Shown here one piece after another: positions 1 through 64,000 of a DNA stretch of 64,000 nucleotides; positions within the stretch are counted from its first letter, which is position 1; the number at the start of each line of letters is the position of its first letter. A model generated the notes under the pieces. It ran no database searches and was not told the DNA's origin. It saw only the letters and a list, made by a program, of their open reading frames with translations. Source of the stretch: a virus; the IMG/VR virus record IMGVR_UViG_3300009376_000001. One strand, written 5' to 3'. Both the position numbers and the translations under genes were made by a program.

Positions 1-2
1 CG

Positions 3-2264
3 CTACCCGCATTTAGAGTACCCGCACTCCATGCATGAAGAACATCCTTCAGACATAGAGAGTGGTCCATCACACTCTGGACACCGTGACCCCCCTACAA
101 CTATTTCGCTAAAATTCTCTAATGTAGTAGCATCTCCATGCCCATTAGCATGTATAGACACTCCTACCGAGCCTGATAGCACCTGTCCTATACCATCAGC
201 AAGTGACAATACCATTTTACCGTCATTCCATACCGGACAACAAGTAATTCCTAACAATTGTTTTGTAATAACATCTACAGGTACTCCATATTGAATAGCC
301 GTAGATATCAAACGTCCCATTGCCTCAGTATCGGCTGCCTGACACTTGCCTGTTTTTCCAGTTTGTGCCAAAACTTCATAAATTTGATCTTTATCATAGT
401 TAACAGTGACATACATTTTGCCATGACCTGTATTCACTGAAGTAGTAGAACCAACTAACTTAGTCGCTCTAGCTTTTACTCGTGGAGCAGGAGATACAGT
501 TTCTGTCGTATTATTCGCCGTGGATACTAAAACTTCTCGTTCTCTAGACCCACGTCGGTATACTGTGATTCCTTTACACCCCGACTCCCACGCCTGACTA
601 TACGCCATAGCAATATCATGCTCAGTTGCTTCATTAGGAAGATTAATGGTCTTAGATATGCCTGAGTCCACATATTGCTGGAACGCTGCTTGCATCTTTA
701 TGTGATCTTCATGGCCTATTTCATCACTAACTGTGAAAACTTCACGGAGTTTAGGATCCATTAAACCATCAATACTATGTCCATCTTCAAGATATTCTTC
801 AATATCCTTATAGGACATACCTAAACTATTCTTTAAATCATCATTTATATAAAAGAGTTCTAAGTTCTCTAAGGCAGCTGACATATTATGCTTCTTATAG
901 GCCAATGCAAACAGAGGCTCAATGCCACTAGAACAGTTAGCAATCATACTAATCGTGCCTGTAGGCGCAATAGATAACCGCCACGCATTACGCATAGTAT
1001 CCCACTCGCCACCGTTTATTTGATTAAGCGGTGATTTGTCAAAAGCAGGAAAACTACCTTTATGCTGTGCTATGCCCGAAGAAGTCTTATCTGCTTCTGA
1101 TTTAAGAATAGAACCTACTTTATCGGCTAACTCTAGAGCTTCAGTACTATCATAAGGAATATTAAGACGTACCAATAAATCAGCAAAGCCCATTATGCCT
1201 AGACCAATCTTACGAGTAGATTGATTCATAGATGTAGTGTACTCAGTAGGATGCCTATTAGCATCTACAACGTTATCCAAGAAACGAGTACATGTTGCTA
1301 TAACATTCGTAAAACGCTCTTCATCAAAATAATTATGTTTAATGAAATTGCCAACGTTGATACTACCTAGATTACAAGACTCTCCTGATAGTAATGGCTG
1401 TTCTCCACACGGGTTAGTCGCATTTATCTGACCAAGCATCGGAGTAGTGTTATCCTGATTGATACGGTCAAGCCATACCATACCAGGTTCGCCATTCATC
1501 CAAGCACCTTTAATAATTTCACTATATAACTCAGCAGCCTTTACAAAACGACCATCCATTGTCGCATCAGGAGCATCATAAAATTGATTATCAAGAGGCC
1601 ATGCTAGACGAATATATTTATCTTGCCTAACCGCCTCCATGAAATTACTATCTGCCCCTATTGAGATATTAAAGTTCGTTATTTGTCCTTCAGTATTCTT
1701 ACAATGAATAAATTCTTCAATATCAGGATGATAGACTTCCATGATAGCCATATGTGCGCCATCACGTTTTCCGCCTTGCGTAATCATCGTGCCAACTTGA
1801 GAGAGCACCTTAAGCACATGAATAGGCCCACATGCTTTACCTTGGGTAGTAGCAATACCTTCCCCTTTAGGACGTAATGCTGAAAGGCTAAAACCAATGC
1901 CTCCCCCAAATTTTTCAATCATAGCCTGATCATGCGCCACACGCATGATATCTTCCATGCTATCGGGAATATCCATTACATAGCATGCTGACATAGTTCC
2001 TTGACCTGTGCCTGCATTCATGAGTGTAGGACTATTAGGCACAAAGTCCAAATTCCACATCAAGTCAAAGAAATTACTTTCTAATTCTTTAACTTGATCT
2101 TCTGTAGCCCCATACTTATATTCTACTTCTGCCATAGTACGGGCTACTCTAGTAAACATACCTTCGGCATTTTCAATAGGTACGCCTTGTTCATCCTTCA
2201 GATAATATCGCTTCTCCAAAATCTTAAGTGCATTATCCGTTAGATTTGATACAGCTGCTTTCAC
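3..2264 (-). CDS. nrdJ: Class II (adenosylcobalamin-dependent) ribonucleotide reductase with C-terminal TSCPD domain and Zn ribbon
   Basis: PNSPTLMNAG, SAC, TNPCGEQPL, CNLGSIN, RKIGLG, IAPTGTIS, ISKTINLP and KGITVYR motifs; C-terminal CPEC...CxxCGYSKC; no small-subunit gene next to it in the window. Confidence 0.95.
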   Translation of the reverse strand: MKAAVSNLTDNALKILEKRYYLKDEQGVPIENAEGMFTRVARTMAEVEYKYGATEDQVKELESNFFDLMWNLDFVPNSPTLMNAGTGQGTMSACYVMDIPDSMEDIMRVAHDQAMIEKFGGGIGFSLSALRPKGEGIATTQGKACGPIHVLKVLSQVGTMITQGGKRDGAHMAIMEVYHPDIEEFIHCKNTEGQITNFNISIGADSNFMEAVRQDKYIRLAWPLDNQFYDAPDATMDGRFVKAAELYSEIIKGAWMNGEPGMVWLDRINQDNTTPMLGQINATNPCGEQPLLSGESCNLGSINVGNFIKHNYFDEERFTNVIATCTRFLDNVVDANRHPTEYTTSMNQSTRKIGLGIMGFADLLVRLNIPYDSTEALELADKVGSILKSEADKTSSGIAQHKGSFPAFDKSPLNQINGGEWDTMRNAWRLSIAPTGTISMIANCSSGIEPLFALAYKKHNMSAALENLELFYINDDLKNSLGMSYKDIEEYLEDGHSIDGLMDPKLREVFTVSDEIGHEDHIKMQAAFQQYVDSGISKTINLPNEATEHDIAMAYSQAWESGCKGITVYRRGSREREVLVSTANNTTETVSPAPRVKARATKLVGSTTSVNTGHGKMYVTVNYDKDQIYEVLAQTGKTGKCQAADTEAMGRLISTAIQYGVPVDVITKQLLGITCCPVWNDGKMVLSLADGIGQVLSGSVGVSIHANGHGDATTLENFSEIVVGGSRCPECDGPLSMSEGCSSCMECGYSKCG

Positions 2265-2291
2265 TTTACTCTACTCCATTATTATAAAATA

Positions 2292-2331
2292 AAACGGCTT
2301 CTGTGCCTCAGATACAAACCAGAAGCCGTTT
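2292..2331 (-). terminator. Intrinsic terminator-like hairpin upstream of nrdJ
   Basis: 12-bp perfect inverted repeat AAACGGCTTCTG/CAGAAGCCGTTT, followed on the minus strand by a T-rich tract. Confidence 0.6.
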
Positions 2332-2368
2332 GTTTAACAATACTTAAATTGTATTAATTTTCCATTGG

Positions 2369-2824
2369 CTATACACGTATTTGGCCCCATTTAGCTATCA
2401 TCAAGGCATCTATTGAGTCCTGTGATAATTTACTAACGTCTTGCCCCAAAATCTTAATAGCCATCGCCTTTACCTTATCCTTATCGGCTCCGCCATCGCC
2501 GACTACGTCTTTCTTCCAAGTCTTTACATTAACCGTAAAGATTTCCATGTCATGATGCATAAATACAACACGACACATAGCTAATACATGTACCAACTTA
2601 ATCAACGATTGTCGATTCTGAACGAGAGGAATATCCTCAATACAAACTAAATCATCAGAAGAAACATTTGAGGCTACCCAAGGAAGAAGTTGAAGATAAA
2701 GGTCTTTAAGTCGTGTTTCCCAAGATTTTGATTTAGAGATCAATTCTACCACATCGAACCCTTCCGAGGAAAGTTTAGCGATAGCTATTTTCGATGTGCT
2801 AATGTCTAAGCCATAGATACTCAT
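2369..2824 (-). CDS. RuvC-like Holliday junction resolvase
   Basis: N-terminal GLDIS, IED, TWKK..G.G.ADK and DSIDALMIA acidic catalytic motifs of the RNase H/RuvC fold. Confidence 0.8.
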   Translation of the reverse strand: MSIYGLDISTSKIAIAKLSSEGFDVVELISKSKSWETRLKDLYLQLLPWVASNVSSDDLVCIEDIPLVQNRQSLIKLVHVLAMCRVVFMHHDMEIFTVNVKTWKKDVVGDGGADKDKVKAMAIKILGQDVSKLSQDSIDALMIAKWGQIRV

Positions 2825-3300
2825 ATCTTAAAACGTTCTTGTCCACGACGTGTAATTACACGACTAATAGTCTCAAATTGAGAATCATAAAGACTAAGCC
2901 GACCTTTTAATAGCTTCAACTCTCCATTAATCTCAATAGTACGAACTTTGAGTTGCTGTAATTGATCATCTTCTGCTAGAGCTTGACCTTTCAACGAATC
3001 TTTAAGAAGACGTTTCTCTGATTCTTTCTCTAACGTGGCTACCTTAGCAGACAAAAGTAAATCATAGCCCTCAGCAAGAACAGCATACTCTCCATCTAAA
3101 CGAGATATCTGATAACTCAGATAACTTCTCCATGCTCCTAAGAATAGAAGCCAACTATCTATTTCAACATCAGTTAGGCGGTCTGCATTAATAGGAAATG
3201 TGTAATGATGATTGCCTTCAGGCCGTTCCGGCACCGGATACTGTATATCAACATTATGTAATTCCGCTGCTTTATTTAAAAATGTAGATACTTTTACCAA
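2821..3300 (-). CDS. Helical/coiled-coil protein, possibly UvsY-like recombination mediator
   Basis: Coiled-coil character, C-terminal ISRVITRR, located in the recombination cluster; function inferred. Confidence 0.4.
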   Translation of the reverse strand: MVKVSTFLNKAAELHNVDIQYPVPERPEGNHHYTFPINADRLTDVEIDSWLLFLGAWRSYLSYQISRLDGEYAVLAEGYDLLLSAKVATLEKESEKRLLKDSLKGQALAEDDQLQQLKVRTIEINGELKLLKGRLSLYDSQFETISRVITRRGQERFKI

Positions 3301-3301
3301 T

Positions 3302-3994
3302 TTAGATGCCTCTTATAAAATAATTTTGCTCACACGTAGCTTTATAATTACACCAATCATGTTTCCATTCCGGTTGATATGGAAAATGTTCATCACGTGC
3401 TAGATAATCTTGTACTTGTCTGAACTTCTCTAATGTAGTTTCAATGATAGAATCATTACGTTCTGTTTCACAGATAATATATTGTTGATTATTTTTATTG
3501 ATATAAAAAATAATTCCTTCATCTAAGCCAGTCATTAAGGAATATAGATTCCATTGAATCAAATGCTCATGTCTAGGCAGATATTGAGCATACTTAGGAT
3601 TCTTAGGCTCCGCCATACTTTTAAGTTCTAATAAAATCTCTTTGTCATCTGTAGGACGCTTAATAATAGCATCATAAAATCCACGTATGGGCGGGTCATC
3701 ATAGGTAACTTCTTGTTCGGAGGACACCATCAATCCAGTTTCAATCAACTTCTTCTCAATAAATTCATGAAACACTGTCCCAATGCCCATACGACGAAGA
3801 CTTTGAGAAGCAATAGGGTCTTGCTCCTGCCCCAACATATAATAATATAAAGCTCGTGGACATAGATGAGCTTGTGACGGACTGAAAGAAGTCCGTTTAT
3901 ATGATGCTCGTTGTTGAGTTAAATCATAAGTATCAAAAGCTGATTCTATCCAGTGTTTTTCTCTGTCTTTTATTACTTGACTAAGTTTAGGCAT
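3302..3994 (-). CDS. Cas4-like PD-(D/E)XK exonuclease
   Basis: FSPS..LCPR.LYY, GTVFHE, GFYD, ELKS, Q..LY and C-terminal WC.YKATC. Confidence 0.8.
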   Translation of the reverse strand: MPKLSQVIKDREKHWIESAFDTYDLTQQRASYKRTSFSPSQAHLCPRALYYYMLGQEQDPIASQSLRRMGIGTVFHEFIEKKLIETGLMVSSEQEVTYDDPPIRGFYDAIIKRPTDDKEILLELKSMAEPKNPKYAQYLPRHEHLIQWNLYSLMTGLDEGIIFYINKNNQQYIICETERNDSIIETTLEKFRQVQDYLARDEHFPYQPEWKHDWCNYKATCEQNYFIRGI

Positions 3995-4307
3995 CTACTT
4001 GCTCCTGGGCATATAAAATTAATCTATTTATAAACTCTTCTTTTAGAGATGTTTTAACTTCCTTTAAAGGAAATCTCCATATATCTATTTTATAATTATC
4101 TTTTATATATTCATCTCTAATAGCATCCCTACGTTTCATATGATATGGGCCATCAATCTCTAACCCTAATAATAAATCAGGAATATAAATATCTACCACA
4201 TATGGTTCAAAATCTTGCTCTAAAATACTTCCAAATCCAGCTTCTCTAACCCATTCCGCCATCTTAAGCTGTTCTGGGGTATCTTTCTTTCTAGGTTCGG
4301 GCCTCAA
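3987..4307 (-). CDS. DUF559/Vsr-like endonuclease
   Basis: T.EQ, YVVDIY, LEIDGPYH, RD..RD and WRF pattern. Confidence 0.75.
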   Translation of the reverse strand: MRPEPRKKDTPEQLKMAEWVREAGFGSILEQDFEPYVVDIYIPDLLLGLEIDGPYHMKRRDAIRDEYIKDNYKIDIWRFPLKEVKTSLKEEFINRLILYAQEQVDA

Positions 4308-4768
4308 CTGCCAATACGTCGCATAGTAGGATTATTAGTATCCCAACTAGAAGTAGCAGGAGCACCAGAGCGGTCTGTAACACGAGTATTATTAAGTAAC
4401 CGTTCTGCTAGTAAATCAACATCACCCGCATCATCCGCATGAAGTAATGTATTTTCATTATCAGGAAGCTCTTCTTGACCAATAGCACGATCGGGTACAT
4501 CACTTTCTGTTTGCTCAATAAGTTCAGCCTTGACCGTCCGACGCTTACGAGGCTTTTTAGCAGGCTTTTTCAAACCTTCACTAATTTCCGCTGTCATTTC
4601 CGCATAAATTGACCTAGCATTTTCACGTAATTTATTGGAAAATTTGTCTGCCATTTCTGCAGCTAGTTCTTCATCTATATGATAAATACCTTCAAGCATA
4701 CTCGCAAAACTTCGAAGAATGCTATCTAAATCTCCTGCTAATGTGCCAACTGACGATTGTGTAGTCAT
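4304..4768 (-). CDS. Hypothetical protein
   Basis: 154-aa ORF translationally coupled to both neighbours; basic central patch. Confidence 0.6.
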   Translation of the reverse strand: MTTQSSVGTLAGDLDSILRSFASMLEGIYHIDEELAAEMADKFSNKLRENARSIYAEMTAEISEGLKKPAKKPRKRRTVKAELIEQTESDVPDRAIGQEELPDNENTLLHADDAGDVDLLAERLLNNTRVTDRSGAPATSSWDTNNPTMRRIGS

Positions 4769-5730
4769 TACGCCATGCTCCTTATTTCTTCTTCAATAGA
4801 AGTCAATAATCCTTCATCATCTTTCATTAATTGTAAGAATTTTTCTCTACCCAATGCTTTATGAAGAACTTCACCAGTTTCTTTATCAGGGAATGAGTAT
4901 TGAGGCCCATTACGAACAACGATTCCTAAATCTGAGGCCATCATGAATGCTTCATAAATTGGATCGGGCATGCCTGTATAGTAAAAAGGTACAGAAGAAG
5001 TCAATAACGGTGTATGCGTCTTATTCTTCTCTGCCTTCATTTCTATAAAGAATCCTTGAGGACTCTTTTGGTCACCAATAGTTTCTCCCTTTCTTACACG
5101 TACCATAATACGTGCAAAGAATTCTTGGCCTTTTCCGCCAGGTAGAGCATCACGAGTTATATAACCGCCTATACCAGCCCTAATCTGGTTTATTAAAATT
5201 ACCGCAGTCTTAGAGTTCACCGGAGCCAGTTTTCTGAACAACTGATTCATCAATCTAGCTTGTAATCCAATGGACAGATGATCCATGCCTTCCTTTGCCT
5301 CTGCAGTAGGCAATAAAGCTGCTATAGAGTCTAAAACGACAATATCTACCCCTTGCTCACAAAGCTTCAGTAAAACGTCTAAGGCTACTTCACCTGTATC
5401 AGGTCTAGCTACTATTAAATCATGAGTGTTAATGCCAACATTAGACGACCATTCGGGATCATAAGAGAACTCTGCATCTATGAAACCACAAGTGTATCCC
5501 AAAGTTTGAGCATGGGCAATGATGCGTTGACTTATATAAGTCTTACCAGATGATTGATAACCAAATAACTCTGTCACCGCCTGTCGAGGCACACCGCCTC
5601 CTAGCATTTGATCCAATGCTGGCATACCTGTAGGTATGCGTAACGTATCTAATGCTTCATCATCGCCAACGACTAAATTAGTCTTTAGTTCCTTATTAAT
5701 ACTACTAACTATTCTATCTATATCAGTCAT
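4768..5730 (-). CDS. recA: RecA recombinase
   Basis: IPTG..LD..LGGGVPR, Walker A GYQSSGKT, FIDAE, VVLDSIAAL, GLQARLM, LINQIR, PGG, KNK. Confidence 0.95.
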   Translation of the reverse strand: MTDIDRIVSSINKELKTNLVVGDDEALDTLRIPTGMPALDQMLGGGVPRQAVTELFGYQSSGKTYISQRIIAHAQTLGYTCGFIDAEFSYDPEWSSNVGINTHDLIVARPDTGEVALDVLLKLCEQGVDIVVLDSIAALLPTAEAKEGMDHLSIGLQARLMNQLFRKLAPVNSKTAVILINQIRAGIGGYITRDALPGGKGQEFFARIMVRVRKGETIGDQKSPQGFFIEMKAEKNKTHTPLLTSSVPFYYTGMPDPIYEAFMMASDLGIVVRNGPQYSFPDKETGEVLHKALGREKFLQLMKDDEGLLTSIEEEIRSMA

Positions 5731-7486
5731 GTACCAAATCTCCCCACGATACCGTTGACCTTTGTAAATCTACCTTTAATGGAATTTCTGAAGGCATTTG
5801 AAAGTCTTGCATAATAGCCCTTATCTCTTCACCTTGTGCCTCAGTAACATCGTCAAAAAGTATCTGATCATGTACCGTGTTTCGAATTTTGCCTCCTATA
5901 GATTCCACATATTTGGCAGTTTTAAGTAACGCCAACTTTAATATATCTCCAGCAGTACCTTGAATCACATAATTAAACGCCGTAAACGAGCGTTCAGGGC
6001 TTACTGGCAATTTGCGTCCAAACATAGTCTTAACATATCCATCTCGTTCTCCCTGACGTTGCAGATATTTAGATTGAGCACGAAGTTGAGGGAAACTAGA
6101 GTGAAAATAATTAAGAACTGCATCAGCTTGCGTCTTATTCATCTCTAATTTTTCTTGAATACCATCACTACCAGAACCATAAATCACACTAAAATTTAAA
6201 TGTTTACCAATCTGACGTTCTTTGGGAGTCACTTCTTCTATATTTTTGTTTAAAACCATTGAAGAAGTATAACCATGCATATCAGCATTCTCTTTAAACG
6301 CTTGAATCATATTACGTTGTCCAGAAATATCTGCTGCTATTCGTAATTCCACTTGAGAGTAGTCAAAATCAAAAAATTCATTATCAGGAATAAAAATTCG
6401 TCTAATCTTATCTTCCTTCGGAATATTCTGTAGATTTGGGCCACTACTACTAAATCTACCAGTACGAGCACCTGTGGCATTCCAATGTGGATGCACTCTA
6501 CCTTGTAAATCTTTATACGGCTCAAGATAGGTACTAGCTAATTTATTAAGACTACGCCATCGTAGAACTAATTCAGCCACTTTGGTTCCAATAGGATGCT
6601 GAATCTTCTCTAACGACTTTTCATCAACAGAACGTTGTCCTGTTTCTGTCTCTTTAGGGGGATTTATACGTAGACGGTCATAAAAATATTCTTGTAATTG
6701 CTTAGTAGACGCTACTTCAATAGGTTTACCTACTGTTTCGTAAATAGAATCTTGGATAATTCGTTGCTCTACACGAAATTCTTTTAAGAGTTGATTAATA
6801 TATTCAGTATTAATCCTTAATCCACCTTGTTCCATTTTTAAGATTATAGGAATTAACTTATGTTCAACTTTGCAAAGAAAAGCATTCTCTTCCATTACTC
6901 GATCAATATACAAATGAGCTAATGCTTTAGTGAGAACCGTATCTAACACGGCATACGGATCCATAAATTCCGCAGGAACTTGATGATACCCCTTTAGACG
7001 GTATTGTCTAATATATTCTTTAATAGTGTCTTCTGCAGCCCCTGCAGCCTGTCCGAATGCCTCTTCACCTAATTCTTTAAGGCCATGCGGAGGACGAGGA
7101 TCAATCAAATGGGATAAACGCTGAGTATCAAGTATATCCGTAGGCACAATAGTCCCATATGTTTCTCGCATCATATGTAAATCAAATTCAGAATTATGAA
7201 ATACATATGTTTTATGCGTTGCGGAGAATAAAGTATTAATTAATTTGCCAATATTCTCAGCACCATAATCAGTGTTACGGATAAAAATACCCTTATCATC
7301 CCACGATAAAGACACACCAAACGCTCGATCAGTAGTCCAATCCAATCCTGTAGTTTCGGTATCTACCGCAACGAATTTATCGTTACTACTTAGGATTGAA
7401 TCTCTAAGATCATCCAGGTTCGTTGTATTGAATAGGTTGTAAGACGGTAAATTCTTCTGTGCCTGTACCAATTCGCCATGCTCCAT
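5723..7486 (-). CDS. polA: Family A DNA polymerase (3'-5' exonuclease plus polymerase, no 5' nuclease)
   Basis: ExoI DTETTG, ExoII HN..FD, ExoIII YA..D; TGRFSSSGPNLQNIP; motif A DYSQVELR; motif B R..GK.LNF..IYG; motif C VHDQ. Confidence 0.93.
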   Translation of the reverse strand: MEHGELVQAQKNLPSYNLFNTTNLDDLRDSILSSNDKFVAVDTETTGLDWTTDRAFGVSLSWDDKGIFIRNTDYGAENIGKLINTLFSATHKTYVFHNSEFDLHMMRETYGTIVPTDILDTQRLSHLIDPRPPHGLKELGEEAFGQAAGAAEDTIKEYIRQYRLKGYHQVPAEFMDPYAVLDTVLTKALAHLYIDRVMEENAFLCKVEHKLIPIILKMEQGGLRINTEYINQLLKEFRVEQRIIQDSIYETVGKPIEVASTKQLQEYFYDRLRINPPKETETGQRSVDEKSLEKIQHPIGTKVAELVLRWRSLNKLASTYLEPYKDLQGRVHPHWNATGARTGRFSSSGPNLQNIPKEDKIRRIFIPDNEFFDFDYSQVELRIAADISGQRNMIQAFKENADMHGYTSSMVLNKNIEEVTPKERQIGKHLNFSVIYGSGSDGIQEKLEMNKTQADAVLNYFHSSFPQLRAQSKYLQRQGERDGYVKTMFGRKLPVSPERSFTAFNYVIQGTAGDILKLALLKTAKYVESIGGKIRNTVHDQILFDDVTEAQGEEIRAIMQDFQMPSEIPLKVDLQRSTVSWGDLVHD

Positions 7487-8510
7487 TAAAAGTATCTAAA
7501 CGCTCTACATAAACTAGGTCTTCCTCAAAAGAAGACAAACACTTGATAAGAAACGGAAGAGAAAAATAAGTACGAGAAAATTCTTTTTCAATATCCGCTT
7601 CTACGAATAATTCAGCTTCAATTATTGCATTTGGTATATAGGCATCTAATCCTGATACGCCAGCAATATCGGAACCTTGAGTCCCACTACTTAAACCTAC
7701 CATGTCTTCTTTAGTAGTTTGTAATGCTAATCTAAAAGAATCTAATAGTTTCCGTTTCGTAGCAGTAAATAACAACTCTCCTTCGGCCTCAATACGATTA
7801 TATAAAGCACTAGGGTACGATTCATCCGCAGTCCTAGTAGAAATCAACGTAGGGCCATCATACATAATTATCTGTTTACGTTCAGAAATCCCAATCTGAA
7901 CGTTAGGAGCAGAGAATAACCGTTCAACTACAGCAGCATACTCAGGGGGTATCACCATCTCAGGGAGAGCCTCTCCTGAATACGGAACAGTAATAGCATA
8001 CTGATAAATAGCTCCTGCTCCTGATATAAAGTATTTTTCATCATACTTATTACCTAGATAAGTATAAGTTAAACTCATATTTTCAAAAGTCTTAGAAACA
8101 AAGTCCTTAGACTTAGTTAATGCCTTAAGAAAATCTCTACCTACAGTACAACTTACTTGAACCGGAGGTTTCTCAGGGATTTCATCATACGGCCCATCAA
8201 AATAAGGTACTGTCACTTTTGAACCATCTGAGACTATAACAATGGCTCCCTTTTTATTGGTAGTTAAATCAATATATTTACTTTTAAATCCACTTATCAG
8301 ATTACGAAAAGTAGATGGGTCTACTGAAAACTTAAATTCATCATCACCCTCAGAGGCCAACCCATCCCATATTGGCATAAAGCTATCTTGCCAAAAACTT
8401 AATTGCCCTTGTACATTAGCCCCTAATAAAGGAAAGGATGAATTAGAACGTAGAGCGGAAGTAATCGTAGTTAACTTCCGCTCTAAATCACTACGGACAA
8501 CAGTAGCCAC
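7410..8510 (-). CDS. DNA polymerase sliding clamp (DnaN/beta-clamp-like)
   Basis: 366 aa; ISTR..D.SYP, F.LPFLIKCL and terminal VLQP resemble DnaN SRLIDG.YP, FN..YL and LMP; adjacent to the polymerase. Confidence 0.6.
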   Translation of the reverse strand: MATVVRSDLERKLTTITSALRSNSSFPLLGANVQGQLSFWQDSFMPIWDGLASEGDDEFKFSVDPSTFRNLISGFKSKYIDLTTNKKGAIVIVSDGSKVTVPYFDGPYDEIPEKPPVQVSCTVGRDFLKALTKSKDFVSKTFENMSLTYTYLGNKYDEKYFISGAGAIYQYAITVPYSGEALPEMVIPPEYAAVVERLFSAPNVQIGISERKQIIMYDGPTLISTRTADESYPSALYNRIEAEGELLFTATKRKLLDSFRLALQTTKEDMVGLSSGTQGSDIAGVSGLDAYIPNAIIEAELFVEADIEKEFSRTYFSLPFLIKCLSSFEEDLVYVERLDTFNGAWRIGTGTEEFTVLQPIQYNEPG

Positions 8511-8818
8511 TAAAACCCTACTTTAGCCTTACCATTCGCTACTGAGGCAAGTTTCTCTTCCATAGAAGACATTCGACGACCTAGTTCGACCAATAGCGAT
8601 TCATTCTCAGTCACATCTGTAGTAGTAATAACCTCGCCCATATGAGCTTCTAACTCAGACCATGCTTCCTTAACTACTTCTAAAGCACGATCAATCTGGG
8701 GCTTAGCTTCTTGTTCTGTATCAATATCAGCGATGGTGATAGAGGGGCGGAAGAAGTTGTATCCGCCCCCTGTAGACATTTTAAGTGTTAAACCTAATTC
8801 CACAGAGACTTTAGACAT
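8510..8818 (-). CDS. Hypothetical protein
   Basis: 102-aa ORF tightly packed in the replication operon. Confidence 0.6.
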   Translation of the reverse strand: MSKVSVELGLTLKMSTGGGYNFFRPSITIADIDTEQEAKPQIDRALEVVKEAWSELEAHMGEVITTTDVTENESLLVELGRRMSSMEEKLASVANGKAKVGF

Positions 8819-8819
8819 T

Positions 8820-9614
8820 TTATAGTTCCTCTATATTAGCCATATTAGCGTAAGCAGCTTCGGCATCATCTTTATTAATTACATTATCTTCTGGAACACT
8901 AAAAGAAGGTACTTCGACTTCAGTAATCAACTTAGCAGCAATTAATTCTAAATCAGGAAGACTATTTTCCATATCAAGAATTTCTTGTGCATAATCATTC
9001 TGTACTTGCGTATCAGACATCTCTAGCGCATATTGAGTGATGTTTGAGGGCCGACTAGAACGATAATCAAAAGTACGATTAAGTAGCGTCGAATAGTTAT
9101 CATACTTCTCTTCAATATTCTTAAACAGAGTAAAAGAAGTATTCAACAATTGAGGCTTCTTAACTGTCTCCCTAAAAAACTGTTTATTGCCTTTAGGAAC
9201 CAAATCCCAAGGCTCTTGCCCATCACGATCAAGGAATGGGTTCTGTTCCAGATGGAAAGTTCCATAATGGAATACCCAAGTTAGATAACGTGAAGTAGTC
9301 TTGGCAATACGTTCATCACCAGAGATACAATGCTCACACGGAGTGGAAATCACTGGCCCTGATTCATTAACGTTTAACCGATTACAGTACTCATAAGAAG
9401 TAAATTGTTGACCTTTGGTAGTAGTCCCTGGAATTCCATGAAAACGAGACATATCACCATTGGTGAAATCCGTTATAAACCGAAGAACTGCATGCTCGCC
9501 AGGTCGAATCCTAATAGTATTCCGCCAGATGGAATTAGGATTGCGAAATTCGCTACTAGCTCCATCTCCAGAACCTGTCGTATTTTGGTACATACCCTTG
9601 CTAATTAATGGCAT
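8820..9614 (-). CDS. Putative single-stranded DNA-binding protein (gp32-like)
   Basis: A.LRF, H, C...CxxC zinc-type motif, acidic C-terminal tail, position between primase and polymerase. Confidence 0.55.
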   Translation of the reverse strand: MPLISKGMYQNTTGSGDGASSEFRNPNSIWRNTIRIRPGEHAVLRFITDFTNGDMSRFHGIPGTTTKGQQFTSYEYCNRLNVNESGPVISTPCEHCISGDERIAKTTSRYLTWVFHYGTFHLEQNPFLDRDGQEPWDLVPKGNKQFFRETVKKPQLLNTSFTLFKNIEEKYDNYSTLLNRTFDYRSSRPSNITQYALEMSDTQVQNDYAQEILDMENSLPDLELIAAKLITEVEVPSFSVPEDNVINKDDAEAAYANMANIEEL

Positions 9615-9615
9615 T

Positions 9616-10527
9616 TTAAGAACGCTCCATCATATATTCTAAATCTTTTTTTAAAGCCTTAAGTTTCCAATAAGAATGATATTCTAATTGTGTGAAATCT
9701 TGTATATCGCCAAAATCTTTGGCTCGTCCAGGCGGAAAAGTGTATTCTACATTTAATCCTAGTTTCATAAGCGTATCAGTAGTCTTATACGCCATTTTTA
9801 GACCACTAGAATCTTTATCAGGACAGATAACTACGGTTCTCGCTAGAGTCCCTAAAATCTTAGCCTGTTCGTGAGAAACATTACCGCCAAATGTACATAC
9901 TGTATTCATCACCCCCTTTTGGTGTGCATTGATAGAATCAAATAAACCTTCTACTATAATAACCTTTCCATCATGGACTTTAACCTTGTCTAACGGAAAT
10001 ATAGCTTTATCTCTATCCATACCCTTACTATTAATATATTTTGGGTTAGTAGAAATATTACGTTGTACACTTCCGATTAATTCCCCTTTCTGGTAAATCG
10101 GAACTATAACACTGTTAAACGCTATGTGATATCGTATGTCAAAATCTAAAATAGTTTGGTTACTTATTCCACGATTCAATAAATAAGAATTATCTACCGC
10201 TGATGGTAATTCTTTTACAACATATTTAACATCGTCTACTGCTTTTGGTTCTGTATGAAACGCATAACTTTTAATATATTGCTGAGGAAATGTGTCTAAA
10301 TAGATTTGATATAGATTCTTATTAGGATTTAACTTTTCAAGTAACCTTTTCAGTCCGTCTCTACCTTTAATACAGCCATTAAAACAATGATATGCACCTT
10401 TCTTTATATTTATCGCTAAAGAAGCATTAGTATCATTATGCCACGGACAATAAGCGACTACTTCATCACCATATGTTTTGGTAAACACAAGTCCTGCATT
10501 TTCTAAAAATTCTACTACAGTGGTCAT
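9616..10527 (-). CDS. dnaG: DNA primase (CHC2 zinc finger plus TOPRIM)
   Basis: CPWHND..S, YHCFNGC, YL..RGI, PKYINS, IVEGLFD, D.D..G. Confidence 0.9.
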   Translation of the reverse strand: MTTVVEFLENAGLVFTKTYGDEVVAYCPWHNDTNASLAINIKKGAYHCFNGCIKGRDGLKRLLEKLNPNKNLYQIYLDTFPQQYIKSYAFHTEPKAVDDVKYVVKELPSAVDNSYLLNRGISNQTILDFDIRYHIAFNSVIVPIYQKGELIGSVQRNISTNPKYINSKGMDRDKAIFPLDKVKVHDGKVIIVEGLFDSINAHQKGVMNTVCTFGGNVSHEQAKILGTLARTVVICPDKDSSGLKMAYKTTDTLMKLGLNVEYTFPPGRAKDFGDIQDFTQLEYHSYWKLKALKKDLEYMMERS

Positions 10528-10685
10528 GGTCGTTTAATTTGTTGGGCTACCCTTAATGCAAAATACAAAGCAATTGTTGTAAAAAGAGTGCTTGAAATAA
10601 TTCCTACCCATACTCCTAAATAAATAGAATATTCACTTATTCGATATCCTGCATATGCAAATCCTGCGTTTACTGCCAAATACAA
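10524..10685 (-). CDS. Small membrane protein (two predicted TM segments); start uncertain
   Basis: Hydrophobic 3' part of ORF 10524..10940 fills the gap between helicase and primase; ATGA overlap with primase; TTG just after the helicase stop. Confidence 0.4.
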   Translation of the reverse strand: MYLAVNAGFAYAGYRISEYSIYLGVWVGIISSTLFTTIALYFALRVAQQIKRP

Positions 10686-10686
10686 A

Positions 10687-11952
10687 CTAAAAGTCGATAT
10701 TAGCCAAAGACATTGCAGGGACTTCACCAACGGAATTGCCAATATCACCCGAATCGGTGTTAAAAGAAATCGGATAAGATCCCGGAACTGAGCGACCAGA
10801 ACGGATAAGTGGTATAGCAACCTCTCTAATATCAGGACTATTTGCAGACCCGCCGATTGAAACCAATATATCAACAAACCTGTTGAAATCGTAACCGTAG
10901 GCAACCGAGGACGCTTGTGCAGGAGTTGCAGTACTTTCATTATTTTCTCGTTGTCTTCCTGTTTGATTTGTGACCAATACCACTACATTAGAATCAGTAG
11001 ATAAAGTTTTAAGACCTCTACAGATATTACGAATCTGCTCCCAAGACTGCGAACCATGTTCTTCATCTTGCATTAGATAAATACCATCAATAAATACGAC
11101 ATCAGGCTTATCGGTTTTAATAACAGAGGCCACTGAACTAACCGTAAACCTATCAGATGGCGTATTGGAATAGAAAACTAAATCAGAACGATCAATCTTA
11201 TTTAGATATTGTTGATAATTATCCTCTATACCAGGCACTCCATATAGCAATTTTTCATGAGATATAGGAAAACCAGAATCATAAGCTAAAATAGTATCCA
11301 CTCTGGCTTCCATATTGACCTTATTTAACTCTGGAGAAATAATAACTACTTTAAGTCCACGTAAATAGTTAGTTAAGGCAATCTTTAAGCCTAACCAAGA
11401 TTTACCTACCTTAGTATCAGCTATAATACCCACCATTTGTCCACGTAACATCATAACTGGAAAGTTATCAAATGGTTCTATGCCCCACCATAGACGTTGT
11501 TCTGAGATGCCATCAGCCCTTAATTTATATTCTTCAAATCGTTGAACAGCATCAGAATCCATTACAACACGAGAGACATCATCATGACGTTGTAAATTCT
11601 GTAACTGATGGATTAATCCCACTACCGCAGCTTCGGCATCCTTTTCAATAGCATTTTCATGGCCTGTCATAGCCAAGTAAATACCTCGCCGAACAAAATC
11701 CTTTCTAAAGACCTCAGCTATATAGTCAAAACTGTCTGTGGGGGTATATCGAAAGTTGGGGAAAGTAGCGGAAATCAGATGAAGATCTGGTGCTTTGCCC
11801 CATTGGACAATGTAATCCCAAATAAACGTGGCTTGTTCAGGATAGTAAGGAAAATGTCGAGGTGATAATCTATATTTTTGTCTTAATGTATTTAAATGTT
11901 CTGGTGTTTGTAAAGAACTTAATAAAGTACGTTCAATTTCTTCTGGTTCCAT
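10687..11952 (-). CDS. dnaB: Replicative SF4 (DnaB-like) helicase
   Basis: Walker A ADTKVGKS, ISPEL, VFIDGIYLM, LK.L, TNQ..R; directly upstream of primase. Confidence 0.85.
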   Translation of the reverse strand: MEPEEIERTLLSSLQTPEHLNTLRQKYRLSPRHFPYYPEQATFIWDYIVQWGKAPDLHLISATFPNFRYTPTDSFDYIAEVFRKDFVRRGIYLAMTGHENAIEKDAEAAVVGLIHQLQNLQRHDDVSRVVMDSDAVQRFEEYKLRADGISEQRLWWGIEPFDNFPVMMLRGQMVGIIADTKVGKSWLGLKIALTNYLRGLKVVIISPELNKVNMEARVDTILAYDSGFPISHEKLLYGVPGIEDNYQQYLNKIDRSDLVFYSNTPSDRFTVSSVASVIKTDKPDVVFIDGIYLMQDEEHGSQSWEQIRNICRGLKTLSTDSNVVVLVTNQTGRQRENNESTATPAQASSVAYGYDFNRFVDILVSIGGSANSPDIREVAIPLIRSGRSVPGSYPISFNTDSGDIGNSVGEVPAMSLANIDF

Positions 11953-11998
11953 TCAGTGCCTCTATATATGACCTCCAATCTCTTGTGACTGGGTAGCT

Positions 11999-12027
11999 AG
12001 TCTACCAAAAAGTCTAAACCAAGTCAA
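11999..12027 (-). promoter_or_regulatory. Sigma70-type promoter for the replication operon
   Basis: Minus strand TTGACT-N17-TAGACT, followed by GGAGG ahead of the helicase. Confidence 0.7.
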
Positions 12028-12042
12028 TAGGTAATTTAGTAC

Positions 12043-12297
12043 CTAATCTTCAGGACAAGTAGCAGCTTCAGCTAAAGACTTCAATGCAGTATAAAGCGTT
12101 GCAGCAGCAGTTTTAGCTTCCGCAGATAGTTCATTCCAGTACGGCAAAGTACAAGTAAAACCCGAATGAGTTATAGTTCCACCAGAACCATCAGATACTT
12201 GACTTTGATAATCAATATTTAAGCGAATACCTGTGACAGCATCCGAATCATCTCTTACAAAATCAACTAGACCAACTTTACGATTAATAACTGCCAT
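12043..12297 (-). CDS. Hypothetical protein, last gene of the tail operon
   Basis: 84-aa ORF with AGGTGG RBS. Confidence 0.6.
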   Translation of the reverse strand: MAVINRKVGLVDFVRDDSDAVTGIRLNIDYQSQVSDGSGGTITHSGFTCTLPYWNELSAEAKTAAATLYTALKSLAEAATCPED

Positions 12298-12304
12298 AAA
12301 CCAC

Positions 12305-15300
12305 CTACGGATGATTAATATGATTTTGACTGAAGTGGGTGTTCAATCCTGTAGTGTTCTTACCTGAATTAAAGACTACCATATACATCACACCACCTCC
12401 AATATTTTCCCAATTTCCGCCAGAAGTAGGGTCAATGTACTGACCAGTAGCGGTAACATGTGTATGTTTTAACGGTAACATAAGACCCGCAGTTCCGGCA
12501 CTGCTAACATTTACTGGAATAGTAAATGTCGTACTACTTGTCACAGTAATCTTATGCAATCCATCAATACTAGGACTGGAATTACTACCACCAATCCATA
12601 CAGCTTCATTACTACTGCGGTCATGGTCAAACGTAGTAGTAATTACCGTAGGATTCGCTGCGGAATTACTACTGATAGTGTAGTAACTATTGTAACCATC
12701 AGATGCACTATTCCAAGTTTGTTTTGCATTACGTGTTATTCGGACTTGCATCTGGACATTCGTATATTTACCACCACTTGTAGTCCATCGATATGGGTTG
12801 ATTATAGCTCCAGTATAGCTATTAGGAGTACTTTGACCAGCTACTTCCTCATGTCCACACCACGAAGTAAATACTAATGGTGCCGAATCCAACTCAGGCA
12901 AAACTATATTGAATCTGCCACTACTGTCCATCTGAGTAACATCTACAAACCCAGTAAACCCAGTCATAACCTCTGCATTTATCTTAGGAGTGTCAGTATT
13001 CCACTCATCATAAGTAGTCCCGCTATTAAAGATGTCTCTGTGAGCTATATATAATCCTGAACCTTCTGTAACTGTCCCTGAATTACGTAAATATAAAGTC
13101 GCTTCATCTGTACCAGGGTGAAAATCAGGAGTACCGCTACCTCGCTTATCTCTAGCGATAAATGTTAATCCTGCGCCTCCTTGAGCCACCCCGTCTTCTT
13201 CTGGATTGATACCTAAATGATCTATACGCATCAAATCCGTATCAAGTGTCTCTCTAGTATTATGATTAACGTATAATTTCCTAGTCCAGCGAAATTCATT
13301 CTGATAATTAGCTACGGAACTGCCTCCCTGAGGCATAATGCCTAATTCAGTGCCTAAAGGTGCATACTCTTCTCTACCTACAAACCTACCTGGCCCCTGT
13401 GGCATATAATCTAAGCCGTCTACTACCGCCTTATCGAGAGGTTGGAAGACGGCATTAGCAGTTTCCCGTGTCCGACTGACTAAGTCTCGCATAAGACGAC
13501 GTTCTGCCGACCCAGGTTCAGAGACAGAGGTCATATCTCTGAATAGAATAAGCTCACATCGCCACATTGAAGCTTCCGAATAAGAGCAAGATATGGAGTA
13601 AACTAGCCAAGCCTCATTATCAATAATGGGATCTAATCCAGTTATTTCGACATTAACTCGATCTCCGGCTCGCACCATCCTAGGACGCTTTAGATGTGAA
13701 TACATAGGAGGATATTGAATAGTAATCTTACATTCCCTAAAAAAGGCATTATTTTCAGGCTGTAATTGTGCCAAAAGAGAACGTGCTCTAGTTTCGCACT
13801 GTACCGAAGTAGTCAATGAAGAATCATCTACTACCCGCTCTTTAACTAATCCATAAGCATCAATACTAGTAGTATCTTCAGCTACTCCATATGCCCCACT
13901 ACGTCCACGTACACTTACTTTATTAACAAAATCTACAGGTTTTTCATTTAAAGCATATTCTGATATTGGGATAACTTGTTCTGTTTGTTGTTGATTATCC
14001 GATAAAGTAAGACCATATGTAATAGGTGTCGAATGCCTAACAGTGCCTACTTCCATGCCAGGATGCCAAAAATTCGGCCCGACCCATCCCTGTGAAATCT
14101 TGGCAGCAGATGTAGCAGGACTAGAAACATTACTACCTAGTCTAGCTCGTATATAATACGCCGTTTTGCCGAAACTTTGGTCAGTTGCATTAGCTTCTTT
14201 AATACCTGGCTGACAAGTCTTCCAATTATGAGGCTTATCAAAGGTCACTTCATAAGTACCACTAGCGGTAAAATCCCCAGTTTCATCAAATGAATTGAAA
14301 GTAGTCCAGTTATCAGTACCTTCACCAGCAAAATACTCATAAGTAATACCGGAATATCCAGCAGAGGACGAACTAAGAACGTCAGTAATGTTTAAACGTA
14401 TGGCAGAAAAGGGTTCATCCATGCCAAAGTAGATTGCATCGCCTATTTGCCCATTATCGACAGCATACACTTTTTCAGGAACAACAGTGCCAGCAGTTCC
14501 GGCAGTAGTTACATTCACTGGAACCGAAAAAGTAGAATCGGTTAAAACAGTTACCGTTCTTGTGCCGTCTATTACTGGAGTAGAGTTAGAACTAGCAATA
14601 ACTACCTTATGTCCTGTAGTTAAACCATGAGGGAGCAATTTAGCCACCGTTCCGGCAGTTCCTGCAGTAGTTACTCGTACAGAAATACTAAAAGTAGTAG
14701 TACTTAATACAGTAACCATCCAATGGTCCGAAATACTTGGAATTGAATTACTGTCCTCAATAATTACAATATCGCCAGTAGTTAAATTATGCGCTGCTGA
14801 AGTAGTAATTACCGTTTCTGTGGCAGCCGTGTTACTGCTAATAGTTAAGCTCGGACCAGTAGTAGTGACAACAGTAGGATTGGCAACAGTATTGCCTGTA
14901 ATACGTAAAGTAGTTCCAGAGGTCGATGAGCTAATCTCCTGACTATAATCCGTAAATTTAGAACCCGCACTAGCTGATGTATCATATCGATAACAATATT
15001 GCATGTCCCTTGTGGCAGTAGTTCCTTGAACAGTGGTATTAGCGTTATATACCCACGGTTCCTTGCCTCTATCAAAATATTTAAGCATACCTACCGGAGA
15101 AGTTTGTACGTCACGAAGATCTGCAACATTAGTAGGAGTACCGGAGATATAACAACGTACCCAAAAAAGAACTCTACTGCTAGGAGGAGTAGTAAATGCT
15201 GTAATAGTAGACGTATTACCCGCAGTTGTTACGTTTACAGGGATGCTAAAAGTAGTGGCAGACACCCTAGTAATAGTATGTACACCATCAATAGACGGAG

Positions 15301-17548
15301 TAGAGTTAGACCCTCTAATAAAAATTTTATCTCCTGTCTTTAAATTATGATTTTCAGTACTCCCACCTGCACCATCTGCAGAAGTGATAATAGTAGGATT
15401 AGCTTGAGTAATACTATTAGTACCCTTGCCTTGAAGGTATTTCAAAAATTTAGCAGAACGTCCAGATACCATCCCACTATAGGGATAATCATCTAGCATA
15501 TGGGATTTATCAAATTCGTCTAACTGAACGTCATGGTTAAACGTAGTAGTAGCCGAATCCATGAAAGTATCTGTATCCCAACGAACATCTGCATAATATT
15601 CTTGAAGAAGTCCAGATGCGCCAATATCTTTCTGCCATCCAGCATTGCCAGTACCGCTTAAACCTTGAGATGCAGTAATACGACTATTACATACGACATG
15701 TCCTGCCGTGCCTGCGGTAGTGACATTTACTGCAACGGAAAAAGTAGTAGCACTAATCCGTGTAACCGTATGAGTACCATTAATCGATGGAGTAGAGTTA
15801 GAACCAGAAATAGTAACAGAGTCGCCTGTATCTAAATTATGACGTTCTGTAGTAATGACCGTAGGATTCGCTAATGTATTACTAGAAATGGTCAATCCAG
15901 AAATAGTTTGCCACGGTTCGTTATCCGCTGCAGCACGGTATGCGTCATAATATTGCCATACAACATTTACATTTGAATAATTAGGAACATTTTGCTGTAC
16001 GGCATGGAACTGTACACCATTAAACGGATATTCCGATCCAAAATACCAAGTACTATTCGCATTCCCTAAAAATTTAGTAACTACACTATTAGAATTCCAT
16101 AATGCTCTATTACCTGTACCAGCATTGCCTCCATCCATATTAAGAGCAGTCCAGGTGCCTCCTGGCCCATCTCGACCCGTTGTCCATCCACTTCCAGCAG
16201 TATTATGTGTATATCTCCAGACTTCGGAGAAGAATTCCGGATCGTCGCACCTAATATCATGAAATAAATCAGGTTTAGTATATAATTCTACTGTCTGAAC
16301 TCGTGCAAATGTAGAGTTATTAACAGTACGAACATAGGTACGCACCCAATACCTATTGGTATTACGTCTATCATCGCCATGATCTACCTTAGAGATAGCA
16401 GCACTATTCACATCTTCAACTAAGGTAGTCCCAGAACTAGCCCACGGGGCTGCCCAGTTCTCTGTAGCATCATTAGCCGTATGCATATCCGGCGTAGTGC
16501 CTAAATCCCTTTTGCCCCAATTAGTTAAATTACTAATAGTCCAGTATGTAGAACCATAAGTCTTACCACTATCTAAACCAAACTCAGAATCTGCAGTAGG
16601 TGTAAAATTAGTCCAAGCAGTGCCATTCCAATACTGCCACTGCACAGTTTGAGTCTGATTAGATGCCTGAATAGTATTACCACGAGTTAAAAGTGTATAT
16701 CTTATCCCATCAAACTTAGTATTAGAGCCAAAATATAAGATATCCGTAGTTTCAGGCGTATCCGTATCTTGATATCCAGTTGGACTTACGAAGTGACTAG
16801 ACCCATCTACCACACGACGAGTTAAATCCGTCCAATAAGTACGAGGATATCGTTCAGGGTCTGAAGTATGGTTAGCATGTGAAGGGTCAGTAGGGTCAGG
16901 ATGGTAATAAAAGACCATTAAATCTTGCTGAGGGTCTTCACTAGCTAGATCATGTATCGCTTCCAGTCCTGTTTTAACGCCTCTATAGGAAAAATCATCA
17001 GGAGTATCCGAAGAAACTGTCCTATAGTTGCCTTTTTGGCTGTAATTACGAGAAATAAGTTCACTATAGGCCGACGGATCCATCTTTAACCGTCGAAGTA
17101 AAGTGCGTTCTAAATCTCCACCCGTAGTAGGCTTATAAGTATCATTTTCTAAGATCCTATTAGCTATAAAACTACGAGTAGCAGCAGTTATAGTGCCATT
17201 TGTCTCAACCGCTTCCACGGTACGGTCTGCAATATCGTCTAAAAAGTCTCTACAAGTAAGAACTAGGGTCTGCCTATGAAAATCTTCCTCAATACTGACT
17301 ACTCGCCCTAAAAATGCCACCACACCGTAGTCTTCTAATAAACGAACACGAGTCATTGGTTGATACCAACCTACACGTGACCCCTTAAGATTAGAAACTG
17401 TGACTCTTAGAACTCGACTACGATTACCGATACTATCTATTAAAGAATAATCTTTAAAATTCTTTTCAGTAATCCATTGTTCTTGTTTAGTACGGTCTAA
17501 TTTAACAGACGTAGAAAATTGAAAATTAGTACTAAGAATTGTAGGCAT
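12305..17548 (-). CDS. Large tail-tip/baseplate hub-like protein with repeated beta domains
   Basis: 1747 aa after tape measure and distal-tail-like genes; hub-like F.GRV and SI..YG..E motifs; five E1-FCCH-like repeats; three YFG..F...W.Y..W...Y.VR repeats. Confidence 0.7.
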   Translation of the reverse strand: MPTILSTNFQFSTSVKLDRTKQEQWITEKNFKDYSLIDSIGNRSRVLRVTVSNLKGSRVGWYQPMTRVRLLEDYGVVAFLGRVVSIEEDFHRQTLVLTCRDFLDDIADRTVEAVETNGTITAATRSFIANRILENDTYKPTTGGDLERTLLRRLKMDPSAYSELISRNYSQKGNYRTVSSDTPDDFSYRGVKTGLEAIHDLASEDPQQDLMVFYYHPDPTDPSHANHTSDPERYPRTYWTDLTRRVVDGSSHFVSPTGYQDTDTPETTDILYFGSNTKFDGIRYTLLTRGNTIQASNQTQTVQWQYWNGTAWTNFTPTADSEFGLDSGKTYGSTYWTISNLTNWGKRDLGTTPDMHTANDATENWAAPWASSGTTLVEDVNSAAISKVDHGDDRRNTNRYWVRTYVRTVNNSTFARVQTVELYTKPDLFHDIRCDDPEFFSEVWRYTHNTAGSGWTTGRDGPGGTWTALNMDGGNAGTGNRALWNSNSVVTKFLGNANSTWYFGSEYPFNGVQFHAVQQNVPNYSNVNVVWQYYDAYRAAADNEPWQTISGLTISSNTLANPTVITTERHNLDTGDSVTISGSNSTPSINGTHTVTRISATTFSVAVNVTTAGTAGHVVCNSRITASQGLSGTGNAGWQKDIGASGLLQEYYADVRWDTDTFMDSATTTFNHDVQLDEFDKSHMLDDYPYSGMVSGRSAKFLKYLQGKGTNSITQANPTIITSADGAGGSTENHNLKTGDKIFIRGSNSTPSIDGVHTITRVSATTFSIPVNVTTAGNTSTITAFTTPPSSRVLFWVRCYISGTPTNVADLRDVQTSPVGMLKYFDRGKEPWVYNANTTVQGTTATRDMQYCYRYDTSASAGSKFTDYSQEISSSTSGTTLRITGNTVANPTVVTTTGPSLTISSNTAATETVITTSAAHNLTTGDIVIIEDSNSIPSISDHWMVTVLSTTTFSISVRVTTAGTAGTVAKLLPHGLTTGHKVVIASSNSTPVIDGTRTVTVLTDSTFSVPVNVTTAGTAGTVVPEKVYAVDNGQIGDAIYFGMDEPFSAIRLNITDVLSSSSAGYSGITYEYFAGEGTDNWTTFNSFDETGDFTASGTYEVTFDKPHNWKTCQPGIKEANATDQSFGKTAYYIRARLGSNVSSPATSAAKISQGWVGPNFWHPGMEVGTVRHSTPITYGLTLSDNQQQTEQVIPISEYALNEKPVDFVNKVSVRGRSGAYGVAEDTTSIDAYGLVKERVVDDSSLTTSVQCETRARSLLAQLQPENNAFFRECKITIQYPPMYSHLKRPRMVRAGDRVNVEITGLDPIIDNEAWLVYSISCSYSEASMWRCELILFRDMTSVSEPGSAERRLMRDLVSRTRETANAVFQPLDKAVVDGLDYMPQGPGRFVGREEYAPLGTELGIMPQGGSSVANYQNEFRWTRKLYVNHNTRETLDTDLMRIDHLGINPEEDGVAQGGAGLTFIARDKRGSGTPDFHPGTDEATLYLRNSGTVTEGSGLYIAHRDIFNSGTTYDEWNTDTPKINAEVMTGFTGFVDVTQMDSSGRFNIVLPELDSAPLVFTSWCGHEEVAGQSTPNSYTGAIINPYRWTTSGGKYTNVQMQVRITRNAKQTWNSASDGYNSYYTISSNSAANPTVITTTFDHDRSSNEAVWIGGSNSSPSIDGLHKITVTSSTTFTIPVNVSSAGTAGLMLPLKHTHVTATGQYIDPTSGGNWENIGGGVMYMVVFNSGKNTTGLNTHFSQNHINHP

Positions 17549-17558
17549 ATGCTAAAAA

Positions 17559-18887
17559 TTAGCCCCCTGTATCAACTTGACGCATTTGCATTTCATTCTT
17601 TAATACTACAAATTCTGCAGTAAAATTCCAAATATCAGGACGACCTCCCTGATTAACAACAGATACTCTATTAAATAATCCTCGATATCTATGTCGTCCT
17701 TTATAATTTGGAGTAGGATCCCAAGAACTATAAACAGTAGTCCCTAGAGGTGGAGAAGAAGTACCTTGCTCTTCTTGGCTGGAAAAAAAGCCATCAACCT
17801 CATATTGCTTAATACCATTAACTATGTCACCTCTATTGCCAGACGAGGTAATATTCATATTAACAGTAAAAGTAGTAGCACTGGGTACTGACGCAACAGT
17901 ATATTCACCAGATAGAACAGGTGTAGAATTAGTATTTCTAATTTCGGCTCTAAGTCCCACAGCAAGATTATGCGCTGCTGATGTAGTAATCACAGTAGGA
18001 CTAGCTGCCGAAATACCTGTAATACGCAAAGGACTAAAATGTCTTCTATGAGGTTGACGTTTAGCATGCCTACTTTGTTGCCAATGCCATGCATTTTCTC
18101 CACTATGTTCTCGACCACGTGGATCATTGCTAGGCTGATCCCCTTCATACGTAGTATCATCCCCAGCATCACGAGCAGTCATCGGTCCAATAGTTAACGC
18201 TGGAAATTTATTAATATTCAACCAAGCTCTATCTTTAGTATCCTGAAAATTATGTGTAAAACCGTACTGTGCTCTACACATATCCAATAGATGTTGTCGT
18301 CGAAGATGATGACCACTGGTAGACGAAGGATGAAGTCGCCTATCAACTATTAGTCCTTGAATACTGATAACTTCTCGCATCATGCCTAAATCTATAGAAA
18401 GGGCATTTAATTGTTCAGTAACCCTAGTAGTATTTTTAGAATTCTTTCTAATACCCGGCAAAGGCATGACCCCTGTTAATGTTTGCCATGTATGAGTAAT
18501 CATGCTCGCATCAACTTCAAATTCATTAGCTAATATAAGATCTTGAGTATTACGCTGGTCTGTAGTAGCCGTTCCTTTGCCTCCTGGCGCAGAATACCCT
18601 CCTAACGTCTTAGACATAACATGAGGACTAATCGTATCTTGCCAATGATTAGACTTTTCTATGCTAGTCCAATATGTAGTAGAACTAACTTCAAGAGCCA
18701 TAGTAGGGTCAGCAGCAGCTATCGCACTAGGCTGATCCGGATAATCATACGTTCCAGCACTTTTGGCTTTACCATAAGGAGATGTTTGTAAATAAACCTC
18801 ATCCACATCAGGTCGATAAGGATCATAAGGAAAACTTAATATAAGTTTACGAGTAAGATTATTAGCTGTATTTTGATATTGGGTCAT
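17559..18887 (-). CDS. Distal-tail-like protein (paralog of 18887..20461) with one FCCH-like insertion
   Basis: Shares LGM..E.I..G..VD, R.Q.LL...R.Q, GDQPS, YRGL and GG.P..W.F..EF.V..NE with the neighbour. Confidence 0.55.
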   Translation of the reverse strand: MTQYQNTANNLTRKLILSFPYDPYRPDVDEVYLQTSPYGKAKSAGTYDYPDQPSAIAAADPTMALEVSSTTYWTSIEKSNHWQDTISPHVMSKTLGGYSAPGGKGTATTDQRNTQDLILANEFEVDASMITHTWQTLTGVMPLPGIRKNSKNTTRVTEQLNALSIDLGMMREVISIQGLIVDRRLHPSSTSGHHLRRQHLLDMCRAQYGFTHNFQDTKDRAWLNINKFPALTIGPMTARDAGDDTTYEGDQPSNDPRGREHSGENAWHWQQSRHAKRQPHRRHFSPLRITGISAASPTVITTSAAHNLAVGLRAEIRNTNSTPVLSGEYTVASVPSATTFTVNMNITSSGNRGDIVNGIKQYEVDGFFSSQEEQGTSSPPLGTTVYSSWDPTPNYKGRHRYRGLFNRVSVVNQGGRPDIWNFTAEFVVLKNEMQMRQVDTGG

Positions 18888-20461
18888 TATTCTCCATTAG
18901 CCTCCAGTTCATCAATATCTAACCCAGCATTCGGATCTATTTCTAATGTAGCAATAATAGCGGAATCATTTGTGCCATGAAAACTTATATATCCTTCACT
19001 ACCGTCATCCCAATAGATAGATTCATTGATTGCTTGACCGTTTATCGTATCGTTTTGAGTATCAGTAAAACAACCAAAACTAGTATTAATTTCATTTAAA
19101 GCACTGAAATTATTATACCGTCCATATGTAGCAATCTCCTCTGCATTACTCGTAGCAGTTGCCATCTGCTCCGCAGATAAAGCAGAATATAAACGAAAAG
19201 TATTAGTATTAGTATCTACTTTATAAATCAAATAACCACCATCAATCTTAGGCGTACTATTAGTATTCATGAGAGTAATAGGTTGAAAATTCACTAAACC
19301 TTCTTCTTCTACTACACTAATATCACCACTACTCAAATTTTTAGGTATGGCTAAATCCTGTGCAGTTCGAATTTCTATTTCAACATCAGGATTAGGACTC
19401 CAACGTTCTGTTTGAGTAGCATAATCTGAATGACCAAAACCTTCTTTAGTTCTCGGATCTCTACCTGTAGGAAAAGCAGTAGGTTCCGTTGCTCCTGTTC
19501 CCCATCCCGCTCCTCCTGTATTGCCAGAATCTGCTTCAACTAATCTAATTCTATTAACACGACATATCCCAGATTGTAAACCTTCAGCAGCAAAATTACG
19601 GCCTTGAGGATGTTCATTTTGAAATACGGTAAATTCCATATTCCAGAACCACCTATTAGGCAATCCTCCATCTTGTCTAAAAGATAAACTCTTAATTAAC
19701 CCACGATATGATAAATTCATACCAGAAGGTTGATCCCCTACGGCCCAGTTCTCTCCTTGATCACCTAACCCAGCATTTAATTCCTGATCATATATAGTCA
19801 AACATGTATAGGCACGAGGATTAAGAGGTCCGCCTGCCCTACCTCCCCACCGATTTCCACTTTGACTACGTCCAGTTTTATAATACTGTAAACGAGCAAT
19901 GTTTAATAAAACTTGTTTACGGGGATTAGTAGCTGAAATCTCTCCTTCATCTACTAAAACACCGTCTAATTTGATGGATTCAGTTCGCATGCCTAAGGCA
20001 ATAACAATATTATGTAATTGCCCAGGAGTACCAGCGTCTTGTTTAGCTCCAGTTGCATTATCAACACCAGGTAACGGAGATACCATTGTGTTGTCAGCAA
20101 CATCATGACTAATAGAATTACAACGTAATTGAAAAGCAGTTGTAGTTGGAGGTCGATGTTGTCCTCTAGCTACTAGTGTAATTTCATTATTTTCTTCTGA
20201 AATCAGCATCTGATGGGCTTTAACTGTATCTTGTGCTACCCCATTCGCATAATTCTCAATCATGCCACTATCAGTAGCTTCTTTTACTAAATCCCAACGA
20301 GGAAAATCTACAAAATATAACTTTTGATTAGACCCTACGTACTGGTTAGGAAGTCCATAAACCTTACGTAAATCTGAATCAGCTAATGCAGTTCCGTCCG
20401 GTGTGCCAGTTTCCGTCATATTAGCGTCACTAGCAGCCTGAATTGTAATCGTAATAGCCAT
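18887..20461 (-). CDS. Distal-tail-like protein
   Basis: Directly after the tape measure gene; paralogous core with 17559..18887. Confidence 0.55.
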   Translation of the reverse strand: MAITITIQAASDANMTETGTPDGTALADSDLRKVYGLPNQYVGSNQKLYFVDFPRWDLVKEATDSGMIENYANGVAQDTVKAHQMLISEENNEITLVARGQHRPPTTTAFQLRCNSISHDVADNTMVSPLPGVDNATGAKQDAGTPGQLHNIVIALGMRTESIKLDGVLVDEGEISATNPRKQVLLNIARLQYYKTGRSQSGNRWGGRAGGPLNPRAYTCLTIYDQELNAGLGDQGENWAVGDQPSGMNLSYRGLIKSLSFRQDGGLPNRWFWNMEFTVFQNEHPQGRNFAAEGLQSGICRVNRIRLVEADSGNTGGAGWGTGATEPTAFPTGRDPRTKEGFGHSDYATQTERWSPNPDVEIEIRTAQDLAIPKNLSSGDISVVEEEGLVNFQPITLMNTNSTPKIDGGYLIYKVDTNTNTFRLYSALSAEQMATATSNAEEIATYGRYNNFSALNEINTSFGCFTDTQNDTINGQAINESIYWDDGSEGYISFHGTNDSAIIATLEIDPNAGLDIDELEANGE

Positions 20462-20471
20462 TTATGATCTT

Positions 20472-22745
20472 CTATACCCCATTAAAGAACGAAGTTTCAT
20501 CCATATGATCGATACGAGCTAAATCACCTATAATATCCTGCACTGTCGCACGAGTATTAATATTAACGTTCATAACACGAGTGGAACTAACACCGCCTCG
20601 ACGACCAGAACTACCTCGACGACCAGTAAAGTAATCACTTAATGGATCACGGGAATAATAATCATCCATCCATGCAGCTTCGGCATAATTAGGAGTCTCT
20701 TCTCGTTGAAATCCTCCTTCAGGAGGGCCATAATCAGCAAAAGACTCCGCTGAAGGGCCAGAATCACTACCTGAGCCAACTTCATGTATTCCTGAGGGGA
20801 CATCAACTACTGCTGGAGGATCGGGTGGTTCCGGCGGAGTCCATCCTCCGTCATCCTCCTCGTAATACTCTTCTTCTTGGGCAACGGGTGGTACTATCGG
20901 TTTTGTATAACATAATCCATCAGGATTAGTACTTTGCCACGGATGAGTTTCTCCGCATATTACTTCATTTTTCCTAATAAACCCCTTAAGACCTGATACT
21001 TGGCTGGCACCAGCCCCATAATAATTGCCTATTCCTCCATACATCCAACCCCAAGGAGTATCATCATCACTACCTGACCATGTATTCCGCCACTCATCAG
21101 TCCAGGTTACTACTGCTTGAGTCGCCTTTTTAAAAGCAAATTTTGGCTCTGCAAGAGTTGAATTTATTTGTGTCTGGAGAGAATTCATTTCGTCAATCAT
21201 ACTCTGAATTTCTGCAGCCGAAGTATCAGGAATCGCAGGATCCGCTAATGCTTGAATAGCAGTTTCTAGCCTACTAGCAAGACTATTAGCCAGTGCAGCG
21301 GGTGCTCCGCCTAATGCTCGTCCTTGTTCTACTAAGTTATGGATAGCTTCAACATCAAGGATATCGCCATCTACACCCATTTGCACTGCATGAACGCCAT
21401 TTTCAACTAAGTCAGCTAAAGAAGTCCATTGAGCATTTACACATTGATTAGCGATAGTAAAGCAATTATTAATCTCATCTGCAACTGAAGAATCTAATAC
21501 GAAATCTCCTAAACTAAGAGTAGAAAGTGTTCTTTCTATTTCATTTGTAATCTTATCAAATCCAGGATCAAAACCATCTAATGGGTTAACTATATTACCC
21601 GCTGCCATTTCGGCTGCTTTGGCTTCAGTAGCTGTTTCATCTTCCATTTGCTGATAAATACTAGAAATATCATCCCAAGTATTAGGCAAATGTCCTCGGA
21701 TAACTGCATCATCGAATCTAGCTAAATCTCCGCCGGGTCCCATCTGTTTCTGCTCATGTTGAATCGCAAAAGTTTGAACAGCCTCGGCTCCCTCAGCTAA
21801 TGATTGAGTAATATTGCCTAAAAACATCCCAACACCAGCCTGAGCACCTTGCATCTGACCTACTACATCAGAAGGAACTACTAATTCACCACCGTGTAGA
21901 GTAGCTGAAACGGCTGCACCTGGCCCTCCAGGGATTATGCCTCCTAATTGATTTAAACCTGCATCTGTAGTGTCATCATCGCCTCCAAAGCCCAACGCTC
22001 CCGCAATCTTTGTTCCTGCAAACCGTCCCGGTAAAGTCATTGGATTAGCGTAACTAGCTATCTTGCCCCATTTCACAATGGTGTCAGATACATCAACATC
22101 ACCTTGTTCATTAGTGGATGCAACGATATTCTTAGCCGTCCATTTTGTTGCCTCTCTAATGGCTACACCCAGTGCAGGAATAGCGGTAAATAGAAACCAA
22201 TTTTGAAGTTTTCCCAGCAATGGAGACACCGTATTCCAAAAGCCTCCAGTTCGAACATCGGTAATAAATTGTTCTATCCAAGCTGCAGTTTTTGCCCCCG
22301 CTTCAGAGAACATAGGAATATGCTGCATAAGCATCTGCATGCCTCTCATTGCCAAAGGCAAGAAAGGAAGCAAGAATACGTCAGCCATTGCTCCAAATAT
22401 CTTAAAGAAAGAACCTGCTATGCCTTGAAAGACCTTACTACTCTCCATTATTTGTTTTACGAAACCTAGCATGCCGGAAACACCAGCAGTAATCACACCT
22501 ATAGGACCACCTTGCTTAAACGCACCTGCCATACCCTCCATCATGCCTGCACCAGGAAGTTGTTTAGCTATTTGACCTAAACCTTTAACTATTTCTCCTG
22601 GCCCACCTTGCCCAAACATAGCAGTATTTATCCTGCCACCGGAAGATGTTGCCGAACCAGCTAATGCTGTTCCTGCTCCTCCTACCGTACTAGCAGCACG
22701 ACTTACATTTTGTAATATAACGGGTATTGTTATGGGTCCGGGCAT
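20472..22745 (-). CDS. Tape measure protein
   Basis: Follows the frameshifting chaperone; Ala/Gly-rich helical N-terminus with hydrophobic segments, GG.IPG...LHGGE.VVP motif, C-terminal NVNINT. Confidence 0.7.
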   Translation of the reverse strand: MPGPITIPVILQNVSRAASTVGGAGTALAGSATSSGGRINTAMFGQGGPGEIVKGLGQIAKQLPGAGMMEGMAGAFKQGGPIGVITAGVSGMLGFVKQIMESSKVFQGIAGSFFKIFGAMADVFLLPFLPLAMRGMQMLMQHIPMFSEAGAKTAAWIEQFITDVRTGGFWNTVSPLLGKLQNWFLFTAIPALGVAIREATKWTAKNIVASTNEQGDVDVSDTIVKWGKIASYANPMTLPGRFAGTKIAGALGFGGDDDTTDAGLNQLGGIIPGGPGAAVSATLHGGELVVPSDVVGQMQGAQAGVGMFLGNITQSLAEGAEAVQTFAIQHEQKQMGPGGDLARFDDAVIRGHLPNTWDDISSIYQQMEDETATEAKAAEMAAGNIVNPLDGFDPGFDKITNEIERTLSTLSLGDFVLDSSVADEINNCFTIANQCVNAQWTSLADLVENGVHAVQMGVDGDILDVEAIHNLVEQGRALGGAPAALANSLASRLETAIQALADPAIPDTSAAEIQSMIDEMNSLQTQINSTLAEPKFAFKKATQAVVTWTDEWRNTWSGSDDDTPWGWMYGGIGNYYGAGASQVSGLKGFIRKNEVICGETHPWQSTNPDGLCYTKPIVPPVAQEEEYYEEDDGGWTPPEPPDPPAVVDVPSGIHEVGSGSDSGPSAESFADYGPPEGGFQREETPNYAEAAWMDDYYSRDPLSDYFTGRRGSSGRRGGVSSTRVMNVNINTRATVQDIIGDLARIDHMDETSFFNGV

Positions 22746-22780
22746 AATGTCTCACCTAGAACATAATAAAGAGTACTTAT

Positions 22781-22789
22781 ATTGTATCA
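22781..22789 (-). promoter_or_regulatory. Extended -10 promoter candidate (TGATACAAT)
   Basis: In an AT-rich gap; same pattern as 28437, 36567 and 63491. Confidence 0.4.
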
Positions 22790-22808
22790 AAAATTGAAAA
22801 AATTACCA

Positions 22809-23186
22809 TTAATCCCCAGCAGGGAAAGGATATCGAACTGCATGCTCAGAAGGTGGAGGAGGTCTTCTCAAACGAGTACGTGGAGGGCGAGTACCTTTAA
22901 TAGTATTAGCATTACCTAAAGAAGGAGGAGCATCTGTTTCTTGAGCAGGAGTAGTAGTGATCTGGTAATCCTGTGGCCTTGCATTCGTAGACGCAGCACC
23001 TTGGATTCCTCCATTGAAAACTCCTATTATCTCAGAAAGAAGATTTTGAACAACAAAAAAACGCCGGAAAACAGATAGATCATCCATTTCATATATCTCT
23101 TCACGAGAATATCCGGCGAATTTTACTAAAATCTCAGCCTTTATGCGAATACTTAACGCATCTTTGCCCTCATCTACGCTTTTTTT
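22809..23186 (-). CDS. Tail assembly chaperone, -1 frameshift extension (gpGT-like; full product 22809..23680)
   Basis: The -1 frame is open from the A-AAA-AAA slippery site (23180-23186) through SVDEGKDALSIRIKAEILVKFAGYSREEIYE into ORF 22809..23087. Confidence 0.8.
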   Translation of the reverse strand, partial: KKSVDEGKDALSIRIKAEILVKFAGYSREEIYEMDDLSVFRRFFVVQNLLSEIIGVFNGGIQGAASTNARPQDYQITTTPAQETDAPPSLGNANTIKGTRPPRTRLRRPPPPSEHAVRYPFPAGD

Positions 23187-23680
23187 ACTTCTTCCACATT
23201 CTGCTCAACAGGTTGTGGAACCAAAGTAATAAGTTTCTCTCCAATAGCTCTATCTAATTGATTAAGAGTAGTTTCTGTAATAGGCTTAATTGGCCCATCA
23301 GTAATCATTCTCGTTAGAGCAGCTGAATAATATTTAGATACTGAGAATTTAAATCCTTCTGTAGCATCCCACTGCTGAGCGTCATCAATGCACTCGTTCT
23401 TTTGGCCCCAACTTAAGTCTTTATACTTAAATTGCCAACGCTGCCCTGCATGTTCAATCTCTAATACCTTCTCTTCACGTCCAGCATAAAGAAATGAAGG
23501 ATCATTACCAAGAGGAAGGGATTGATCTACAGGAGCATCATTAACTTCTGTAGACTCTTCTACGACTATTGGAGATTCCACTGAAGGGATAACTGTATTA
23601 TCGTTTGCTTCAAAACTATTAACCATATTTTCCTCTACAACCTTTCTAGGACGACCTCTACCACGTTTTTCCTGAACCAT
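23174..23680 (-). CDS. Tail assembly chaperone (gpG-like)
   Basis: Between tail tube and tape measure; ends GTA AAA AAA GCG TAG. Confidence 0.8.
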   Translation of the reverse strand: MVQEKRGRGRPRKVVEENMVNSFEANDNTVIPSVESPIVVEESTEVNDAPVDQSLPLGNDPSFLYAGREEKVLEIEHAGQRWQFKYKDLSWGQKNECIDDAQQWDATEGFKFSVSKYYSAALTRMITDGPIKPITETTLNQLDRAIGEKLITLVPQPVEQNVEEVKKA

Positions 23681-23694
23681 TAACCTTTAACCTT

Positions 23695-23991
23695 TTAGTC
23701 TTCGAATGGAACTTCACTCTCTTTAACAGTATTTTCTTTAGTAATACCTGCTAATTCCAGAGCAATTCCGTAATTAGGAGCTAAAATAGTTACCTTCTGC
23801 CATTCCTCTTCTGCAGGCTTTGTATTAACAGTATATACCATTAAATTCGGCCTGTCAGTATCTTCGACAGCGAAATCAAATGTAGTGTCTGATTTTTTTG
23901 AAGTAGAGGAAGTTTCCGCTTCTTCTACTTCCATCTCAGGGACTACTACGTCGTCTTGTTCATCTTGTGGTTCTTCTATTGGAGTAACCAT
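23695..23991 (-). CDS. Acidic hypothetical protein
   Basis: 98-aa ORF with AGGAG RBS. Confidence 0.6.
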   Translation of the reverse strand: MVTPIEEPQDEQDDVVVPEMEVEEAETSSTSKKSDTTFDFAVEDTDRPNLMVYTVNTKPAEEEWQKVTILAPNYGIALELAGITKENTVKESEVPFED

Positions 23992-24002
23992 ACCCGATCT
24001 CC

Positions 24003-25646
24003 TTAGTCGCCTGCTGCGACTCCGTCCATAATTTCCATATGCATTGAAGAAACCATACCTTCAATATCCATTGGAACATGCACACTAGGCGGAGCAGGAA
24101 CATTTAATGGCGCAGACCTGAGCACCATACCTACATCACTTTCACTACCTAGATTACTAGACGTAGTAGAAGGCAACTTAAACTTAATCTTATCATGTGC
24201 ACTTCCAGAAGTACTAAAATCATTGACCTTACGTAATTCGACCTCAATTCCAATACCCTTTAGAGTATCTTGATCTCGAATATCCGAACTTGTCATAGCT
24301 TGATTGAGTAAGTACCGCAAGAACTGAGCATCCGTAGGAGAACTCGACGCTGGATACGCATTTGAGCCATCATCATCCAAATCTAATGACCCACCAAAGC
24401 TGATGTTGCGTCTACCTTCTAGAATCTCATGTAAAATCTGCCGATTGTCACGAGGACTTGCAGCATCATTTTGAGTCACATAGTAACGAGGATCTAATCC
24501 ATTATCAATAGTAATATTAAACCTACGGAAGCGAGCTATAGGCTCGCCTTGGAACGTAAGCTGTACAGAACTATAGAAATATGGTTGCTCAGTAACTCTA
24601 ATATTTTTCATATAATTAGGAGCAAGCGTATTAGTAGCTCCAGTGCCTTCAGCCTTATACTTTAGAGTCCGTGTAGCATTATCATCGGCACCAGTCAAAG
24701 AGTCCTCACCAATATTGTGAGAAAAGTCTCTAGCCATGAAATCCGCCCCGAAGTTAACAGGATTTCCTTCTTCAAAGTTAAAAACAAGTCTAGAAACTTT
24801 ACAACCACTGTAATTAGTAATGAAATTACTGCCGTCATCTGCCCTAAATCGTGCTCCTAAAGTAAACGAAGGCTGAACAAGAGTAGGACGAATCATAACT
24901 AACTTACTAAGGTTAGCATCCCTAGTGACATTTAGTACGTTATTAGCATTACTAGCTGCGGTAGCACTAGAGGCTACTCCAATGCCATGAATACTAAATT
25001 GATGGCTGGCTCCTGAAGGAGGACGAATACCATTCCATCCCGCTTGAGTTAATGCCTGATCTTTAAATACGTTAATGACCGTATTTCCACCGCCTGAACC
25101 GATATAGGCCCAAGTATCTTGAGTACGGTCAGGAGCTTCTCCCAATTTATCCGCTACTATAACGATATGAGTAGGAGGATCGGCTTTGTATGTACTAAAA
25201 TCATCACTACCTACTGTAAAAGTAGTAGCAGCAGTAGTACTAGTGCCTGTAGAAACGGTATATGTTCCTACAGAAGCTGAATAGCTAGCATCCGCATTTT
25301 TACCATTAAATGCCAAGCCTAAACATTGTTCTAAGAATAATCGACTAGCATCATGACAAAGAAGAGTTTGAGATACTCGTCCTTCTAGACGCTCACGGCC
25401 TTGAACAGGGAACAACATGTTCCGATTCATCACACCAAGACCATAGAATGGCTGCCAATCAAAGGTTGGCGTAGGAAGATCAACACCACCCGTCACTAAC
25501 CCCCATTGGCCTCTTAGCATTCCTGCTACAGAAGTGCCTCCGGCAGTTACTAATGAGGCTAATGCTGACGTAGGAGGCACTACCCCATAAGAATGTTCTT
25601 TCGCCCAGGCTACGTCAGCTAAATCTGCTCGGTAACGTGCTGGCAT
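24003..25646 (-). CDS. Major tail tube protein with an inserted domain
   Basis: Position; W.KE.SYG N-terminus, PSFT, Y.GCKV..L, PYFY, F.ITIDNGL and EGRR.ISF motifs typical of siphovirus tubes. Confidence 0.7.
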   Translation of the reverse strand: MPARYRADLADVAWAKEHSYGVVPPTSALASLVTAGGTSVAGMLRGQWGLVTGGVDLPTPTFDWQPFYGLGVMNRNMLFPVQGRERLEGRVSQTLLCHDASRLFLEQCLGLAFNGKNADASYSASVGTYTVSTGTSTTAATTFTVGSDDFSTYKADPPTHIVIVADKLGEAPDRTQDTWAYIGSGGGNTVINVFKDQALTQAGWNGIRPPSGASHQFSIHGIGVASSATAASNANNVLNVTRDANLSKLVMIRPTLVQPSFTLGARFRADDGSNFITNYSGCKVSRLVFNFEEGNPVNFGADFMARDFSHNIGEDSLTGADDNATRTLKYKAEGTGATNTLAPNYMKNIRVTEQPYFYSSVQLTFQGEPIARFRRFNITIDNGLDPRYYVTQNDAASPRDNRQILHEILEGRRNISFGGSLDLDDDGSNAYPASSSPTDAQFLRYLLNQAMTSSDIRDQDTLKGIGIEVELRKVNDFSTSGSAHDKIKFKLPSTTSSNLGSESDVGMVLRSAPLNVPAPPSVHVPMDIEGMVSSMHMEIMDGVAAGD

Positions 25647-25661
25647 TTTACTTAACTCCCT

Positions 25662-26120
25662 CTACGATTCCCTTATTCTATTAGCAAGGTCATCGATGTC
25701 ATCAGAATATTCGGCTAAAACGGGACTAATTATCTCTTTTATAATTATATCTTCAGGAATCGTATCTAAAGTAACAAAATTACCATCTATTTCAAAAGTT
25801 GCCTGATTACTTAAAGTACGAGTATAACCACGAACATCTCGTCCACTACGTTGATGTTGTCTCACATCAACTTCATGTTCTCCTTCAATAGTTCCAAAAT
25901 CTACTTCTATAAATGCCTTTGCCTCAGTGTCAGTTATTTCAAAACGAGTATTAAAATCATAATTAACCGTCTGTCCTGGCAGTCTAGTACCAATCCAATT
26001 ATCTATTTTTGCGGATAATTTATCTTCTATCTCATCTAATAATTCAGGATAGTATTCTTCTGCTACCCTACTTAATATTTGGGTATTAAACTCTTCAGCT
26101 TCTCGTGATTCTTCAGGCAT
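25662..26120 (-). CDS. Putative neck/tail-completion protein
   Basis: Position; VDFGT and VRQHQR..VRGYTR basic motif. Confidence 0.45.
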   Translation of the reverse strand: MPEESREAEEFNTQILSRVAEEYYPELLDEIEDKLSAKIDNWIGTRLPGQTVNYDFNTRFEITDTEAKAFIEVDFGTIEGEHEVDVRQHQRSGRDVRGYTRTLSNQATFEIDGNFVTLDTIPEDIIIKEIISPVLAEYSDDIDDLANRIRES

Positions 26121-26123
26121 ATT

Positions 26124-27065
26124 TTATGATAACTCTGTAACTACTTCACCATGAGTACGATATTGTCCTCGTAACTCACTAGACCAATATTGAAAATTAT
26201 TAATATTCTCTCTAAATGACTGGTATTGAAAGAATTGAAACTCTCGTGTAGATAAATCTATATGATCAATATCAAACGTTCTATTTGCAGCTAAAGACGT
26301 AAAAGCAACCTCATCTATTAATGTTGGGTCCCAAGTTCCAACAGAAGAAGAAGCTGTTGCATCTAAATTAATCACTTTTTCTACAAAATCGGTACTATCT
26401 ACAGTCACATCCCACGTTCTAGATAATCCTGATCTATTAGACGCATCTCTAAGTGTTACACCTATAACATCAGAACCACTATCAATCTTAACAAAAAATC
26501 TAATTTGTTGTAAACGTCTAGGATAGGGTTTTATTGTAAATGTTGAAGGAAACCCTCTATACGCTTCTCCATTTCCCCCTCCACCTACTACTACACGCAT
26601 AGCATTTGTGCCATATTTACGAGCAGAAGTTAAAAGAGAAAGCGTAGAATTAGTAGTTGTATCTCCCCAAATAGCCGATAGTGCTGTCGTATCAGCATAA
26701 CCTTCAAAGCCATCTAATAAATAATCAACAGGAAATAGACGTTTAGAGAATAAAATACGCCTAATTTCTTCCATATGATCATACATTCTCTGTCGAGACG
26801 TAAATGTATTCAACTCAATAGTCATATTAGCATCAAAAGTACGATGCTGGAAGCCTAATGTTATAAAATTCTCCGTTGTCCCGCCTAATGAAATGATGCA
26901 ATGGTCCCCAGTATTGCGTAAATCGATACGTTGAGCGTCGGCATACGGCTTTTCTATAATAACAGGCTTAGGAATATTACCGCTTCTAGTATCCCAATAA
27001 GAATCTAGTAGATTAGCTAATAATTCCGTAGGCCGTGCGCCTGGAGTATAGGCTAAAGTAGTCAA
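26124..27065 (-). CDS. Putative tail terminator with an inserted carbohydrate-binding-like domain
   Basis: LL..YW...N.PKP...EEIRRIL core interrupted by an LDGFEGY...W..IDHI beta-sandwich segment; TTG start. Confidence 0.5.
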   Translation of the reverse strand: MTTLAYTPGARPTELLANLLDSYWDTRSGNIPKPVIIEKPYADAQRIDLRNTGDHCIISLGGTTENFITLGFQHRTFDANMTIELNTFTSRQRMYDHMEEIRRILFSKRLFPVDYLLDGFEGYADTTALSAIWGDTTTNSTLSLLTSARKYGTNAMRVVVGGGGNGEAYRGFPSTFTIKPYPRRLQQIRFFVKIDSGSDVIGVTLRDASNRSGLSRTWDVTVDSTDFVEKVINLDATASSSVGTWDPTLIDEVAFTSLAANRTFDIDHIDLSTREFQFFQYQSFRENINNFQYWSSELRGQYRTHGEVVTELS

Positions 27066-28163
27066 TTAAGGCACCCATAGACGTACACTGCGTAGCTCTT
27101 CCATTCGCTCTTCCGCATTTTCACGCCAATAATTAACTTTTTGTTCTAATGAATACCTATCAGTTCCTTGAGGAACAATAGTTGTGTAATCATAATTAGA
27201 AATTATGTCAGCTGAAGCTAATTTAGTGGTTATGTCTTCAACCATACCTGCAGCGACATCTTCATCAAAGTCCCTGCCCCACACATAGTTAACATTAATT
27301 GCTCGTTTAAACTCCCCAAATCCCCAAGTATAGATAGCAGAACGAGTATAAGTGAAAGGAATACTCAATAATCTAGTTAATGGTATGATTCCAGTCTTCT
27401 CATCTACAAAATAGTCTTGAGCACGACCTTCCAACATAAGAGTGAACGAACTACCGTCCCAAACAGAAAGGTCAATAACCTTTATAGCTGGCTGTCTCTT
27501 AAGAACTAACCCATAACGACTGAATTCATAAGTCTCATCTGGCCTAAAATTAGGCTTCCATGAGTTGGTAGTGTATCTATCAATACGACTTTCTACTCTT
27601 TCAATGATTCTTTCGACTTCTGCAATACTTGGAGCAGTCGTTGTAGAAAAATCTTGACGTAACTGTAAGAATTGAGCAATACGACTAGGAGTAGTGTATC
27701 CATAAGTAGGAAAGGGAAACGACCTCTTCATAGTAGCGACAGTAGTGACCTCTGAAGCAGCCACACGTATCCAGTATTTAGCCGTACCTGCGGATGTATC
27801 TTCAGTTTTAAGTCCAGAATTGGTATTTTCAATACCTGTTAGAGTATTAGCTGTCCAATCGTTAGGAACTCTAAACTGTGTAACTCCAGAAATCGAATCA
27901 AGAACATAATTACGAGAGATTGGGAGATTTTTCCAAGCACTACCATCCCAATATTCCCAATCCAACAATGTGCCGTAGTCTCCTGCAGTATCTAATTCAA
28001 AAAATACAGCATTAAAAGTACGGTCTAGACCTAAATAAATCTTATCTGTCGTTTGACCAATAAGACTAACAGCTGCTCCAGGTATGTCTGAAGCAGCAAA
28101 TTCATGGTCTACAAAAGCCGAAGCACTATTGTCCCAGAGGTAAAATGAATCCCAAACGATCAT
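27066..28163 (-). CDS. Head-tail adaptor/neck protein with an extra N-terminal beta domain
   Basis: YTTP..IA..L, IE.VE..ID..T..SW, DYFVD...G, V.Y.WG; the N-domain matches repeats of 12305..17548. Confidence 0.6.
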   Translation of the reverse strand: MIVWDSFYLWDNSASAFVDHEFAASDIPGAAVSLIGQTTDKIYLGLDRTFNAVFFELDTAGDYGTLLDWEYWDGSAWKNLPISRNYVLDSISGVTQFRVPNDWTANTLTGIENTNSGLKTEDTSAGTAKYWIRVAASEVTTVATMKRSFPFPTYGYTTPSRIAQFLQLRQDFSTTTAPSIAEVERIIERVESRIDRYTTNSWKPNFRPDETYEFSRYGLVLKRQPAIKVIDLSVWDGSSFTLMLEGRAQDYFVDEKTGIIPLTRLLSIPFTYTRSAIYTWGFGEFKRAINVNYVWGRDFDEDVAAGMVEDITTKLASADIISNYDYTTIVPQGTDRYSLEQKVNYWRENAEERMEELRSVRLWVP

Positions 28164-28406
28164 CTAATCATCCTGTATTGTCTCTATGGGTTCTACTTCA
28201 ATCGTGCCAGCATCAGGGGCAGCATCAGGGGCAGCAACACCATCGGCGTTCTGTTTCCCTCGTAGATACATGGCAATTCCATTTAAATTGTGAATTTGTT
28301 GCGTAAGCTGGTCACGTTGAGTATTTAATGTGTTTAATTGACCAACCAAGGTTTCCAATTGTTTATTAACCTGTTCCAAATCGCCTTCCACGTTTATATC
28401 TGACAT
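28164..28406 (-). CDS. Small coiled-coil protein
   Basis: Heptad-rich 80 aa; APDA tandem duplication. Confidence 0.6.
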   Translation of the reverse strand: MSDINVEGDLEQVNKQLETLVGQLNTLNTQRDQLTQQIHNLNGIAMYLRGKQNADGVAAPDAAPDAGTIEVEPIETIQDD

Positions 28407-28436
28407 CCTCTACCTTACCTCGCCTAGAATTAACAT

Positions 28437-28445
28437 ATTATACCA
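28437..28445 (-). promoter_or_regulatory. Extended -10 promoter candidate (TGGTATAAT) for the neck/tail operon
   Basis: TATTTATGGTATAATA, nearly identical to TATTTATGGTAAAATA at 36567. Confidence 0.55.
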
Positions 28446-28463
28446 TAAATAACTTTATTTTAA

Positions 28464-28766
28464 TTACCCCCGTAACCGCATTAGTTCTTTCAGTTCTTCA
28501 AAGGTGATGCTATCATTTGCTAACTTAGTTTCTAAATCAACTAGACGAGTATTAACAACAGGTGCTTCTTGCCCCACCGTATCGTCATCATTAATTATAT
28601 ATTTCTTGCCGTCTTCTAAAGGAGGGGCATCCACAACAGCATAATCCTCTACACCCCCACCTAATTCAGAATTAATCACATTCTGCAATATCTGTGCTTC
28701 TGGAGTCTTTCCTTCAAAAACATAATCGGCAATAATTTTAGTAGCTTTTTGATATACTATTTTCAT
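28464..28766 (-). CDS. Small fibre-associated (chaperone-like) protein, KLAxDSIxF family
   Basis: C-terminus LETKLANDSITFEELKELMRLR shared with 33311 and 38179. Confidence 0.65.
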   Translation of the reverse strand: MKIVYQKATKIIADYVFEGKTPEAQILQNVINSELGGGVEDYAVVDAPPLEDGKKYIINDDDTVGQEAPVVNTRLVDLETKLANDSITFEELKELMRLRG

Positions 28767-28774
28767 ATCTTCTC

Positions 28775-29623
28775 CTAACCTAAATAAAGGATATAGCCAG
28801 TTACATCTACACCACTATTGCTTTTACTCCATGTGAAAGTAAGACCATTAGAAGTTAATGCAGCCGAAGCATACATTTGGTCACTAGCACTACTATTGTT
28901 TCTAACATTTATAGCGTGGCTTGCTGATAGTGAGAAAATAGTTGTGGTCATAGAACCGTTTTGGGCATTATGGTATATATTTCTTCCACCATCAGAGTCA
29001 TCAACAAAACCCCAAGCAGCACCAGCACCCCCATCACCCGCATAGATAATGGCAGCTTTTGGAGCAAACCCTGCTCCTGTAAGAGCTTGTGTACCAGCCC
29101 CCGCTGAAGCAGTTCTTGTGAAACTTTCAACAGTAGAAGATATGCCAGCAGCAGCCCAAGTCAATCCACCACCTTCTCCTGATTGAGCTTGTAAGAACTG
29201 ACCATTTGTTGGAGCATTACTTACATCCAATTTGGCTTCAACGATAGAATCATCTGCAATTCTTGCAGCGGGAAGTGTGCCAGATGTAATTTGCGTTCCA
29301 TTAAGGGCAGTTAAAGCACCACCATTTAAGGCTGGTAGAGTACCATTAGCCGTAATGTTAGCAGCAGCTAATGCCGTAATCCCTGCGCCACTACCAGTAA
29401 GAGTTGTAGCTGCAACAGTACCCGCTACTGTTACAGTCTCATTCGTAAGAGTAATAATATTAGTATCAGTGGAGATACCGATTCGACCATTTCCACCAGA
29501 ATCTACCAGGATTGTGGAATTTCCAAATCCTGTACCACCTGTGCCATCAAAGATAACTACAGCGTTATCAGTACTGGCTCCAGGAGTACTTATTGATGGG
29601 TCATGACTAAGTGCAGATGGCAT
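28775..29623 (-). CDS. Fibre-like virion protein
   Basis: HxP..PG.ST N-module, SNAPTNG..GGLTWAA connector, TGAGFAP tip. Confidence 0.7.
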   Translation of the reverse strand: MPSALSHDPSISTPGASTDNAVVIFDGTGGTGFGNSTILVDSGGNGRIGISTDTNIITLTNETVTVAGTVAATTLTGSGAGITALAAANITANGTLPALNGGALTALNGTQITSGTLPAARIADDSIVEAKLDVSNAPTNGQFLQAQSGEGGGLTWAAAGISSTVESFTRTASAGAGTQALTGAGFAPKAAIIYAGDGGAGAAWGFVDDSDGGRNIYHNAQNGSMTTTIFSLSASHAINVRNNSSASDQMYASAALTSNGLTFTWSKSNSGVDVTGYILYLG

Positions 29624-29652
29624 TTAATAACTTCCTTAGTTTAATCTATCAC

Positions 29653-29904
29653 CTATCTAAATTCTTCAGGCACATTCGCTGCCCTAAAATCAGCAATAAC
29701 CTCTGCTGTATGTACCGCCCTTGCTACATTCTGTACGGTAGCATCTTCACCACTTACATCAGCACCAGGAACAATTACATGTCTGTGGTAGGTTCTCGAT
29801 ATTTCCACACCATCTTTTTCTATAATCGTGTCAGTTCTGACTTGTATCTGTCCGTCAGGTAGAACCTCACAGGAACCAGTTATTGTTTTTTCTTCTAATG
29901 CCAT
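29653..29904 (-). CDS. Small fibre-associated protein
   Basis: IQVR...I.KDG.EISR.YHRHV..P motif, following the LDDYEEG-type fibre. Confidence 0.6.
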   Translation of the reverse strand: MALEEKTITGSCEVLPDGQIQVRTDTIIEKDGVEISRTYHRHVIVPGADVSGEDATVQNVARAVHTAEVIADFRAANVPEEFR

Positions 29905-29913
29905 GTTTCCTCC

Positions 29914-31044
29914 CTATGCATCGGTTTCGTATTGACCAGTAAAAACCATTGAAAATGCCCTATCATCTATATGAGAGTAATTAAGTGGTTGCACACCTTG
30001 ATATGTTGACCATTTATGTAAAATCACATATGCAGTATTAGCATTTACCATACCAGTGATATTTTGACTTGCTGAACCTGTATTAGATAGAGTAGCTCCA
30101 TAAGAATAGGAACAACATATAGCATAATTAAAACCAGTTCCTGTTGAAGCAGCAAATGGTAAACCATCAATTTTTGCTTGGCTACCATCAGCTAATGTAC
30201 TACTGTCTAGATTAGACGCAATATATATTTGAATAGTGACCCATCTTCCTATTTTCACATAACGTCCAACTTGATTTGTGTACGTTTGGCCTTCGCTATT
30301 ACTATAAGACCAATCTTGAAATACAGGTGTAAACGTACCTTCTTCATAGTCATCAAGAGTATTAGCATTTGAAGAAAGAGTAACGGAAGCAGGAAAAGTT
30401 ATGTTTCCAGTACCATTTTGAAAAGTAATATTTTGTGCTGATATATCGGAATTCATAATTAAACCAGCACCAATCGTTAGTTGTTTAGCACCGTCAGCAT
30501 AAAAAGCCAGATTATTGGCAGTTAATTCTTGAATATATGTATTACTGCCACCGTCAAAAAATATCTTGCTTTGTGCAGGAACAGATAAATGTGTACCATC
30601 AAATGTCAGATTGGCTTCACCATTTAACGTATTAGCAGTACCAGAACCAGTTATAACCCTATTATCAGCATTACTATTAATGGTTGTTCCAGCTGCAGCT
30701 GCCCAGGTCAGCACACCTGAGCCATTAGTCTGTAAAAATTCGTCTGCATTTCCGTCGTTTAAGGGCAAAGTAAAGGTATAATCGGCAGCTAAACTAGCAT
30801 TAGTTTTGATAGCAATATAATTTGCACCTTCATAAAACCTTAATTCCTTCTCATCACCAGTTAAATGAAGATAACCAGTAGCCGTGACGTTATTTAGACC
30901 AGTAATATTATTGGAGGCATCAACAAGAACTCCACTATTAACTAACGTCTTTCCACCGGTCCCTGACCACTTAACTACCGCAGTATCGGTACTACTGCCA
31001 GGAAAAGTAGCTGCAGGATCATGATTTATTGCTGTATTAGCCAT
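29914..31044 (-). CDS. Fibre protein with LDDYEEGTFTP tip domain
   Basis: N-terminal ~140 aa near-identical to 36817..38175; LDDYEEGT, GRYVKIG and GLPF tip motifs. Confidence 0.75.
   Translation of the reverse strand: MANTAINHDPAATFPGSSTDTAVVKWSGTGGKTLVNSGVLVDASNNITGLNNVTATGYLHLTGDEKELRFYEGANYIAIKTNASLAADYTFTLPLNDGNADEFLQTNGSGVLTWAAAAGTTINSNADNRVITGSGTANTLNGEANLTFDGTHLSVPAQSKIFFDGGSNTYIQELTANNLAFYADGAKQLTIGAGLIMNSDISAQNITFQNGTGNITFPASVTLSSNANTLDDYEEGTFTPVFQDWSYSNSEGQTYTNQVGRYVKIGRWVTIQIYIASNLDSSTLADGSQAKIDGLPFAASTGTGFNYAICCSYSYGATLSNTGSASQNITGMVNANTAYVILHKWSTYQGVQPLNYSHIDDRAFSMVFTGQYETDA
30640..31044 (-). repeat. Copy 1 of a ~400-bp near-identical duplication (copy 2 at ~37770..38175)
   Basis: For example TAATTCCTTCTCATCACCAGTTAAATGAAGATA and CCAGTAGCCGTGACGTTATTTAGACCAGTAA occur in both. 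Confidence 0.8.
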
Positions 31045-31047
31045 TAA

Positions 31048-31305
31048 TTATTCCTTAGGTAAGCCTTCGGGCCATTTTGCTTTGAGTTGTTCGGGCGTAT
31101 CGACGCCCGTGGTTATATCGAATGTTTGTGGTATATCTCGGAGGTTTTGTTTCTCGGTTTTAATGGTTGCCTGAGCATCCGCGTTCCCATCTTCGACCGC
31201 CCGCATAAACGTAATATCTTTGGCCGCCAGTTCTCGGTCGCGAATTGCTCTAATATTGTTCATGTGTATCATTCGTGCTTTTGCCATATTCACAGTAATC
31301 GCCAA
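31048..31305 (-). CDS. Fibre assembly chaperone-like protein (matches the C-half of 39099..39650)
   Basis: VNM.KAR..HM..IR..R..EL...D...KQ.LRDIP.TFDITT.VDTPE.LKAKWP; TTG start with GGAG RBS. Confidence 0.7.
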   Translation of the reverse strand: MAITVNMAKARMIHMNNIRAIRDRELAAKDITFMRAVEDGNADAQATIKTEKQNLRDIPQTFDITTGVDTPEQLKAKWPEGLPKE

Positions 31306-31307
31306 TT

Positions 31308-31703
31308 TCAACTCCACTCCCAAGAGTTTCTAAAATACCTGTCCGTTGGAATCTCGGTGTCCTCGGCTATTTGGTATGATGTGCAATCATCCGGTATCGT
31401 AAAATCTGCCATTATCACAATGGCCTCTGATTCGCTTAAACCGCCGCGAACCAAACCTTCGACAAATCTTCTCGCCTTTATTTCTCGGTCGGAACCCTTT
31501 TTAGAAGTTAAAAAGTTTTCCCAACTGACTGCGTATGCTTTTTCTGAGTCAGAATCCGATCCTATCAAATGTTTCGCAATCTCTTGTTCGATTCTTGATT
31601 CTTGTATAAATTCACCACTACCAGTTAAAGCGTCAAGAATGACCGGCGAAATATGCCCAATTGCGACCGAATTATCCTCCCTCAAAAACACTATGACTTT
31701 CAT
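31308..31703 (-). CDS. Fibre-associated protein
   Basis: Ends IPTDRYFRNSWEWS; directly precedes the chaperone gene. Confidence 0.65.
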   Translation of the reverse strand: MKVIVFLREDNSVAIGHISPVILDALTGSGEFIQESRIEQEIAKHLIGSDSDSEKAYAVSWENFLTSKKGSDREIKARRFVEGLVRGGLSESEAIVIMADFTIPDDCTSYQIAEDTEIPTDRYFRNSWEWS

Positions 31704-33299
31704 TTATTGATCTCCGAAGGCGGCAAAACCTTGTTGATGATCTGAGGTAATCGAACCCTCTTTCCCCGCAAACAATCGCAGTTTGGAAGCCGTCTTTTGA
31801 TATCCCCAGGAATTATATACAGCGTCATTATCCCCCATCACATAAGTGGCTGCGCCGTAATTAGCAGAAGAAAAAGCGGTCGTATAATTAAATTCAACGT
31901 CGCCGTTTCCGTTGTCCGTTAACGATCCAACGTTATAATTAGCGAGTAAAGTCGCACCGTCGGCGGACGCTTCCCCCCATGCCTTAGCTACCCCAGGAGA
32001 ATCCTTAACTAAATCAGGGGGAACATAGGTATCTTCATTAGTTTCAGCTTCCATTGCTGCTTTAGTTGCTTGAGAAGGGCCAGAACTGACAGCAGCCCAC
32101 GTTAATCCACCCGCATTTCCACTTTGTTTAGATAAAAATTCTCCATTATTACCAGCATTTGAGATATGAAGATTATCTTCATCCACCGATTGGCTAGACA
32201 TATGTTCAAGGTCAATACTTCCAGCAGCATAATGCTGTGAATCAATCGCATCATTAGCAATACTAATTGTAGCTGCTCCATTAGCTCCTGCATCAGTTAA
32301 TGTAATACCTGATCCCGCAGCTAATGTTCGTTCAGACGTTAATGAACCATTAGTACTCAACGTGACATAAGTAGCATCATTAGGGGCATTTGTTTGCACA
32401 CCCGTAGATATTATCTCCCCACGATAGTGAAGAAGTACCATCCTAGCATTTTGAGAAGTAACTAACGCTACAGGCTTAGAAACTTGACCAGCCGTGCTAG
32501 GTTCAGTCGCCGTTAACAGCCCTGCCGTAGTCTGGGACAAGAACAGAACCGTTCCCGCTGCTACGTTAGCTGCTGAAATGGCACCACCTGTAGCAATCTC
32601 TCCATTAAGAGTAATAGTAAAGTCATTACCCGATACTGAAGTTACTACTCCGACAACTTCAGAATTCGCTGCCGAATCAGCTTGTGCTTTAGCATAAGTA
32701 TCATTACCAGTAACCTTTACGGCTTCGCCTACAGCTAATCCATGACTACTTTGAGTAACTGCAATCTGGAAATCGCCTGTAATTGCAGCCTGTACAAAGG
32801 CAGTAGTGGCGATTCTAGTCGAATCATTGCCAGAAGTTTGAGTTACAGCAGTAGCATTTCCAGTAATAGCCGGAGCAGTAAAAAGATTCGCAACAGTCAT
32901 CTCTTTAACGGCCCCAGCCGACGAATCATGAACCAGTACACTATCACCTGTAGCAGGAGCAGCACCTAAATCAGTAGCATTAGTGATAGCTGTAGCAGTA
33001 ATAGCATCCGCCATACTACTTATTCCGCCTACATCACCTAATTCCACTCCCCAGAAACTAGCACCAGCTAAAGGAGCAGATCCGAAAGTGATTGTAGAGC
33101 CAGAAACTGTGAAAGCAGACCCTGGTTCTTGCATTACACCATCAACAGCAATCATTAAGGTAGCATCACGAACAACATAAATATTAGAACTACTTACCTG
33201 AAGGGTAAAAGCAACAGTACTTCCGTTAAAGCCGGAAGAAATGTCATCTAATATTCGAAATGCACCTGATTTACTAGGTGCTCGTCCTATATAAGGCAT
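31704..33299 (-). CDS. Mosaic fibre protein
   Basis: MPYIG module, QSSHG..RGE module, DATYVTL module, connector and SPGVAKAW tip. Confidence 0.75.
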   Translation of the reverse strand: MPYIGRAPSKSGAFRILDDISSGFNGSTVAFTLQVSSSNIYVVRDATLMIAVDGVMQEPGSAFTVSGSTITFGSAPLAGASFWGVELGDVGGISSMADAITATAITNATDLGAAPATGDSVLVHDSSAGAVKEMTVANLFTAPAITGNATAVTQTSGNDSTRIATTAFVQAAITGDFQIAVTQSSHGLAVGEAVKVTGNDTYAKAQADSAANSEVVGVVTSVSGNDFTITLNGEIATGGAISAANVAAGTVLFLSQTTAGLLTATEPSTAGQVSKPVALVTSQNARMVLLHYRGEIISTGVQTNAPNDATYVTLSTNGSLTSERTLAAGSGITLTDAGANGAATISIANDAIDSQHYAAGSIDLEHMSSQSVDEDNLHISNAGNNGEFLSKQSGNAGGLTWAAVSSGPSQATKAAMEAETNEDTYVPPDLVKDSPGVAKAWGEASADGATLLANYNVGSLTDNGNGDVEFNYTTAFSSANYGAATYVMGDNDAVYNSWGYQKTASKLRLFAGKEGSITSDHQQGFAAFGDQ

Positions 33300-33310
33300 T
33301 ACTTATCCTC

Positions 33311-33445
33311 TTATCTCATCCTCATAAGCTCTTTCATCTCTTCAAACGTAATACTGTCATCTGCTAATTTAGCTTCTAAAATCTCTAGTCTTGCTATACG
33401 TTCATTTCGTACAATAGCAGCTTGAGCCTCTTCTTCTTCAGTCAT
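33311..33445 (-). CDS. 44-aa KLAxDSIxF family protein (not in the ORF track)
   Basis: MTEEEEAQAAIVRNERIARLEILEAKLADDSITFEEMKELMRMR, with AGGA RBS; paralog of 28464 and 38179. Confidence 0.8.
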   Translation of the reverse strand: MTEEEEAQAAIVRNERIARLEILEAKLADDSITFEEMKELMRMR

Positions 33446-33455
33446 TAATCATCCT

Positions 33456-34832
33456 TTATGCTACTAACATACCTTCCCACCTTGAGTGGATATTGGTTGA
33501 ACCATTAATATCAACAGTCTTACTACCATTGCTAATTTTCAAGTCAACAACAACACCTTGTCCAGCATTCAAATCCATCATACAAGTGATTGATATTGGC
33601 GTGAAACTATTTGTTCCTGTAACCCCCGCATTGTAGGGGTCAAAATAATTTATATATTCTAACCACGGGGATGATGTTGTTTTAATTCTAATGTAACCTT
33701 CATCGTGACTAGATGAAATGCCTGTTAATGTTAATGCTGCTTCAAACCAGTATATTCCATCTACGGGAGCAGTAAAGGTAGAACCGCTTAAATTTGCACC
33801 GTAGTCCCAAAGCTCAGTATCCCAAACAACTACATAACCATCGTGATTTCCAGTTATATTAGAGATAGTAGAAGTAACTCTTGTTCCAAAACAAGGACTT
33901 TTAGGCTTATTAATAGAACCGTCCTCATTAAGAGTTAGTGCTAGTACTTCACCTGTTGCTCCATCTGGAACGGTATAAAAACGCATTTTTGAACCACGAT
34001 TGCTTGCACTCCATGCGTTATCAACACTATCGACTCTAATTCTAGCCCCTAACTCAAATGAATCTCCATCAGATGCTAGAAAATCTATTGCTCCTAAAAT
34101 CTCATTGGCCTCTAAAGTGGTATGACTACCTTTTGTAGCGTTATTAGATTTTTGTAAAACTAATCGAGCAGGATAATTGCTAGTAGTATATGCTTCGACT
34201 CTTAATCCAGTAGTAGCTGTTCCTGCTGTTCTAATGGCAAGAGCAGAAGCGTCCCAAGTAAAATCTGCACTTCCCCCGAAAGCACTACTGTTATTAAATT
34301 GAACATGTGTATTTGACCCACCTGGGCTTCCACCACCAGTAGCAGCAATAGTTAAATTATCTCCAGATGGAGTCAAAGTAATATTGGACCCAGCTACTAT
34401 AGTTAGATCATCAGCACTACCAGTACTAGGGGTTAATCGTAAAATAGCATCATTAGTAGAATCTACCCAACTAGTGCTGTAAGTAGTATTAGTATCAGCA
34501 GAAACAGAGGCCCATTCTAATACGCCTGCTCCACCACTATAGGAAGTAACCTTCAGATAATCATTAGCTGAAGGGACCGCTGCCGGAAGAGCCATTGTAT
34601 AAGACGTACTAACAGTGGCTGGAGACTCTAAAGCTATATAGTGGGACGAATCAGCATCTGAAAATCTAATCTCGCCCCGTGTAAGGAGAGTTAGATTACT
34701 ACCATCACTAGTAATACCAGTTATATTTCCAAAACTACCCGCACTGGTATCACCCCAGCGTACTAAACCATTATTAGTCGTACTACCTGGGAGTGTTAAG
34801 GCAGATGCATGATCAAATGCCGTATTAGCCAT
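33456..34832 (-). CDS. Fibre protein with C1q-like C-terminal domain
   Basis: H...PGST N-module, PGGS.T.VQFN motif, V.WD.E.WD...TFTAPVDGIYWF C1q signature. Confidence 0.7.
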   Translation of the reverse strand: MANTAFDHASALTLPGSTTNNGLVRWGDTSAGSFGNITGITSDGSNLTLLTRGEIRFSDADSSHYIALESPATVSTSYTMALPAAVPSANDYLKVTSYSGGAGVLEWASVSADTNTTYSTSWVDSTNDAILRLTPSTGSADDLTIVAGSNITLTPSGDNLTIAATGGGSPGGSNTHVQFNNSSAFGGSADFTWDASALAIRTAGTATTGLRVEAYTTSNYPARLVLQKSNNATKGSHTTLEANEILGAIDFLASDGDSFELGARIRVDSVDNAWSASNRGSKMRFYTVPDGATGEVLALTLNEDGSINKPKSPCFGTRVTSTISNITGNHDGYVVVWDTELWDYGANLSGSTFTAPVDGIYWFEAALTLTGISSSHDEGYIRIKTTSSPWLEYINYFDPYNAGVTGTNSFTPISITCMMDLNAGQGVVVDLKISNGSKTVDINGSTNIHSRWEGMLVA

Positions 34833-34846
34833 TTATTACTCCCTTA

Positions 34847-36532
34847 TTACCTACTAAACATTACGGATAAATTTACTGCTTCCCATCCAGTACTACCAGC
34901 AGTCCAATCTAATGAACACCCATCACTAGTAATAGTGCAAGTAGCTGATAATGACCATGTCCCATTAGAAATATGGACAATCTTTCCATTTCTAGCCCCA
35001 TAATAGCCATTAGACTGTAAACTAGTACAGAACTCAGAATCATCTTCGTCAGAATGACCTATAGATGAGCCACCAGTAGTAGTGCCTGTAGAAGCAATAA
35101 TCTCCACTTTTGTTGGCGTAAACCCTGCTCCTGTAATAGATTGGGGGTCACTAGTAGTTCCTTGAGTATAAGAGGTATAAACTCTCTTTGTACTTAAAGC
35201 ACTACTAGCAGCAGCCCAAGTTAATCCACCAGTATTTCCCGATTGTGCTGATAAAAACTGTCCATTGGTAGGTGCGTTACTAACTTTTAAATTCGCTTCA
35301 TCTATTATATTATCGGTGATTGAAACAACCCCAGCATTAGTCATAGTGGCCTCACCACTCAAAGCTGCTGCGGTAAATCCAGTACCATCACCAATAAGTA
35401 TCTGTGTGTCAGCTACCGCTTTATCACTTGCATCACCAGAAGAGTTAGCATCTCTAACTTTAACCGTATTAGCTGCCATATTTGCTAATTTAGCATTAGT
35501 AACAGCATCATCAGCTATCGCAGCCGTACTAGCACCAATAACTTCACCACGATATGGAAGTAAAAGCATCTTAGCGTTCTGCGTAGTGACTATTCCGACA
35601 GGTTTAGAGATCTGTCCAGTGGTTGATGGCTCTGTAGCTGTTAAATCACCTGCCGCTGAAGCACTTAAGAAGACAACTGTACCTGCTGCTACATCTGGAA
35701 CGGCTGCAGCGACATCAATCTCACCAGCTATGGTTAATGTGAAGTTATTAATATCCGCAACAACGGTCACAATACCAATAACTTCGGCATTTGCGGCTGA
35801 ATCAGCCTGTGCAGTAGCATATGCACCAGCAGAACCACTGGATTTAAGTACTTTTCCTACCGCAAAACCATGACTAGACTGTGTCACAGCATAAGAAGTG
35901 CTATTAAATCCTGTTATAGTGCCACTATTCGCTAAAGTAGCCCCGGAATCAATGGATAAAGTGGACCCATTAAGCACATTTAGTGTATTTGCAGTGAATC
36001 TGAAGTCATCAGCACCCGAAATCTGTACATCGATCTGATCATCGGTGTTTGCATGTATAGATGTATCCCCATCTACATCTAAAATCAGTTCTGAACCATT
36101 CACATCCCATGATTCTGTTGCAGATGAGATAACTTCACCACGATAGTTAACCATCAACATCTCAGAATTAGCAGTAGTGACTACAGCAACGGGTTTGGAG
36201 ATCTGAGCAGCCGTAGTAGGCTCAGTTGAGGTTAAATCCCCCGCACTAGAGGCAGATAAAAACAAAACAGACCCAGCAGTGACATTAGGAACAGCCCCAT
36301 CAACGGTAATTCGGCCTGAAAGGGCCATAGTGAAGGTATTTGCATCAATAACCTGGACAACAATGCCTACAACTTCAGCATTTGCAGCAGTATTAGCTAA
36401 AGCAGTAGCATAAGTACCATCAGAGCCACTGGATTTCAGTACTTTTCCAACTGTAAACCCGTGGCTTGACTGTGTAATCGTGACTAAATCGGCCCCACCC
36501 GAAAGTGAGGCTCCAATCTTAGTTAGGGTCAT
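34847..36532 (-). CDS. Mosaic fibre protein with two QSSHG modules
   Basis: Two QSSHGF.VG...RGEVI repeats, connector, TGAGFTP tip. Confidence 0.75.
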   Translation of the reverse strand: MTLTKIGASLSGGADLVTITQSSHGFTVGKVLKSSGSDGTYATALANTAANAEVVGIVVQVIDANTFTMALSGRITVDGAVPNVTAGSVLFLSASSAGDLTSTEPTTAAQISKPVAVVTTANSEMLMVNYRGEVISSATESWDVNGSELILDVDGDTSIHANTDDQIDVQISGADDFRFTANTLNVLNGSTLSIDSGATLANSGTITGFNSTSYAVTQSSHGFAVGKVLKSSGSAGAYATAQADSAANAEVIGIVTVVADINNFTLTIAGEIDVAAAVPDVAAGTVVFLSASAAGDLTATEPSTTGQISKPVGIVTTQNAKMLLLPYRGEVIGASTAAIADDAVTNAKLANMAANTVKVRDANSSGDASDKAVADTQILIGDGTGFTAAALSGEATMTNAGVVSITDNIIDEANLKVSNAPTNGQFLSAQSGNTGGLTWAAASSALSTKRVYTSYTQGTTSDPQSITGAGFTPTKVEIIASTGTTTGGSSIGHSDEDDSEFCTSLQSNGYYGARNGKIVHISNGTWSLSATCTITSDGCSLDWTAGSTGWEAVNLSVMFSR

Positions 36533-36566
36533 GCAGAATGCTCCAAGTTATCACTTTAGCCTATCT

Positions 36567-36575
36567 ATTTTACCA
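36567..36575 (-). promoter_or_regulatory. Extended -10 promoter candidate (TGGTAAAAT)
   Basis: Intergenic; shares TATTTATGGTA.AATA with 28437. Confidence 0.5.
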
Positions 36576-36600
36576 TAAATAGAGTTTAATTACTCACGAA

Positions 36601-36816
36601 TTAATGCCATCCCAAAGCAACACCAGTAATAGTCAAAGTGCCATTACCAAATGTAATTAGATCCGTATCAGCAGCCAATCCCATAGTAGTGGCACCGACA
36701 AGAATAGTAGAATCTTGAATCTGATTCCCACCGGTCCCATTCCAACGAACTAGAGCAGTACTAGTGCTACTCCCTGGAACTGTAAAAGGTGGTGCATGTG
36801 CTATTGCTGTAGGCAT
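36601..36816 (-). CDS. Minimal fibre-anchor protein (N-module only)
   Basis: 71 aa homologous to the N-terminus of 28775..29623; AGGAGG RBS. Confidence 0.6.
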   Translation of the reverse strand: MPTAIAHAPPFTVPGSSTSTALVRWNGTGGNQIQDSTILVGATTMGLAADTDLITFGNGTLTITGVALGWH

Positions 36817-38175
36817 CTATCCTCCTAATGCAGTAACTTTAGCGTCCAATTCTTGGACTGCTTTCACTAGTGCCGTAGTAATTTGTGTCATAGTCACTGA
36901 TTTAAGGTCAGGTATACCATTTGGGTCACGTTTACTGCCTGCTTGTTCTTCATCAATATCTATATCAGCAGTCTCAACCGCTTCAGGAATAATTGCCTCT
37001 ACTTCTTGAGCTAGGAACCCATAGAATTTTTGACCAGGCTCTCCCCAACCTTTGCCAGCCATGAAATTATATTTCACAGGACGTAATTGAAGAACTTCAG
37101 CTAATCCTACTGTAGTATCTTCTATATTTTCCTTAATTCGTTGGTCTGAAATATCATTGGTCGCAGAACCGGAGAGAGTTCCATTTGCTGCAATTGTTAA
37201 ACGGGTATATCCAGAAGTTCCAAAGGTCATCTCAGCAGCACTTTCATTTAGAACTTGGAAAGTTCCATTAGACGAACCTTTACCCATATATCCTACTTGA
37301 GTATTATTCTGGTCTTGTATCCGTACCGTACCGTTAGCACCTGTACCCGATTGACTAGTATGTTTAATGTCTATTAAAGCTCCAGCAGCACCTGTATGCT
37401 CTATGAGAAGTGTATTGCCTGCTGCCAAAGTAACGACAGAAGAAGAAATAGTAGTGCGAGTTGTGCCACTAGCACGTAATTGCAAGGTATTATTATTATG
37501 GTCATATAAAACCCCACCTTGCCTATTATCCTGGGGAGAACCAAAGGCTAACTGAGTAGTATTAGCATTTGGAGACATTATGGCAATTCCAGCATTACCA
37601 CTATTTTCAACTACTAATTGCATATCTGTAGATGACGTTAATGAGCCAGCACTTCCTTCCCAAATATGTACTGATGTATGGTCAGGGGTAGGGGGAGAAG
37701 AAGCTAATCCTATCATCATAGCTGTTCCCGTATAGGTAAAAGTAGATTCAGCTTCTAAAGTGCTTGCGGTTCCAGAACCTGTTATAACAAAGTTATTAGC
37801 ATTATTATTAATAGTTGTTCCGGCTGCAGCTGCCCAAGTCAGCACACCTGAGCCATTAGTCTGCAAAAATTCATCCGCTGCCCCATCGTTCAGAGGTAAT
37901 GTAAACGTATAATCAGCACCCAAACCAGAAGGTGCAGCTATAGCAATATAATTTGCGCCTTCATAAAACCGTAATTCCTTCTCATCACCAGTTAAATGAA
38001 GATATCCAGTAGCCGTGACGTTATTTAGACCAGTAACGTTATTAGAACCATCAATAATGACTCCACTATCTAATAATGCGTTTCCACTGGTCCCAGACCA
38101 CTTAACTACAGCAGTATTTGTACTACTGCCAGGAAAAGTAGCTACAGGATCATGATTTATTGCCGTATTAGCCAT
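36817..38175 (-). CDS. Fibre protein with C-terminal intramolecular chaperone (peptidase S74)
   Basis: SDQRIKENI, LRPV.Y, GFLAQEVE..IPEAV, LVKAVQEL. Confidence 0.85.
   Translation of the reverse strand: MANTAINHDPVATFPGSSTNTAVVKWSGTSGNALLDSGVIIDGSNNVTGLNNVTATGYLHLTGDEKELRFYEGANYIAIAAPSGLGADYTFTLPLNDGAADEFLQTNGSGVLTWAAAAGTTINNNANNFVITGSGTASTLEAESTFTYTGTAMMIGLASSPPTPDHTSVHIWEGSAGSLTSSTDMQLVVENSGNAGIAIMSPNANTTQLAFGSPQDNRQGGVLYDHNNNTLQLRASGTTRTTISSSVVTLAAGNTLLIEHTGAAGALIDIKHTSQSGTGANGTVRIQDQNNTQVGYMGKGSSNGTFQVLNESAAEMTFGTSGYTRLTIAANGTLSGSATNDISDQRIKENIEDTTVGLAEVLQLRPVKYNFMAGKGWGEPGQKFYGFLAQEVEAIIPEAVETADIDIDEEQAGSKRDPNGIPDLKSVTMTQITTALVKAVQELDAKVTALGG
37770..38175 (-). repeat. Copy 2 of the ~400-bp duplication
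   Basis: See 30640..31044. Confidence 0.8.
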
Positions 38176-38178
38176 TGA

Positions 38179-38385
38179 TTATCTCCGTAATCTCATAAGT
38201 TCTTTCATTTCGTCAAAAGAAATACTATCGTCAGCCAACTTAGCTTCTAAAACATCTTGTCTTGTTTGAAGTTCATCTCTAGCAGCCATATCGATAGCAA
38301 CTTGAACTTCTTCAGCATCCCTTGTGGTTTCTTCTTCAGGGGTAAATTGAATCATTTCACCATCTATATTATGAAATCTAGGCAT
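38179..38385 (-). CDS. Small KLAxDSIxF family protein
   Basis: Start MPRFHNIDG in a TAATG overlap; C-terminus LEAKLADDSISFDEMKELMRLR. Confidence 0.7.
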   Translation of the reverse strand: MPRFHNIDGEMIQFTPEEETTRDAEEVQVAIDMAARDELQTRQDVLEAKLADDSISFDEMKELMRLRR

Positions 38386-39095
38386 TATGTATGTTTCAAC
38401 CCCCAAACAGTTAACCGTCCAGTAGCGACATTTCCTGAATTTGCCCTAATTTGAATACGGTCTATATCAATAGTTGTATTTCTAGCCCCGATAAATGTAC
38501 CCCCAATCATATTAGCCCCGTAATAAGAAACTCCTTGACCTGTAAACGTAGCCATTGTTGAACCACCGCTTCCTCCATTTCTATATAACCAACAATGAAA
38601 TCCTCCTCCATGCCAAGACTGAGACTGAGAACTCATATAATTAAGGACTAAAATAAATGTAGCCCCTTCACTAGAATACGCAGTATGGGCAGTACTCCCA
38701 GCTTGTAAATATTCTACTGAATACGAATAATCACTTGAACCACTATCTACACCGCTAGAATCTCCACACCTAAGTTGTAATTGTGCTGAATGAGTAGCTA
38801 ATGTAATTTCAGAACCTACTATCAAAAAAGCATCATAGGTATTGGTTAAACCTGTAATAGTGACATCAGAAGCACTAGAGATAGTCGTGGTATTAACAAG
38901 TGTTAAAGCTCCACCGCCAGCAGCAGCCCAAGCGTTATCTCCTCTTAAAAAGGTAGAGTTAGACGCTGTCCCAGAAGCAGATAATTCCGCAACACCAATA
39001 GCATCATCAGCTACTTTTGCATTAGTAACAGCATTATCTGGCAGATCTGTAGCTTGTAATAATTGTCCAGCAGAATTGTATACTTGCCAGGGCAT
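38385..39095 (-). CDS. Short fibre protein (MPW N-module)
   Basis: MPWQVYNS.G.LL N-terminus, ASGTA...TFLRGD..W linker, beta-rich tip. Confidence 0.7.
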   Translation of the reverse strand: MPWQVYNSAGQLLQATDLPDNAVTNAKVADDAIGVAELSASGTASNSTFLRGDNAWAAAGGGALTLVNTTTISSASDVTITGLTNTYDAFLIVGSEITLATHSAQLQLRCGDSSGVDSGSSDYSYSVEYLQAGSTAHTAYSSEGATFILVLNYMSSQSQSWHGGGFHCWLYRNGGSGGSTMATFTGQGVSYYGANMIGGTFIGARNTTIDIDRIQIRANSGNVATGRLTVWGLKHT

Positions 39096-39098
39096 AAA

Positions 39099-39650
39099 TT
39101 ACTCCCTTGCCGGTAATTCGGCAGGCCACTTGGCCTTGAGTTTCTCCGGTGTATCCACGTCGGTAGTGATATCGAAGGTTGCAGGGATGTCTCTCAGAGT
39201 CTGCTTCTTGGTATTTACAGCCTCTTGTGCTGAACTATCTCCAGCTTCTAAAGCCTTGAGCATATTGAGGTCTTCCTTCACCAGTTCCGCGTTTCTGACT
39301 ACCCGAATCTTGTCCATGTGGACGGCCCTGGCTTTCTCCATGTTGACCTTGGGAGTGCCGTCGGTGTCCATCTCCCAGGCTCCTCGTTCAGCACTCTGGT
39401 TGCCATTACTGTCTGGCATACCAGCATATCTGAAATCCTGGCCCGAACACTCAGCGTTGATTTTTGCTGTTTGGTCAGCACTTTCAACGTAATGGTGAGG
39501 ATGGTCGATTGCGATACCATAGCCACCTACCGCAACTAGCCTGGCCCACACACGTTCCAAACATGCTTCTTCGGTTTCTCCCTCTTTATAGGCAGGGGAT
39601 GTAACTCGATAACGTCCTTGCAAATCCACCCATGTAATTACTTTAGGCAT
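39099..39650 (-). CDS. Fibre assembly chaperone-like protein (fused form)
   Basis: C-half homologous to 31048..31305. Confidence 0.7.
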   Translation of the reverse strand: MPKVITWVDLQGRYRVTSPAYKEGETEEACLERVWARLVAVGGYGIAIDHPHHYVESADQTAKINAECSGQDFRYAGMPDSNGNQSAERGAWEMDTDGTPKVNMEKARAVHMDKIRVVRNAELVKEDLNMLKALEAGDSSAQEAVNTKKQTLRDIPATFDITTDVDTPEKLKAKWPAELPARE

Positions 39651-40231
39651 TATGCTTGTTTTCCAAAACAGGCTACGAAAGCGATGGTGTCGATTCTAGT
39701 TCCATCATGCTCTCGACAAACGGTTGTAAAAGTACCAGCGGCTTGGGCAGGAGTAGTCGTGACATACATATACGCTCCATTAGTCTGCGTTTCTACTGTT
39801 GCTATAATCGAGTAGTATGCTGTGCTGAAATCGGTTGTAAGTATATGGTCAGTCTCACCAGTGTCCCCTCCATCAGTAACTGAATCGAAGTTCCATTCGT
39901 GTGTGCCTTCAGTAGTGCCGCCTTCATAACCGTGGGAGCCAGTCATTTCCCAGATAGCCCACGCCTTCGCCACCCCAGGTGAGTTCTTAACTAGGTCAGG
40001 CGGAACAAATAAAGACCCAGTTGCTTCCGCTTCCATATTGGCTTGTGTTGCTTCAGTTGGAGCAGTAACGGCAGCCCAAGTCAAACCTCCACCTTCTCCA
40101 GACTGCGCTTGAAGAAAATACCCATTTGTTGGAGCATTGCTTACATCGAGCTTACCTTCAACGATCGAATCGTCAGCAATAGCTAAACTCTGTAATAATT
40201 TTCCGTTAGAGTTATATACAGACCAAGGCAT
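39650..40231 (-). CDS. Short fibre protein (MPW module, connector, SPGVAKAW tip)
   Basis: Modules shared with 38385, 28775 and 31704. Confidence 0.7.
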   Translation of the reverse strand: MPWSVYNSNGKLLQSLAIADDSIVEGKLDVSNAPTNGYFLQAQSGEGGGLTWAAVTAPTEATQANMEAEATGSLFVPPDLVKNSPGVAKAWAIWEMTGSHGYEGGTTEGTHEWNFDSVTDGGDTGETDHILTTDFSTAYYSIIATVETQTNGAYMYVTTTPAQAAGTFTTVCREHDGTRIDTIAFVACFGKQA

Positions 40232-40548
40232 TAAGTAATCTCCATCCCATAGATGGTATATGTGATTGAGGTGGCTGCATCTGCTACACCTGACATCGTA
40301 TCTGAGGCTTCCATGACTATTCCACCGCTGAATTCAGCCCATCCGCCAGCCTCAATAGTCATCGTAGGTAAGATAGCTTGAGCATCAGTAGTACCATCAT
40401 GATAAAGCTTTGCGGTATGATTAGCTCCAGTATTATTTACTAGCCTAATATGCCCAATAAGAGCCGAAGTATTAGCAGGAACCGTATATAAAGTCCCAGT
40501 TGAATTGGCTAATTGGCCTTGAGCTAACTTTTTATAAGTTTCTGCCAT
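40231..40548 (-). CDS. Small beta-sandwich virion protein (MAETYKKL family)
   Basis: Paralog of 44003..44338. Confidence 0.7.
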   Translation of the reverse strand: MAETYKKLAQGQLANSTGTLYTVPANTSALIGHIRLVNNTGANHTAKLYHDGTTDAQAILPTMTIEAGGWAEFSGGIVMEASDTMSGVADAATSITYTIYGMEIT

Positions 40549-40551
40549 TAT

Positions 40552-41277
40552 TTATCCGCTCCACGTAAAGTAACCAAACGCTCTAGTACTTACAACAGTA
40601 GCTGCACCATTCGCACCTGCATCAGTTACTGCAATTCCATTACCACCAGTAAGGACACGTTCTCCTGATAAGGTTCCATTGACCCCTAAAGTTACATAAG
40701 TAGCATCAACTGGGGCAAAACTAGTTGCTCCACCACTGATAATTTCCCCACGAAATGGAACTAACACCATTTTATTGTTAGCTTCAGTAATAATTGCGAC
40801 TGGTTTAGATATTTGGTTAGTAGTACTCGGTTCAGTAGTCTGTGTACCTCCAGCAGAAGATGTAGAAAGATAAACTATATCTCCAGCAGTTGTACTATTA
40901 GGCACGGCAGCAGCAACAGTGATCTCACCTGAAGTGGCATAAGTGAAATTATTAGAATCAGTTACATCTATCACAATTCCAATGACTTCTGCATTGGCAG
41001 CAGTATCAGCTAACGCTTTGGCATAAGTATTATTAGTAGTCGTCATGCGAATAACATCGCCTACTGCAAAACCATGACTACTCTGAGCGACATCAATGTT
41101 GTTATCACCCAGATTAGTGACTATATAATCCTCTAAAACGGAAATATCCATCCGTTTTAGGACCCCAGCATCGGAGATAATAAGTTCGTCAGTGGAAACT
41201 AATCCAGCAGTTAAAGCAGTTTGAGCCGATACAAGATCGGAATCAACAAAACCACCAGCAATCGTTGTCTGTGCCAT
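40552..41277 (-). CDS. Fibre/decoration protein with QSSHG and DATYVTL modules
   Basis: Modules shared with 31704 and 34847. Confidence 0.7.
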   Translation of the reverse strand: MAQTTIAGGFVDSDLVSAQTALTAGLVSTDELIISDAGVLKRMDISVLEDYIVTNLGDNNIDVAQSSHGFAVGDVIRMTTTNNTYAKALADTAANAEVIGIVIDVTDSNNFTYATSGEITVAAAVPNSTTAGDIVYLSTSSAGGTQTTEPSTTNQISKPVAIITEANNKMVLVPFRGEIISGGATSFAPVDATYVTLGVNGTLSGERVLTGGNGIAVTDAGANGAATVVSTRAFGYFTWSG

Positions 41278-41288
41278 TTAGTTATCTC

Positions 41289-41717
41289 CTATCGTAACCA
41301 CATAATTGCGAATACTAAACTGGAAGATGGAGTATATTCGGGGTCAAATAATATTGTTGCCCCATCTACCGTAAAAGCCGTTACAGAAGCTTGCCACCCT
41401 TCTGTACTCCCTGCGGTTTGTCTATATATTTTGGTAGAATCACCCCTACCTAAGTCTGATGTACTGTAATAAACAGTAGAAGTGGCTTGAATTATCGTTC
41501 CATCCTCTTGTTCAGCAGCATATCCTCCACCAAACCCAAAATATTGGTTAGAGCCTACAAAAATACAAGCTACAGGAGTAAATCCTGCACCTGTGAGGGT
41601 GGCTGACCCATACCCCTCACCAGTAGTTCTCTCATAATATACTACTTTGGAACGAATGGAATGTTGGCTACCAACAATACCATCATCTGTTCCTGTTAAT
41701 GTTACAAGTCCACTCAT
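41289..41717 (-). CDS. Tip-domain-only protein (MSGLV family)
   Basis: Start re-called at MSGLV (GAGG RBS); TGAGFTP motif. Confidence 0.7.
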   Translation of the reverse strand: MSGLVTLTGTDDGIVGSQHSIRSKVVYYERTTGEGYGSATLTGAGFTPVACIFVGSNQYFGFGGGYAAEQEDGTIIQATSTVYYSTSDLGRGDSTKIYRQTAGSTEGWQASVTAFTVDGATILFDPEYTPSSSLVFAIMWLR

Positions 41718-41719
41718 AA

Positions 41720-42208
41720 TCACCTCATAAATAATGCAGACCATTCTAGATTAGAGGACTGCGTACCTACAGTTTCACAATGAAAGGTAGCCCCATCACT
41801 ATCCCAGCTTTTTATGGATAAATACCAAGTATGGCTTGTTCCCATCGAACATTTATATACAACTGCTCCATCGGTTCCTGACACATTCGGTACTCCCTCA
41901 GTATTATTAAATCTACCAAACTCTGTGGACGTTCCAAACCCACTTCCACGTACAGCAAAACATGCTGCAAAATCTTCTACAGGGGTATTCATTAGCCCTT
42001 GCTTGGAAGCTATGCCCATACCGAAAGCATGTGGTTGATTTGCGCCAACGATGACACAGGCAGTAGGAGCAAAACCACATCCCGTAAGACTAATATCTGC
42101 ATCACCCTGACCATAAGCATGTTGATACGCTATCAATTTGGTTTGAAGGGTGCGTACATCCCCAATTACTCCATCATATACCCCGTCTATTCCTACTAAT
42201 CCGCTCAT
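41720..42208 (-). CDS. Tip-domain-only protein (MSGLV family)
   Basis: Start re-called at MSGLV (GAGG RBS); TGCGFAP motif. Confidence 0.7.
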   Translation of the reverse strand: MSGLVGIDGVYDGVIGDVRTLQTKLIAYQHAYGQGDADISLTGCGFAPTACVIVGANQPHAFGMGIASKQGLMNTPVEDFAACFAVRGSGFGTSTEFGRFNNTEGVPNVSGTDGAVVYKCSMGTSHTWYLSIKSWDSDGATFHCETVGTQSSNLEWSALFMR

Positions 42209-42210
42209 AA

Positions 42211-42699
42211 TTACCTCAACATTAATGTTCGACAAAATCCTGTCGATGAAGTTGCTACTGGTCTGTGCCAATATATATCCACACCAGAAGTATTAAGAGC
42301 AGTTATCTTATATTGCCACATATAGTTAGAACCAGCAGTTTGTCTATACATTTGACCTTCATTGCTAGGGCTACTATCATTATGACTTATCCACGGGCCT
42401 TCCCATCTCCCCCAATCCGAAGTAGCATTTCGTACACTAGAAGTTGAATTTCCTATGCTATTATTACTGCCAGAAGCTAAAGGTGTACTAGAAAAGATGC
42501 CCCAGCCTACACCATAAATGGTAGAAGTGCCATTACAACCCATATTAACTCCTGCTTTGGGTTGAAAATCTAGACTATAGGAAACTGTCCCAGTACTTTC
42601 TGACTGTGTACGAGAAACATCAAGTGCATCTACTCGTACTCTTCCACCATCTCCCACCAATGCTGATTTAGAACCTTTATGTCCTACTAATGCACTCAT
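42211..42699 (-). CDS. Tip-domain-only protein (MSALV family)
   Basis: FQPKA, GR and YRQTAGS shared with 41289. Confidence 0.65.
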   Translation of the reverse strand: MSALVGHKGSKSALVGDGGRVRVDALDVSRTQSESTGTVSYSLDFQPKAGVNMGCNGTSTIYGVGWGIFSSTPLASGSNNSIGNSTSSVRNATSDWGRWEGPWISHNDSSPSNEGQMYRQTAGSNYMWQYKITALNTSGVDIYWHRPVATSSTGFCRTLMLR

Positions 42700-42700
42700 G

Positions 42701-43372
42701 TTATGGCACCTGTCTTAACATACTACAGACGACATCCATTTCTACAGAAGCAGCTTGGTCAAATACCAATTCTTCATTAGCTACTAAAATAATTTTATCT
42801 GAATGCTCAAAGGTTGATGCTGCTGGAATAGATTGGTCTTCATAAATCTTAAATGCCGTACCACCACTATTTCTAACATATGCGTCAAATGTCGTTGCCG
42901 TATTTACATCTTTATTACACACAGTAAACGCTAATACTGTTTTAATGTCAGTTACGTTATCTGGCGTTATCGGTGCTGCACTTCCACTAGTATCGTGAAG
43001 AATAACCCTATCTAAATAATCAGAACCAGAAGAAGTGGCTACGGCAGTTTGCTTTAATGCACTGACAACCATATTGCAAGTAACAGCAGCACTTGTTTGG
43101 AATACTAAAGTATCATTCTGTTTTAAGACAATTTTAGAATTGTGAATGAAAGTACTTTTTGCTGGAAGGGATTGATTCAAATAAATATAGCCATCTGTGC
43201 CCCCCGATACATCTATACGCAAATCAAAGGTAGTATCCGTACTAGCATGAGTATTACAAATAGATATTGAGAGGACAGTTAGCACTTCAGCAGAACCTAA
43301 AGCATCAGTAATTGTCTCATCAGTGTTTGCTGAAGCTTCCGTACTAAATTTATTAACTAACGTATCTGCCAT
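42701..43372 (-). CDS. Two-domain beta-sandwich virion protein
   Basis: Internal tandem repeat TVL...CN.....TTFD.....G....IY..QS.PA.STF.H..KI.L. Confidence 0.7.
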   Translation of the reverse strand: MADTLVNKFSTEASANTDETITDALGSAEVLTVLSISICNTHASTDTTFDLRIDVSGGTDGYIYLNQSLPAKSTFIHNSKIVLKQNDTLVFQTSAAVTCNMVVSALKQTAVATSSGSDYLDRVILHDTSGSAAPITPDNVTDIKTVLAFTVCNKDVNTATTFDAYVRNSGGTAFKIYEDQSIPAASTFEHSDKIILVANEELVFDQAASVEMDVVCSMLRQVP

Positions 43373-43373
43373 G

Positions 43374-44003
43374 TTAGCCTCCTAACGCTATTACCATGCC
43401 AAGTCCTACACCAGCCGAAGCGTACTTTAGACCAGTGGCTTCACCAGAATCAGCTACAAGGGCCAAACCATTAGCCCCTACAGCTAATACGCTTGGATTT
43501 CCAGTACCATCTCCAACCAACAATCCACCTTTAGTGGACATATCGACGGCTGTAACATCGTTTTGACCATTACCAATCAATGCACCATTCTGAGTTAACG
43601 TACTTACACCAGTACCGCCATCTGATACAGGAACATCAGTTCCTTGTGCTCGATAAACAGCATTTCCTTCAATAGTGATATCACCTGAGCTAGCTCTCGC
43701 AATAGTGGTGTCTGTAGCATGTCCTAATTCAATACCTGTAAATTGAGGACTATTGCCTGTACCAACCCCTATGCTAGTACGGAGCGTAGCACCAGATTCA
43801 GCTACCGGATCGGTCGTACCGTCACCAACAATCAATTCACCATCAGCAAGGACAGCCATAGCTGTTATTGCGCCTGTTCCACTTCCAAGCAGGACACCGC
43901 CATCAGTAAGGCTAGTGGCCCCAGTCCCGCCATCAGTAACAGCCTGCGTACCTCTTGCTTGTGATAGATAATTTCCATTTGAGTCATAAAAATACCAGGG
44001 CAT
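43374..44003 (-). CDS. Fibre protein (MPW module; V.DGGTG repeats)
   Basis: Gly-rich V.DGGTG and VGDGT repeats; C-terminal GMVIALGG. Confidence 0.7.
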   Translation of the reverse strand: MPWYFYDSNGNYLSQARGTQAVTDGGTGATSLTDGGVLLGSGTGAITAMAVLADGELIVGDGTTDPVAESGATLRTSIGVGTGNSPQFTGIELGHATDTTIARASSGDITIEGNAVYRAQGTDVPVSDGGTGVSTLTQNGALIGNGQNDVTAVDMSTKGGLLVGDGTGNPSVLAVGANGLALVADSGEATGLKYASAGVGLGMVIALGG

Positions 44004-44338
44004 TACGTTAACTCCATTCCATAAACTACATAATTGATATCACTAGCGTTTTCACATTGAATCTGAAGGAAATCAGCTGCTTCCATGATTATGGTCCCTT
44101 CAAATTCCGCCCAACCGCCAGCTTGTACTGTAGTTTGAGGTAAAATTTGATTCCCCGTGCCTGCCGTTCCTCCCGAATCTAAGTGATATAGCTTCACATG
44201 ACAGCTATTGCCTGTATCAACATTAGTAAGCCTAATGTGCTTTACAATAGCACTCGTATTCGCTGGACAGGTATACATCGTATTAGCATTGGTATCGCCA
44301 ATAAGAGCCTGACCCAATTTTTTATATGTTTCCGCCAT
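44003..44338 (-). CDS. Small beta-sandwich virion protein (MAETYKKL family)
   Basis: Paralog of 40231..40548. Confidence 0.7.
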   Translation of the reverse strand: MAETYKKLGQALIGDTNANTMYTCPANTSAIVKHIRLTNVDTGNSCHVKLYHLDSGGTAGTGNQILPQTTVQAGGWAEFEGTIIMEAADFLQIQCENASDINYVVYGMELT

Positions 44339-44347
44339 ATCCTTCTC

Positions 44348-44695
44348 CTATGAAATGAAGAACGAAAAGCTAGTTGTAGCTAGTTTTGCACTCGTCACCG
44401 TCCCATCAGATGGGACACCAATGTCTAGAGTATCTCCCAAAGAAACGGCCCAAAAATCAGTGTTAGCGACAGGAGCCGTAGTAAAGGTTATTGCTCCTGC
44501 ACTTACGGTATATGCAGTAACTGGTTCCTGCACAACACCACCTAACGACACAATCATCGTAGATGGACTCGTAGGATATACAGCTACAGAATCCGCTGTA
44601 AGATTAAAAGTAGTGGTAGATCCATTAAAACTACTACTTATATCATCAAGCCTCTGATAATTTCCATGTTCTGGTTCTTTACCTATATATGGCAT
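44348..44695 (-). CDS. MPYIG-module virion protein
   Basis: LDDISS.FNGST..F.L...GV.QEP module shared with the N-terminus of 31704. Confidence 0.7.
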   Translation of the reverse strand: MPYIGKEPEHGNYQRLDDISSSFNGSTTTFNLTADSVAVYPTSPSTMIVSLGGVVQEPVTAYTVSAGAITFTTAPVANTDFWAVSLGDTLDIGVPSDGTVTSAKLATTSFSFFIS

Positions 44696-44696
44696 T

Positions 44697-45065
44697 CTAT
44701 GTATTCTCCAATATGCTTAGGGTTACATCTAATGCACTAGCTGTATCACATCGTACCTGAACTGTATCTCCCGTGCCTGAGCCTGTATTAGCTACCACTA
44801 CTTTACCCGAAATGATTTCAAGAGATGACCCAGCAGGTACTTGTACTCCCTTAACTAGATAAACATTCTCCCCTTGACCACTTTGAACTTCGATCATCAC
44901 ATCAGCATTAACACTTTGACCTATTTTATTGGTTAAAAGCATTCCGATAATTACAGTATCGCAATTAGCAGGAACAGTATACAAATCACTGTTAGCATTA
45001 CTTGTATTAGGCAAAGCAGTAGTGATTACATCTGCCATTGTTGCTCGTTTAAACTCAGTTGCCAT
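44697..45065 (-). CDS. Small beta-sandwich virion protein
   Basis: LYTVPA...IG..L.N, VP.GSSLE..GKVV, LDVTLSILE. Confidence 0.7.
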   Translation of the reverse strand: MATEFKRATMADVITTALPNTSNANSDLYTVPANCDTVIIGMLLTNKIGQSVNADVMIEVQSGQGENVYLVKGVQVPAGSSLEIISGKVVVANTGSGTGDTVQVRCDTASALDVTLSILENT

Positions 45066-45075
45066 TTATATCTCC

Positions 45076-47112
45076 TTACAATGCAACTGCCATTGCGATG
45101 GCGAATGATTCCGAAGCTCCAGCAGCACTAGAAGCTTCCCATGTCATCCCACCAGTGTTACCTGACCTAGCAGTTAAGACATATCCATTAGTGGGAGCAT
45201 TACTGACCTGCAATTTGGCTTCATTGATGGCCTGGTCTGCGATGTATGTTTGAGCAATCGCTGTACCTTGCCACACGCCAGTACCGATTGTACCAACTGT
45301 TACAAGATTCGCAGCAGCAGTAATAGCAGCTTGAGTACCGCCTGTAACCGTAGCTGCCGTACCTGAAGCGTTACCTGTGACGTTACCAGTCAATGGACCT
45401 GTAAATCCTGTTGCCGTAAGCATCCCAGTACCTGCATTGTAAGTAATTCCGGCATCAGTCTTGGGAGCTAGATCTCCGGTAGCACTCTCAAATAACGCTA
45501 CGAAAGAAGTAGTATCAGTAGTATCAGCAACCGTAATCGTAGCGGGTACAATGTTCGCTGAACCGTCAAAGGATGTACCTCCAATCGTCCTAGCCGTCGC
45601 CAAAGCAGTCGCTGTGGCTGCCAAAGCCACTGATATATTTGCGGAACCATCAAAAGATGTTCCACCAATAGTCCTTGCTGTCTCTAAAGTGGTAGCGGTA
45701 GTAGCATTACCTTCTAATGCAGCTACTATTGTTCCCGCAGAACCAGAAAATACTTCAGAACTGTTCGTAGCATCGGGAATAAAAGTAAATTTGCCAGTAG
45801 AATCATCAAATCCGAAGAAACCTACTTTAGCTGCGCTCCCATTATGCCATCTAAATTCAATACCACGGTCTTTATTATCATCAGAACTAGGGGCAGAATC
45901 ACCACCTATCGTAAAAATAGGGTCATCAACGGTTACTGTTGTAGAATTTACCGTCGTTGTAGTCCCATTAACCGTTAAATTACCCGCAGTAATGGTTCCT
46001 GTAGTAGTAATAGCACTGGAACCTACGTCAATAGACCCAAATCCACTAGTAATACTGCCTGCATCTAAGGCTCCTACAGTAGTTACGTTAGATAATGTAT
46101 CTAAAGCAGACTCAAAATAGGTTTCAAAGTCTGTAAGAGCCACCTGAACCATTGTTCCGGCATCATTGACTACTACTCTATCCGCATCAGCTAATGTAGT
46201 AGAAGTAGCAGAAGTATTTCCATCTATAATATTTAATTCAGCGGTAGTTACTGAAGCTCCATCAAGGATTTCTAACTCCGCCTCAGTAATTACTGCACTT
46301 CCAATAGTAAAACCACCCGCAGTCACAACTCCTGAAGTGGTAATAGTCGAAGATCCAACGTTTATGGAGCCAAAATTAGAGGTAATCGATCCAGCATCTA
46401 AGGCTCCAACCGATGTAATATTGGTCTGAGAAGCAGTTTGCAGTGTTCCAGCTAGTTGAGTAGCAGTTAATCGTCCTGTGGAGGGATTATAGTGAAAATC
46501 CCCATCCATTTCTAAACCATGAGTGCCTGTAGCGGTAGCTGCACCTGCAACAAAGGAGATTAAATTATTTTCATTAGTATTTTCATTATCAGTAACTGTA
46601 ACTGTCGATGAAGAAGAAGACGCTGCAATAGTAACTGTATCTGTACTAGCATTTGTAGTCAGAGTAATGTTAGTTCCTGCTGCCAACGTCAATGTATCAG
46701 TTTCAGCATCTGCTACTACAGTACTTTGCCCTGAAACGGCAACATTGGAGAAAGCGTTCTGGTTGGCTTCACCTCCTTCGGATTGACCTTCAGTTAAGTT
46801 ATATTCCGTCCCACCATCATTTTTAAAGTAGATTTTACTATCGCTAGACTTAATATAAATAGCTCCAAACCCACTAGCAGGAGTACTTGGAGCCGAAATT
46901 TCCGCAACAGTCAGATGATCTGAAAAGGTCTTATTGCTTAATGTTTGGGCAATCGTATTACCAGCAACTATGTTCCACGAATCACTATCCCAGATGTATA
47001 AATCATCGGTATTAGTCTCATGGAACGTAGTACCCGTAATAAGGTTACTTGTAGGCTTAGTATCACTACTAAGCCCTGTCATTCGGTTTCCTGCGTATCT
47101 AGTTATTGCCAT
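45076..47112 (-). CDS. Long fibre protein (MAIT module)
   Basis: ARTIGGTSFDGSANI repeats, VNGTTTTVNST-KDRGIEF module, connector, AIAMAVAL end. Confidence 0.75.
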   Translation of the reverse strand: MAITRYAGNRMTGLSSDTKPTSNLITGTTFHETNTDDLYIWDSDSWNIVAGNTIAQTLSNKTFSDHLTVAEISAPSTPASGFGAIYIKSSDSKIYFKNDGGTEYNLTEGQSEGGEANQNAFSNVAVSGQSTVVADAETDTLTLAAGTNITLTTNASTDTVTIAASSSSSTVTVTDNENTNENNLISFVAGAATATGTHGLEMDGDFHYNPSTGRLTATQLAGTLQTASQTNITSVGALDAGSITSNFGSINVGSSTITTSGVVTAGGFTIGSAVITEAELEILDGASVTTAELNIIDGNTSATSTTLADADRVVVNDAGTMVQVALTDFETYFESALDTLSNVTTVGALDAGSITSGFGSIDVGSSAITTTGTITAGNLTVNGTTTTVNSTTVTVDDPIFTIGGDSAPSSDDNKDRGIEFRWHNGSAAKVGFFGFDDSTGKFTFIPDATNSSEVFSGSAGTIVAALEGNATTATTLETARTIGGTSFDGSANISVALAATATALATARTIGGTSFDGSANIVPATITVADTTDTTSFVALFESATGDLAPKTDAGITYNAGTGMLTATGFTGPLTGNVTGNASGTAATVTGGTQAAITAAANLVTVGTIGTGVWQGTAIAQTYIADQAINEAKLQVSNAPTNGYVLTARSGNTGGMTWEASSAAGASESFAIAMAVAL

Positions 47113-49300
47113 TTACAGGACTCCATTGCATAGGTACTTCAAAAGAATGTCCACACCAAAGGTCTAAGACCATAACTCCTCGTTCAAAATCATATAATGG
47201 GTCTTTCGCTCCGTCTTTACGCCCACATTGAGCACACACTGCTCTAGGAGAGGTGATTTCGACCTCTTGAATCGATCCACCCTTCTGTAATTTCACAGCC
47301 ATAGCATTATTATTCGCATCAACCTGCTTTAAGTACATACGAGCATATTCAGTACTAGGATCGGCAGCAGCAGCTTTCTGTTGAAACTCTAAATACGCCC
47401 CATTATCCGCAGTACTGCCAATAATTACACCATCAGTTCCCTTACTCTTTAACGTAAGCGCAATATTCGTATCATCCCCAGTGGCTGAAACACTGGGACT
47501 GCCATTAGCTGCTGTATTTGCAACCGTAAGTTCATTAACTGCCGAAGAAACCGAATCAAATATCAGTACTTGAAGTCCCGCTGCATCGGCAATGAAGCCT
47601 CCATCAGCAAATTTAGGAGCAGTTAGAGTTTTAGCAGTCAATGTTTGCGTGGCTGACACTGTAACTATGTCTGCGCCACCTACGGTGCCAGCATCCGCAG
47701 TCAGAGTATCGATATTAGCAGTACCATCGATAAATAAATCTTGCCATTCTAAAGAAGCTGTGCCTAAATCTCTAGCACCATCACTAGATGGGACTAAATC
47801 ACTATCAAATCTACCTGTAGCAGTGATTGTGTCACTAGTAGCGTTACCTAAATCAATGTCACCATTGAGAGTTGTAGCTCCTGATACTGTAATAGCTGAT
47901 AAAGTTCCTACAGATGTGATGTTAGCTTGAGCAGCTGTAGTCAAAGTTCCAGCAATATCACCAAATGTGGCATTTATTACTGTTCCAGAGAACACTTCAG
48001 AGCTATTAGTCGCTCCGGTAAACCCTGTAAATACTCCTGCGGAGTCATCATAACCAAAGAAACCAACCGCTGCAGCCGATCCTGTATGATAACGGAACTC
48101 AATTCCCCTATCTTTATCATCATCTGAGCCAGGTGCAGAGTCTCCGCCAAGGGTAAGTACCGGATCATCAACTGTTGTTACTGTCGAATTTACCGTAGTA
48201 GTGGTTCCATTTACTATTAAATTACCAGTAACAGTTAGAACACCGCCTACTGTGACGTTATTAGGCAATCCAACAGTAACTGTTCCACCCGATTGAGCCA
48301 CAGTAGTTTCATTTGCTGTAGCTGCGAAAGTTAATGTACCACCTGGAGCAATATTTGAAGCAGTAGACCCATCCGTAACTGCTATTGAAGGACCAGAAAG
48401 CTTACCATTAGCTATACTTCCCGCCAACATTGCATTAGTCACGCCCGAAGCTTTTACACGGATAGCATCACTATTGGTTTCAATAGAACTATCATCCACA
48501 TTTATAGCTAAAACTTGGGAAGATAAAGCTAATCCATCACCTGCAACCGCAGATTTTAGCCTCAAACCACTAGAATCTTCTATAGCAGAGGTACTTGCAA
48601 GTTGAACGGCTGATCCTGAAACCTTATTTCCTGTAGTAATAGTAGCTAATTTAGTATCAACTATCGCTGCAGAAGCCTTAATATCTGCATTTACGATATT
48701 AGTAATAGTATTACTATCAGAATCTATAGTCTTATTCGTTAATGTGGCAGCAAACGCATTAAAAGTGAACGTGTCATTTCCCGTAAGCAACGGTAATGTT
48801 ACTGTCCTATCAGCTGCTAGTTCATTAACTCCAAAAACATACTGATGATTAGCCGAAGTGTCATTAATCTGAGGGGTAGTCAGAACAGGACTAGTTAATG
48901 TTTTATTGGTTAATATATCAGTAGTGGCTTTACCGACTAAAGTATCAGTTGCATCAGGTATTGAAATTGTTCGATCACCTGTTGGATCTACAACAGTTAA
49001 TATCGTTTCATTAGTATTGTCTGTAGCACCTTCAAATATGATGGTTGCATCTTCTAACATACTTAAAGATGTACCCACCGTAGGTGTATTTAGAACAGGA
49101 CTAGTTAATGTTTTATTAGAAAGAGTTTGAGCAATTGTATCTCCAGCAATTACATTCCACGAATCCCCATCCCACTGATACATATCATCTGTATCAGTCT
49201 CAAGGAATGTAGTTCCGGTCAACAAATAGGTTGTTGTTAAACTAGCCCGATCACTGGCTAATCCCGCAATATTATTACCAGCTAGATACGTGATAGCCAT
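47099..49300 (-). CDS. Long fibre protein (MAIT module) with C-terminal CxxC/CxH domain
   Basis: LTNKTLTSP repeats, KDRGIEF module, CAQC...WCGH. Confidence 0.75.
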   Translation of the reverse strand: MAITYLAGNNIAGLASDRASLTTTYLLTGTTFLETDTDDMYQWDGDSWNVIAGDTIAQTLSNKTLTSPVLNTPTVGTSLSMLEDATIIFEGATDNTNETILTVVDPTGDRTISIPDATDTLVGKATTDILTNKTLTSPVLTTPQINDTSANHQYVFGVNELAADRTVTLPLLTGNDTFTFNAFAATLTNKTIDSDSNTITNIVNADIKASAAIVDTKLATITTGNKVSGSAVQLASTSAIEDSSGLRLKSAVAGDGLALSSQVLAINVDDSSIETNSDAIRVKASGVTNAMLAGSIANGKLSGPSIAVTDGSTASNIAPGGTLTFAATANETTVAQSGGTVTVGLPNNVTVGGVLTVTGNLIVNGTTTTVNSTVTTVDDPVLTLGGDSAPGSDDDKDRGIEFRYHTGSAAAVGFFGYDDSAGVFTGFTGATNSSEVFSGTVINATFGDIAGTLTTAAQANITSVGTLSAITVSGATTLNGDIDLGNATSDTITATGRFDSDLVPSSDGARDLGTASLEWQDLFIDGTANIDTLTADAGTVGGADIVTVSATQTLTAKTLTAPKFADGGFIADAAGLQVLIFDSVSSAVNELTVANTAANGSPSVSATGDDTNIALTLKSKGTDGVIIGSTADNGAYLEFQQKAAAADPSTEYARMYLKQVDANNNAMAVKLQKGGSIQEVEITSPRAVCAQCGRKDGAKDPLYDFERGVMVLDLWCGHSFEVPMQWSPVNGNN

Positions 49301-50631
49301 TAACTAACCCTCCGCCATTCAGGTAAATCAATTTCGTATTCATGACCACACCACAAATTCACCCTCATGACACCTTTTTGGAAGTCATACGTGGGGTCCT
49401 TGGCTCCATCATCACTCCCACATTCAGCGCAAATCGCACCCGGAGAAGTGAGTTCAACTTCAACTATGTTTGAAGCTTTTTGTAATTTAATTGCTAAAGC
49501 ATTATTAGCAGCATTCACCTCTTTCAGATAAAGCCGACCTTGTTCTCCACCTGGATTAGATGGAGCAGATATTTTTGAAAATTCTAAATAAGTCTGATTG
49601 ACCCAAGCACTTCCTGTATACTGTAAAAAGTTATCATCAGCAGCAGAAGAGATGGTCACATCATCCATTTCAGCTAATGTATCCTGAGCAGCAGCGACTG
49701 TATCTACATACGCTTTAATACTTTGTTGTGAAGCTAAGTGTGTAGCTGAATTGGAAGCCATATTATCTTCATCTTTAATCGCCGTACCGCTAATGCCTGT
49801 AGCATTAAGAGTGAAGGCTGCAGTTGAAGATAAAGTCATTGCTCTCTGAAAGGCCATAATTCCATCAGTCCATACTAACTGACTAGTAGCCCCGACAGTA
49901 ATTCCTAATGAATTGTCATTATGTGTATAGGTAATCTGTCCAACGTTATTATCTGCAGCATCTCCAAATAGAATTCCACCTTGTGTAGGAGCTAAGATGG
50001 AGATTAAAGCTGTGCCACTATCTTCTAAAGTTAATAGGGTATTAGTTGCAGCAACAACAGAACCAGCGGTAGCACCCCATAAATGTAAAAGAGTGTCAGG
50101 ACTTGGAGCACCTGTACGACCTAGAATTACATCAGCCGTGCCTGGAACTATCCATTTTATATCAGTTCCATCAGACGATAAATCTGTATCGGCTCCACTA
50201 TTTCCTAACTGGATAGAAACATTGTCAGGTAGAACAATATCTCCACTAGAAAAACTAGTGGTTACATTACCTGCAGAAGAAGAACTAATTTCCCATACGT
50301 CAGTTAGAGTATTACCTGTTTGAACCGCCCAAACTACTTTAGAATCTTTAGTATTAGAAGTAACATCATTCGCCGTCCAAGTCATACGAGCAAATTCAGA
50401 TTGTGAACCGCCTGAATCTTCTAATGTATACGTTATATAACCATTATCCCCATCCGCAGCGGTGCCTCGATTAGCTCCCTTAAAAATAGCTACTTGATTA
50501 GATGCAGCATCATTAGCATTTTGTACCGATAAAGCTGCACCAGTTGAGTTAGCCGTAGCAGTTAATGATGGCTCACTATCAGCAAAGGAAAATACCCGTA
50601 AGGGATATATTTGTCGAAGTTCTGATGGCAT
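49300..50631 (-). CDS. Fibre protein with C-terminal CxxC/CxH domain
   Basis: DEDNMASNSAT.L..QQSIKAYVD motif; C-terminus paralogous to 47099. Confidence 0.7.
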   Translation of the reverse strand: MPSELRQIYPLRVFSFADSEPSLTATANSTGAALSVQNANDAASNQVAIFKGANRGTAADGDNGYITYTLEDSGGSQSEFARMTWTANDVTSNTKDSKVVWAVQTGNTLTDVWEISSSSAGNVTTSFSSGDIVLPDNVSIQLGNSGADTDLSSDGTDIKWIVPGTADVILGRTGAPSPDTLLHLWGATAGSVVAATNTLLTLEDSGTALISILAPTQGGILFGDAADNNVGQITYTHNDNSLGITVGATSQLVWTDGIMAFQRAMTLSSTAAFTLNATGISGTAIKDEDNMASNSATHLASQQSIKAYVDTVAAAQDTLAEMDDVTISSAADDNFLQYTGSAWVNQTYLEFSKISAPSNPGGEQGRLYLKEVNAANNALAIKLQKASNIVEVELTSPGAICAECGSDDGAKDPTYDFQKGVMRVNLWCGHEYEIDLPEWRRVS

Positions 50632-50645
50632 TTATTAGCCCCTTA

Positions 50646-51341
50646 TTAGAATGAACGGGCATCGTCAAAGCCTCGGTAGAAGACTCTACAGAATCCTAAA
50701 TCTACTGTAGATGCTCCCCCGGCTTCTGATGCGTTATAAATCATGAAATACGGCTGGATATCAGGCAAATTAGTAGTATGCGTAGCTACCTGATTACCAT
50801 TAATCCAAAATTCTACTTGATTCTCAGTAATAGAAATCTTAAATAGATTTCTATCAGTTAATGTAATAGACGAAGGTAAGTTAACTGTTTCAGTTCCAGC
50901 ACTATCAGTAACTGTCTGAATAGCATCACTGGACAATCCAAAACCAATAAGATCATTGGTAGTACGTAGTCCCGAAGTAGAGTCACTAAATCCCATAAAA
51001 AACGTTGAATTATTGATATTAGCAACGTTAGCGAACTTCGCCTCCCATTCCGCAAACACACCACGAATCATAGATGTATTATTCTGATAGGAGAACTTAC
51101 TAGGAGTAACTCTAAATTGAAATAAAGTACGTAAACGAGCAGTATCACTAGCTGGAACCGTCAATGCCACTTTAGGCATATCAGCGTCGCTAGTTACACG
51201 CTCAATAGTAGAATTAGATCCAGTGTCTCTATTCCACGCACCTGTAAACGTATTATCAGAAGAAGCCCATTGTTCCGTTAAATATTGGAAATAATCTGAC
51301 AGATACGAATTAGACGTTGTATAAACGTTGAAAAAACCCAT
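50646..51341 (-). CDS. Concanavalin/laminin-G-like virion protein
   Basis: F.I......VEFWING..VATHTTNLP. Confidence 0.5.
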   Translation of the reverse strand: MGFFNVYTTSNSYLSDYFQYLTEQWASSDNTFTGAWNRDTGSNSTIERVTSDADMPKVALTVPASDTARLRTLFQFRVTPSKFSYQNNTSMIRGVFAEWEAKFANVANINNSTFFMGFSDSTSGLRTTNDLIGFGLSSDAIQTVTDSAGTETVNLPSSITLTDRNLFKISITENQVEFWINGNQVATHTTNLPDIQPYFMIYNASEAGGASTVDLGFCRVFYRGFDDARSF

Positions 51342-51379
51342 ATCTATATTTTATACCCTACCTAAAATTAATTCTAGGA

Positions 51380-52339
51380 CTAGATTCCTCGGACGTAACC
51401 TATTATGTTACAGGTTTCACCATTTGTATTATTTCTAAAACTAATACTATGTTTCACTATATGTCGTAAATTAATAGCGTTAGCTACGCCAGCTTTTAAC
51501 ACAAAACCAACAGCATCGCCTGTATTCGTAGCCGTTCTATTAAAGTCAATTACTGCATCGTTAGTTAACGAATACAAATAAATATCATGAATTTCCGACA
51601 TACCAGGTTCACGAATCGATACTGACGCATCTTCCGTTCCTATCCAACGAGAAAATCGCTCAATAAGAGGATCTACAAACGTAGTAACCTGAGATGTGGG
51701 AGGGTTAGGATCATTTGTTCCTGCCATACCCATTACATACGCCCAGGCAGGTTCAACCTGAGCATCGTCTACCAAGAATGTAATATCTTGTTGAGAATCA
51801 GTAACAACATAAAAATCTAAAGTAGCATTATCTGTTGTAACTTGATGATTGACAGTAACTCTACCATTCCAGTTATTACCCATAGTGACTTGCGGACCAT
51901 TAACAAAAGTAGTGCCACCGTCACTAGTAGCTCGTCCAATCACTGTTCCTCCGCCACTATGACGCACATAAGCGGAACATGAATACCATCCACGTGGTAA
52001 GCCTGTAACACTATAGTATGCGCCCTCGTTAGCAGCAGCGTCAGCAGTCACACATCTCATACTATAGGTACCAGTACGAGGTGTAGTAGTCTGACGGGTC
52101 ATCGTTGAACCACTCGCTGTCCACCCAGTAGGAGGAGTTCCTATTTCCATGCTAGGATTTGTAATTAAATTCATAGCAGGAGGAGTATTATTCTCTAAAC
52201 TAATCAAATCTTCTGCCGTATTAGCAGAAGCTAATGTCTTATTAATAGGAATAAACTTAGAAAGAGTACCTACGGACTCACGAACTGTTCGAAATTCATG
52301 CTCTGAAAACCTGTACTCAAATCCTCGGTCAATTGGCAT
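51380..52339 (-). CDS. Virion protein with a CBM4-like carbohydrate-binding domain
   Basis: NLITNPSME...GW, Y..SAYV, VDDAQVE. Confidence 0.6.
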   Translation of the reverse strand: MPIDRGFEYRFSEHEFRTVRESVGTLSKFIPINKTLASANTAEDLISLENNTPPAMNLITNPSMEIGTPPTGWTASGSTMTRQTTTPRTGTYSMRCVTADAAANEGAYYSVTGLPRGWYSCSAYVRHSGGGTVIGRATSDGGTTFVNGPQVTMGNNWNGRVTVNHQVTTDNATLDFYVVTDSQQDITFLVDDAQVEPAWAYVMGMAGTNDPNPPTSQVTTFVDPLIERFSRWIGTEDASVSIREPGMSEIHDIYLYSLTNDAVIDFNRTATNTGDAVGFVLKAGVANAINLRHIVKHSISFRNNTNGETCNIIGYVRGI

Positions 52340-52362
52340 TAGTATTCTCCTAAATTACAGGG

Positions 52363-52686
52363 CTAACGTCCCCAGATTGCCCCAATTATTCGTCCATTAG
52401 CTTGATTGGCCCGAATAACAGAAATAGATCCACTAAAAGAAATACCTGTTTCTGTATAACCAGTTCCAGCAGGCATTAACATAGAACTACCATCAGCAGT
52501 CGCATCGCCACCTAGATTGACATATAAGTCATCACGGTCAACCACAAGAGTAATGCGATTTGCTTCTTCCATATAATCAGACACTGTTAATATAGTAGAG
52601 GCATCAGCACTATTAGTCGTTAATGTAAAAGGTTTAAATTTAGTATACGGTTGAACTAATTCAATTGTTTGTCGTAATTTAGCCAC
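52363..52686 (-). CDS. Small virion protein (tandem paralog of 52686..53018)
   Basis: MEEANRIT..V...D.Y.N.GG.AT.DGSSML.PAGTGYTE; GTG start overlapping the upstream TAG. Confidence 0.7.
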   Translation of the reverse strand: MAKLRQTIELVQPYTKFKPFTLTTNSADASTILTVSDYMEEANRITLVVDRDDLYVNLGGDATADGSSMLMPAGTGYTETGISFSGSISVIRANQANGRIIGAIWGR

Positions 52687-53018
52687 TACCTGCCCCAAAT
52701 AGACCCACGAATACGACTATTCGTAGTACCCGCTCTCATAACAGAGATAATTCCAGTAATTTTAATATTTTCTTCGGTGTAACCAGTACCTGCAGGAACT
52801 AACATAGAAGAACCATCACTAGTAGCTGTTCCACCAAAATTAATATACATATCCCCAAATTCTACAACAAACGTAATACGATTAGCTTCTTCCATTAAGC
52901 TGGATACTGTTAATACCGTAGCAGCATTAGCATCAGAAGTAGTAAACGTAAATCCTCTAAACTGAGGCAACGGTTGTTCTAATTCAATCTGGGACCTAAG
53001 TGACGCTATTGTTGTCAT
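52686..53018 (-). CDS. Small virion protein (tandem paralog of 52363..52686)
   Basis: Same motif; both end IWGR. Confidence 0.7.
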   Translation of the reverse strand: MTTIASLRSQIELEQPLPQFRGFTFTTSDANAATVLTVSSLMEEANRITFVVEFGDMYINFGGTATSDGSSMLVPAGTGYTEENIKITGIISVMRAGTTNSRIRGSIWGR

Positions 53019-53214
53019 TATCTTGTCCTGATAGCCTAGCCAAAGTTAAAGAATCAACATAGAACAATTTAGGCTGCCCAATATGCTGATGTCGATATCC
53101 AACTATCGGCAACTCATGGTCGCCGAATTGAACTACGCCAAAATCATATTGCCCTAATTTCTCTCGTTTGACCCGAATCATGAACCAAGTAGCTAATTTA
53201 CTTAGTAAATTCAC
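52996..53214 (-). CDS. Hypothetical protein
   Basis: 72 aa, GTG start with GGAGG RBS. Confidence 0.55.
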   Translation of the reverse strand: MNLLSKLATWFMIRVKREKLGQYDFGVVQFGDHELPIVGYRHQHIGQPKLFYVDSLTLARLSGQDNDNNSVT

Positions 53215-53216
53215 TC

Positions 53217-53399
53217 TTAGTCCTCCAACTTGTCAAATACGCCCAATTGCTTTCCAATTCTTGCCCATTCGGTAGGTTTAATCTGCCCATCGCCCATCGC
53301 AGCAATAATAGAATTTAATAATTCATCTCGATTTTCCACATTCTTAAGTCTTTTAAGAACAGCCTTACCTAATTTAATTGCTGTAAATATTTCAAACAT
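53217..53399 (-). CDS. Hypothetical protein
   Basis: 60 aa; DG.I...EW..IG motif. Confidence 0.55.
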   Translation of the reverse strand: MFEIFTAIKLGKAVLKRLKNVENRDELLNSIIAAMGDGQIKPTEWARIGKQLGVFDKLED

Positions 53400-53402
53400 T
53401 CC

Positions 53403-53654
53403 TTACCTCTCTCCTGAACCACGCTCAGTCTCTAAAATTTTGCCTGCCAAATTGGAGATAGCAACGATACTACCAACACCAGCTGCGCTGATAATACCTT
53501 CCATTTCCATTTGCCAACCAATCCAAGATACCCCTAACCCCAACACCGCAATGATAATCATCCCTAACATTATGTTAGGTCTAATTCGCTTAAGTATGTC
53601 GCCTATACCATTTAAAATCGGACTCATAAGACCCCGCTGTACGTCTTTCTTCAT
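53403..53654 (-). CDS. Two-TM membrane protein (holin-like?)
   Basis: Start re-called at MKKDVQ (GGAG RBS); two hydrophobic helices; charged C-terminus. Confidence 0.55.
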   Translation of the reverse strand: MKKDVQRGLMSPILNGIGDILKRIRPNIMLGMIIIAVLGLGVSWIGWQMEMEGIISAAGVGSIVAISNLAGKILETERGSGER

Positions 53655-53668
53655 AGAATTACTCCATG

Positions 53669-53698
53669 AAAAAAGGGTAGTCAAACTCGACTACCCTT
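53669..53698 (-). terminator. Intrinsic terminator
   Basis: AGGGTAGTC-N6-GACTACCCT followed by a T run on the minus strand. Confidence 0.75.
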
Positions 53699-53772
53699 CT
53701 CAATTACAGAATAAATTCTAAATTTTGAACAACAGTCGAGCTGACTCGTACTACCGTTTAAATTTTAAACTA

Positions 53773-54126
53773 TTAAAAGCCGACTATCAATGCCCTGATA
53801 CGAACACCAGTCAGGTCAACAGCGTTAGCAACCTGAATACTCGGACCGTCAGCCGAAGCGTTAAGGTCAGAATAGGTCATTATCAGTTTATTATTAGTGT
53901 AATCAAACGTAGGACTGTGTCCTAAGTCTGCAGCTGCATCCTCATCAGAAGTATTACTGATTGACTGAGGAGTTAGCAAGACTATGTCAAACCCAATCAA
54001 TCCCATATCCGCAGGAGTCAAAGACTCACCAGCAGTGGGATAACTGGAATCCATATCAATGTCTGCAGTAACAATTCTCTTGTTACCGAAAACTGAACGG
54101 TGAATTTCCGTAATAGTTAGTGCCAT
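53773..54126 (-). CDS. Putative capsid decoration/minor head protein
   Basis: Immediately after the MCP; DSSYPT.GE motif. Confidence 0.55.
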   Translation of the reverse strand: MALTITEIHRSVFGNKRIVTADIDMDSSYPTAGESLTPADMGLIGFDIVLLTPQSISNTSDEDAAADLGHSPTFDYTNNKLIMTYSDLNASADGPSIQVANAVDLTGVRIRALIVGF

Positions 54127-54211
54127 GTTAATACTCCCTTACTGGATACCACCAATCCCGCCCTCAGAGGTTTCCCTCTTACTTCCAGCATCAGAATGTG
54201 TTTATAGATAA

Positions 54212-54244
54212 ATAGGGAAGTCAGTACAAGACTAACTTCCCTAT
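54212..54244 (-). terminator. Long hairpin after the MCP (terminator or 3' stabiliser)
   Basis: AUAGGGAAGUUAGU-N5-ACUGACUUCCCUAU, 14 bp with one G-U pair; weak U tract. Confidence 0.55.
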
Positions 54245-54269
54245 ATTATGTACCGACTGAAGGACTAAA

Positions 54270-55574
54270 TTAGGCGTTCAGGTCAGTAATCTTGGCGTGT
54301 GCGTCCAAACGCAAGGATCGTAGTTCACCGATGGTGTAGAACAATCCACGAAGGACGAATGCGTTTGCCTGGAAGAAGTCTCGGTTGTCGATATACTGCG
54401 TAGGAGCAGCAATAGCGAGTTCCAAGTACCGTGTATCCATGACATAGACATTGCTACCAAGGTTAGCATCTGCAGCCGTGAACGAACCCTGAACATCAGG
54501 ATCGACAATGACTGGGATACCCCTATAAGTAGCCACCTGGAAGCCAGCGTGGGAACCTGGAAGAGTGGATTCGTCGCCGACTTTGACAACAAATTCGCCC
54601 CAGTCCAGATAACGTTGCTGAGCTTGCAACAGGGAAGATAGACGGTCAAACTGGTCATAACCCATCAGAATTACGTCAGGGTCAGCACCGTTTACACGAA
54701 CTTCACGAATGGCCTGGTCTAGCAGGGCCAACGTGAGGTTACGCCCAGTACCACTATTACCAAGAACGGTAGCAGCAGCATTGTGCGCTCCAGCAGCACG
54801 AGTAGTTTGGTTATATACGTCTACGCCGTTAGTAACAGTCACGCCAGCTACGACACGAGCATCTTGTTCGACGATGTCGTCAAGAGAAGTGAAGCCAGCA
54901 CGGCTCTTTACATAAACAATCTCACCGTCAGTCAAGTTTCCGCCACCTGTCCAAGTAGCGTCACTCTGAGCGTCAAGACCGCTATAAGTAAGAGCAGTAT
55001 CACCGATGGTGGTTCCACCGAAAGTGTCACCAACACGGAGAGTGTTACCAGCGGAGATTATTTCACCAGTACCAGAGGCACCAGCAGTCGAGGCGATGGT
55101 CATCGAGCGAAGCAGGAGTTCCTGGTTCAACTCTTTTATGTGGTCCCTAGCAGCAGCTTCTTGCTCAACTGCCAGGTTGTCCCCCATACCACCTTCCAGA
55201 CCGCTCATGATCTGGGACTTGAGTGAGACACCGAAGTCAGTAGCTACGATACGAGGAGCAGAGTCCACGTTGACGTAATTGCTGACATCGACAGTGGGAA
55301 GCGCACCAGTTTCAGTTACGGGACGGGAACGGCTATCGCCCCTATCTGACCGCAAACGCCAACCAGTGGTGGGTCCCCATTGTACTTTCCGAAGAATGTT
55401 CCAAAATCGTGTCTGGTTGTTCAATGCGTCCCAGACTTTACGTCCGTAAGTTGCAGTGAACACATCTGATACCTGAAGGTACGTTTGCTTAGCAAAGTAA
55501 CCAGGTGGCATCAGTGAGCTACGCAGATTTCGCTCCGCAGAAGATATATACTGCGCTATGCTTAGATCAGCCAT
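54270..55574 (-). CDS. Major capsid protein (HK97 fold)
   Basis: Protease-scaffold-MCP order; YG.KVW..LN, E.G.LP, PDVILM, VATYRGIP and GEL motifs; high-expression codon bias. Confidence 0.85.
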   Translation of the reverse strand: MADLSIAQYISSAERNLRSSLMPPGYFAKQTYLQVSDVFTATYGRKVWDALNNQTRFWNILRKVQWGPTTGWRLRSDRGDSRSRPVTETGALPTVDVSNYVNVDSAPRIVATDFGVSLKSQIMSGLEGGMGDNLAVEQEAAARDHIKELNQELLLRSMTIASTAGASGTGEIISAGNTLRVGDTFGGTTIGDTALTYSGLDAQSDATWTGGGNLTDGEIVYVKSRAGFTSLDDIVEQDARVVAGVTVTNGVDVYNQTTRAAGAHNAAATVLGNSGTGRNLTLALLDQAIREVRVNGADPDVILMGYDQFDRLSSLLQAQQRYLDWGEFVVKVGDESTLPGSHAGFQVATYRGIPVIVDPDVQGSFTAADANLGSNVYVMDTRYLELAIAAPTQYIDNRDFFQANAFVLRGLFYTIGELRSLRLDAHAKITDLNA

Positions 55575-56590
55575 TAGCTAGACCTCCCATTTGAAGGTCG
55601 TGGATAGTAATACAAGGTCTGAGGAGTAAGCTCACCAGACTGATTACGCATCCCGTTTACCAGTTTGAAATGCCCTCGGAGGTCATTAGCATCCGTCTGT
55701 TTGACGATTTGTTCGATGCCGTCAACGAATTGTTCAGCAACTTGCTCTTCATCAGACTTTTGGAAAGACTCACCTTCTACACCGATGCGCTGGTCTGGCA
55801 TCATTTGTGTAGAAACGGCTTCAGCTTGCTGCTCTTCACCATAAATGGGAGTGCGAGTAGCCATATCACCGTGAGAAGGATTAAGATTGAAGCTCTTCAA
55901 GCCTTTGCGTATGCCATCTTTGACATCTTTAGCAACGGACTTTTTGAGTTCAGAAATCTCGCCTTGCATTGAAGCATAATGTTGCTTTTCTTGCTCACGA
56001 GAACTTAGAAGACCTTTGATGTCCTTTAGAAGTTCGTTGATGCCATCGGCACTGCGGGCCATGTAATTCTTTTCCATGTCCTCGTCTTCTTCGTCCATCA
56101 TTTCTTCATCGTCGGCAACATCTTCTTCGATATCTTCGACTTCGTCTTCCATTATGTCTTCGTCATCACCATTCTCATGATGATCTTTTTCTAGACCTTC
56201 TGGAATCCGACTGGAATCGCCAGGATACGAGTATCCTCCGGCTCCATGCATGCCATCAGCCCGTGGGCCACCAGCTTGCACTGCTTGTCCATCAACCATA
56301 TGTTTTGCGAAGTCAGCCAAAATAGCTTCAAGATCGCTCTTATGGAGGTATGGATCAGTTCCCTGAGCACCAGCTTTGGTAGAATTGGTACCAGATGAAC
56401 CCATCTGATTCCGACCTACTGTATCGCCACCACTAAGGGGATTTAACTTGTCCACCCAATCATCCGGCAATGCTTTCTGAGAGGCATCTTCGCCACGAAC
56501 ATGGGGTGGATAATTCACTCCATACTCTTTGACGATATACTCTCGCAAAGCCTTCAAGATGGGCAGAAGTTCTGAAGTATTGGAAGCCAT
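55574..56590 (-). CDS. Capsid scaffolding protein
   Basis: Between protease and MCP; acidic tract plus coiled coil; AGGAGG RBS. Confidence 0.65.
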   Translation of the reverse strand: MASNTSELLPILKALREYIVKEYGVNYPPHVRGEDASQKALPDDWVDKLNPLSGGDTVGRNQMGSSGTNSTKAGAQGTDPYLHKSDLEAILADFAKHMVDGQAVQAGGPRADGMHGAGGYSYPGDSSRIPEGLEKDHHENGDDEDIMEDEVEDIEEDVADDEEMMDEEDEDMEKNYMARSADGINELLKDIKGLLSSREQEKQHYASMQGEISELKKSVAKDVKDGIRKGLKSFNLNPSHGDMATRTPIYGEEQQAEAVSTQMMPDQRIGVEGESFQKSDEEQVAEQFVDGIEQIVKQTDANDLRGHFKLVNGMRNQSGELTPQTLYYYPRPSNGRSS

Positions 56591-56680
56591 ACTTTGCCCC
56601 TCCTAATAGGACTAACTATTATAATAGTATAAAATATTATAGGTGTCTATATTTTTACCAAAAAATTGCAATAATTATTT

Positions 56681-59593
56681 TTATCTAGGTCGTAAACTTG
56701 AATCAAACTCTAATTCTTTAATGTTATAACATTCTGGACAAATCATAGGATCTGGTTTTTGTATGATATCTGTAATATATGATTTAGGATTCATTGGAGT
56801 AACACACAACGTTACTTCATAAATCTCCAAATCAGTTACTTCCGTCCAACATTTACCATGTTCACAAATAGTTTTCTTATCTTTTGCATTACCTGCAATA
56901 GAAAATCCTCGCATTCCGCCTTTTAAGACCTCAGCCATAGCTTTTCTAGAAACTTCTAAATCAGTTCTAAACGCTGCAACCACAAACAGTCCTTCAGGTC
57001 GAACCTCGGTTTTCCATTCTTTCCCCGTGGCATCTACAAATCTACGTAGAATTTGACCAACCTGGATGCCCGAATGGAAAATGTTCATATTGGCAAATTC
57101 TTTTTTACCTAAGAATTTATTCATAGCCCGTCGCATGCCATCCAAACCAATACGATGACCTTCACGGTCTACAATATAATAATTACCCCATCCAGCAACC
57201 ACTAAAGTACGACCTGTATCCATTTTTTGAATGGAATTCTCAGTTAATACTTTAAACGCTTCATGCTCTCCCAAAGATTCTGGCGTATCACCCTTACCTA
57301 ACACATAGCTACCTAAATCTTGAGACAATAACGCCAAATTGGTGTATTGTTCCGCTGCATTATCATTAATACTGCGTAATCGATGGTCTTCATCTATAAA
57401 TTGTCTAGTAGCTCGTTCATGTTCTGGTTTCTGAGATATTGCCGTAGGAGCATATGCTTCTTCATCGTCAGCAATCACATAACTACTAGCTTGATCTAGT
57501 CCAATAGGCTGCTGTTCTTTCGGAATTTGATGTTCCTGATCTGAAGCTCTTTGCTCCGCATCATCATCTTCGGAATCTCCAGGCTTATGTCGCTCTACAG
57601 AACGAGGAGGACGAGTATTATCATCAGATGGATATGGAAGTTGAGATACACCTTCATAAGATCCAGCATCCATTGAGTCTTTCAATTGTAAAGCTGAATT
57701 ATATTTACGTTCTCGTCCAGTACGTCCACCATGTGTAGCGGTATGAGTTGCATCTCCTCCGCTTCCTCCAGTGGACATAGCAGTACCTCCACTAAATCCT
57801 CCACCGCCTCCGTCGCCTCCAGCACCTCCGCCTCCACCTGCGCCACCTCCGCCCCCACCTTCTTTCAAAACAGGAGTACGATTAATAGGCTTTAAATTAG
57901 AATCATAATCAGATTCTAAATCGGTATCTGTAGCATCAGCAGGAGCAATCATGGTAACACTGCCATCACCTCCGCCTTCAACCCCCTCTCCGCCCGTACC
58001 ACCAGAAGCTTTCGTATTTACATCTACTCCATCAGTTTCTTCAGGAGAAATATCTATAACAGCACCAGATGAAAAAGCTTGTGTTCCTGTACCAGTTTCT
58101 GCACTGGAAAGAGCTTCTCGTCCATCCTCATCAGGATCAATAGGCTTTTGAGCATCCCTTTCATTATTAGCATATGCCTTCATAGCTAAGGAGGATTTTT
58201 TATTTTCCTCCTCTTCTTTTATCCGACGATAATGCTGAGAAGAAGCCATTGTTCCGTCATTTAAAGCTTCAGGATCGTCTACGCCTAATCCACCTTCATT
58301 AGATTGCTTTTGTATAGGCTTAGAAGGAACCCGACCTTCATCTATATCTGAATATTCCAGATTTTTAAAGTTATCATGTTGAGCTTTAATACGACTCGGA
58401 ACGGTAGCAGTGCCTAATTGATTAGGTTTACGGTCATTTTTATTTGATTGCTGGATGCCCTGATCATCATCTCCTGTGCTGAAAGAAGAAGTTGCTCCCT
58501 CAACAACATTACCAACTGCACTGCCAATACCTGATGCAACAGCCCCGACTCCACGAGCTACTCCTCCAGCAATTGCACCCAAAGCAGGAAGAATCTTTTC
58601 TATTTCTTGTCCACGGACCTGATGAAGCTTATCTTGCCCCTCTACATCATCGCCTTCTTTAAGCTTTACTTTATTAGGAGTAAATACATCCCCAACAGAA
58701 CTAAAAGGATCTCCTAAATCAGAAACATCTCGCTGTTTACTAAAAGCGAACCATTCTCCATCTTGTTGAGTTAATCTAATCTCAACTCCGCCAGCATCAG
58801 CATTCTTAACTAAGAAAGCAAAACCTTCTTCCGCATCATTAGGAATATATTCCCGCATGATAACGTTAGGTTTCTTTTCATCAGTTTTATAATTAGCAGG
58901 ACTCTCTAAATCTTCGTCACTGGTATAGATAAGGTCACGTACATCTTTTTGTACGCCCTCTATTTCTTCTTCTTTATGTTCTCCGGCTTCCCACGGCTGT
59001 TCAGAAACTTCTGCCCATTTTTCGTTCCTCTCAGCCATAGGTACAGGCTTAAAAAGATCACAATACATCTCTTCTTTGACAGGAAGGTCTATCTTTGTAC
59101 AATATCCGCCTGCAGCAAAAAAGATACAGGTATGACATTCTTCAGCTTCTTTCTCAGAAGGACGATAATTAATAAAATCTAAAACGTCTAAATTACTACG
59201 ATTATGTTTAATTAGGTTGAGAAAACTCTCTTCAGAAAATTCTTTAACTAATTCAATACCATCTAAAGACGAAGCTAAATGATCATGTCCTATAGCTGCT
59301 AGCATATCCCTAACATGGTCATTACGTGCCTGAAGAATTTCCCTTAACGCAGCAAAAGAAGGATCAGAACCTTTCTCTTCATCGTCATGAATCTGAGCAA
59401 CTTGATTATAAAATACAGAAGCTGCTTTCTCCCCATCAGGACCAGCATAAAGATTATTTCCGTCTAGACGCACAAAAAACACATCATTATGATGTGCTAA
59501 TTCCACAGCATGGGATTGATCTTGATAAAGACTGAGGATATCAATATCCTCTAATTCTTTTATTAATGCATCTAAAGCGTTTAAGTCAGTCAT
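56681..59593 (-). CDS. Prohead protease (HK97/S78-like) with ~790-aa N-terminal extension
   Basis: C-terminal VAGW..VDREGH.I, N..H...QVG, GFSIAG and EVTL...P.NP catalytic motifs. Confidence 0.85.
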   Translation of the reverse strand: MTDLNALDALIKELEDIDILSLYQDQSHAVELAHHNDVFFVRLDGNNLYAGPDGEKAASVFYNQVAQIHDDEEKGSDPSFAALREILQARNDHVRDMLAAIGHDHLASSLDGIELVKEFSEESFLNLIKHNRSNLDVLDFINYRPSEKEAEECHTCIFFAAGGYCTKIDLPVKEEMYCDLFKPVPMAERNEKWAEVSEQPWEAGEHKEEEIEGVQKDVRDLIYTSDEDLESPANYKTDEKKPNVIMREYIPNDAEEGFAFLVKNADAGGVEIRLTQQDGEWFAFSKQRDVSDLGDPFSSVGDVFTPNKVKLKEGDDVEGQDKLHQVRGQEIEKILPALGAIAGGVARGVGAVASGIGSAVGNVVEGATSSFSTGDDDQGIQQSNKNDRKPNQLGTATVPSRIKAQHDNFKNLEYSDIDEGRVPSKPIQKQSNEGGLGVDDPEALNDGTMASSQHYRRIKEEEENKKSSLAMKAYANNERDAQKPIDPDEDGREALSSAETGTGTQAFSSGAVIDISPEETDGVDVNTKASGGTGGEGVEGGGDGSVTMIAPADATDTDLESDYDSNLKPINRTPVLKEGGGGGGAGGGGGAGGDGGGGGFSGGTAMSTGGSGGDATHTATHGGRTGRERKYNSALQLKDSMDAGSYEGVSQLPYPSDDNTRPPRSVERHKPGDSEDDDAEQRASDQEHQIPKEQQPIGLDQASSYVIADDEEAYAPTAISQKPEHERATRQFIDEDHRLRSINDNAAEQYTNLALLSQDLGSYVLGKGDTPESLGEHEAFKVLTENSIQKMDTGRTLVVAGWGNYYIVDREGHRIGLDGMRRAMNKFLGKKEFANMNIFHSGIQVGQILRRFVDATGKEWKTEVRPEGLFVVAAFRTDLEVSRKAMAEVLKGGMRGFSIAGNAKDKKTICEHGKCWTEVTDLEIYEVTLCVTPMNPKSYITDIIQKPDPMICPECYNIKELEFDSSLRPR

Positions 59594-59602
59594 TAACTAA
59601 AG

Positions 59603-60790
59603 TCATCCTATACTTGGTTGGATGGCACGTTGTGTGGGAGCCGATGGACTAGAACCCCCAAATAGCGGAGCATGACGTGCGCCTGTCTCTCTCATTGCGG
59701 TAGCTTCATTTACATTACCAGGAAGAGCACGTGATCCTCCGCCTGGAGTCATAGCATAGACCTGCTCGCCTCCCGTCTGCTTCTCTATTCCCTCTTGTTC
59801 AGGAGACTCCTGAACATTATGAGAGGGTCATTTATCGCAGTCTTCGTCTTCAGGACCTGTCTCCAGACCATCGGCAGACATGCCCAAACCATCTATGGCG
59901 GAGCCTCCACTACTATTAGGCATCATTTCCAAATCTTGAGAGACAGCGTTAGCTTTTTCCACCGACAAAAAATCAGATAATTCAAAAACATCTGGCTCAT
60001 AGTATAGGAAGGCGGATAAAAAGGCAGGTTCGTTCACTGTATCTATACTTTTCGCTATATTCATACTAGATTCCCACCAATCTTTAGTAGGACGTGTCGA
60101 TCGATTTGTTAGCATCTGATGAACTATTGTTCCTTCGACCAAATCTTCTGCATTAATACTTTCATCTAAATCAAATGATTTTAAAATACTAATATCATCA
60201 ACTAAAGCAGTATCGCCATCCTGTTTAGGCAATACACGATCCACGGAACCCCAAATTTTCAGAATATCAATAGATTTAGCATGAGTACGGACTACAGAAC
60301 TCACAAAATCATTTGATTTTGTAACATCATTCGTCTCATCTTCGTCATCTTCAGTAGTAGCGTATCGATTTAAAAAGGGTTCAGCAATACTGGATTCAGA
60401 ATTTTCCTGCTCATGTCTCTCTAAGTTAGTATTCTGATCATATTCCCCTTTTTCTACATCATCACCTTGAATCTTTGAAGATATTTTATCTCCAATAGCT
60501 TCTCCAATAGCAGGAGCAGCTGCTCTAGCTACTGTACCCATTAAGCCAGATTTCTCTACTTCGTTTTCAGACTGATAAGGATCATCCCCGTTAGTACTAT
60601 CCACATTTACATGCACAGACGGAGCTTTAGCAGGCTGGTGGTCTGACGTATGCCAGTGCATAACATCAGGACACCAATGGTCAGCCTCAGGCAATTCATC
60701 TTCGGTCTTCTGCAAATGCGAAGACTCAATAGAATCAATCATTAAATGTAGGCCATTTACGAAATCTAAATCAGCTTGGGACTGCGTCAT
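59603..60790 (-). CDS. Putative head internal protein; candidate selenoprotein (in-frame TGA at 59828-59830, CDK-U); 320 aa if TGA terminates, 395 aa if read through
   Basis: Frame open for 74 codons past TGA, ending 9 nt before the protease ATG; SECIS-like hairpin; the extension carries the family GIEK motif. Confidence 0.65.
59790..59827 (-). promoter_or_regulatory. Bacterial SECIS-like hairpin 1
   Basis: UGA-CCCUCU-CAUAA-UGUUCAGGA-GUC-UCCUGAACA-AGAGGG. Confidence 0.65.
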
Positions 60791-61097
60791 TTTGCCAAAC
60801 CTCCGGCGGTGCCACCAATATCACAGGTGGATGATATGCATTACAAAGATGATAAATAGTAGAAGACGATGCTTCTCTCATAGCCATTATCTTGAATACT
60901 TCAAATAATTCAATATCCACAAATTGTACTGCTGGGCCATCAACACCTACATCAATCGCTGCCCAACGATTTGGATAATTCTCAATTAAATCAGACCTAT
61001 TGCTCAATAACCATTGCACATTTGCTGACCGATTAATTTCAACTTCTGCTTTCATTTTAGCCTTACCTATCTCCTTCCTTACCTTTGACAAAACCAT
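60771..61097 (-). CDS. Hypothetical protein, DUF5678-like
   Basis: N..WL..N...L...YP..W.AI pattern. Confidence 0.45.
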   Translation of the reverse strand: MVLSKVRKEIGKAKMKAEVEINRSANVQWLLSNRSDLIENYPNRWAAIDVGVDGPAVQFVDIELFEVFKIMAMREASSSTIYHLCNAYHPPVILVAPPEVWQNDAVPS

Positions 61098-61111
61098 ACC
61101 TTACCTTACCA

Positions 61112-61537
61112 TTACCCAAGATATTCTTGATTATAAGAATTTAAAGACTGTAGTCCAGGATCTGGACACGTATTATTTATCGGTGTCGAATTCTTAGGAA
61201 TATAATATTTATTAGTCGCATCTAAAAATCGTTCATATAAATAATACCAAAGATTCTCAGAAAATTCCTCTACTGTACAACCACGTGTTTGAGCATCTCG
61301 TCCGGCTTCTGCCTTCCAACGTTCTAAAACTCGTAATTTCCAATCATTAAAATCTAAATTATATGAGTTCTTTGGTTCAATAACTTTACCTGGCGTAGGC
61401 ATACGAGTTTCTCCATAGCCTCCTACGTCAGCATAATAAAAATCATCAAACGCATCCCATAATGCGTCTTGAAATTCATTGTAATTATGGAATTGTCTAG
61501 AAACAACTAATCCAGGCTGATGCTTAGTCTGTTTCAT
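61112..61537 (-). CDS. Hypothetical protein
   Basis: 141-aa aromatic-rich ORF. Confidence 0.6.
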   Translation of the reverse strand: MKQTKHQPGLVVSRQFHNYNEFQDALWDAFDDFYYADVGGYGETRMPTPGKVIEPKNSYNLDFNDWKLRVLERWKAEAGRDAQTRGCTVEEFSENLWYYLYERFLDATNKYYIPKNSTPINNTCPDPGLQSLNSYNQEYLG

Positions 61538-61675
61538 TTACGGCTCTATAGGAGCTATTTTCTCTATTTGGTTTGGACACCAACGAGCAGGCTCAAAATT
61601 AGGTTCCGGATCCGGCTGAATCCGTGGATTCGTCTTTGGTACTACTGTCGGTTTCGTCTTCGGTGATGTTGGCAT
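61538..61675 (-). CDS. 45-aa proline-rich protein (not in the ORF track)
   Basis: MPTSPKTKPTVVPKTNPRIQPDPEPNFEPARWCPNQIEKIAPIEP; AAGGAG RBS; stop abuts the next ATG. Confidence 0.65.
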   Translation of the reverse strand: MPTSPKTKPTVVPKTNPRIQPDPEPNFEPARWCPNQIEKIAPIEP

Positions 61676-62051
61676 CTATCTCTATCTCCTTAGCAAGGAA
61701 TTTATATAGTTTTAATTTTAAATCGTATCCCGCATCTGATCCTGTTCCCCAACGAAAAGTCGTAGGAACAATAGCTAACAGTGTTCTTGCTAAAAATTCA
61801 TCAATGGGCAAAGACTCAGTAAGTGAAGAAATCTGAGTAGGTTGCCCTTTCTTTTGTCTAGTTAAAGAACTAATTCCTCTCCAAACATCATATCTAAAAG
61901 ATGACCAATTGGTGACTAAATCTTCTAGAGGAGCATTCGGTATTAGTCCTGAGCCAGAACACATAACCCAATCCAAAAGAAGAAGCTCTTCTTCTGTAAC
62001 CGTAATGTTTTCTACAACTGGAAGTTCCCAGCCGTCATCCCCTAGTACCAT
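61599..62051 (-). CDS. Hypothetical protein
   Basis: 150 aa with GAGG RBS; acidic tail overlaps the proline-rich ORF. Confidence 0.6.
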   Translation of the reverse strand: MVLGDDGWELPVVENITVTEEELLLLDWVMCSGSGLIPNAPLEDLVTNWSSFRYDVWRGISSLTRQKKGQPTQISSLTESLPIDEFLARTLLAIVPTTFRWGTGSDAGYDLKLKLYKFLAKEIEIDANITEDETDSSTKDESTDSAGSGT

Positions 62052-62055
62052 ATAC

Positions 62056-62088
62056 TACCTCGCATGCCTACGGCAGCTAAATACCGCC
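62056..62088 (-). promoter_or_regulatory. Bacterial SECIS-like hairpin 2
   Basis: UGA-GGCGG-UAUUU-A-GCUGCC-GUA-GGCA(U)GC-G-AGGUA. Confidence 0.5.
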
Positions 62089-62631
62089 TCAAGCAGCTTC
62101 TAAATGACTTGGATCGCCTTTTTTATGCTTACATTTAGCACGAGATTGTTTATCCAAATATCTATTAATTAACGTAACAGGGTCAGCAGATCGATTAAAA
62201 CCGCCTTCCTGTGGGCCATAGGTCGCAAATGAAGCAGCAGATGGACCCGTACTGCCTCCCCCTGATCCCGGCTGTGAGGTAGCATGGATACCCATTGAGC
62301 CGCCACCAGGAGCACTACCCCAATTAGTAGTAGGAGCCTGATATACAGTACCAGAACGTCCAATAGTGCCTGAAGCTCCTACTGCCCCACACATATTCTG
62401 AGTACACGCTTTGCCTATTTCAGAGCCTTTTTCATGCCCACAAGGAAAAGTATGTTCATGTTTTTCTACATAACCATCGATAGCTTTCTTAATTAATGAA
62501 ACTATCATAGATTTAGACGCAAAATCACTAAGCTTGTCTTCACTCATGCTAGTTTTAGTCTTCTTACCAGCACGAGCACGAGCAAGCTCAGCACCCATAA
62601 ATCGACGTTGTTTCTCTGATTTAGCTGGCAT
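62077..62631 (-). CDS. DUF3008-like head-cluster protein; candidate selenoprotein (TGA at 62089-62091, ends ...AA-U-GGI)
   Basis: N-terminal MPAKSEKQRRFMGA...MSE..L.DFA; TGA aligns with Cys of an internal CxHxKG repeat; 180 aa if TGA terminates. Confidence 0.6.
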
Positions 62632-63267
62632 TTATCCTTGATAAGACCAAGAGCGAGAACCTTCTTCTAAATCATCACTCTTAAGTATTTTACGAGAAGC
62701 TACATCACTAGTAGGAGTACGAGGAGGTGTCAAAAAACGTTCACCTGTCTCAGTGTCTACCGCATGTCCCATCTCACTCTGATGGCCTTCACCGATATTA
62801 GTTTTAGCCTCTTCCTCATCGGCAGCACTCATCATGCCATGAGCTTGTGAAATTTTTCTAGATTCCGGCGGGCCTGAGCGATTCCGTTTGAAATCAGGAG
62901 CCATCTTCGGAGATCTAACACCACGTGTCTCGCTACCCATCTGAGCGTCATATGGCTCTTGCAAATGACCATATTCCGCATCGTAGTCAGTTTCTTTCTC
63001 TACATATTGTTCAATGGCTTTGATTAAAGTAGCTTCTTCCGACTCATCATCAGAGAGAACTATTACAGGCTGTTGAGAAAGAATCGGAGAATCATAATTA
63101 TTAGTTGCGCCCTTTACAGGCTCCAATATCTGATCTTTAAGACCAGGTTCTCCTTTAGGAGAATAAATATCAGTAACAGCTAAACGATTCATACCGCTGT
63201 AATCACCGATACGAATCTTGTCATCCGCCACTTCGGGAAAATCCTTCCTTCCTTTAAAATCAGGCAT
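62632..63267 (-). CDS. Acidic head-cluster protein
   Basis: Start re-called at MPDFKG (GGAGG RBS); LIKAIEQYVEK motif shared with 62077..62631. Confidence 0.6.
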   Translation of the reverse strand: MPDFKGRKDFPEVADDKIRIGDYSGMNRLAVTDIYSPKGEPGLKDQILEPVKGATNNYDSPILSQQPVIVLSDDESEEATLIKAIEQYVEKETDYDAEYGHLQEPYDAQMGSETRGVRSPKMAPDFKRNRSGPPESRKISQAHGMMSAADEEEAKTNIGEGHQSEMGHAVDTETGERFLTPPRTPTSDVASRKILKSDDLEEGSRSWSYQG

Positions 63268-63469
63268 CATTCTCCTCCACGCTAAACTCTTCCACAAGTT
63301 CTCTTTTTAAATTATCCGTAATATTATAGATAGATTTACGAATTAGCCGTCGCAATGCATTACGCTGACCCGATTCAACGTAAAAACCTTCTACAATAGT
63401 TAAGGTTTCCCTAACTATAGCAGAAACAGCCTTATCGTACTTAGCGTCCCAGCTATTCGTATCTTCCAT
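63260..63469 (-). CDS. Hypothetical helical protein
   Basis: 69-aa ORF downstream of a promoter candidate. Confidence 0.55.
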   Translation of the reverse strand: MEDTNSWDAKYDKAVSAIVRETLTIVEGFYVESGQRNALRRLIRKSIYNITDNLKRELVEEFSVEENDA

Positions 63470-63490
63470 TAATTTAACTCATGTAAAACA

Positions 63491-63499
63491 ATTTTACCA
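63491..63499 (-). promoter_or_regulatory. Extended -10 promoter candidate (TGGTAAAAT)
   Basis: Intergenic, same 9-mer as 36567. Confidence 0.5.
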
Positions 63500-63510
63500 C
63501 ATTCTGAGAA

Positions 63511-63660
63511 TTAATTCACGTAAAACTCAGATTGGCAGTCTTCAGAGCAAAAGGTTTCTCCAGAATCTCCATCTACCACACATATATCACATACCATAGA
63601 CTCACAGTAATCACATTCTATGGCATCTTCTGTCCAATCGCTACAAATTGTACATCTCAT
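63511..63660 (-). CDS. 49-aa Cys-rich zinc-finger-like protein (not in the ORF track)
   Basis: MRCTICSDWTEDAIECDYCESMVCDICVVDGDSGETFCSEDCQSEFYVN; ATGA overlap with the upstream gene. Confidence 0.75.
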   Translation of the reverse strand: MRCTICSDWTEDAIECDYCESMVCDICVVDGDSGETFCSEDCQSEFYVN

Positions 63661-63998
63661 CGTATAAGCTTGACCACTGAGGTAACATTACCTCTAACTC
63701 GACTAGAATATTTAGGCAATGCTGATTGGTTATGCTGAATAAAAGAACGTACATGCTCACAACGTTTACGTTGTGTAACGTTTATATCGCAATCTAAATG
63801 ATGTACTACTAACTTATGTTTTACATCCATATATTTAAAAAGCCGATATACATATTCAAAATCTTGAGTTAATACTGTAATCTCTCGTAATTGGTACGTA
63901 TCATAAAATGGACGACTAGACTTAGTCTTAGATACCGTACACGGCATACAATACGTCTTATCTACTTTAATTAATTTCCCACACTCACAATAGTTATC
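63657..63998 (-). CDS. Cys-rich hypothetical protein, 5' end beyond the window
   Basis: Frame is open to the window edge (DNYCECGK...YCMPC...); C-terminal C...CEH. Confidence 0.6.
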   Translation of the reverse strand, partial: DNYCECGKLIKVDKTYCMPCTVSKTKSSRPFYDTYQLREITVLTQDFEYVYRLFKYMDVKHKLVVHHLDCDINVTQRKRCEHVRSFIQHNQSALPKYSSRVRGNVTSVVKLIR

Positions 63999-64000
63999 AG

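What the first reader, a model, noticed from the sequence alone, without database searches (positions are those of the whole stretch)
59603..60790. Candidate phage selenoprotein 1: CxxU codon plus SECIS-like hairpin in a head gene
Seen: the 320-aa ORF ends ...EDEDCDK-TGA, but the same frame stays open for 74 more codons (PSHNVQESPEQEGIEKQTGG...IQPSIG). These fill the 234-nt gap to the protease gene in an otherwise densely packed genome. The TGA completes a C-D-K-U (CxxU) motif. Directly 3' lies a 38-nt hairpin: 6-bp lower stem, 5-nt bulge, 9-bp upper stem starting 11 nt after UGA, and loop GUC. The extension contains GIEK, the same hydrophobic-X-K motif repeated throughout this protein. Established: bacterial Sec insertion uses a hairpin just 3' of UGA (E. 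coli fdhF: upper stem 11 nt downstream, G-U in the loop), and CxxU is a common selenoprotein motif. Inference: the phage uses host SelB/tRNA-Sec to make a Sec-containing virion protein. I know of no characterised phage structural selenoprotein.
Basis: partly seen in the sequence, partly recalled or inferred. Interest (0 to 1): 0.95.

Follow-up and report, generated by a model that had tools for sequence, protein, structure and literature searches.

The report
Conserved recoded UGA in phage head gene
A family of ocean and groundwater bacteriophages always ends one head gene with a UGA stop codon followed by a co-evolving RNA hairpin, and translation evidently continues past it, most likely by inserting selenocysteine, which I could not find reported for any phage particle protein.

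Summary
The minus-strand ORF 59831-60790 ends ...CDK-TGA. The frame stays open for 74 codons up to the protease gene. A 38-nt hairpin follows the TGA (-20.9 kcal/mol, z -4.2).

Comparative data show the stop is decoded on purpose:
- In 62 related loci (42 distinct contexts, down to about 27% identity) the codon is always TGA, never TAA, TAG or a sense codon.
- In the marine subfamily the frame stays open for 62-81 codons. It evolves as coding sequence and almost never has a start codon before its conserved [IVL]EK motif.
- The hairpin shows compensatory changes in 5 of 8 pairs.
- Loop motif (G[G/U]) and UGA-to-loop spacing (16-24 nt) fit the published bacterial SECIS consensus.
- A Cys sits 2-3 residues upstream in most lineages.
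- A second conserved TGA with a hairpin lies 2.3 kb upstream.

Against selenocysteine:
- No homologue has Cys at this position.
- The host is unknown.
- No Sec machinery is phage-encoded.

My odds are about 0.9 for programmed UGA recoding, about 0.5 for selenocysteine and about 0.33 for hairpin-assisted near-cognate read-through.

Unchecked notes from this scan list similar UGA-plus-hairpin candidates in other, unrelated phage genomes. I found no published report.

The parts
59831..60790 (-). Codons 1-320 of the head-module gene. The product has a disordered acidic N-terminal half, a confident helical domain at about residues 157-280, and a disordered acidic tail ending C318-D-K.
   Evidence: ORF list and translation. 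99 homologues without any Pfam domain. AlphaFold model with pLDDT >80 only for residues 157-280, and no fold match in PDB or BFVD.
59837..59839 (-). Cys318 codon (TGC), 3 residues before the UGA. It is invariant in the marine subfamily and in the short-protein subfamily, and is encoded by either TGT or TGC.
   Evidence: Invariant C318 in alignment A1 and invariant C166 in A6. Synonymous TGT/TGC variation.
59828..59830 (-). In-frame UGA (codon 321), the recoded stop.
   Evidence: TGA in 42 of 42 distinct homologous contexts from 62 loci. The next base is C in 17, A in 14, G in 10 and T in 1.
59790..59827 (-). SECIS-like hairpin: lower stem 59822-59827/59790-59795, bulge 59817-59821, upper stem 59808-59816/59796-59804, loop GUC 59805-59807.
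   Evidence: Fold -20.9 kcal/mol, z -4.2. The upper stem is conserved with 95.8% of cells paired and 5 of 8 pairs showing compensatory changes. Loops are GUC, GGA or AGUUG, and UGA-to-loop distance is 16-23 nt in 26 close relatives.
59606..59827 (-). 74-codon read-through extension (residues 322-395). It contains the GIEK motif (59780-59791) and the conserved block L-P-x-x-V-N-E-A-T-A-M-R...H-A-P-L-F-G (59657-59725).
   Evidence: Open in frame for 62-81 codons in all complete marine relatives. Purifying selection, with close pairs at pS 0.23-0.32 against pN 0.01-0.05. No in-frame ATG/GTG/TTG before the conserved xEK motif in 21 of 23 distinct loci.
59603..59605 (-). Terminal stop (TGA) of the extended product, 10 nt before the next gene's ATG.
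   Evidence: In relatives the extension's stop abuts or overlaps the next start, for example TAATG or TAAATG.
56681..59593 (-). Downstream gene: a 970-aa protein with a C-terminal prohead-protease-like domain. It probably processes the [IVL]-E-K sites.
   Evidence: phrog_23555 head maturation protease, E 5e-5, residues 797-939. Peptidase_S78 (weak) in a distant relative's orthologue. The processing role is inferred.

Best explanation
The UGA at codon 321 is a programmed recoding site. Most ribosomes probably terminate there and give the 320-residue protein. A fraction decode the UGA and make a 395-residue isoform. The hairpin that begins 11 nt downstream sits at the mRNA entrance when UGA is in the A site. 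I take it to be a bacterial-type SECIS that recruits the host's SelB with Sec-tRNA(Sec), so residue 321 would be selenocysteine next to the invariant Cys318 (C-D-K-U). The extension carries one more copy of the [IVL]-E-K motif that recurs in the protein body. These motifs are probably cleavage sites for the prohead protease encoded by the next gene. If so, the long isoform would be processed into a Cys/Sec-containing peptide and a conserved C-terminal peptide inside the head. What is shown: conservation of UGA, translation of the extension as part of the same frame, hairpin covariation, and fit to the bSECIS consensus. What is inferred: the identity of the inserted residue, dependence on SelB, the isoform ratio, the protease processing, and location in the virion.
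For: (1) TGA occurs in 42 of 42 distinct contexts (62 loci), spanning marine and groundwater relatives down to about 27-35% identity. Only 10 of 61 ORFs in the window end in TGA. (2) The extension is coding. It is 62-81 codons long, always in frame, with pS well above pN, a conserved xEK motif and NE..R block, and no usable start codon upstream of them. (3) The hairpin covaries: 5 of 8 pairs have double changes, 95.8% of cells pair, and slid controls pair in 34-52%. (4) It fits the bSECIS consensus quoted in PMC13188914. Loops are 3-5 nt with G[G/U] at loop positions 1-2 or 2-3 in all 26 close and 15 distant contexts (GUC, GGA, AGUUG, GGGA, CGUG, AGUUA, UGUA, CGUGA, GUU, GUG, GUA). UGA-to-loop distance is 16-24 nt. 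None of 59 other ORF ends in the window qualifies. (5) Cys lies 2-3 residues upstream and is invariant in two subfamilies, with synonymous TGT/TGC variation. Cys or His lies within 6 residues of the UGA in 40 of 42 contexts. (6) Distant lineages keep TGA and the hairpin although the extension is only 1-11 codons before a back-up TAA/TAG. That is hard to explain if only a longer isoform mattered, and easy if the inserted residue itself matters. (7) A second gene 2.3 kb upstream has the same design: conserved TGA, three codons with third-position variation, then a covarying hairpin with loop GUA 17 nt after the UGA. (8) The phage is a bacterial virus. Most genes have GGAG-type Shine-Dalgarno sites. 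The window encodes RecA, RuvC, DnaG-type primase, DnaB-like helicase and PolA. A relative carries a long-arm bacterial-type tRNA-Tyr.
Against: No homologue has Cys or any sense codon at the UGA position, although nearly all known selenoprotein families have Cys forms (PMC13188914). This holds for 42 distinct DNA contexts, 99 and 42 protein hits, and a search for fused forms. The Cys-to-UGA spacing varies (CxU and CxxU), and some distant lineages have no nearby Cys. The UGA lies in a predicted disordered acidic tail, not in a folded redox site. The UGA-to-loop distance varies in steps of 3 nt. Several distant hairpins are weak, at -1.8 to -4.6 kcal/mol. The host is unknown, so its Sec machinery could not be checked. 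No tRNA-Sec, SelB or SelD was found in five related viral contigs, and no tRNA in the window. No Rfam SECIS family matched, but those models are lineage-specific. The family spans several habitats, so all its hosts would need the Sec trait.
Confidence: 0.5

Rival explanations
1. Programmed stop-codon read-through without selenium. UGA, the leakiest stop, is occasionally decoded by a near-cognate tRNA (Trp, possibly Cys or Arg). The hairpin at the mRNA entrance slows the ribosome or hinders RF2. The result is a fixed minority of a C-terminally extended head protein, as in Qbeta A1.
For: UGA is conserved absolutely with no sense-codon variant, as expected when a fixed short-to-long ratio is the selected trait. 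U follows the UGA in only 1 of 42 contexts, which suggests weak termination contexts. The site is in a disordered tail. The extension carries its own conserved domain and a protease-site motif. This mechanism makes no demand on the host's Sec machinery, which suits a family found in several habitats. In-frame back-up stops 1-11 codons after the UGA in distant lineages indicate a leaky stop.
Against: To my knowledge no bacterial read-through is known to depend on a downstream hairpin. This model does not predict a loop motif G[G/U] kept across about 10 different loop sequences. It does not explain the invariant Cys 2-3 residues upstream. It also does not explain why lineages with 1-5 codon extensions, or the second site with a 3-codon extension, keep UGA and the hairpin rather than a tight stop.
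Confidence: 0.33
2. The UGA is an ordinary terminator. The hairpin is a regulatory or stabilising element between this gene and the protease gene, for example controlling translational coupling. The downstream frame is then either a separate small gene or untranslated.
For: In distant relatives the hairpin lies in a 31-44 nt intergenic spacer just before the Shine-Dalgarno site and ATG of the next gene, and the in-frame extension is only 1-11 codons. The window has an internal ATG that could give a 49-aa product.
Against: This model does not explain why the stop is TGA in 42 of 42 contexts. In the marine subfamily the conserved xEK motif and flanking residues lie upstream of any in-frame start codon in 21 of 23 distinct loci, and the first possible start is as late as codon 39-49 in some. 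The extension is always in the same frame as the upstream gene and is under purifying selection. The GGGAGG upstream of the window's internal ATG lies about 16 nt away, outside the spacing of about 6-10 nt seen in the window's other genes. Back-up stops are closer than expected by chance.
Confidence: 0.07
3. The phage or its host reads TGA as a sense codon throughout (genetic code 4 or 25), or the TGA is an assembly or sequencing error.
For: The frame is open across the TGA.
Against: Nine other ORFs in the window end in TGA with short extensions, and no other long ORF is interrupted by an in-frame TGA. Neighbouring genes of relatives use TAA, TAG and TGA. The TGA is present in 62 independently assembled loci and in two contigs of the same sequence.
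Confidence: 0.02

Closest known systems
Bacterial selenoprotein genes with an in-ORF SECIS read by SelB (prototype E. coli fdhF; bSECIS consensus as summarised in PMC13188914)
   Same: An in-frame UGA with coding sequence on both sides. A hairpin starts about 11 nt after the UGA. The small apical loop begins G[G/U], and UGA-to-loop spacing is 16-24 nt, within the 16-37 nt consensus. A Cys lies close to the UGA. The same design recurs at a second gene in the same genome.
   Different: It is encoded by a phage, in a head-module gene of unknown fold. The site is in a disordered C-terminal tail rather than an enzyme active site. No Cys-containing homologues exist. The Cys spacing varies (CxU or CxxU). 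The Sec machinery of the host is unverified.
Qbeta coat-protein read-through (A1 protein; UGA leak giving a minor C-terminally extended structural protein). Cited from my own knowledge, not from a tool.
   Same: A UGA at the end of a structural gene, with an extension in the same frame. The presumed outcome is a minor longer isoform built into the particle.
   Different: Qbeta is an ssRNA phage. To my knowledge its read-through is not known to need a downstream hairpin with a conserved loop motif. Here relatives with 1-5 codon extensions also keep the UGA and the hairpin.
Programmed frameshifts that give C-terminally extended phage structural proteins (T7 gene 10A/10B, Listeria phages A118/PSA capsid and tail proteins, tail chaperone G/GT). 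Cited from my own knowledge; general review PMC5009743 appeared.
   Same: Recoding near the end of a virion gene, stimulated by downstream RNA structure, yields two isoforms with a shared N-terminus.
   Different: There is no frame change and no slippery sequence here. The signal is a stop codon.
Viral selenoproteins of eukaryotic viruses. The abstract of PMC8310308 states only that in a few viruses a UGA is redefined as Sec; the examples, the glutathione-peroxidase homologues of molluscum contagiosum and fowlpox viruses, are from my own knowledge.
   Same: A virus relying on host Sec machinery to decode UGA.
   Different: Those are captured host enzyme genes with eukaryotic 3'-UTR SECIS elements. 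This is a phage-specific structural-module protein with a bacterial-type in-ORF hairpin.

Membership tests
Bacterial selenoprotein gene (Sec-UGA + bSECIS) | In-frame UGA with conserved coding sequence on both sides | tested here: met
   62-81 in-frame codons in the marine subfamily, under purifying selection, with no upstream start codon.
Bacterial selenoprotein gene (Sec-UGA + bSECIS) | Stem-loop downstream of the UGA: 3-9 nt apical loop and 4-16 bp upper stem | tested here: met
   Stems of 5-11 bp and loops of 3-5 nt in all 41 contexts examined. Covariation in 5 of 8 pairs.
Bacterial selenoprotein gene (Sec-UGA + bSECIS) | G in one of the first two loop positions, usually G[G|U]N | tested here: met
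   Loops are GUC (20), GGA (5) and AGUUG (1) in close relatives. Distant relatives have GGGA, CGUG, AGUUA, GGA, GUC, UGUA, CGUGA, GUU, GUG and GUA. Consensus taken from PMC13188914.
Bacterial selenoprotein gene (Sec-UGA + bSECIS) | 16-37 nt between the UGA and the apical loop | tested here: met
   16-24 nt in all contexts and 20 nt in the window.
Bacterial selenoprotein gene (Sec-UGA + bSECIS) | Folding energy of -7.5 kcal/mol or lower | tested here: inconclusive
   The window meets it: -20.9 for the whole element and -11.1 for the upper hairpin. Close relatives range from -5.7 to -13.8 and distant ones from -1.8 to -13.2 for the hairpin alone.
Bacterial selenoprotein gene (Sec-UGA + bSECIS) | Homologues with Cys (TGT/TGC) aligned to the Sec codon | tested here: not met
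   None among 42 distinct DNA contexts. No fused or longer form in the 5.8-billion or 1.84-billion protein searches.
Bacterial selenoprotein gene (Sec-UGA + bSECIS) | Decoding organism has selA, selB, selC (tRNA-Sec) and selD | not testable with these tools
   No genome is held for the window. There was no hit in representative prokaryote genomes. No tRNA-Sec, SelB or SelD was found in five related viral contigs, one of them rated complete.
Bacterial selenoprotein gene (Sec-UGA + bSECIS) | Selenium actually incorporated at the UGA | not testable with these tools
   Needs 75Se labelling or mass spectrometry.
Programmed stop-codon read-through (Qbeta A1 type) | Conserved leaky stop followed by an in-frame functional extension | tested here: met
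Programmed stop-codon read-through (Qbeta A1 type) | Decoding by a near-cognate standard tRNA, independent of SelB | not testable with these tools
   Needs protein chemistry or genetics.
Stop-codon reassignment (genetic codes 4/25, recoded phages) | TGA used as a sense codon throughout many genes and not used as a terminator | tested here: not met
   10 of 61 ORFs end in TGA, and this is the only long same-frame continuation across a TGA in the window.
Prohead-protease-processed head internal or scaffold-like protein | Gene in the head module next to the protease, with repeated cleavage-site motifs and largely disordered sequence | tested here: inconclusive
   The gene lies directly upstream of the protease-domain gene, two genes before the major capsid protein. 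The motif [ILVF]EK[SGAQT] occurs 4 times here and once in the other 19,500 residues. The model is mostly disordered. Cleavage itself was not tested.

The most novel reading that the evidence does not exclude
This is a widespread family of bacteriophage head proteins that are true selenoproteins. Host SelB reads a phage-encoded SECIS, placing Sec beside an invariant Cys (or His) in a C-terminal tail. A second Sec site lies in a neighbouring DUF3008-like head protein. Virion assembly or function in these ocean and groundwater phages would then depend on the host's selenium metabolism.
Probability: 0.5. Interest if true: 0.9.

Novelty: new variant of a known kind. Interest (0 to 1): 0.8.

Why it matters
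Programmed recoding in tailed phages is known almost entirely as frameshifting. A stop codon that is conserved and decoded, with a covarying hairpin, in a head gene of a dsDNA phage family would be a new recoding case whichever residue is inserted.

If the residue is selenocysteine, this would be the first phage particle selenoprotein family that I could find any trace of. Four literature searches returned none. It would link phage morphogenesis to host selenium status. It would give a host-range marker, since only Sec-decoding bacteria could serve as hosts. It would also be a selenoprotein family without Cys homologues, which Sec/Cys-pair searches cannot find.

The site is directly testable with reporters, 75Se labelling and proteomics. 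Gene callers currently truncate the protein at the UGA in every database entry I saw.

Tried and rejected
- **Global TGA reassignment:** rejected. Other genes terminate at TGA and no other ORF is interrupted by one.
- **Sequencing error:** rejected.
- **Independent small gene from the internal ATG:** rejected as the main route. By contrast, two other 'open' gaps after TAG stops, at 29653-29904 and 36601-36816, are ordinary small genes with their own ATG.
- **Phage-encoded suppressor tRNA or tRNA-Sec:** none in the window or in ten related viral contigs. The only tRNA found is a tRNA-Tyr in a 95.6-kb relative.
- **Phage-encoded SelB or SelD:** none in the five relatives searched.
- **Rfam scan of 59500-62700:** no SECIS or other credible family.
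- **GenBank phage tblastn with the read-through product:** no hit.
- **Representative prokaryote genomes:** no relative, so no host clue.
- **Structure prediction and Foldseek against PDB and BFVD:** no match with E-value of 0.001 or lower.
- **Pfam and PHROGs on the protein:** nothing.
- **Archaeal host:** I considered this because the capsid protein's nearest GenBank relatives are haloarchaeal tailed viruses at 31% identity. I rejected it because of the bacterial replication genes, the Shine-Dalgarno sites and a relative's long-arm tRNA-Tyr.
- **Locus search with one alignment of all distant homologues:** it was too divergent to run, so I split it into three.
Full report
**1. What is in the sequence**

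All genes in the window lie on the minus strand. The ORF 59831..60790 (320 codons) ends ...E-D-E-D-C-D-K and is followed by TGA at 59830..59828. The same frame stays open for 74 more codons (59606..59827) to a second TGA at 59605..59603, 10 nt before the ATG of the next gene.

It has a 6-bp lower stem, a 5-nt bulge, a 9-bp upper stem starting 11 nt after the UGA, and a GUC loop. The element is 38 nt long (59790..59827). Its MFE is -20.9 kcal/mol against -9.6 +/- 2.7 for shuffles, giving z -4.2.

The window has 40.5% G+C. Its 61 larger ORFs end in TAA 33 times, TAG 18 times and TGA 10 times. The other TGA-terminated ORFs run only 1-27 codons further, and no other long ORF is interrupted by TGA. 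TGA is therefore not reassigned genome-wide.

**2. Context**

The next gene downstream (56681..59593, 970 aa) has a C-terminal prohead-protease-like domain (phrog_23555). Then come a 338-aa protein and the major capsid protein (PHROG major head protein, Pfam SU10_MCP).

The window also encodes class II ribonucleotide reductase, PolA, RecA, RuvC, a DnaG-type primase and a DnaB-like helicase. Most genes have GGAG-type Shine-Dalgarno sites.

A 95.6-kb relative carries a tRNA-Tyr with a long variable arm, which is the bacterial type. So this is a bacteriophage, even though the capsid protein's nearest GenBank relatives are haloarchaeal tailed viruses at 31% identity.

No genome is held for the window, and no relative was found in representative prokaryote genomes. 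The host is unknown.

The protein has no Pfam or PHROG family. AlphaFold gives a confident helical domain only for residues ~157-280. The rest is modelled as disordered, including the acidic tail that bears the UGA. Nothing in PDB or BFVD resembles the model.

**3. The stop codon is conserved as TGA**

A protein search found 99 homologues, all from marine or other environmental metagenomes. Nearly all end ...DCD or ...DCDx.

I fetched DNA for 47 loci from IMG/VR and metagenomes. I then fetched more distant relatives found with HMMER against 1.84 billion representatives.

In total 62 loci, giving 42 distinct sequence contexts, contain the end of this gene. The stop is TGA in 42 of 42. There is no TAA, no TAG and no sense codon. 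The following base is C (17), A (14), G (10) or T (1).

These relatives go down to about 27-35% identity and come from the mesopelagic ocean and from groundwater. With TGA closing 16% of this phage's genes, this cannot be chance.

**4. The downstream frame is translated as part of the same protein**

In every marine relative whose contig reaches far enough, the frame stays open for 62-81 codons and ends at or beside the start of the protease gene. One natural variant (L040/L041) stops after 10 codons.

The extension aligns as protein. It has an [IVL]-E/D-K motif 13-17 residues after the UGA. It also has a conserved block...P-x-x-[VIM]-N-E-x-[ST]-x-x-R... Close pairs show pS 0.23-0.32 against pN 0.01-0.05.

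In 21 of 23 distinct loci there is no in-frame ATG, GTG or TTG before the conserved xEK motif. In some loci the first possible start is codon 39-49. The window's internal ATG (the 49-aa ORF) lacks a well-spaced ribosome-binding site. So the extension can only be made by decoding the UGA.

The motif [ILVF]EK[SGAQT] occurs four times in this protein, at residues 78, 112, 277 and 335, the last of them in the extension. It occurs once in the other ~19,500 residues encoded in the window. This ties the extension to the body of the protein. Given the protease gene next door, I read these as maturation cleavage sites. That reading is an inference, and a first-stage note on the neighbouring window made a similar suggestion.

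**5. The hairpin is real and looks like a SECIS**

An alignment of 26 sequences (24 distinct rows) anchored on the hairpin shows 95.8% of cells paired. Five of 8 pairs have compensatory double changes, for example CUCAGAAG/CUUCUGAG, CUGCGAAG/AUUCGCAG and UCUUCGAA/UUCGAAGA. No shuffle reached the observed score, and slid controls pair in only 34-52% of cells.

The published bacterial SECIS consensus (PMC13188914, Fig. 2 legend) has four requirements:
- a 3-9 nt apical loop on a 4-16 bp stem;
- G in one of the first two loop positions, mostly G[G|U]N;
- 16-37 nt between the UGA and the loop;
- MFE of -7.5 kcal/mol or lower.

In the 26 close contexts the loops are GUC (20), GGA (5) and AGUUG (1), and the spacing is 16-23 nt.

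In 15 distant contexts a hairpin is again present 17-24 nt from the UGA. Its loops are GGGA, CGUG, AGUUA, GGA, GUC, UGUA, CGUGA, GUU, GUG and GUA. All have G[G/U] at loop positions 1-2 or 2-3, but seven of these hairpins are weak, at -1.8 to -4.6 kcal/mol. None of 59 other ORF ends in the window has such an element.

About ten different loop sequences keep the same two-base motif. That points to a sequence-specific reader such as SelB rather than a simple roadblock.

**6. Residues around the UGA**

Cys lies 2 or 3 residues before the UGA. It is invariant in the marine subfamily (C318) and in a subfamily of 141-239-residue proteins that are only 32-35% identical to each other. It is encoded by both TGT and TGC, so it is selected as an amino acid.

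Other distant lineages instead have H-x-H-K-x before the UGA. Several short extensions end in His (...SGKH, KVGH, PHSH, SNHNH, TH). Cys or His lies within six residues of the UGA in 40 of 42 contexts. The His pattern could partly reflect an RNA-level CAYUAR motif, so I treat it as suggestive only.

Lineages with only 1-11 extension codons still keep TGA, the hairpin and a close in-frame back-up stop. The UGA is therefore evidently leaky or decoded in these lineages too. What is conserved there is the codon and its neighbours, not a long extension.

**7. A second site**

The DUF3008-like 180-aa gene 2.3 kb upstream (62089..62631) ends ...H-L-E-A-A, then TGA. The TGA is kept in all 12 relatives that cover it. 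It is followed by GGN-GGN-AT[T/G]-like codons whose variation is mostly at third positions, then by TAA or TAG.

A hairpin with an invariant GUA loop lies 17 nt after the UGA. Three of its 7 pairs show compensatory changes and 90% of cells pair. A conserved three-residue extension makes little sense for plain read-through but is natural for a near-C-terminal Sec.

In a distant relative (L055/L059/L060) the corresponding protein has ...A-C-A-D-TGA followed by a strong hairpin (loop GGU) and 36 in-frame codons. The end of that extension matches the uninterrupted protein of L061/L062. However, a GTG directly after the TGA leaves re-initiation possible there.

**8. Weighing the mechanisms**

I consider it about 90% likely that the UGA is decoded on purpose. 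For selenocysteine specifically, these points count in favour:
- the hairpin's geometry and loop motif;
- the neighbouring Cys or His;
- the short-extension lineages;
- the second site.

These points count against:
- There is no Cys-containing homologue at all, which is unusual for selenoproteins.
- The Cys spacing is variable.
- The site is in a disordered tail.
- Some hairpins are weak.
- The host is unknown.
- No Sec genes or tRNA-Sec were found in related phage contigs.
- All hosts of a widespread family would have to decode Sec.

Absolute retention of UGA is what a fixed two-isoform ratio would select, under either mechanism. I put selenocysteine at about 0.5. Hairpin-assisted near-cognate read-through is at about 0.33. 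An ordinary stop with a regulatory hairpin is at about 0.07. Reassignment or error is at about 0.02.

**9. Novelty**

Four full-text searches found no report of a phage-encoded structural selenoprotein or of UGA read-through in a dsDNA phage head gene. The 2026 review of prokaryotic selenoproteomes does not mention phages.

This scan's own unchecked notes list comparable UGA-plus-hairpin candidates in other, unrelated phage genomes. I treat those as leads, not as support.

Every database protein of this family that I saw, other than truncated fragments, is cut at the UGA.

Noticed in passing
window 62047-62631 (minus strand); TGA at 62089-62091, hairpin about 62062-62078: A second conserved recoding-like site. 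The DUF3008-like 180-aa gene ends HLEAA-TGA. It is followed by three codons (GGN GGN ATT-like, varying mostly at third positions), a TAA or TAG, and a covarying hairpin with an invariant GUA loop 17 nt after the UGA. TGA is kept in all 12 relatives that cover the site. This is first-stage note e1-5763162.
   Followed up: partly
L055:700-880, L059:500-680, L060 (same region); compare L061/L062:560-681: In a distant relative the DUF3008-like protein has ...A-C-A-D-TGA, then a very stable hairpin (GUGCCGCC-GGU-GGCGGCAC) 14 nt downstream and 36 in-frame codons. The end of that extension (IDSYLSRYG) matches the uninterrupted orthologue of L061/L062. A GTG directly after the TGA could instead allow re-initiation.
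   Followed up: partly
window 59606-60790 (minus strand), residues 78, 112, 277 and 335: The motif [ILVF]-E-K-[SGAQT] occurs four times in this protein and once in all other ORFs of the window. These are probably prohead-protease cleavage sites. First-stage note e1-5763154 proposed similar LxK sites elsewhere in the genome.
   Followed up: partly
L040:3108-3141, L041:3087-3120: A natural variant of the marine subfamily in which the extension stops after 10 codons (...SSGH-TAA). The TGA and the hairpin are kept.
   Followed up: no
window 29653-29904 and 36601-36816 (minus strand): Two other gaps whose frame is open after a TAG stop are ordinary small genes with their own ATG. The 71-aa one repeats the N-terminal motif of the neighbouring tail-fibre-like proteins.
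   Followed up: yes
L072:1498-1585 (IMG/VR contig IMGVR_UViG_3300008216_000009, 95.6 kb): The only tRNA found in any relative is a tRNA-Tyr (GUA) with a long variable arm, the bacterial type. This is a small clue that the family infects bacteria.
   Followed up: yes
window 54270-55574 (minus strand): The major capsid protein matches Pfam SU10_MCP. Its only GenBank phage relatives are haloarchaeal tailed viruses (HCTV-5, HVTV-1) at about 31% identity over 38% of its length, although the rest of the genome looks bacterial.
   Followed up: partly
L048:2473-3504, L051:2436-3459, L052:1848-3014: In distant relatives the large protease-containing gene near this one carries a NUDIX domain. It is the next gene in L052 and follows one intervening small gene in L048/L051. 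The window's 970-aa orthologue has no Pfam hit.
   Followed up: no

Follow-up and report, generated by a model that had tools for sequence, protein, structure and literature searches.

The question raised by this locus is whether two TGA codons, found close to the head genes of an uncultured marine phage, terminate translation or are read as selenocysteine (Sec). The window, i.e., the whole stretch of 64,000 nt that was analysed, belongs to a phage genome of at least 141 kb and has genes on its minus strand only. Greedy mapping delimits 73 ORFs, which end in TAA (40), TAG (22) or TGA (11). In eight of the TGA cases the stop overlaps the following start, by 4-38 nt, and a ninth (59603-05) is the terminus of the extension described below, 9 nt ahead of the ATG of the protease gene. 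Only two are followed by a real gap: 62089-91 (site B, at the end of the gene that we call B), with the following ATG 37 nt away, and 59828-30 (site A, at the end of gene A), with 234 nt to the next gene, a gap in which the frame of gene A remains open over 74 codons. The sequence-only reading had noticed both that TGA stops are few, with the others overlapping or close to the next start, and that the only two gapped ones carry SECIS-like hairpins, and our gene map agrees with it on both points. It had also proposed that these UGAs are decoded, probably as Sec through the hairpins, and this is now well supported by conservation, by an open conserved frame, by covariation and, at site B, by the pairing of the candidate Sec with Cys. 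Both UGAs are conserved, are translated through and are followed at a fixed distance by covarying hairpins; that both are Sec codons, with SelB- and SECIS-dependent insertion, is in our opinion probable, with some reserve. The coordinates of all features are collected in the table.

Features of the Sec candidate locus and of the adjacent head genes (positions in the window)
Feature	Position	Strand	Description
Gene B up to UGA	62092..62631	minus	180 codons
Putative Sec-tail module	62077..62172	minus	LINRYLDKQSRAKCKHKKGDPSHLEAA; UGA 62089-91, GGC GGT ATT 62080-88, TAG 62077-79
SECIS-like hairpin B, core	62065..62075	minus	UGCC-GUA-GGCA
Gene A up to UGA	59831..60790	minus	320 codons
Site A, candidate Sec codon U321	59828..59830	minus	in-frame UGA, context C-D-K-UGA
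SECIS-like hairpin A	59790..59827	minus	core 59796-59816, 9 bp, loop GUC
Gene A extension	59603..59827	minus	74 codons and TGA stop at 59603-05
970-aa protein	56681..59593	minus	similarity of the C-terminal 175 residues to families of prohead maturation proteases
Scaffold-like protein	55574-56590	minus	acidic, 338 aa; role assigned from position and composition only
Major capsid protein	54270-55574	minus	PF17236 SU10_MCP, 3.6e-11; phrog_24667, 2.4e-11

The capsid protein matches haloarchaeal tailed viruses only (31% identity over 38% of its length), and an archaeal host would make bacterial SECIS elements irrelevant. Such a host was rejected on account of the replication genes, all bacterial-type (RecA, 8e-56, family A polymerase, DnaG-type primase, DnaB and RuvC), and because of them the bacterial SECIS located inside the ORF is the appropriate model. 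A reassignment of the stop codon throughout the genome (code 4, code 25 or a recoded phage) was also rejected: the long ORFs, up to 1747 aa, are intact under table 11 and only two TGAs need read-through, the remaining ones ending genes at overlapping junctions.

When the 50 nt downstream of 71 stops of the window were folded (mean of -6.1 kcal/mol), site A had the most stable structure of all (-20.9 kcal/mol) and site B ranked fourth (-12.5 kcal/mol). A loosely defined hairpin is present at 13% of arbitrary positions and a generic rule applied within the window does not discriminate, so the presence of a hairpin in a single sequence is a weak observation and the case rests on comparative data. 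At the gathering thresholds of Rfam no match was found in the window. Pfam and PHROGs gave no match for genes A and B or for their small neighbours, neither DNA nor protein of GenBank phages matched the region, and the genome collections scanned with a gene A profile contained no relative; the related loci compared here are referred to by L numbers where they have to be told apart.

The protein encoded by gene A presents in its N-terminal region an invariant HWCPD..WHT.DH cluster and, just before the UGA, an acidic tail predicted to be disordered (...EDEDCDK). Its AlphaFold2 model has a mean pLDDT of 61 and is confident only for a helical domain at residues ~155-280, while the region of the candidate Sec is predicted disordered; Foldseek comparison of this model with the PDB and viral structure sets gave no match at E <= 0.001. 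Metagenomes yielded more than 100 homologs, and nearly all of them stop at this UGA, in D-C-[DE] or D-C-[DE]-x. The TGA itself is present in 29 out of 29 distinct related loci, at protein identities down to 34%, and a Cys stands one or two residues before it (C-x(1-2)-UGA) in all loci but the most distant, L047.

Downstream of this UGA, the frame of gene A continues uninterrupted for 62-81 codons in 26 of 27 loci for which the downstream DNA is complete. In 23 loci taken together, the 1640 codons of frame 0 are free of stops, whereas the two other frames contain 85 and 165; every indel is a multiple of three, third codon positions are the most variable, and conservation of the peptide starts at the very first codon after the UGA. 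The extension holds two invariant motifs, P..NE..R and [LVI][ED]K, the latter located 13-16 residues past the UGA with a Lys that never changes, and it is closed by a mixture of TAA, TAG and TGA stops. The lineage formed by L040 and L041 has lost the extension and has kept the UGA, the hairpin and a tail of 10 codons.

These data bear directly on one alternative explanation, namely that both TGAs are ordinary stops, that a separate small gene follows gene A and that the hairpins are regulatory or terminator-like intergenic elements. It agrees with the gene callers, with the proteins in databases, which all end at the TGA, and with the fact that some of the downstream pieces are recorded as proteins of 50-75 aa. 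It fails to account for the maintenance of a common frame upstream and downstream of the TGA in each of the 26 loci whose extension is long, indels notwithstanding, nor does it explain why conservation begins immediately after the TGA or why this codon is invariant when other stops drift. A separate gene at site A was rejected, since frame 0 is free of stops and the start codon is usually beyond conserved residues: the first possible one comes after the conserved [LVI][ED]K in almost every locus, and at the latest at codon 48 of 76. Finally, neither hairpin A nor hairpin B is followed by a run of U. We therefore regard ordinary termination at the two sites as very improbable.

The hairpin at site A is extended at the base of its stem by CCCUC/GAGGG, and the first base of its loop lies 20 nt past the UGA in the window sequence. 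Across 25 sequences, 95.5% of the cells of the stem alignment are paired, compared with 34-52% for controls in which the stem was slid along the sequence, and 5 of the 8 pairs have changed on both sides. The loop reads GUC at 21 loci, GGA at 5 and AGUUG at one; it begins with G in 26 of 27 and is found at a distance of 16, 17, 20 or 23 nt from the UGA. In distant lineages the stems are of unrelated sequence; that of L049, for instance, is UCGGA-GGU-UCCGA, again with the loop 20 nt past the UGA.

Gene B is organised differently. It has an N-terminal MPAKSEKQRRFMGAEL domain and a first Cys/His repeat (PCGH...KAC), then a linker rich in Gly and, at the C-terminus, a module with the conserved pattern C-x-H-x7-H-x4-U-G-G, in which the UGA is found in all 16 distinct loci. 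Gly-Gly/Ser/Asn codons always follow this UGA, the wobble position varying and Gly being kept. The tail after the U has 1, 3, 17, 25 or 29 codons depending on the lineage and only 1-3 in most of them; the long tails of 17-29 codons, in L028, L029 and L006, are open. In relatives, the module can be free-standing or fused to other proteins, and in five of them the tail constitutes a stand-alone mini-gene of 36-42 codons.

The Cys context that had been claimed for the two UGAs is reinforced at site B by a pairing of the candidate Sec with Cys. In a BLASTP alignment, U181 faces the Cys of protein P0193 (HLEAQAD-C-GG), from a single lineage (L011/L044), and a search with the Cys-bearing protein of L011 returned only that protein. 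Moreover, the internal repeat of gene B places its KAC opposite the AAU of the tail, and the Cys of this repeat aligns with U181 in 17 out of 20 homologs. The two segments bounded by putative protease sites that had been quoted, 58 aa from after SVEK to GIEK at site A and 23 aa at site B (QSRAKCKH...AAUGGI), are exact. The PSH described as common to both turned out to be a coincidence: site B has a conserved P-[SND]-H, whereas the residues just after the UGA of site A differ among loci (PSH, KRK, PKSH, DKGK or KKK).

Hairpin B is situated within the 3' untranslated spacer, with its loop 17 nt past the UGA. It is longer in relatives, up to 10 bp, and across 11 sequences 88% of the cells are paired, compared with 17-48% for the slid controls, with 3 of 7 pairs changed on both sides. 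Its loops are GUA or GUU and begin with G in 12 of the 16 loci. Taking the two sites together, the loop lies 16-23 nt past the UGA in 27 site-A and 16 site-B loci. Bacterial SECIS elements are described as stem-loops that directly follow the UGA and whose apical loop carries a conserved G (PMC1976440), and the covarying hairpins at both sites correspond to this description.

From this arrangement, we infer the following scenario. With the UGA in the ribosomal A site, the hairpin 16-23 nt downstream would act as a bacterial-type SECIS and recruit host SelB carrying GTP and Sec-tRNA(Sec), in competition with release factor 2. The Sec-containing product of gene A would have 395 residues, its C-x-x-U pair lying in a linker that is acidic and predicted disordered, and a truncated form of 320 residues would be made if the release factor wins or if selenium is scarce. 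The product of gene B would end in the small C-x-H...H-x4-U-G-G-x module, which resembles a metal-binding or redox knuckle and in which Sec would replace the Cys of the paralogous first repeat; a redox or metal-related role is suggested. The idea that product length depends on selenium holds for site A (320 or 395 aa) and hardly for site B, where 3 aa are added.

The main alternative to Sec insertion is a programmed read-through that does not involve selenium, in which a near-cognate tRNA (Trp, Cys or Arg) would read a leaky UGA, possibly with the help of the hairpin, and would yield the short form and one extended at the C-terminus in a fixed ratio, like the coat extension of phage Q-beta. 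The conserved UGA followed by a conserved in-frame extension at site A speaks for this explanation, and the production of two isoforms of a head protein would fit a familiar phage strategy. The absence of Cys homologs at site A goes in the same direction: a profile built across the junction found neither Cys nor any other sense codon among 1.84 billion representative proteins. So do the negative searches for tRNA-Sec: ARAGORN detected zero tRNAs, tRNA-Sec included, in the window and 18 related loci, and tRNA-Sec (RF01852) is absent from the single related record searched (30.5 kb). Site B is more difficult to reconcile with it, as a gain of 1-3 residues in most lineages does not give the extension a purpose, and L040 and L041 still maintain the UGA and the hairpin at site A although their extension is gone. 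Based on these two facts, the residue itself seems to matter, and not the extension alone. The adjacent conserved Cys and the alignments of U with Cys also point to the importance of residue identity. A functional extension with an unimportant inserted residue, as expected for simple read-through, is thus not what sites A and B present, and, SECIS apart, no bacterial case of UGA read-through stimulated by a hairpin is known to us. We consider read-through without selenium unlikely, although it deserves to be taken seriously.

In another scenario, a dedicated suppressor or otherwise unusual tRNA, from elsewhere in the phage genome or from the host, would read UGA, and the hairpins would serve for pausing, mRNA stability or processing. 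Large phages often encode tRNAs and the window covers only 64 kb of a contig of ~141 kb. The window and the 18 related loci contain no tRNA, eight other TGAs act as stops at overlapping junctions, and a covarying hairpin at the same distance from each decoded UGA would find no explanation. This scenario appears improbable.

Several observations weigh against Sec itself. By the usual standard, a new selenoprotein family should have Cys homologs (PMC1976440); none was found at site A among the 1.84 billion representative proteins, and at site B the Cys comes from one lineage and from one internal repeat. Five of the site-A loops are GGA rather than GU-containing, the spacing between Cys and U at site A varies (one or two residues), the Sec regions are predicted disordered, which is unusual among catalytic selenoproteins, and the tRNA-Sec searches cited above were negative for the window, the 18 loci and the one related record.

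Comparison with known systems shows both likeness and difference. As in bacterial selenoprotein genes whose SECIS, located in the ORF, is read by SelB (prototype, fdhF of E. coli), there is an in-frame UGA, a downstream stem-loop with a G(U) loop ~16-23 nt past it, and competition with termination would be expected. In contrast, the genes described here belong to the head block of a phage and code for proteins of no known family, site A lacks Cys homologs, and in most lineages hairpin B lies beyond a second stop located 1-3 codons after the UGA. The fdhF SECIS has a bulged U, and no equivalent is evident here. The C-x-x-U/C-x-U of site A is reminiscent of the C-x-x-U motifs of redox selenoproteins such as the Rdx family (SelW/SelT), and the candidate Sec of site B, near the C-terminus and followed by Gly, of C-terminal Sec tails such as that of thioredoxin reductase (...G-C-U-G); but the fold search gave nothing similar, neither a thioredoxin nor a reductase fold, the Sec regions are predicted disordered and the Cys-U spacing is variable. 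In Q-beta A1, too, the gene of a virion protein ends in a UGA that is read through into a C-terminal extension. In that phage no downstream hairpin is needed and the inserted residue is unimportant, whereas our sites combine hairpins that covary with a neighbouring Cys, and their extensions may be of a single residue. As for viruses, the glutathione peroxidases of poxviruses (molluscum contagiosum virus and fowlpox virus) are the only virus-encoded selenoproteins in a 2021 review of recoding (PMC8310308). They are captured host enzymes of animal viruses with eukaryotic SECIS elements, whereas the present candidates belong to a phage, have no assigned family and carry elements of the bacterial type. 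In the literature that we searched, selenoproteins are described in cells and in these two poxviruses, and none for a virus of bacteria.

Genes A and B lie directly upstream of the protease, scaffold-like and capsid genes, in the order 221-aa protein, B, 150 aa, 141 aa, 108 aa, A, protease fusion, scaffold-like protein and capsid protein, an order conserved in relatives. The protease domain was recognised through phrog_23555 (5e-5) and phrog_32381 (2e-6). From this position, we infer that the products of A and B would be located in the capsid, and they may be cargo released by the protease. The two proteins contain 6 [LIVF][ED]K motifs where 0.8 are expected (4 versus 0.6 in A, 2 versus 0.2 in B), and the invariant Lys after site A and the stand-alone mini-gene of site B also argue for such a cargo; against it count the coincidental PSH and the YLDK of gene B, which is not invariant (YLDL in L017). 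The internal proteins of T4 and the inner-body proteins of phiKZ provide a parallel, with genes near protease, scaffold-like and capsid genes, acidic low-complexity sequences and, here, [LIVF][ED]K as a possible cleavage site. There is no homology with them, and the cleavage sites of T4 and phiKZ end in Glu, whereas the present motif ends in Lys. That this marine phage family builds selenium into its particles, through protein A with its Cys-x-x-Sec and through a portable C-x-H...H-x4-U-G-G module of ~40 residues, free as a mini-gene or joined to various head proteins, both packaged and trimmed by the protease, is possible but on the whole doubtful. If it were true, infectivity or the delivered content would depend on the Sec machinery of the host and on the selenium supply of the deep ocean.

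Even under read-through without selenium, these sites would represent a rare and well-conserved case of hairpin-associated UGA recoding in dsDNA phages. If the UGAs do encode Sec, two protein families would be added that standard searches miss, one of them without Cys homologs and both truncated by gene callers. The tail of site B would then be a very small, portable and natural Sec module, with a short SECIS after the stop, of possible use in selenoprotein engineering. In that case phages would be using host SelB for their late proteins, and there would be a link between selenium and the production of phages in the ocean.

Genes A and B lie in the head block of a window that is a single large block of minus-strand genes; neither has a family match in Pfam or PHROG, and GenBank phages contain no counterpart to their region. 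Each called gene ends at an in-frame UGA, site A (59828-59830, minus strand; residue U321) and site B (62089-62091, minus strand; U181). Recoding of both UGAs is very probable, and the best explanation, itself reasonably probable, is the insertion of selenocysteine (Sec) via a SECIS-like hairpin. No phage-encoded selenoprotein was found in the literature searched, and the only viral selenoproteins listed in a 2021 review on recoding in viruses are two poxvirus glutathione peroxidases (PMC8310308).

Positions of the genes of the window and of the shortened site-A region in two relatives
Feature	Location	Strand	Remark
Replication genes (ribonucleotide reductase, RuvC, RecA, family A DNA polymerase, DnaG-type primase, DnaB-like helicase)	low coordinates	-	
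Tail and fibre genes	mid-window	-	
Head block	high coordinates	-	
Major capsid protein	54270-55574	-	
Acidic scaffold-like protein	55574-56590	-	
970-aa protein	56681-59593	-	C-terminus matching prohead proteases
Gene A	60790-59828	-	directly upstream of protease gene
Gene B	62631-62089	-	upstream of protease gene, same head block
Site-A region with short tail, L040	3489-3551		protease ATG 9 nt further on
Site-A region with short tail, L041	5034-5080		protease ATG 9 nt further on

According to the ORF map, TGA ends 11 of the 73 ORFs in the window; eight of these stops overlap the following start and another (59603-05) is the terminus of the open frame past site A. Among the 11, the claim of the sequence-only reading that a gap follows TGA only at genes A and B is borne out, and the peptides it quoted, their lengths and both hairpins are correct. 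The site-A frame remains open for another 74 codons and closes 9 nt ahead of the protease ATG, while the site-B TGA is followed by GGC GGT ATT TAG. In stability of the downstream fold, site A ranks first and site B fourth among the 71 stops tested; since hairpins under a loose definition occur at 13% of arbitrary window positions, a single sequence proves little.

Relatives' DNA was taken from IMG/VR, JGI metagenomes and other assemblies. Homologs of gene A number >100 in marine metagenomes, mostly from deep-ocean and Tara samples; as called, nearly all end at the same point, following D-C-[DE] or D-C-[DE]-x, and none covers more than the initial 81% of the read-through product. Site A is TGA in 29 of 29 distinct loci, including L049 (37% identity) and L047 (34%). 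Downstream DNA was readable in full for 27 loci, and in 26 of them the same frame runs on without a stop for 62-81 codons, as far as the protease gene. This extension has no in-frame stop in 1640 codons (23 loci), where the other two frames have 85 and 165; its length differences are all multiples of three, and variation is highest at third codon positions. Conservation of the peptide begins with its first residues past the UGA and includes an invariant Lys, within [LVI][ED]K, and further on an invariant P..NE..R. Because the earliest in-frame ATG, GTG or TTG lies mostly past conserved residues (up to codon 48 of 76), a separate gene 3' of site A is ruled out and ribosomes must pass the UGA. 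Every relative but the most distant has C-x-U or C-x-x-U at site A. That homolog, in L047, ends ...GKG-TGA-GGH HDS-TAG (4727-4760), with a His-rich context in place of Cys and a different geometry of the downstream fold. A second Cys/His motif within gene A, the nearly invariant cluster H-W-C-P-D...W-H-T..H, is found near the N-terminus (residues 38-51; 60640-60680, minus strand).

The hairpin 3' of site A (hairpin A) has a helix of 8 bp and a loop of 3 nt. Across 25 aligned sequences, 95.5% of cells are paired, with two-sided changes at 5 of the 8 pairs, against 34-52% pairing when the partner is slid by 1-3 columns. Stems differ wholly among lineages (GCUCAGAA, GCUGCGAA, UCUUCGAA, UCUCUGGA; UCGGA in L049) and encode AQKSSE, AAKDSQ, SSKSSK or SLEDSE; since their divergence forces amino-acid changes, RNA pairing is under selection in addition to coding. 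The loop reads GUC at 21 loci, GGA at five and AGUUG at one, and begins 16, 17, 20 or 23 nt past the UGA. Hairpin B, 3' of site B, has a 4-10-bp helix and a GUA or GUU loop, and begins 16-18 nt past the UGA, right after the second stop; 88% of its cells are paired (slid controls, 17-48%), with two-sided changes at 3 of 7 pairs. No U-run lies 3' of either hairpin. In E. coli fdhF, the GU loop bases are found ~20 nt past the UGA. The geometry of both hairpins fits the bacterial SECIS, described as a stem-loop that sits immediately 3' of the Sec UGA and has conserved guanosines in its apical loop (PMC1976440).

Site B is TGA in 16 of 16 distinct loci and is preceded by ...KC[GK]HK[KR]GDP.H[LI]E.., giving the context C-x-H-x7-H-x4-U. 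The codons that follow are GGN, then GGN, AGC or AAC, changing mostly at wobble positions, then one sense codon and TAA or TAG; other lineages carry tails of 1 codon (L005, L011) or of 17, 25 and 29 codons (L028, L029, L006), always starting Gly-Gly. To judge from its distribution, the ~27-residue tail is a portable, shuffled module: it forms the end of the MPAKSEKQRRFMG protein in the window, its own mini-gene of 36-42 codons in L002, L017, L020, L036 and L046 (in the last, at 6408-6527, the ATG overlaps the TAA of the gene before, TAATG), and, in L028 and L029, a fusion to the adjacent MPDFKGRKDF protein. BLASTP aligned U181 with a Cys of protein P0193 (HLEAQAD-C-GG) in one lineage, L011/L044. 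Gene B also contains two internal repeats, and in 17 of 20 homologs the position that is U in the second is Cys in the first (..YL.KH...PCGH......KAC).

The main rival, that the UGAs are simply read through independently of selenium, seems unlikely. At site B, the 1-3 residues added in most lineages make an implausible "extended isoform"; in the L040/L041 lineage the 62-81-codon extension is gone, yet UGA and hairpin persist, with a tail of 10 codons; and conserved Cys and His residues lie beside the UGAs. These three points favour the residue mattering in itself. Counted against Sec are the lack of any tRNA in the window or 18 related loci, and of tRNA-Sec in the window or the one related record searched (Rfam), as well as the predicted disorder of the Sec regions. 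So is the outcome of a profile search of 1.84 billion representatives, in which none of the 17 proteins matched spans the site-A junction, hence no homolog with Cys or another sense codon there; the gene A family comprises only some 100 clusters, none below about 34% identity, and this narrowness weakens the objection relative to a broad family.

In archaea, SECIS elements lie in untranslated regions, so the argument for Sec would change with an archaeal host. Such a host was raised by the capsid protein, which among cultured viruses is related only to those of the haloarchaeal tailed group (31% identity over 38% of length), and was set aside because RecA (8e-56), polymerase A, DnaG primase, DnaB and RuvC are of bacterial type, making a bacterium much more likely.

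Three other features of the window were noted. The ribonucleotide reductase large subunit at its edge (3-2264, minus strand) has a C-terminal TSCPD domain. The sole Pfam match of a 1747-aa protein (12305-17548, minus strand) is a ubiquitin-activating enzyme E1 FCCH domain (2.4e-13, residues 563-609), unusual in a phage structural block. A 45-codon ORF (61538-61675, minus strand; ...PNFEPARWCPNQIEKIAPIEP) overlaps the 3' end of a 150-aa gene (61599-62051) in a different frame, is kept in L001, L005 and L011, and carries a further WCP and IEK motif; it may be a small gene overlapping the larger one, or a programmed frameshift may lead into its frame.

AlphaFold2 predicts one confident helical domain for gene A, for which no structural neighbour was found, so its function is read from motifs only. 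Two details weaken the proposed virion cargo: L017 has YLDL in place of YLDK, so this putative protease site varies, and the PSH common to both segments is due to chance. The motif [LIVF][ED]K occurs four times in gene A against 0.6 expected and twice in gene B against 0.2, and the copy 13-16 residues past the site-A UGA is invariant. With the head-block location and the site-B mini-gene, this excess and this invariant copy fit a possible role in which the protease would release small Cys/His/Sec peptides inside the head.

Follow-up and report, generated by a model that had tools for sequence, protein, structure and literature searches.

A candidate selenocysteine codon near the C-terminus of a head-operon protein of an uncultured marine bacteriophage

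The UGA at positions 62089-62091 (minus strand), located in a small gene of the head-assembly operon of an uncultured marine bacteriophage, is probably a selenocysteine (Sec) codon, and the gene would thus encode a phage selenoprotein produced by a SelB-type mechanism. The UGA is conserved among the relatives of the gene, it is followed by a coding signature, it is equivalent to a cysteine, and a hairpin with a covarying stem is found at a nearly constant distance downstream. The dependence on SelB, the selenium content and the function of the protein are predictions made from sequence comparison. An earlier note on this DNA had proposed the Sec interpretation from the window alone, the window being the whole stretch of 64,000 nucleotides that was analysed; it is the comparison with relatives, and not the window by itself, that supports it.

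The gene, its product and its phage context

The gene is located among the conserved small genes upstream of the protease gene. With the UGA read through, its coding sequence spans 62080..62631 (minus strand) and specifies 184 residues, according to the ORF and its translation, 79 homologues and alignments; up to the TGA, it covers 62089-62631 (minus strand) and 180 amino acids. In the window, the gene terminates as ...KCKHKKGDPSHLEAA-UGA-GGC-GGU-AUU-UAG or, in a second rendering, ...YLDKQSRAKCKHKKGDPSHLEAA-TGA-GGC-GGT-ATT-TAG. The proposed Sec codon (62089..62091, minus strand), a conserved TGA aligned with Cys, corresponds to residue 181. It is followed by the read-through tail Gly-Gly-Ile (62080..62088, minus strand), whose Gly codons +1 and +2 have their counterpart in the C-G-G of Cys homologues, and by the true stop UAG (62077..62079, minus strand), which is also the base of the hairpin. 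A spacer of 37 nt, its end fixed by the ATG at 62049-62051, leads to a conserved downstream gene of 150 amino acids (61599..62051, minus strand; MVLGDDGWELP...), the GAGG Shine-Dalgarno of which (62058..62061, minus strand) lies directly 3' of the hairpin core.

From the N- to the C-terminus, the protein is formed by a basic DUF3008-like helix, a first module, a Gly/Ser-rich disordered linker and a second module harboring the UGA. Module 1 (62389..62481, minus strand; residues 51-81), the internal Cys-containing copy, exhibits the motif I-D-x-Y-[LV]-x-K ... P-C-G-H ... K-A-C-x4-C. Module 2 (62080..62172, minus strand; residues 154-184) reads LINRYLDKQSRAKCKHKKGDPSHLEAA-U-GGI, with the arrangement C167-x13-U181; the residues C, H, D-P, H, E and U are invariant in this module. 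The AlphaFold2 model (mean pLDDT 50.7, pTM 0.18), too poor for fold searches, displays helices at residues 6-20, 31-37, 40-58 and 151-167 and is otherwise disordered. Searches of Pfam (at E <= 0.01), NCBIfam and PHROGs returned no family for the candidate protein or its neighbours. In language-model and structure look-ups, the N-terminal ~45 residues (MPAKSEKQRRFMGAEL...) are similar to DUF3008 (PF11450), a family of small basic proteins of bacteria and phages; this similarity is an atlas lead only (score 0.79; 25% of the members of the cluster carry the family), and the DUF3008 Pfam model yields no match to the N-terminal part at E <= 0.01. DUF3008 proteins are without known function and, unlike the candidate protein, without a Cys/Sec module.

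The two ends of the protein are also encountered separately. The motif MPAKSEKQRRFMGAEL.R.RAGKKT.TGMSE, which covers residues 1-45 in the window (62497-62631, minus strand), opens genes in 125 viral-contig stretches, the C-terminal parts of which are otherwise unrelated. The C-terminal module is free-standing in several relatives, as an ORF of 36-39 called codons (40-43 with U-G-G-I) that starts M-D-T-N-N-L-V-K-L-I... in a different frame after the N-terminal gene, with a TAATG overlap; since it occurs as a separate ORF, the module is the conserved unit. Such arrangements were observed at L123:3408-3527, L088, L095, L103 and L124:3869-3988, and the free-standing Cys-x13-UGA ORF is a candidate selenopeptide or frameshifting site.

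The window exhibits dense genes on a single strand (minus) and a G+C content of 40.5%. Its head module comprises the major capsid protein (54270-55574, minus strand) and a prohead-protease domain (within 56681-59593, minus strand), and the window also encodes tail genes and a ribonucleotide reductase. The replication genes, namely RecA (E = 7.8e-56), a family A DNA polymerase (PolA), a DnaB-like helicase and a DnaG-type primase, are of bacterial type, which argues for a bacterial host. Among 50,697 isolated phage records, the capsid protein and the prohead protease match only haloarchaeal tailed viruses (HVTV-1, HCTV-1/5), at ~26-31% identity. To our knowledge, Archaea do not use SelB-type bacterial SECIS elements, and this resemblance to haloarchaeal viruses would therefore count against the Sec reading. 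No close cultured relative was found via the capsid protein, the protease or PolA, and blastn and tblastn of the gene against isolated phages gave no match. A peptide-pattern scan of 185,579 species genomes identified no prophage copy (14 matches, all to unrelated proteins), and a tRNA scan of the window and of 13 related loci detected no tRNA gene. The same strand encodes, at 12305-17548, a 1747-residue protein, of which residues 563-609 match the FCCH domain of the ubiquitin-activating enzyme E1 (PF16190, E = 2.4e-13).

An invariant UGA, its equivalence with cysteine and the codons that follow

A protein search provided 79 relatives, all metagenomic, and nearly all the full-length homologues end exactly with ...KC[GK]HKKGDP[NS]HLEAA. 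The codon that comes next was assessed by an unbiased DNA search of marine metagenomes and IMG/VR, using the back-translated KKGDPxHLEAA pattern with the next codon unconstrained, together with the loci of more distant called homologues. This codon is TGA in 29 of 29 homologous loci, a count that leaves out P0083, P0088 and P0089 (ending ...ESM, ...EFG and ...EAG), and in all 25 distinct 60-nt fragments; because these loci share a common ancestry, such counts do not represent independent events. TAA or TAG at this codon, the outcome that would have spoken for an ordinary stop, is absent from these loci and fragments. A viral-contig pattern for further ...HIE... variants had no match. In the same loci, the flanking genes stop at TAA (27), TAG (3) and TGA (2), and the 73 genes of the window at TAA (40), TAG (22) and TGA (11): elsewhere in the window, UGA is an ordinary minority stop codon.

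These stop codons also bear on the idea that UGA is a sense codon throughout the genome (Trp as in code 4, Gly as in code 25). Some uncultured lineages and their phages do use reassignments of the code 4/25 type. In the present case, only two in-frame TGAs in 64 kb are followed by conserved coding sequence, and ORFs of 1747, 970, 757 and 753 codons contain no TGA. The 11 genes of 73 that end in TGA do so at sensible boundaries. The use of TGA as a terminator together with its absence inside long ORFs excludes genome-wide reassignment, which was rejected from codon usage and is effectively refuted.

Within the protein, residues 54-76 (YVEKHEHTFPCGHEKGSEIGKAC) resemble residues 158-181. The two similar segments described in the earlier note are indeed present, and the repeat is confirmed independently, because a search of 1.84 billion representative proteins with a profile of the C-terminal module only gave two or three matching stretches per full-length homologue, module 1 among them. 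Most homologues have P-C-G-H-x11-C (C-x13-C) as their first copy and K-C-G-H-x11-TGA as their second, which places the UGA exactly at the second Cys. The 2-residue gap that the note introduced between the copies exists in the window, where the first copy is C-x11-C and the second C-x13-UGA, but it is needless in most homologues.

Relatives with a cysteine at the aligned position provide a second comparison: four related modules in three loci possess TGT or TGC there. In L134, the gene order of which is that of the window, the syntenic positional orthologue P0091 reads ...PCGHHVDDPNYVEAA-C-ATGGC..., with the codon TGT, and its ORF continues for ~70 codons. In L133, P0090 reads ...KKGDPDHIEAG-C-KQ... 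and the next ORF ...HIEAQNS-C-GG-D...; in L138, P0080 reads ...HLEAQAD-C-GG-E..., with the codon TGC. Besides the Cys/UGA column, the joint alignment is invariant only at I, K and the first Cys. The alignment of Cys with TGA, which had been suggested as a check, is thus found in the orthologues of L134, L133 and L138 as well as in the internal repeat. L134 has Cys at the candidate site, yet it keeps the sibling UGA described below, a combination that is the usual pattern of exchange between a putative Sec and Cys.

Might the UGA be decoded without selenocysteine? In a programmed read-through of this kind, a leaky UGA would be read by a near-cognate tRNA (Trp/Cys), with the hairpin as stimulator, giving a minor product four residues longer. 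A conserved UGA, a coding signature and a hairpin would be expected here too, and phage Q-beta, which makes its A1 protein by UGA read-through, offers a precedent, A1 being likewise the product of a structural-module gene whose UGA stop is read through. Q-beta, however, relies on leaky read-through by tRNA-Trp, which works without a SECIS-like hairpin and appends a long domain, whereas the extension of the candidate is of 3 residues and its codon is equivalent to Cys. Moreover, homologues have Cys in the UGA column, and the distance between the two Cys of the internal copy recurs exactly, which suggests that each molecule requires a Cys-like residue there; and if Cys sufficed, TGY should often replace TGA, yet TGA is found in 29 of 29 loci. 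Sec-independent read-through is therefore an unlikely explanation.

The Sec reading further implies coding sequence beyond the UGA. In the 25 fragments, codon +1 is always Gly (GGC 4, GGA 2, GGG 15, GGT 4), codon +2 is GGN in 20, AGY in 4 and AAC in 1, codon +3 is mostly ATT or ATG, and codon +4 is TAA in 17, TAG in 7 and GAA in 1. The short tail read as U-G-G-I in the window is kept as G-[GS]-[IMFT] in 24 of the 25. All four synonymous codons are used at the two Gly positions; for the 15 codons upstream of the UGA, synonymous codons differ in 27% of pairwise comparisons. The first stop, TGA in 25/25, is thus fixed, whereas the second, TAA or TAG, is free to drift. Gly-Gly also follows directly after the Cys in two of the four Cys modules and, this being undoubted coding sequence, the GGN-GGN beyond the UGA is best taken as protein-coding too. 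Because the tail has three codons and AUU-UAA is shared with the stem, two codons and the Cys-Gly-Gly homologues provide most of the coding signal. Coding thus appears to continue past the UGA, with a modest signal and a short tail, and it is very likely that the UGA is translated. Longer tails were also encountered: in L137, 28 codons follow the UGA. In L128 (1572-1595), the stop after the 3-residue tail is lost, and the frame reads U-G-N-S-E-L-L and ends at a UAA overlapping the hairpin loop (G-UAA).

These codons can be set against a further possibility, i.e. that the UGA is a true stop and that the G-rich stretch and the hairpin are RNA signals acting in mRNA stability, processing or the control of downstream translation. 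A true stop offers no reason for TGA in 29 of 29 loci while the neighbours prefer TAA, nor for a GGN-GGN that varies at its wobble positions only, nor for the Cys-Gly-Gly that the Cys homologues carry as protein. The points in its favor come from the hairpin and are considered with it below; on balance, a true stop appears quite improbable.

The downstream hairpin and a sibling UGA

The SECIS-like hairpin, assessed through its energies and its covariation, has the core GCUGCC-GUA-GGCA(U)GC at 62062-62077 (minus strand), with the loop GUA at 62069-62071; an optional lower helix, UAUUU/AGGUA, extends it over 62056-62083. It is located where it had first been placed: counting from the UGA, the core begins at the 12th nt and the loop at a distance of 17 nt. 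In the window, the core is composed of four pairs, a bulged U and two pairs, with an energy of -6.5 kcal/mol, or -8.0 kcal/mol with the lower helix. The 48 nt after the window UGA fold with z = -0.29 against shuffles, and a loosely SECIS-like hairpin follows 0.5-0.9% of all stop triplets on this strand. Alone, the window hairpin is no better than chance, and the case therefore has to be made by comparison.

This comparison covers 22 aligned loci. In their stems, 84.8% of the cells are paired, as against 22-50% when the 3' partner is slid by 1-3 columns. Compensatory changes are observed at three pairs (UA 11/CG 10; GC 11/AU 5/GU 5; CG 9/UA 9/UG 4), and the covariation score is reached by none of 500 shuffles. 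Covariation, another of the checks suggested at the outset, thus sustains the stem, the slid controls being far lower. When the 22 loci are folded freely, the spacing between UGA and loop is 17 nt in 18 and 18 nt in L118, and the window, L087 and L088 fold differently. L118, which belongs to the distant P0048 lineage, possesses an unrelated stem, UCUACC-GUU-GGUAGA, 18 nt after its TGA, and the tail Gly-Ser-Phe-stop. L137 exhibits a two-part stem-loop (-19 kcal/mol, z = -2.33) with the UGA itself within the lower helix.

According to the bSECIS model, the loop measures 3-9 nt and the stem 4-16 bp, the UGA-loop distance is 16-37 nt, the MFE is <= -7.5 kcal/mol, and the loop has a G at position 1 or 2, with G or U as the usual next nucleotide (PMC13188914). 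In the phage loci, the loop has 3 nt (6 nt in L137) and the stem 5-9 bp, the window having 4 bp, a bulged U and 2 bp. Of the 22 aligned loci, 21 have the loop GUA and one GUU, with G and U invariant, and L137 has CGGGUU; the distance from the UGA to the loop is 17 nt in all of the 22 except L118, where it is 18 nt, and again 17 nt for the apical loop of L137. The energies straddle the cut-off: most of the main clade falls between -7.4 and -8.5 kcal/mol, with L103 at -5.9, and the clade of the window between -2.8 and -7.1; the window hairpin reaches -7.5 only if its lower helix is counted. To the covariation at three pairs are added the features of a selenoprotein gene, i.e. a UGA at the same codon in homologues, Cys-aligned relatives and coding past the UGA.

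In most loci, the hairpin lies 0-10 nt before the downstream Shine-Dalgarno or start, and the lower helix of the window would cover GAGG, as expected if the UGA were a true stop followed by a signal for the next gene. Two other observations agree with a true stop. In the clade of the window only, the Gly codons GGYGGU can pair with the 5' arm RCYRCC to give a mutually exclusive alternative hairpin (window 62072-62088, minus strand; also L087, L088, L092, L097, L123, L129 and L130); this pairing is the minimum-energy fold of the window, and part of the post-UGA pattern may therefore be an RNA-level constraint in this clade. L134 displays, at 3323-3345, a weak hairpin that spans the UAA stop of the Cys-form orthologue; the loop is a GUA triloop, the 3' arm contains an AGGUG Shine-Dalgarno, and a UGA is missing from the position 17 nt upstream. 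This hairpin may have arisen by chance or persist as a relic. In L137, conversely, the next gene starts ~105 nt away from the UGA and the hairpin, at its 17-nt distance from the UGA, ends up ~70 nt before that start, and in L138, the Cys form, no hairpin precedes the same downstream gene. Because of these two loci, the hairpin is seen to travel with the UGA and not with the downstream RBS. This counters the possibility, named in the earlier note as one that would refute the Sec reading, of an RBS occluder conserved independently of the UGA spacing, and occlusion is ruled out as the sole role of the hairpin. A role as terminator was likewise rejected, there being no U-tract 3' of the hairpin and no terminator called on this strand. 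An Rfam search of 59-64 kb produced chance matches only.

The same operon contains a second recoded gene (59606..60790, minus strand), with a UGA at 59828-59830 after ...EDEDCDK, a GUC-triloop hairpin and a 74-codon extension. This sibling UGA is located 2.3 kb downstream of the candidate UGA, in keeping with the other Sec-codon candidate that had been announced within 3 kb. Eight loci retain it as C-x(1-2)-UGA, its extension encompasses 60-80 conserved codons (...NEATAMR...HAPLFG...), and its hairpins present GUC, GUU, GGA or GGU triloops on covarying stems, the one in the window reaching -20.9 kcal/mol (z = -3.32). Since a conserved UGA, an extension and a covarying hairpin are associated at this second site, translation past a hairpin-flanked UGA in these phages seems hard to doubt. 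The hairpin geometry and the G[U/G]N loop match a SelB-type element at two sites of one operon, which is a further argument against Sec-independent read-through.

Proposed mechanism, known systems and meaning

With the UGA read as Sec, the following scenario may be proposed. When the ribosome stands at the UGA, ~11 nt downstream would be inside it, and the hairpin starting from the true stop codon would stand exposed at the mRNA entrance, its G-U-N triloop beginning at a distance of 17 nt from the UGA. Host SelB carrying Sec-tRNA(Sec) would bind this hairpin in the way it binds the minimal fdhF SECIS of E. coli; Sec would be inserted, followed by Gly-Gly-Ile, and translation would stop at the UAG. 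With a tail of just three codons after the UGA, the base of the stem coincides with the true stop, and the element sits in the intergenic spacer. The SECIS would then be almost wholly outside the reading frame, within the 37-nt spacer, as a natural counterpart of an engineered 3'-UTR SECIS.

The product would be a largely disordered head-operon protein, in which a C-terminal module of ~35 residues (an amphipathic helix and K-C-x-H-x11-U-G-G) duplicates an internal Cys module. Cys167 and Sec181, between which His and Glu residues are conserved, could form a redox-active selenenylsulfide or a metal-binding pair on a flexible C-terminal tail. From the head-assembly operon and the disorder, we infer a capsid-internal or scaffold-like protein with a putative Cys...Sec redox or metal site.

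The prototype of the bacterial SelB-bound SECIS located directly after the UGA is that of E. coli fdhF. With bacterial selenoprotein genes of the fdhF type, the phage gene shares the in-frame UGA, the Cys homologues, the small G-U/G-G loop, the 5-9 bp stem and the 17-nt spacing; the lower helix of fdhF includes the UGA, as that of L137 does. The candidate differs from them in coming from a virus of bacteria, in its place within a head-assembly operon and in belonging to a new protein family with no match in Pfam, NCBIfam or PHROGs. Its putative Sec is four residues from the C-terminus and its SECIS in an intergenic spacer instead of the ORF; the loop is a triloop, and the hairpin of the window's clade is weaker than the -7.5 kcal/mol cut-off.

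We know of no natural, conserved phage example of a bacterial SECIS in a 3'-UTR. A man-made one exists: a 3'-UTR bacterial SECIS works for the C-terminal Sec of mammalian thioredoxin reductase in E. coli (PMC10778597). The engineered enzyme (...Gly-Cys-Sec-Gly-stop) likewise has a C-terminal Sec followed by Gly, with the stop and the SECIS stem after a short tail, and it demonstrates that a bacterial SECIS need not be translated (PMC10778597). The phage arrangement differs in being natural and conserved across diverged phages, and in the position of the partner Cys, adjacent to Sec in thioredoxin reductase but 13 residues away in the phage protein.

Cells and a few animal viruses are known to have selenoproteins. 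A literature search for a phage-encoded selenoprotein found none, and a 2026 review of the prokaryotic selenoproteome nowhere mentions phages or viruses (PMC13188914). If the Sec reading is true, gene callers truncate phage genes, all 79 database homologues being cut at or split around the codon. The reproduction of deep-ocean phages would be tied to the Sec machinery of the host and to the selenium supply, and the two Sec codons would be a host-range marker for this uncultured phage lineage. Nature would also place a bacterial SECIS outside the reading frame, which would be useful for engineering C-terminal Sec tags, and a new short Cys...Sec module would be available for biochemical characterisation.

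A wider and more speculative idea, put forward tentatively, is that marine phages may build selenium into their particles by means of two Cys-paired Sec proteins of the head operon. The phage would then possess a new redox or metal module of ~40 residues (C-x-H-x11-U-G-G), in some cases a selenopeptide on its own, that would be part of capsid-internal and possibly injected proteins, together with a natural 3'-UTR SECIS. If phage particles do carry selenium, phages would depend on, and mark, Sec-using hosts and the selenium supply.
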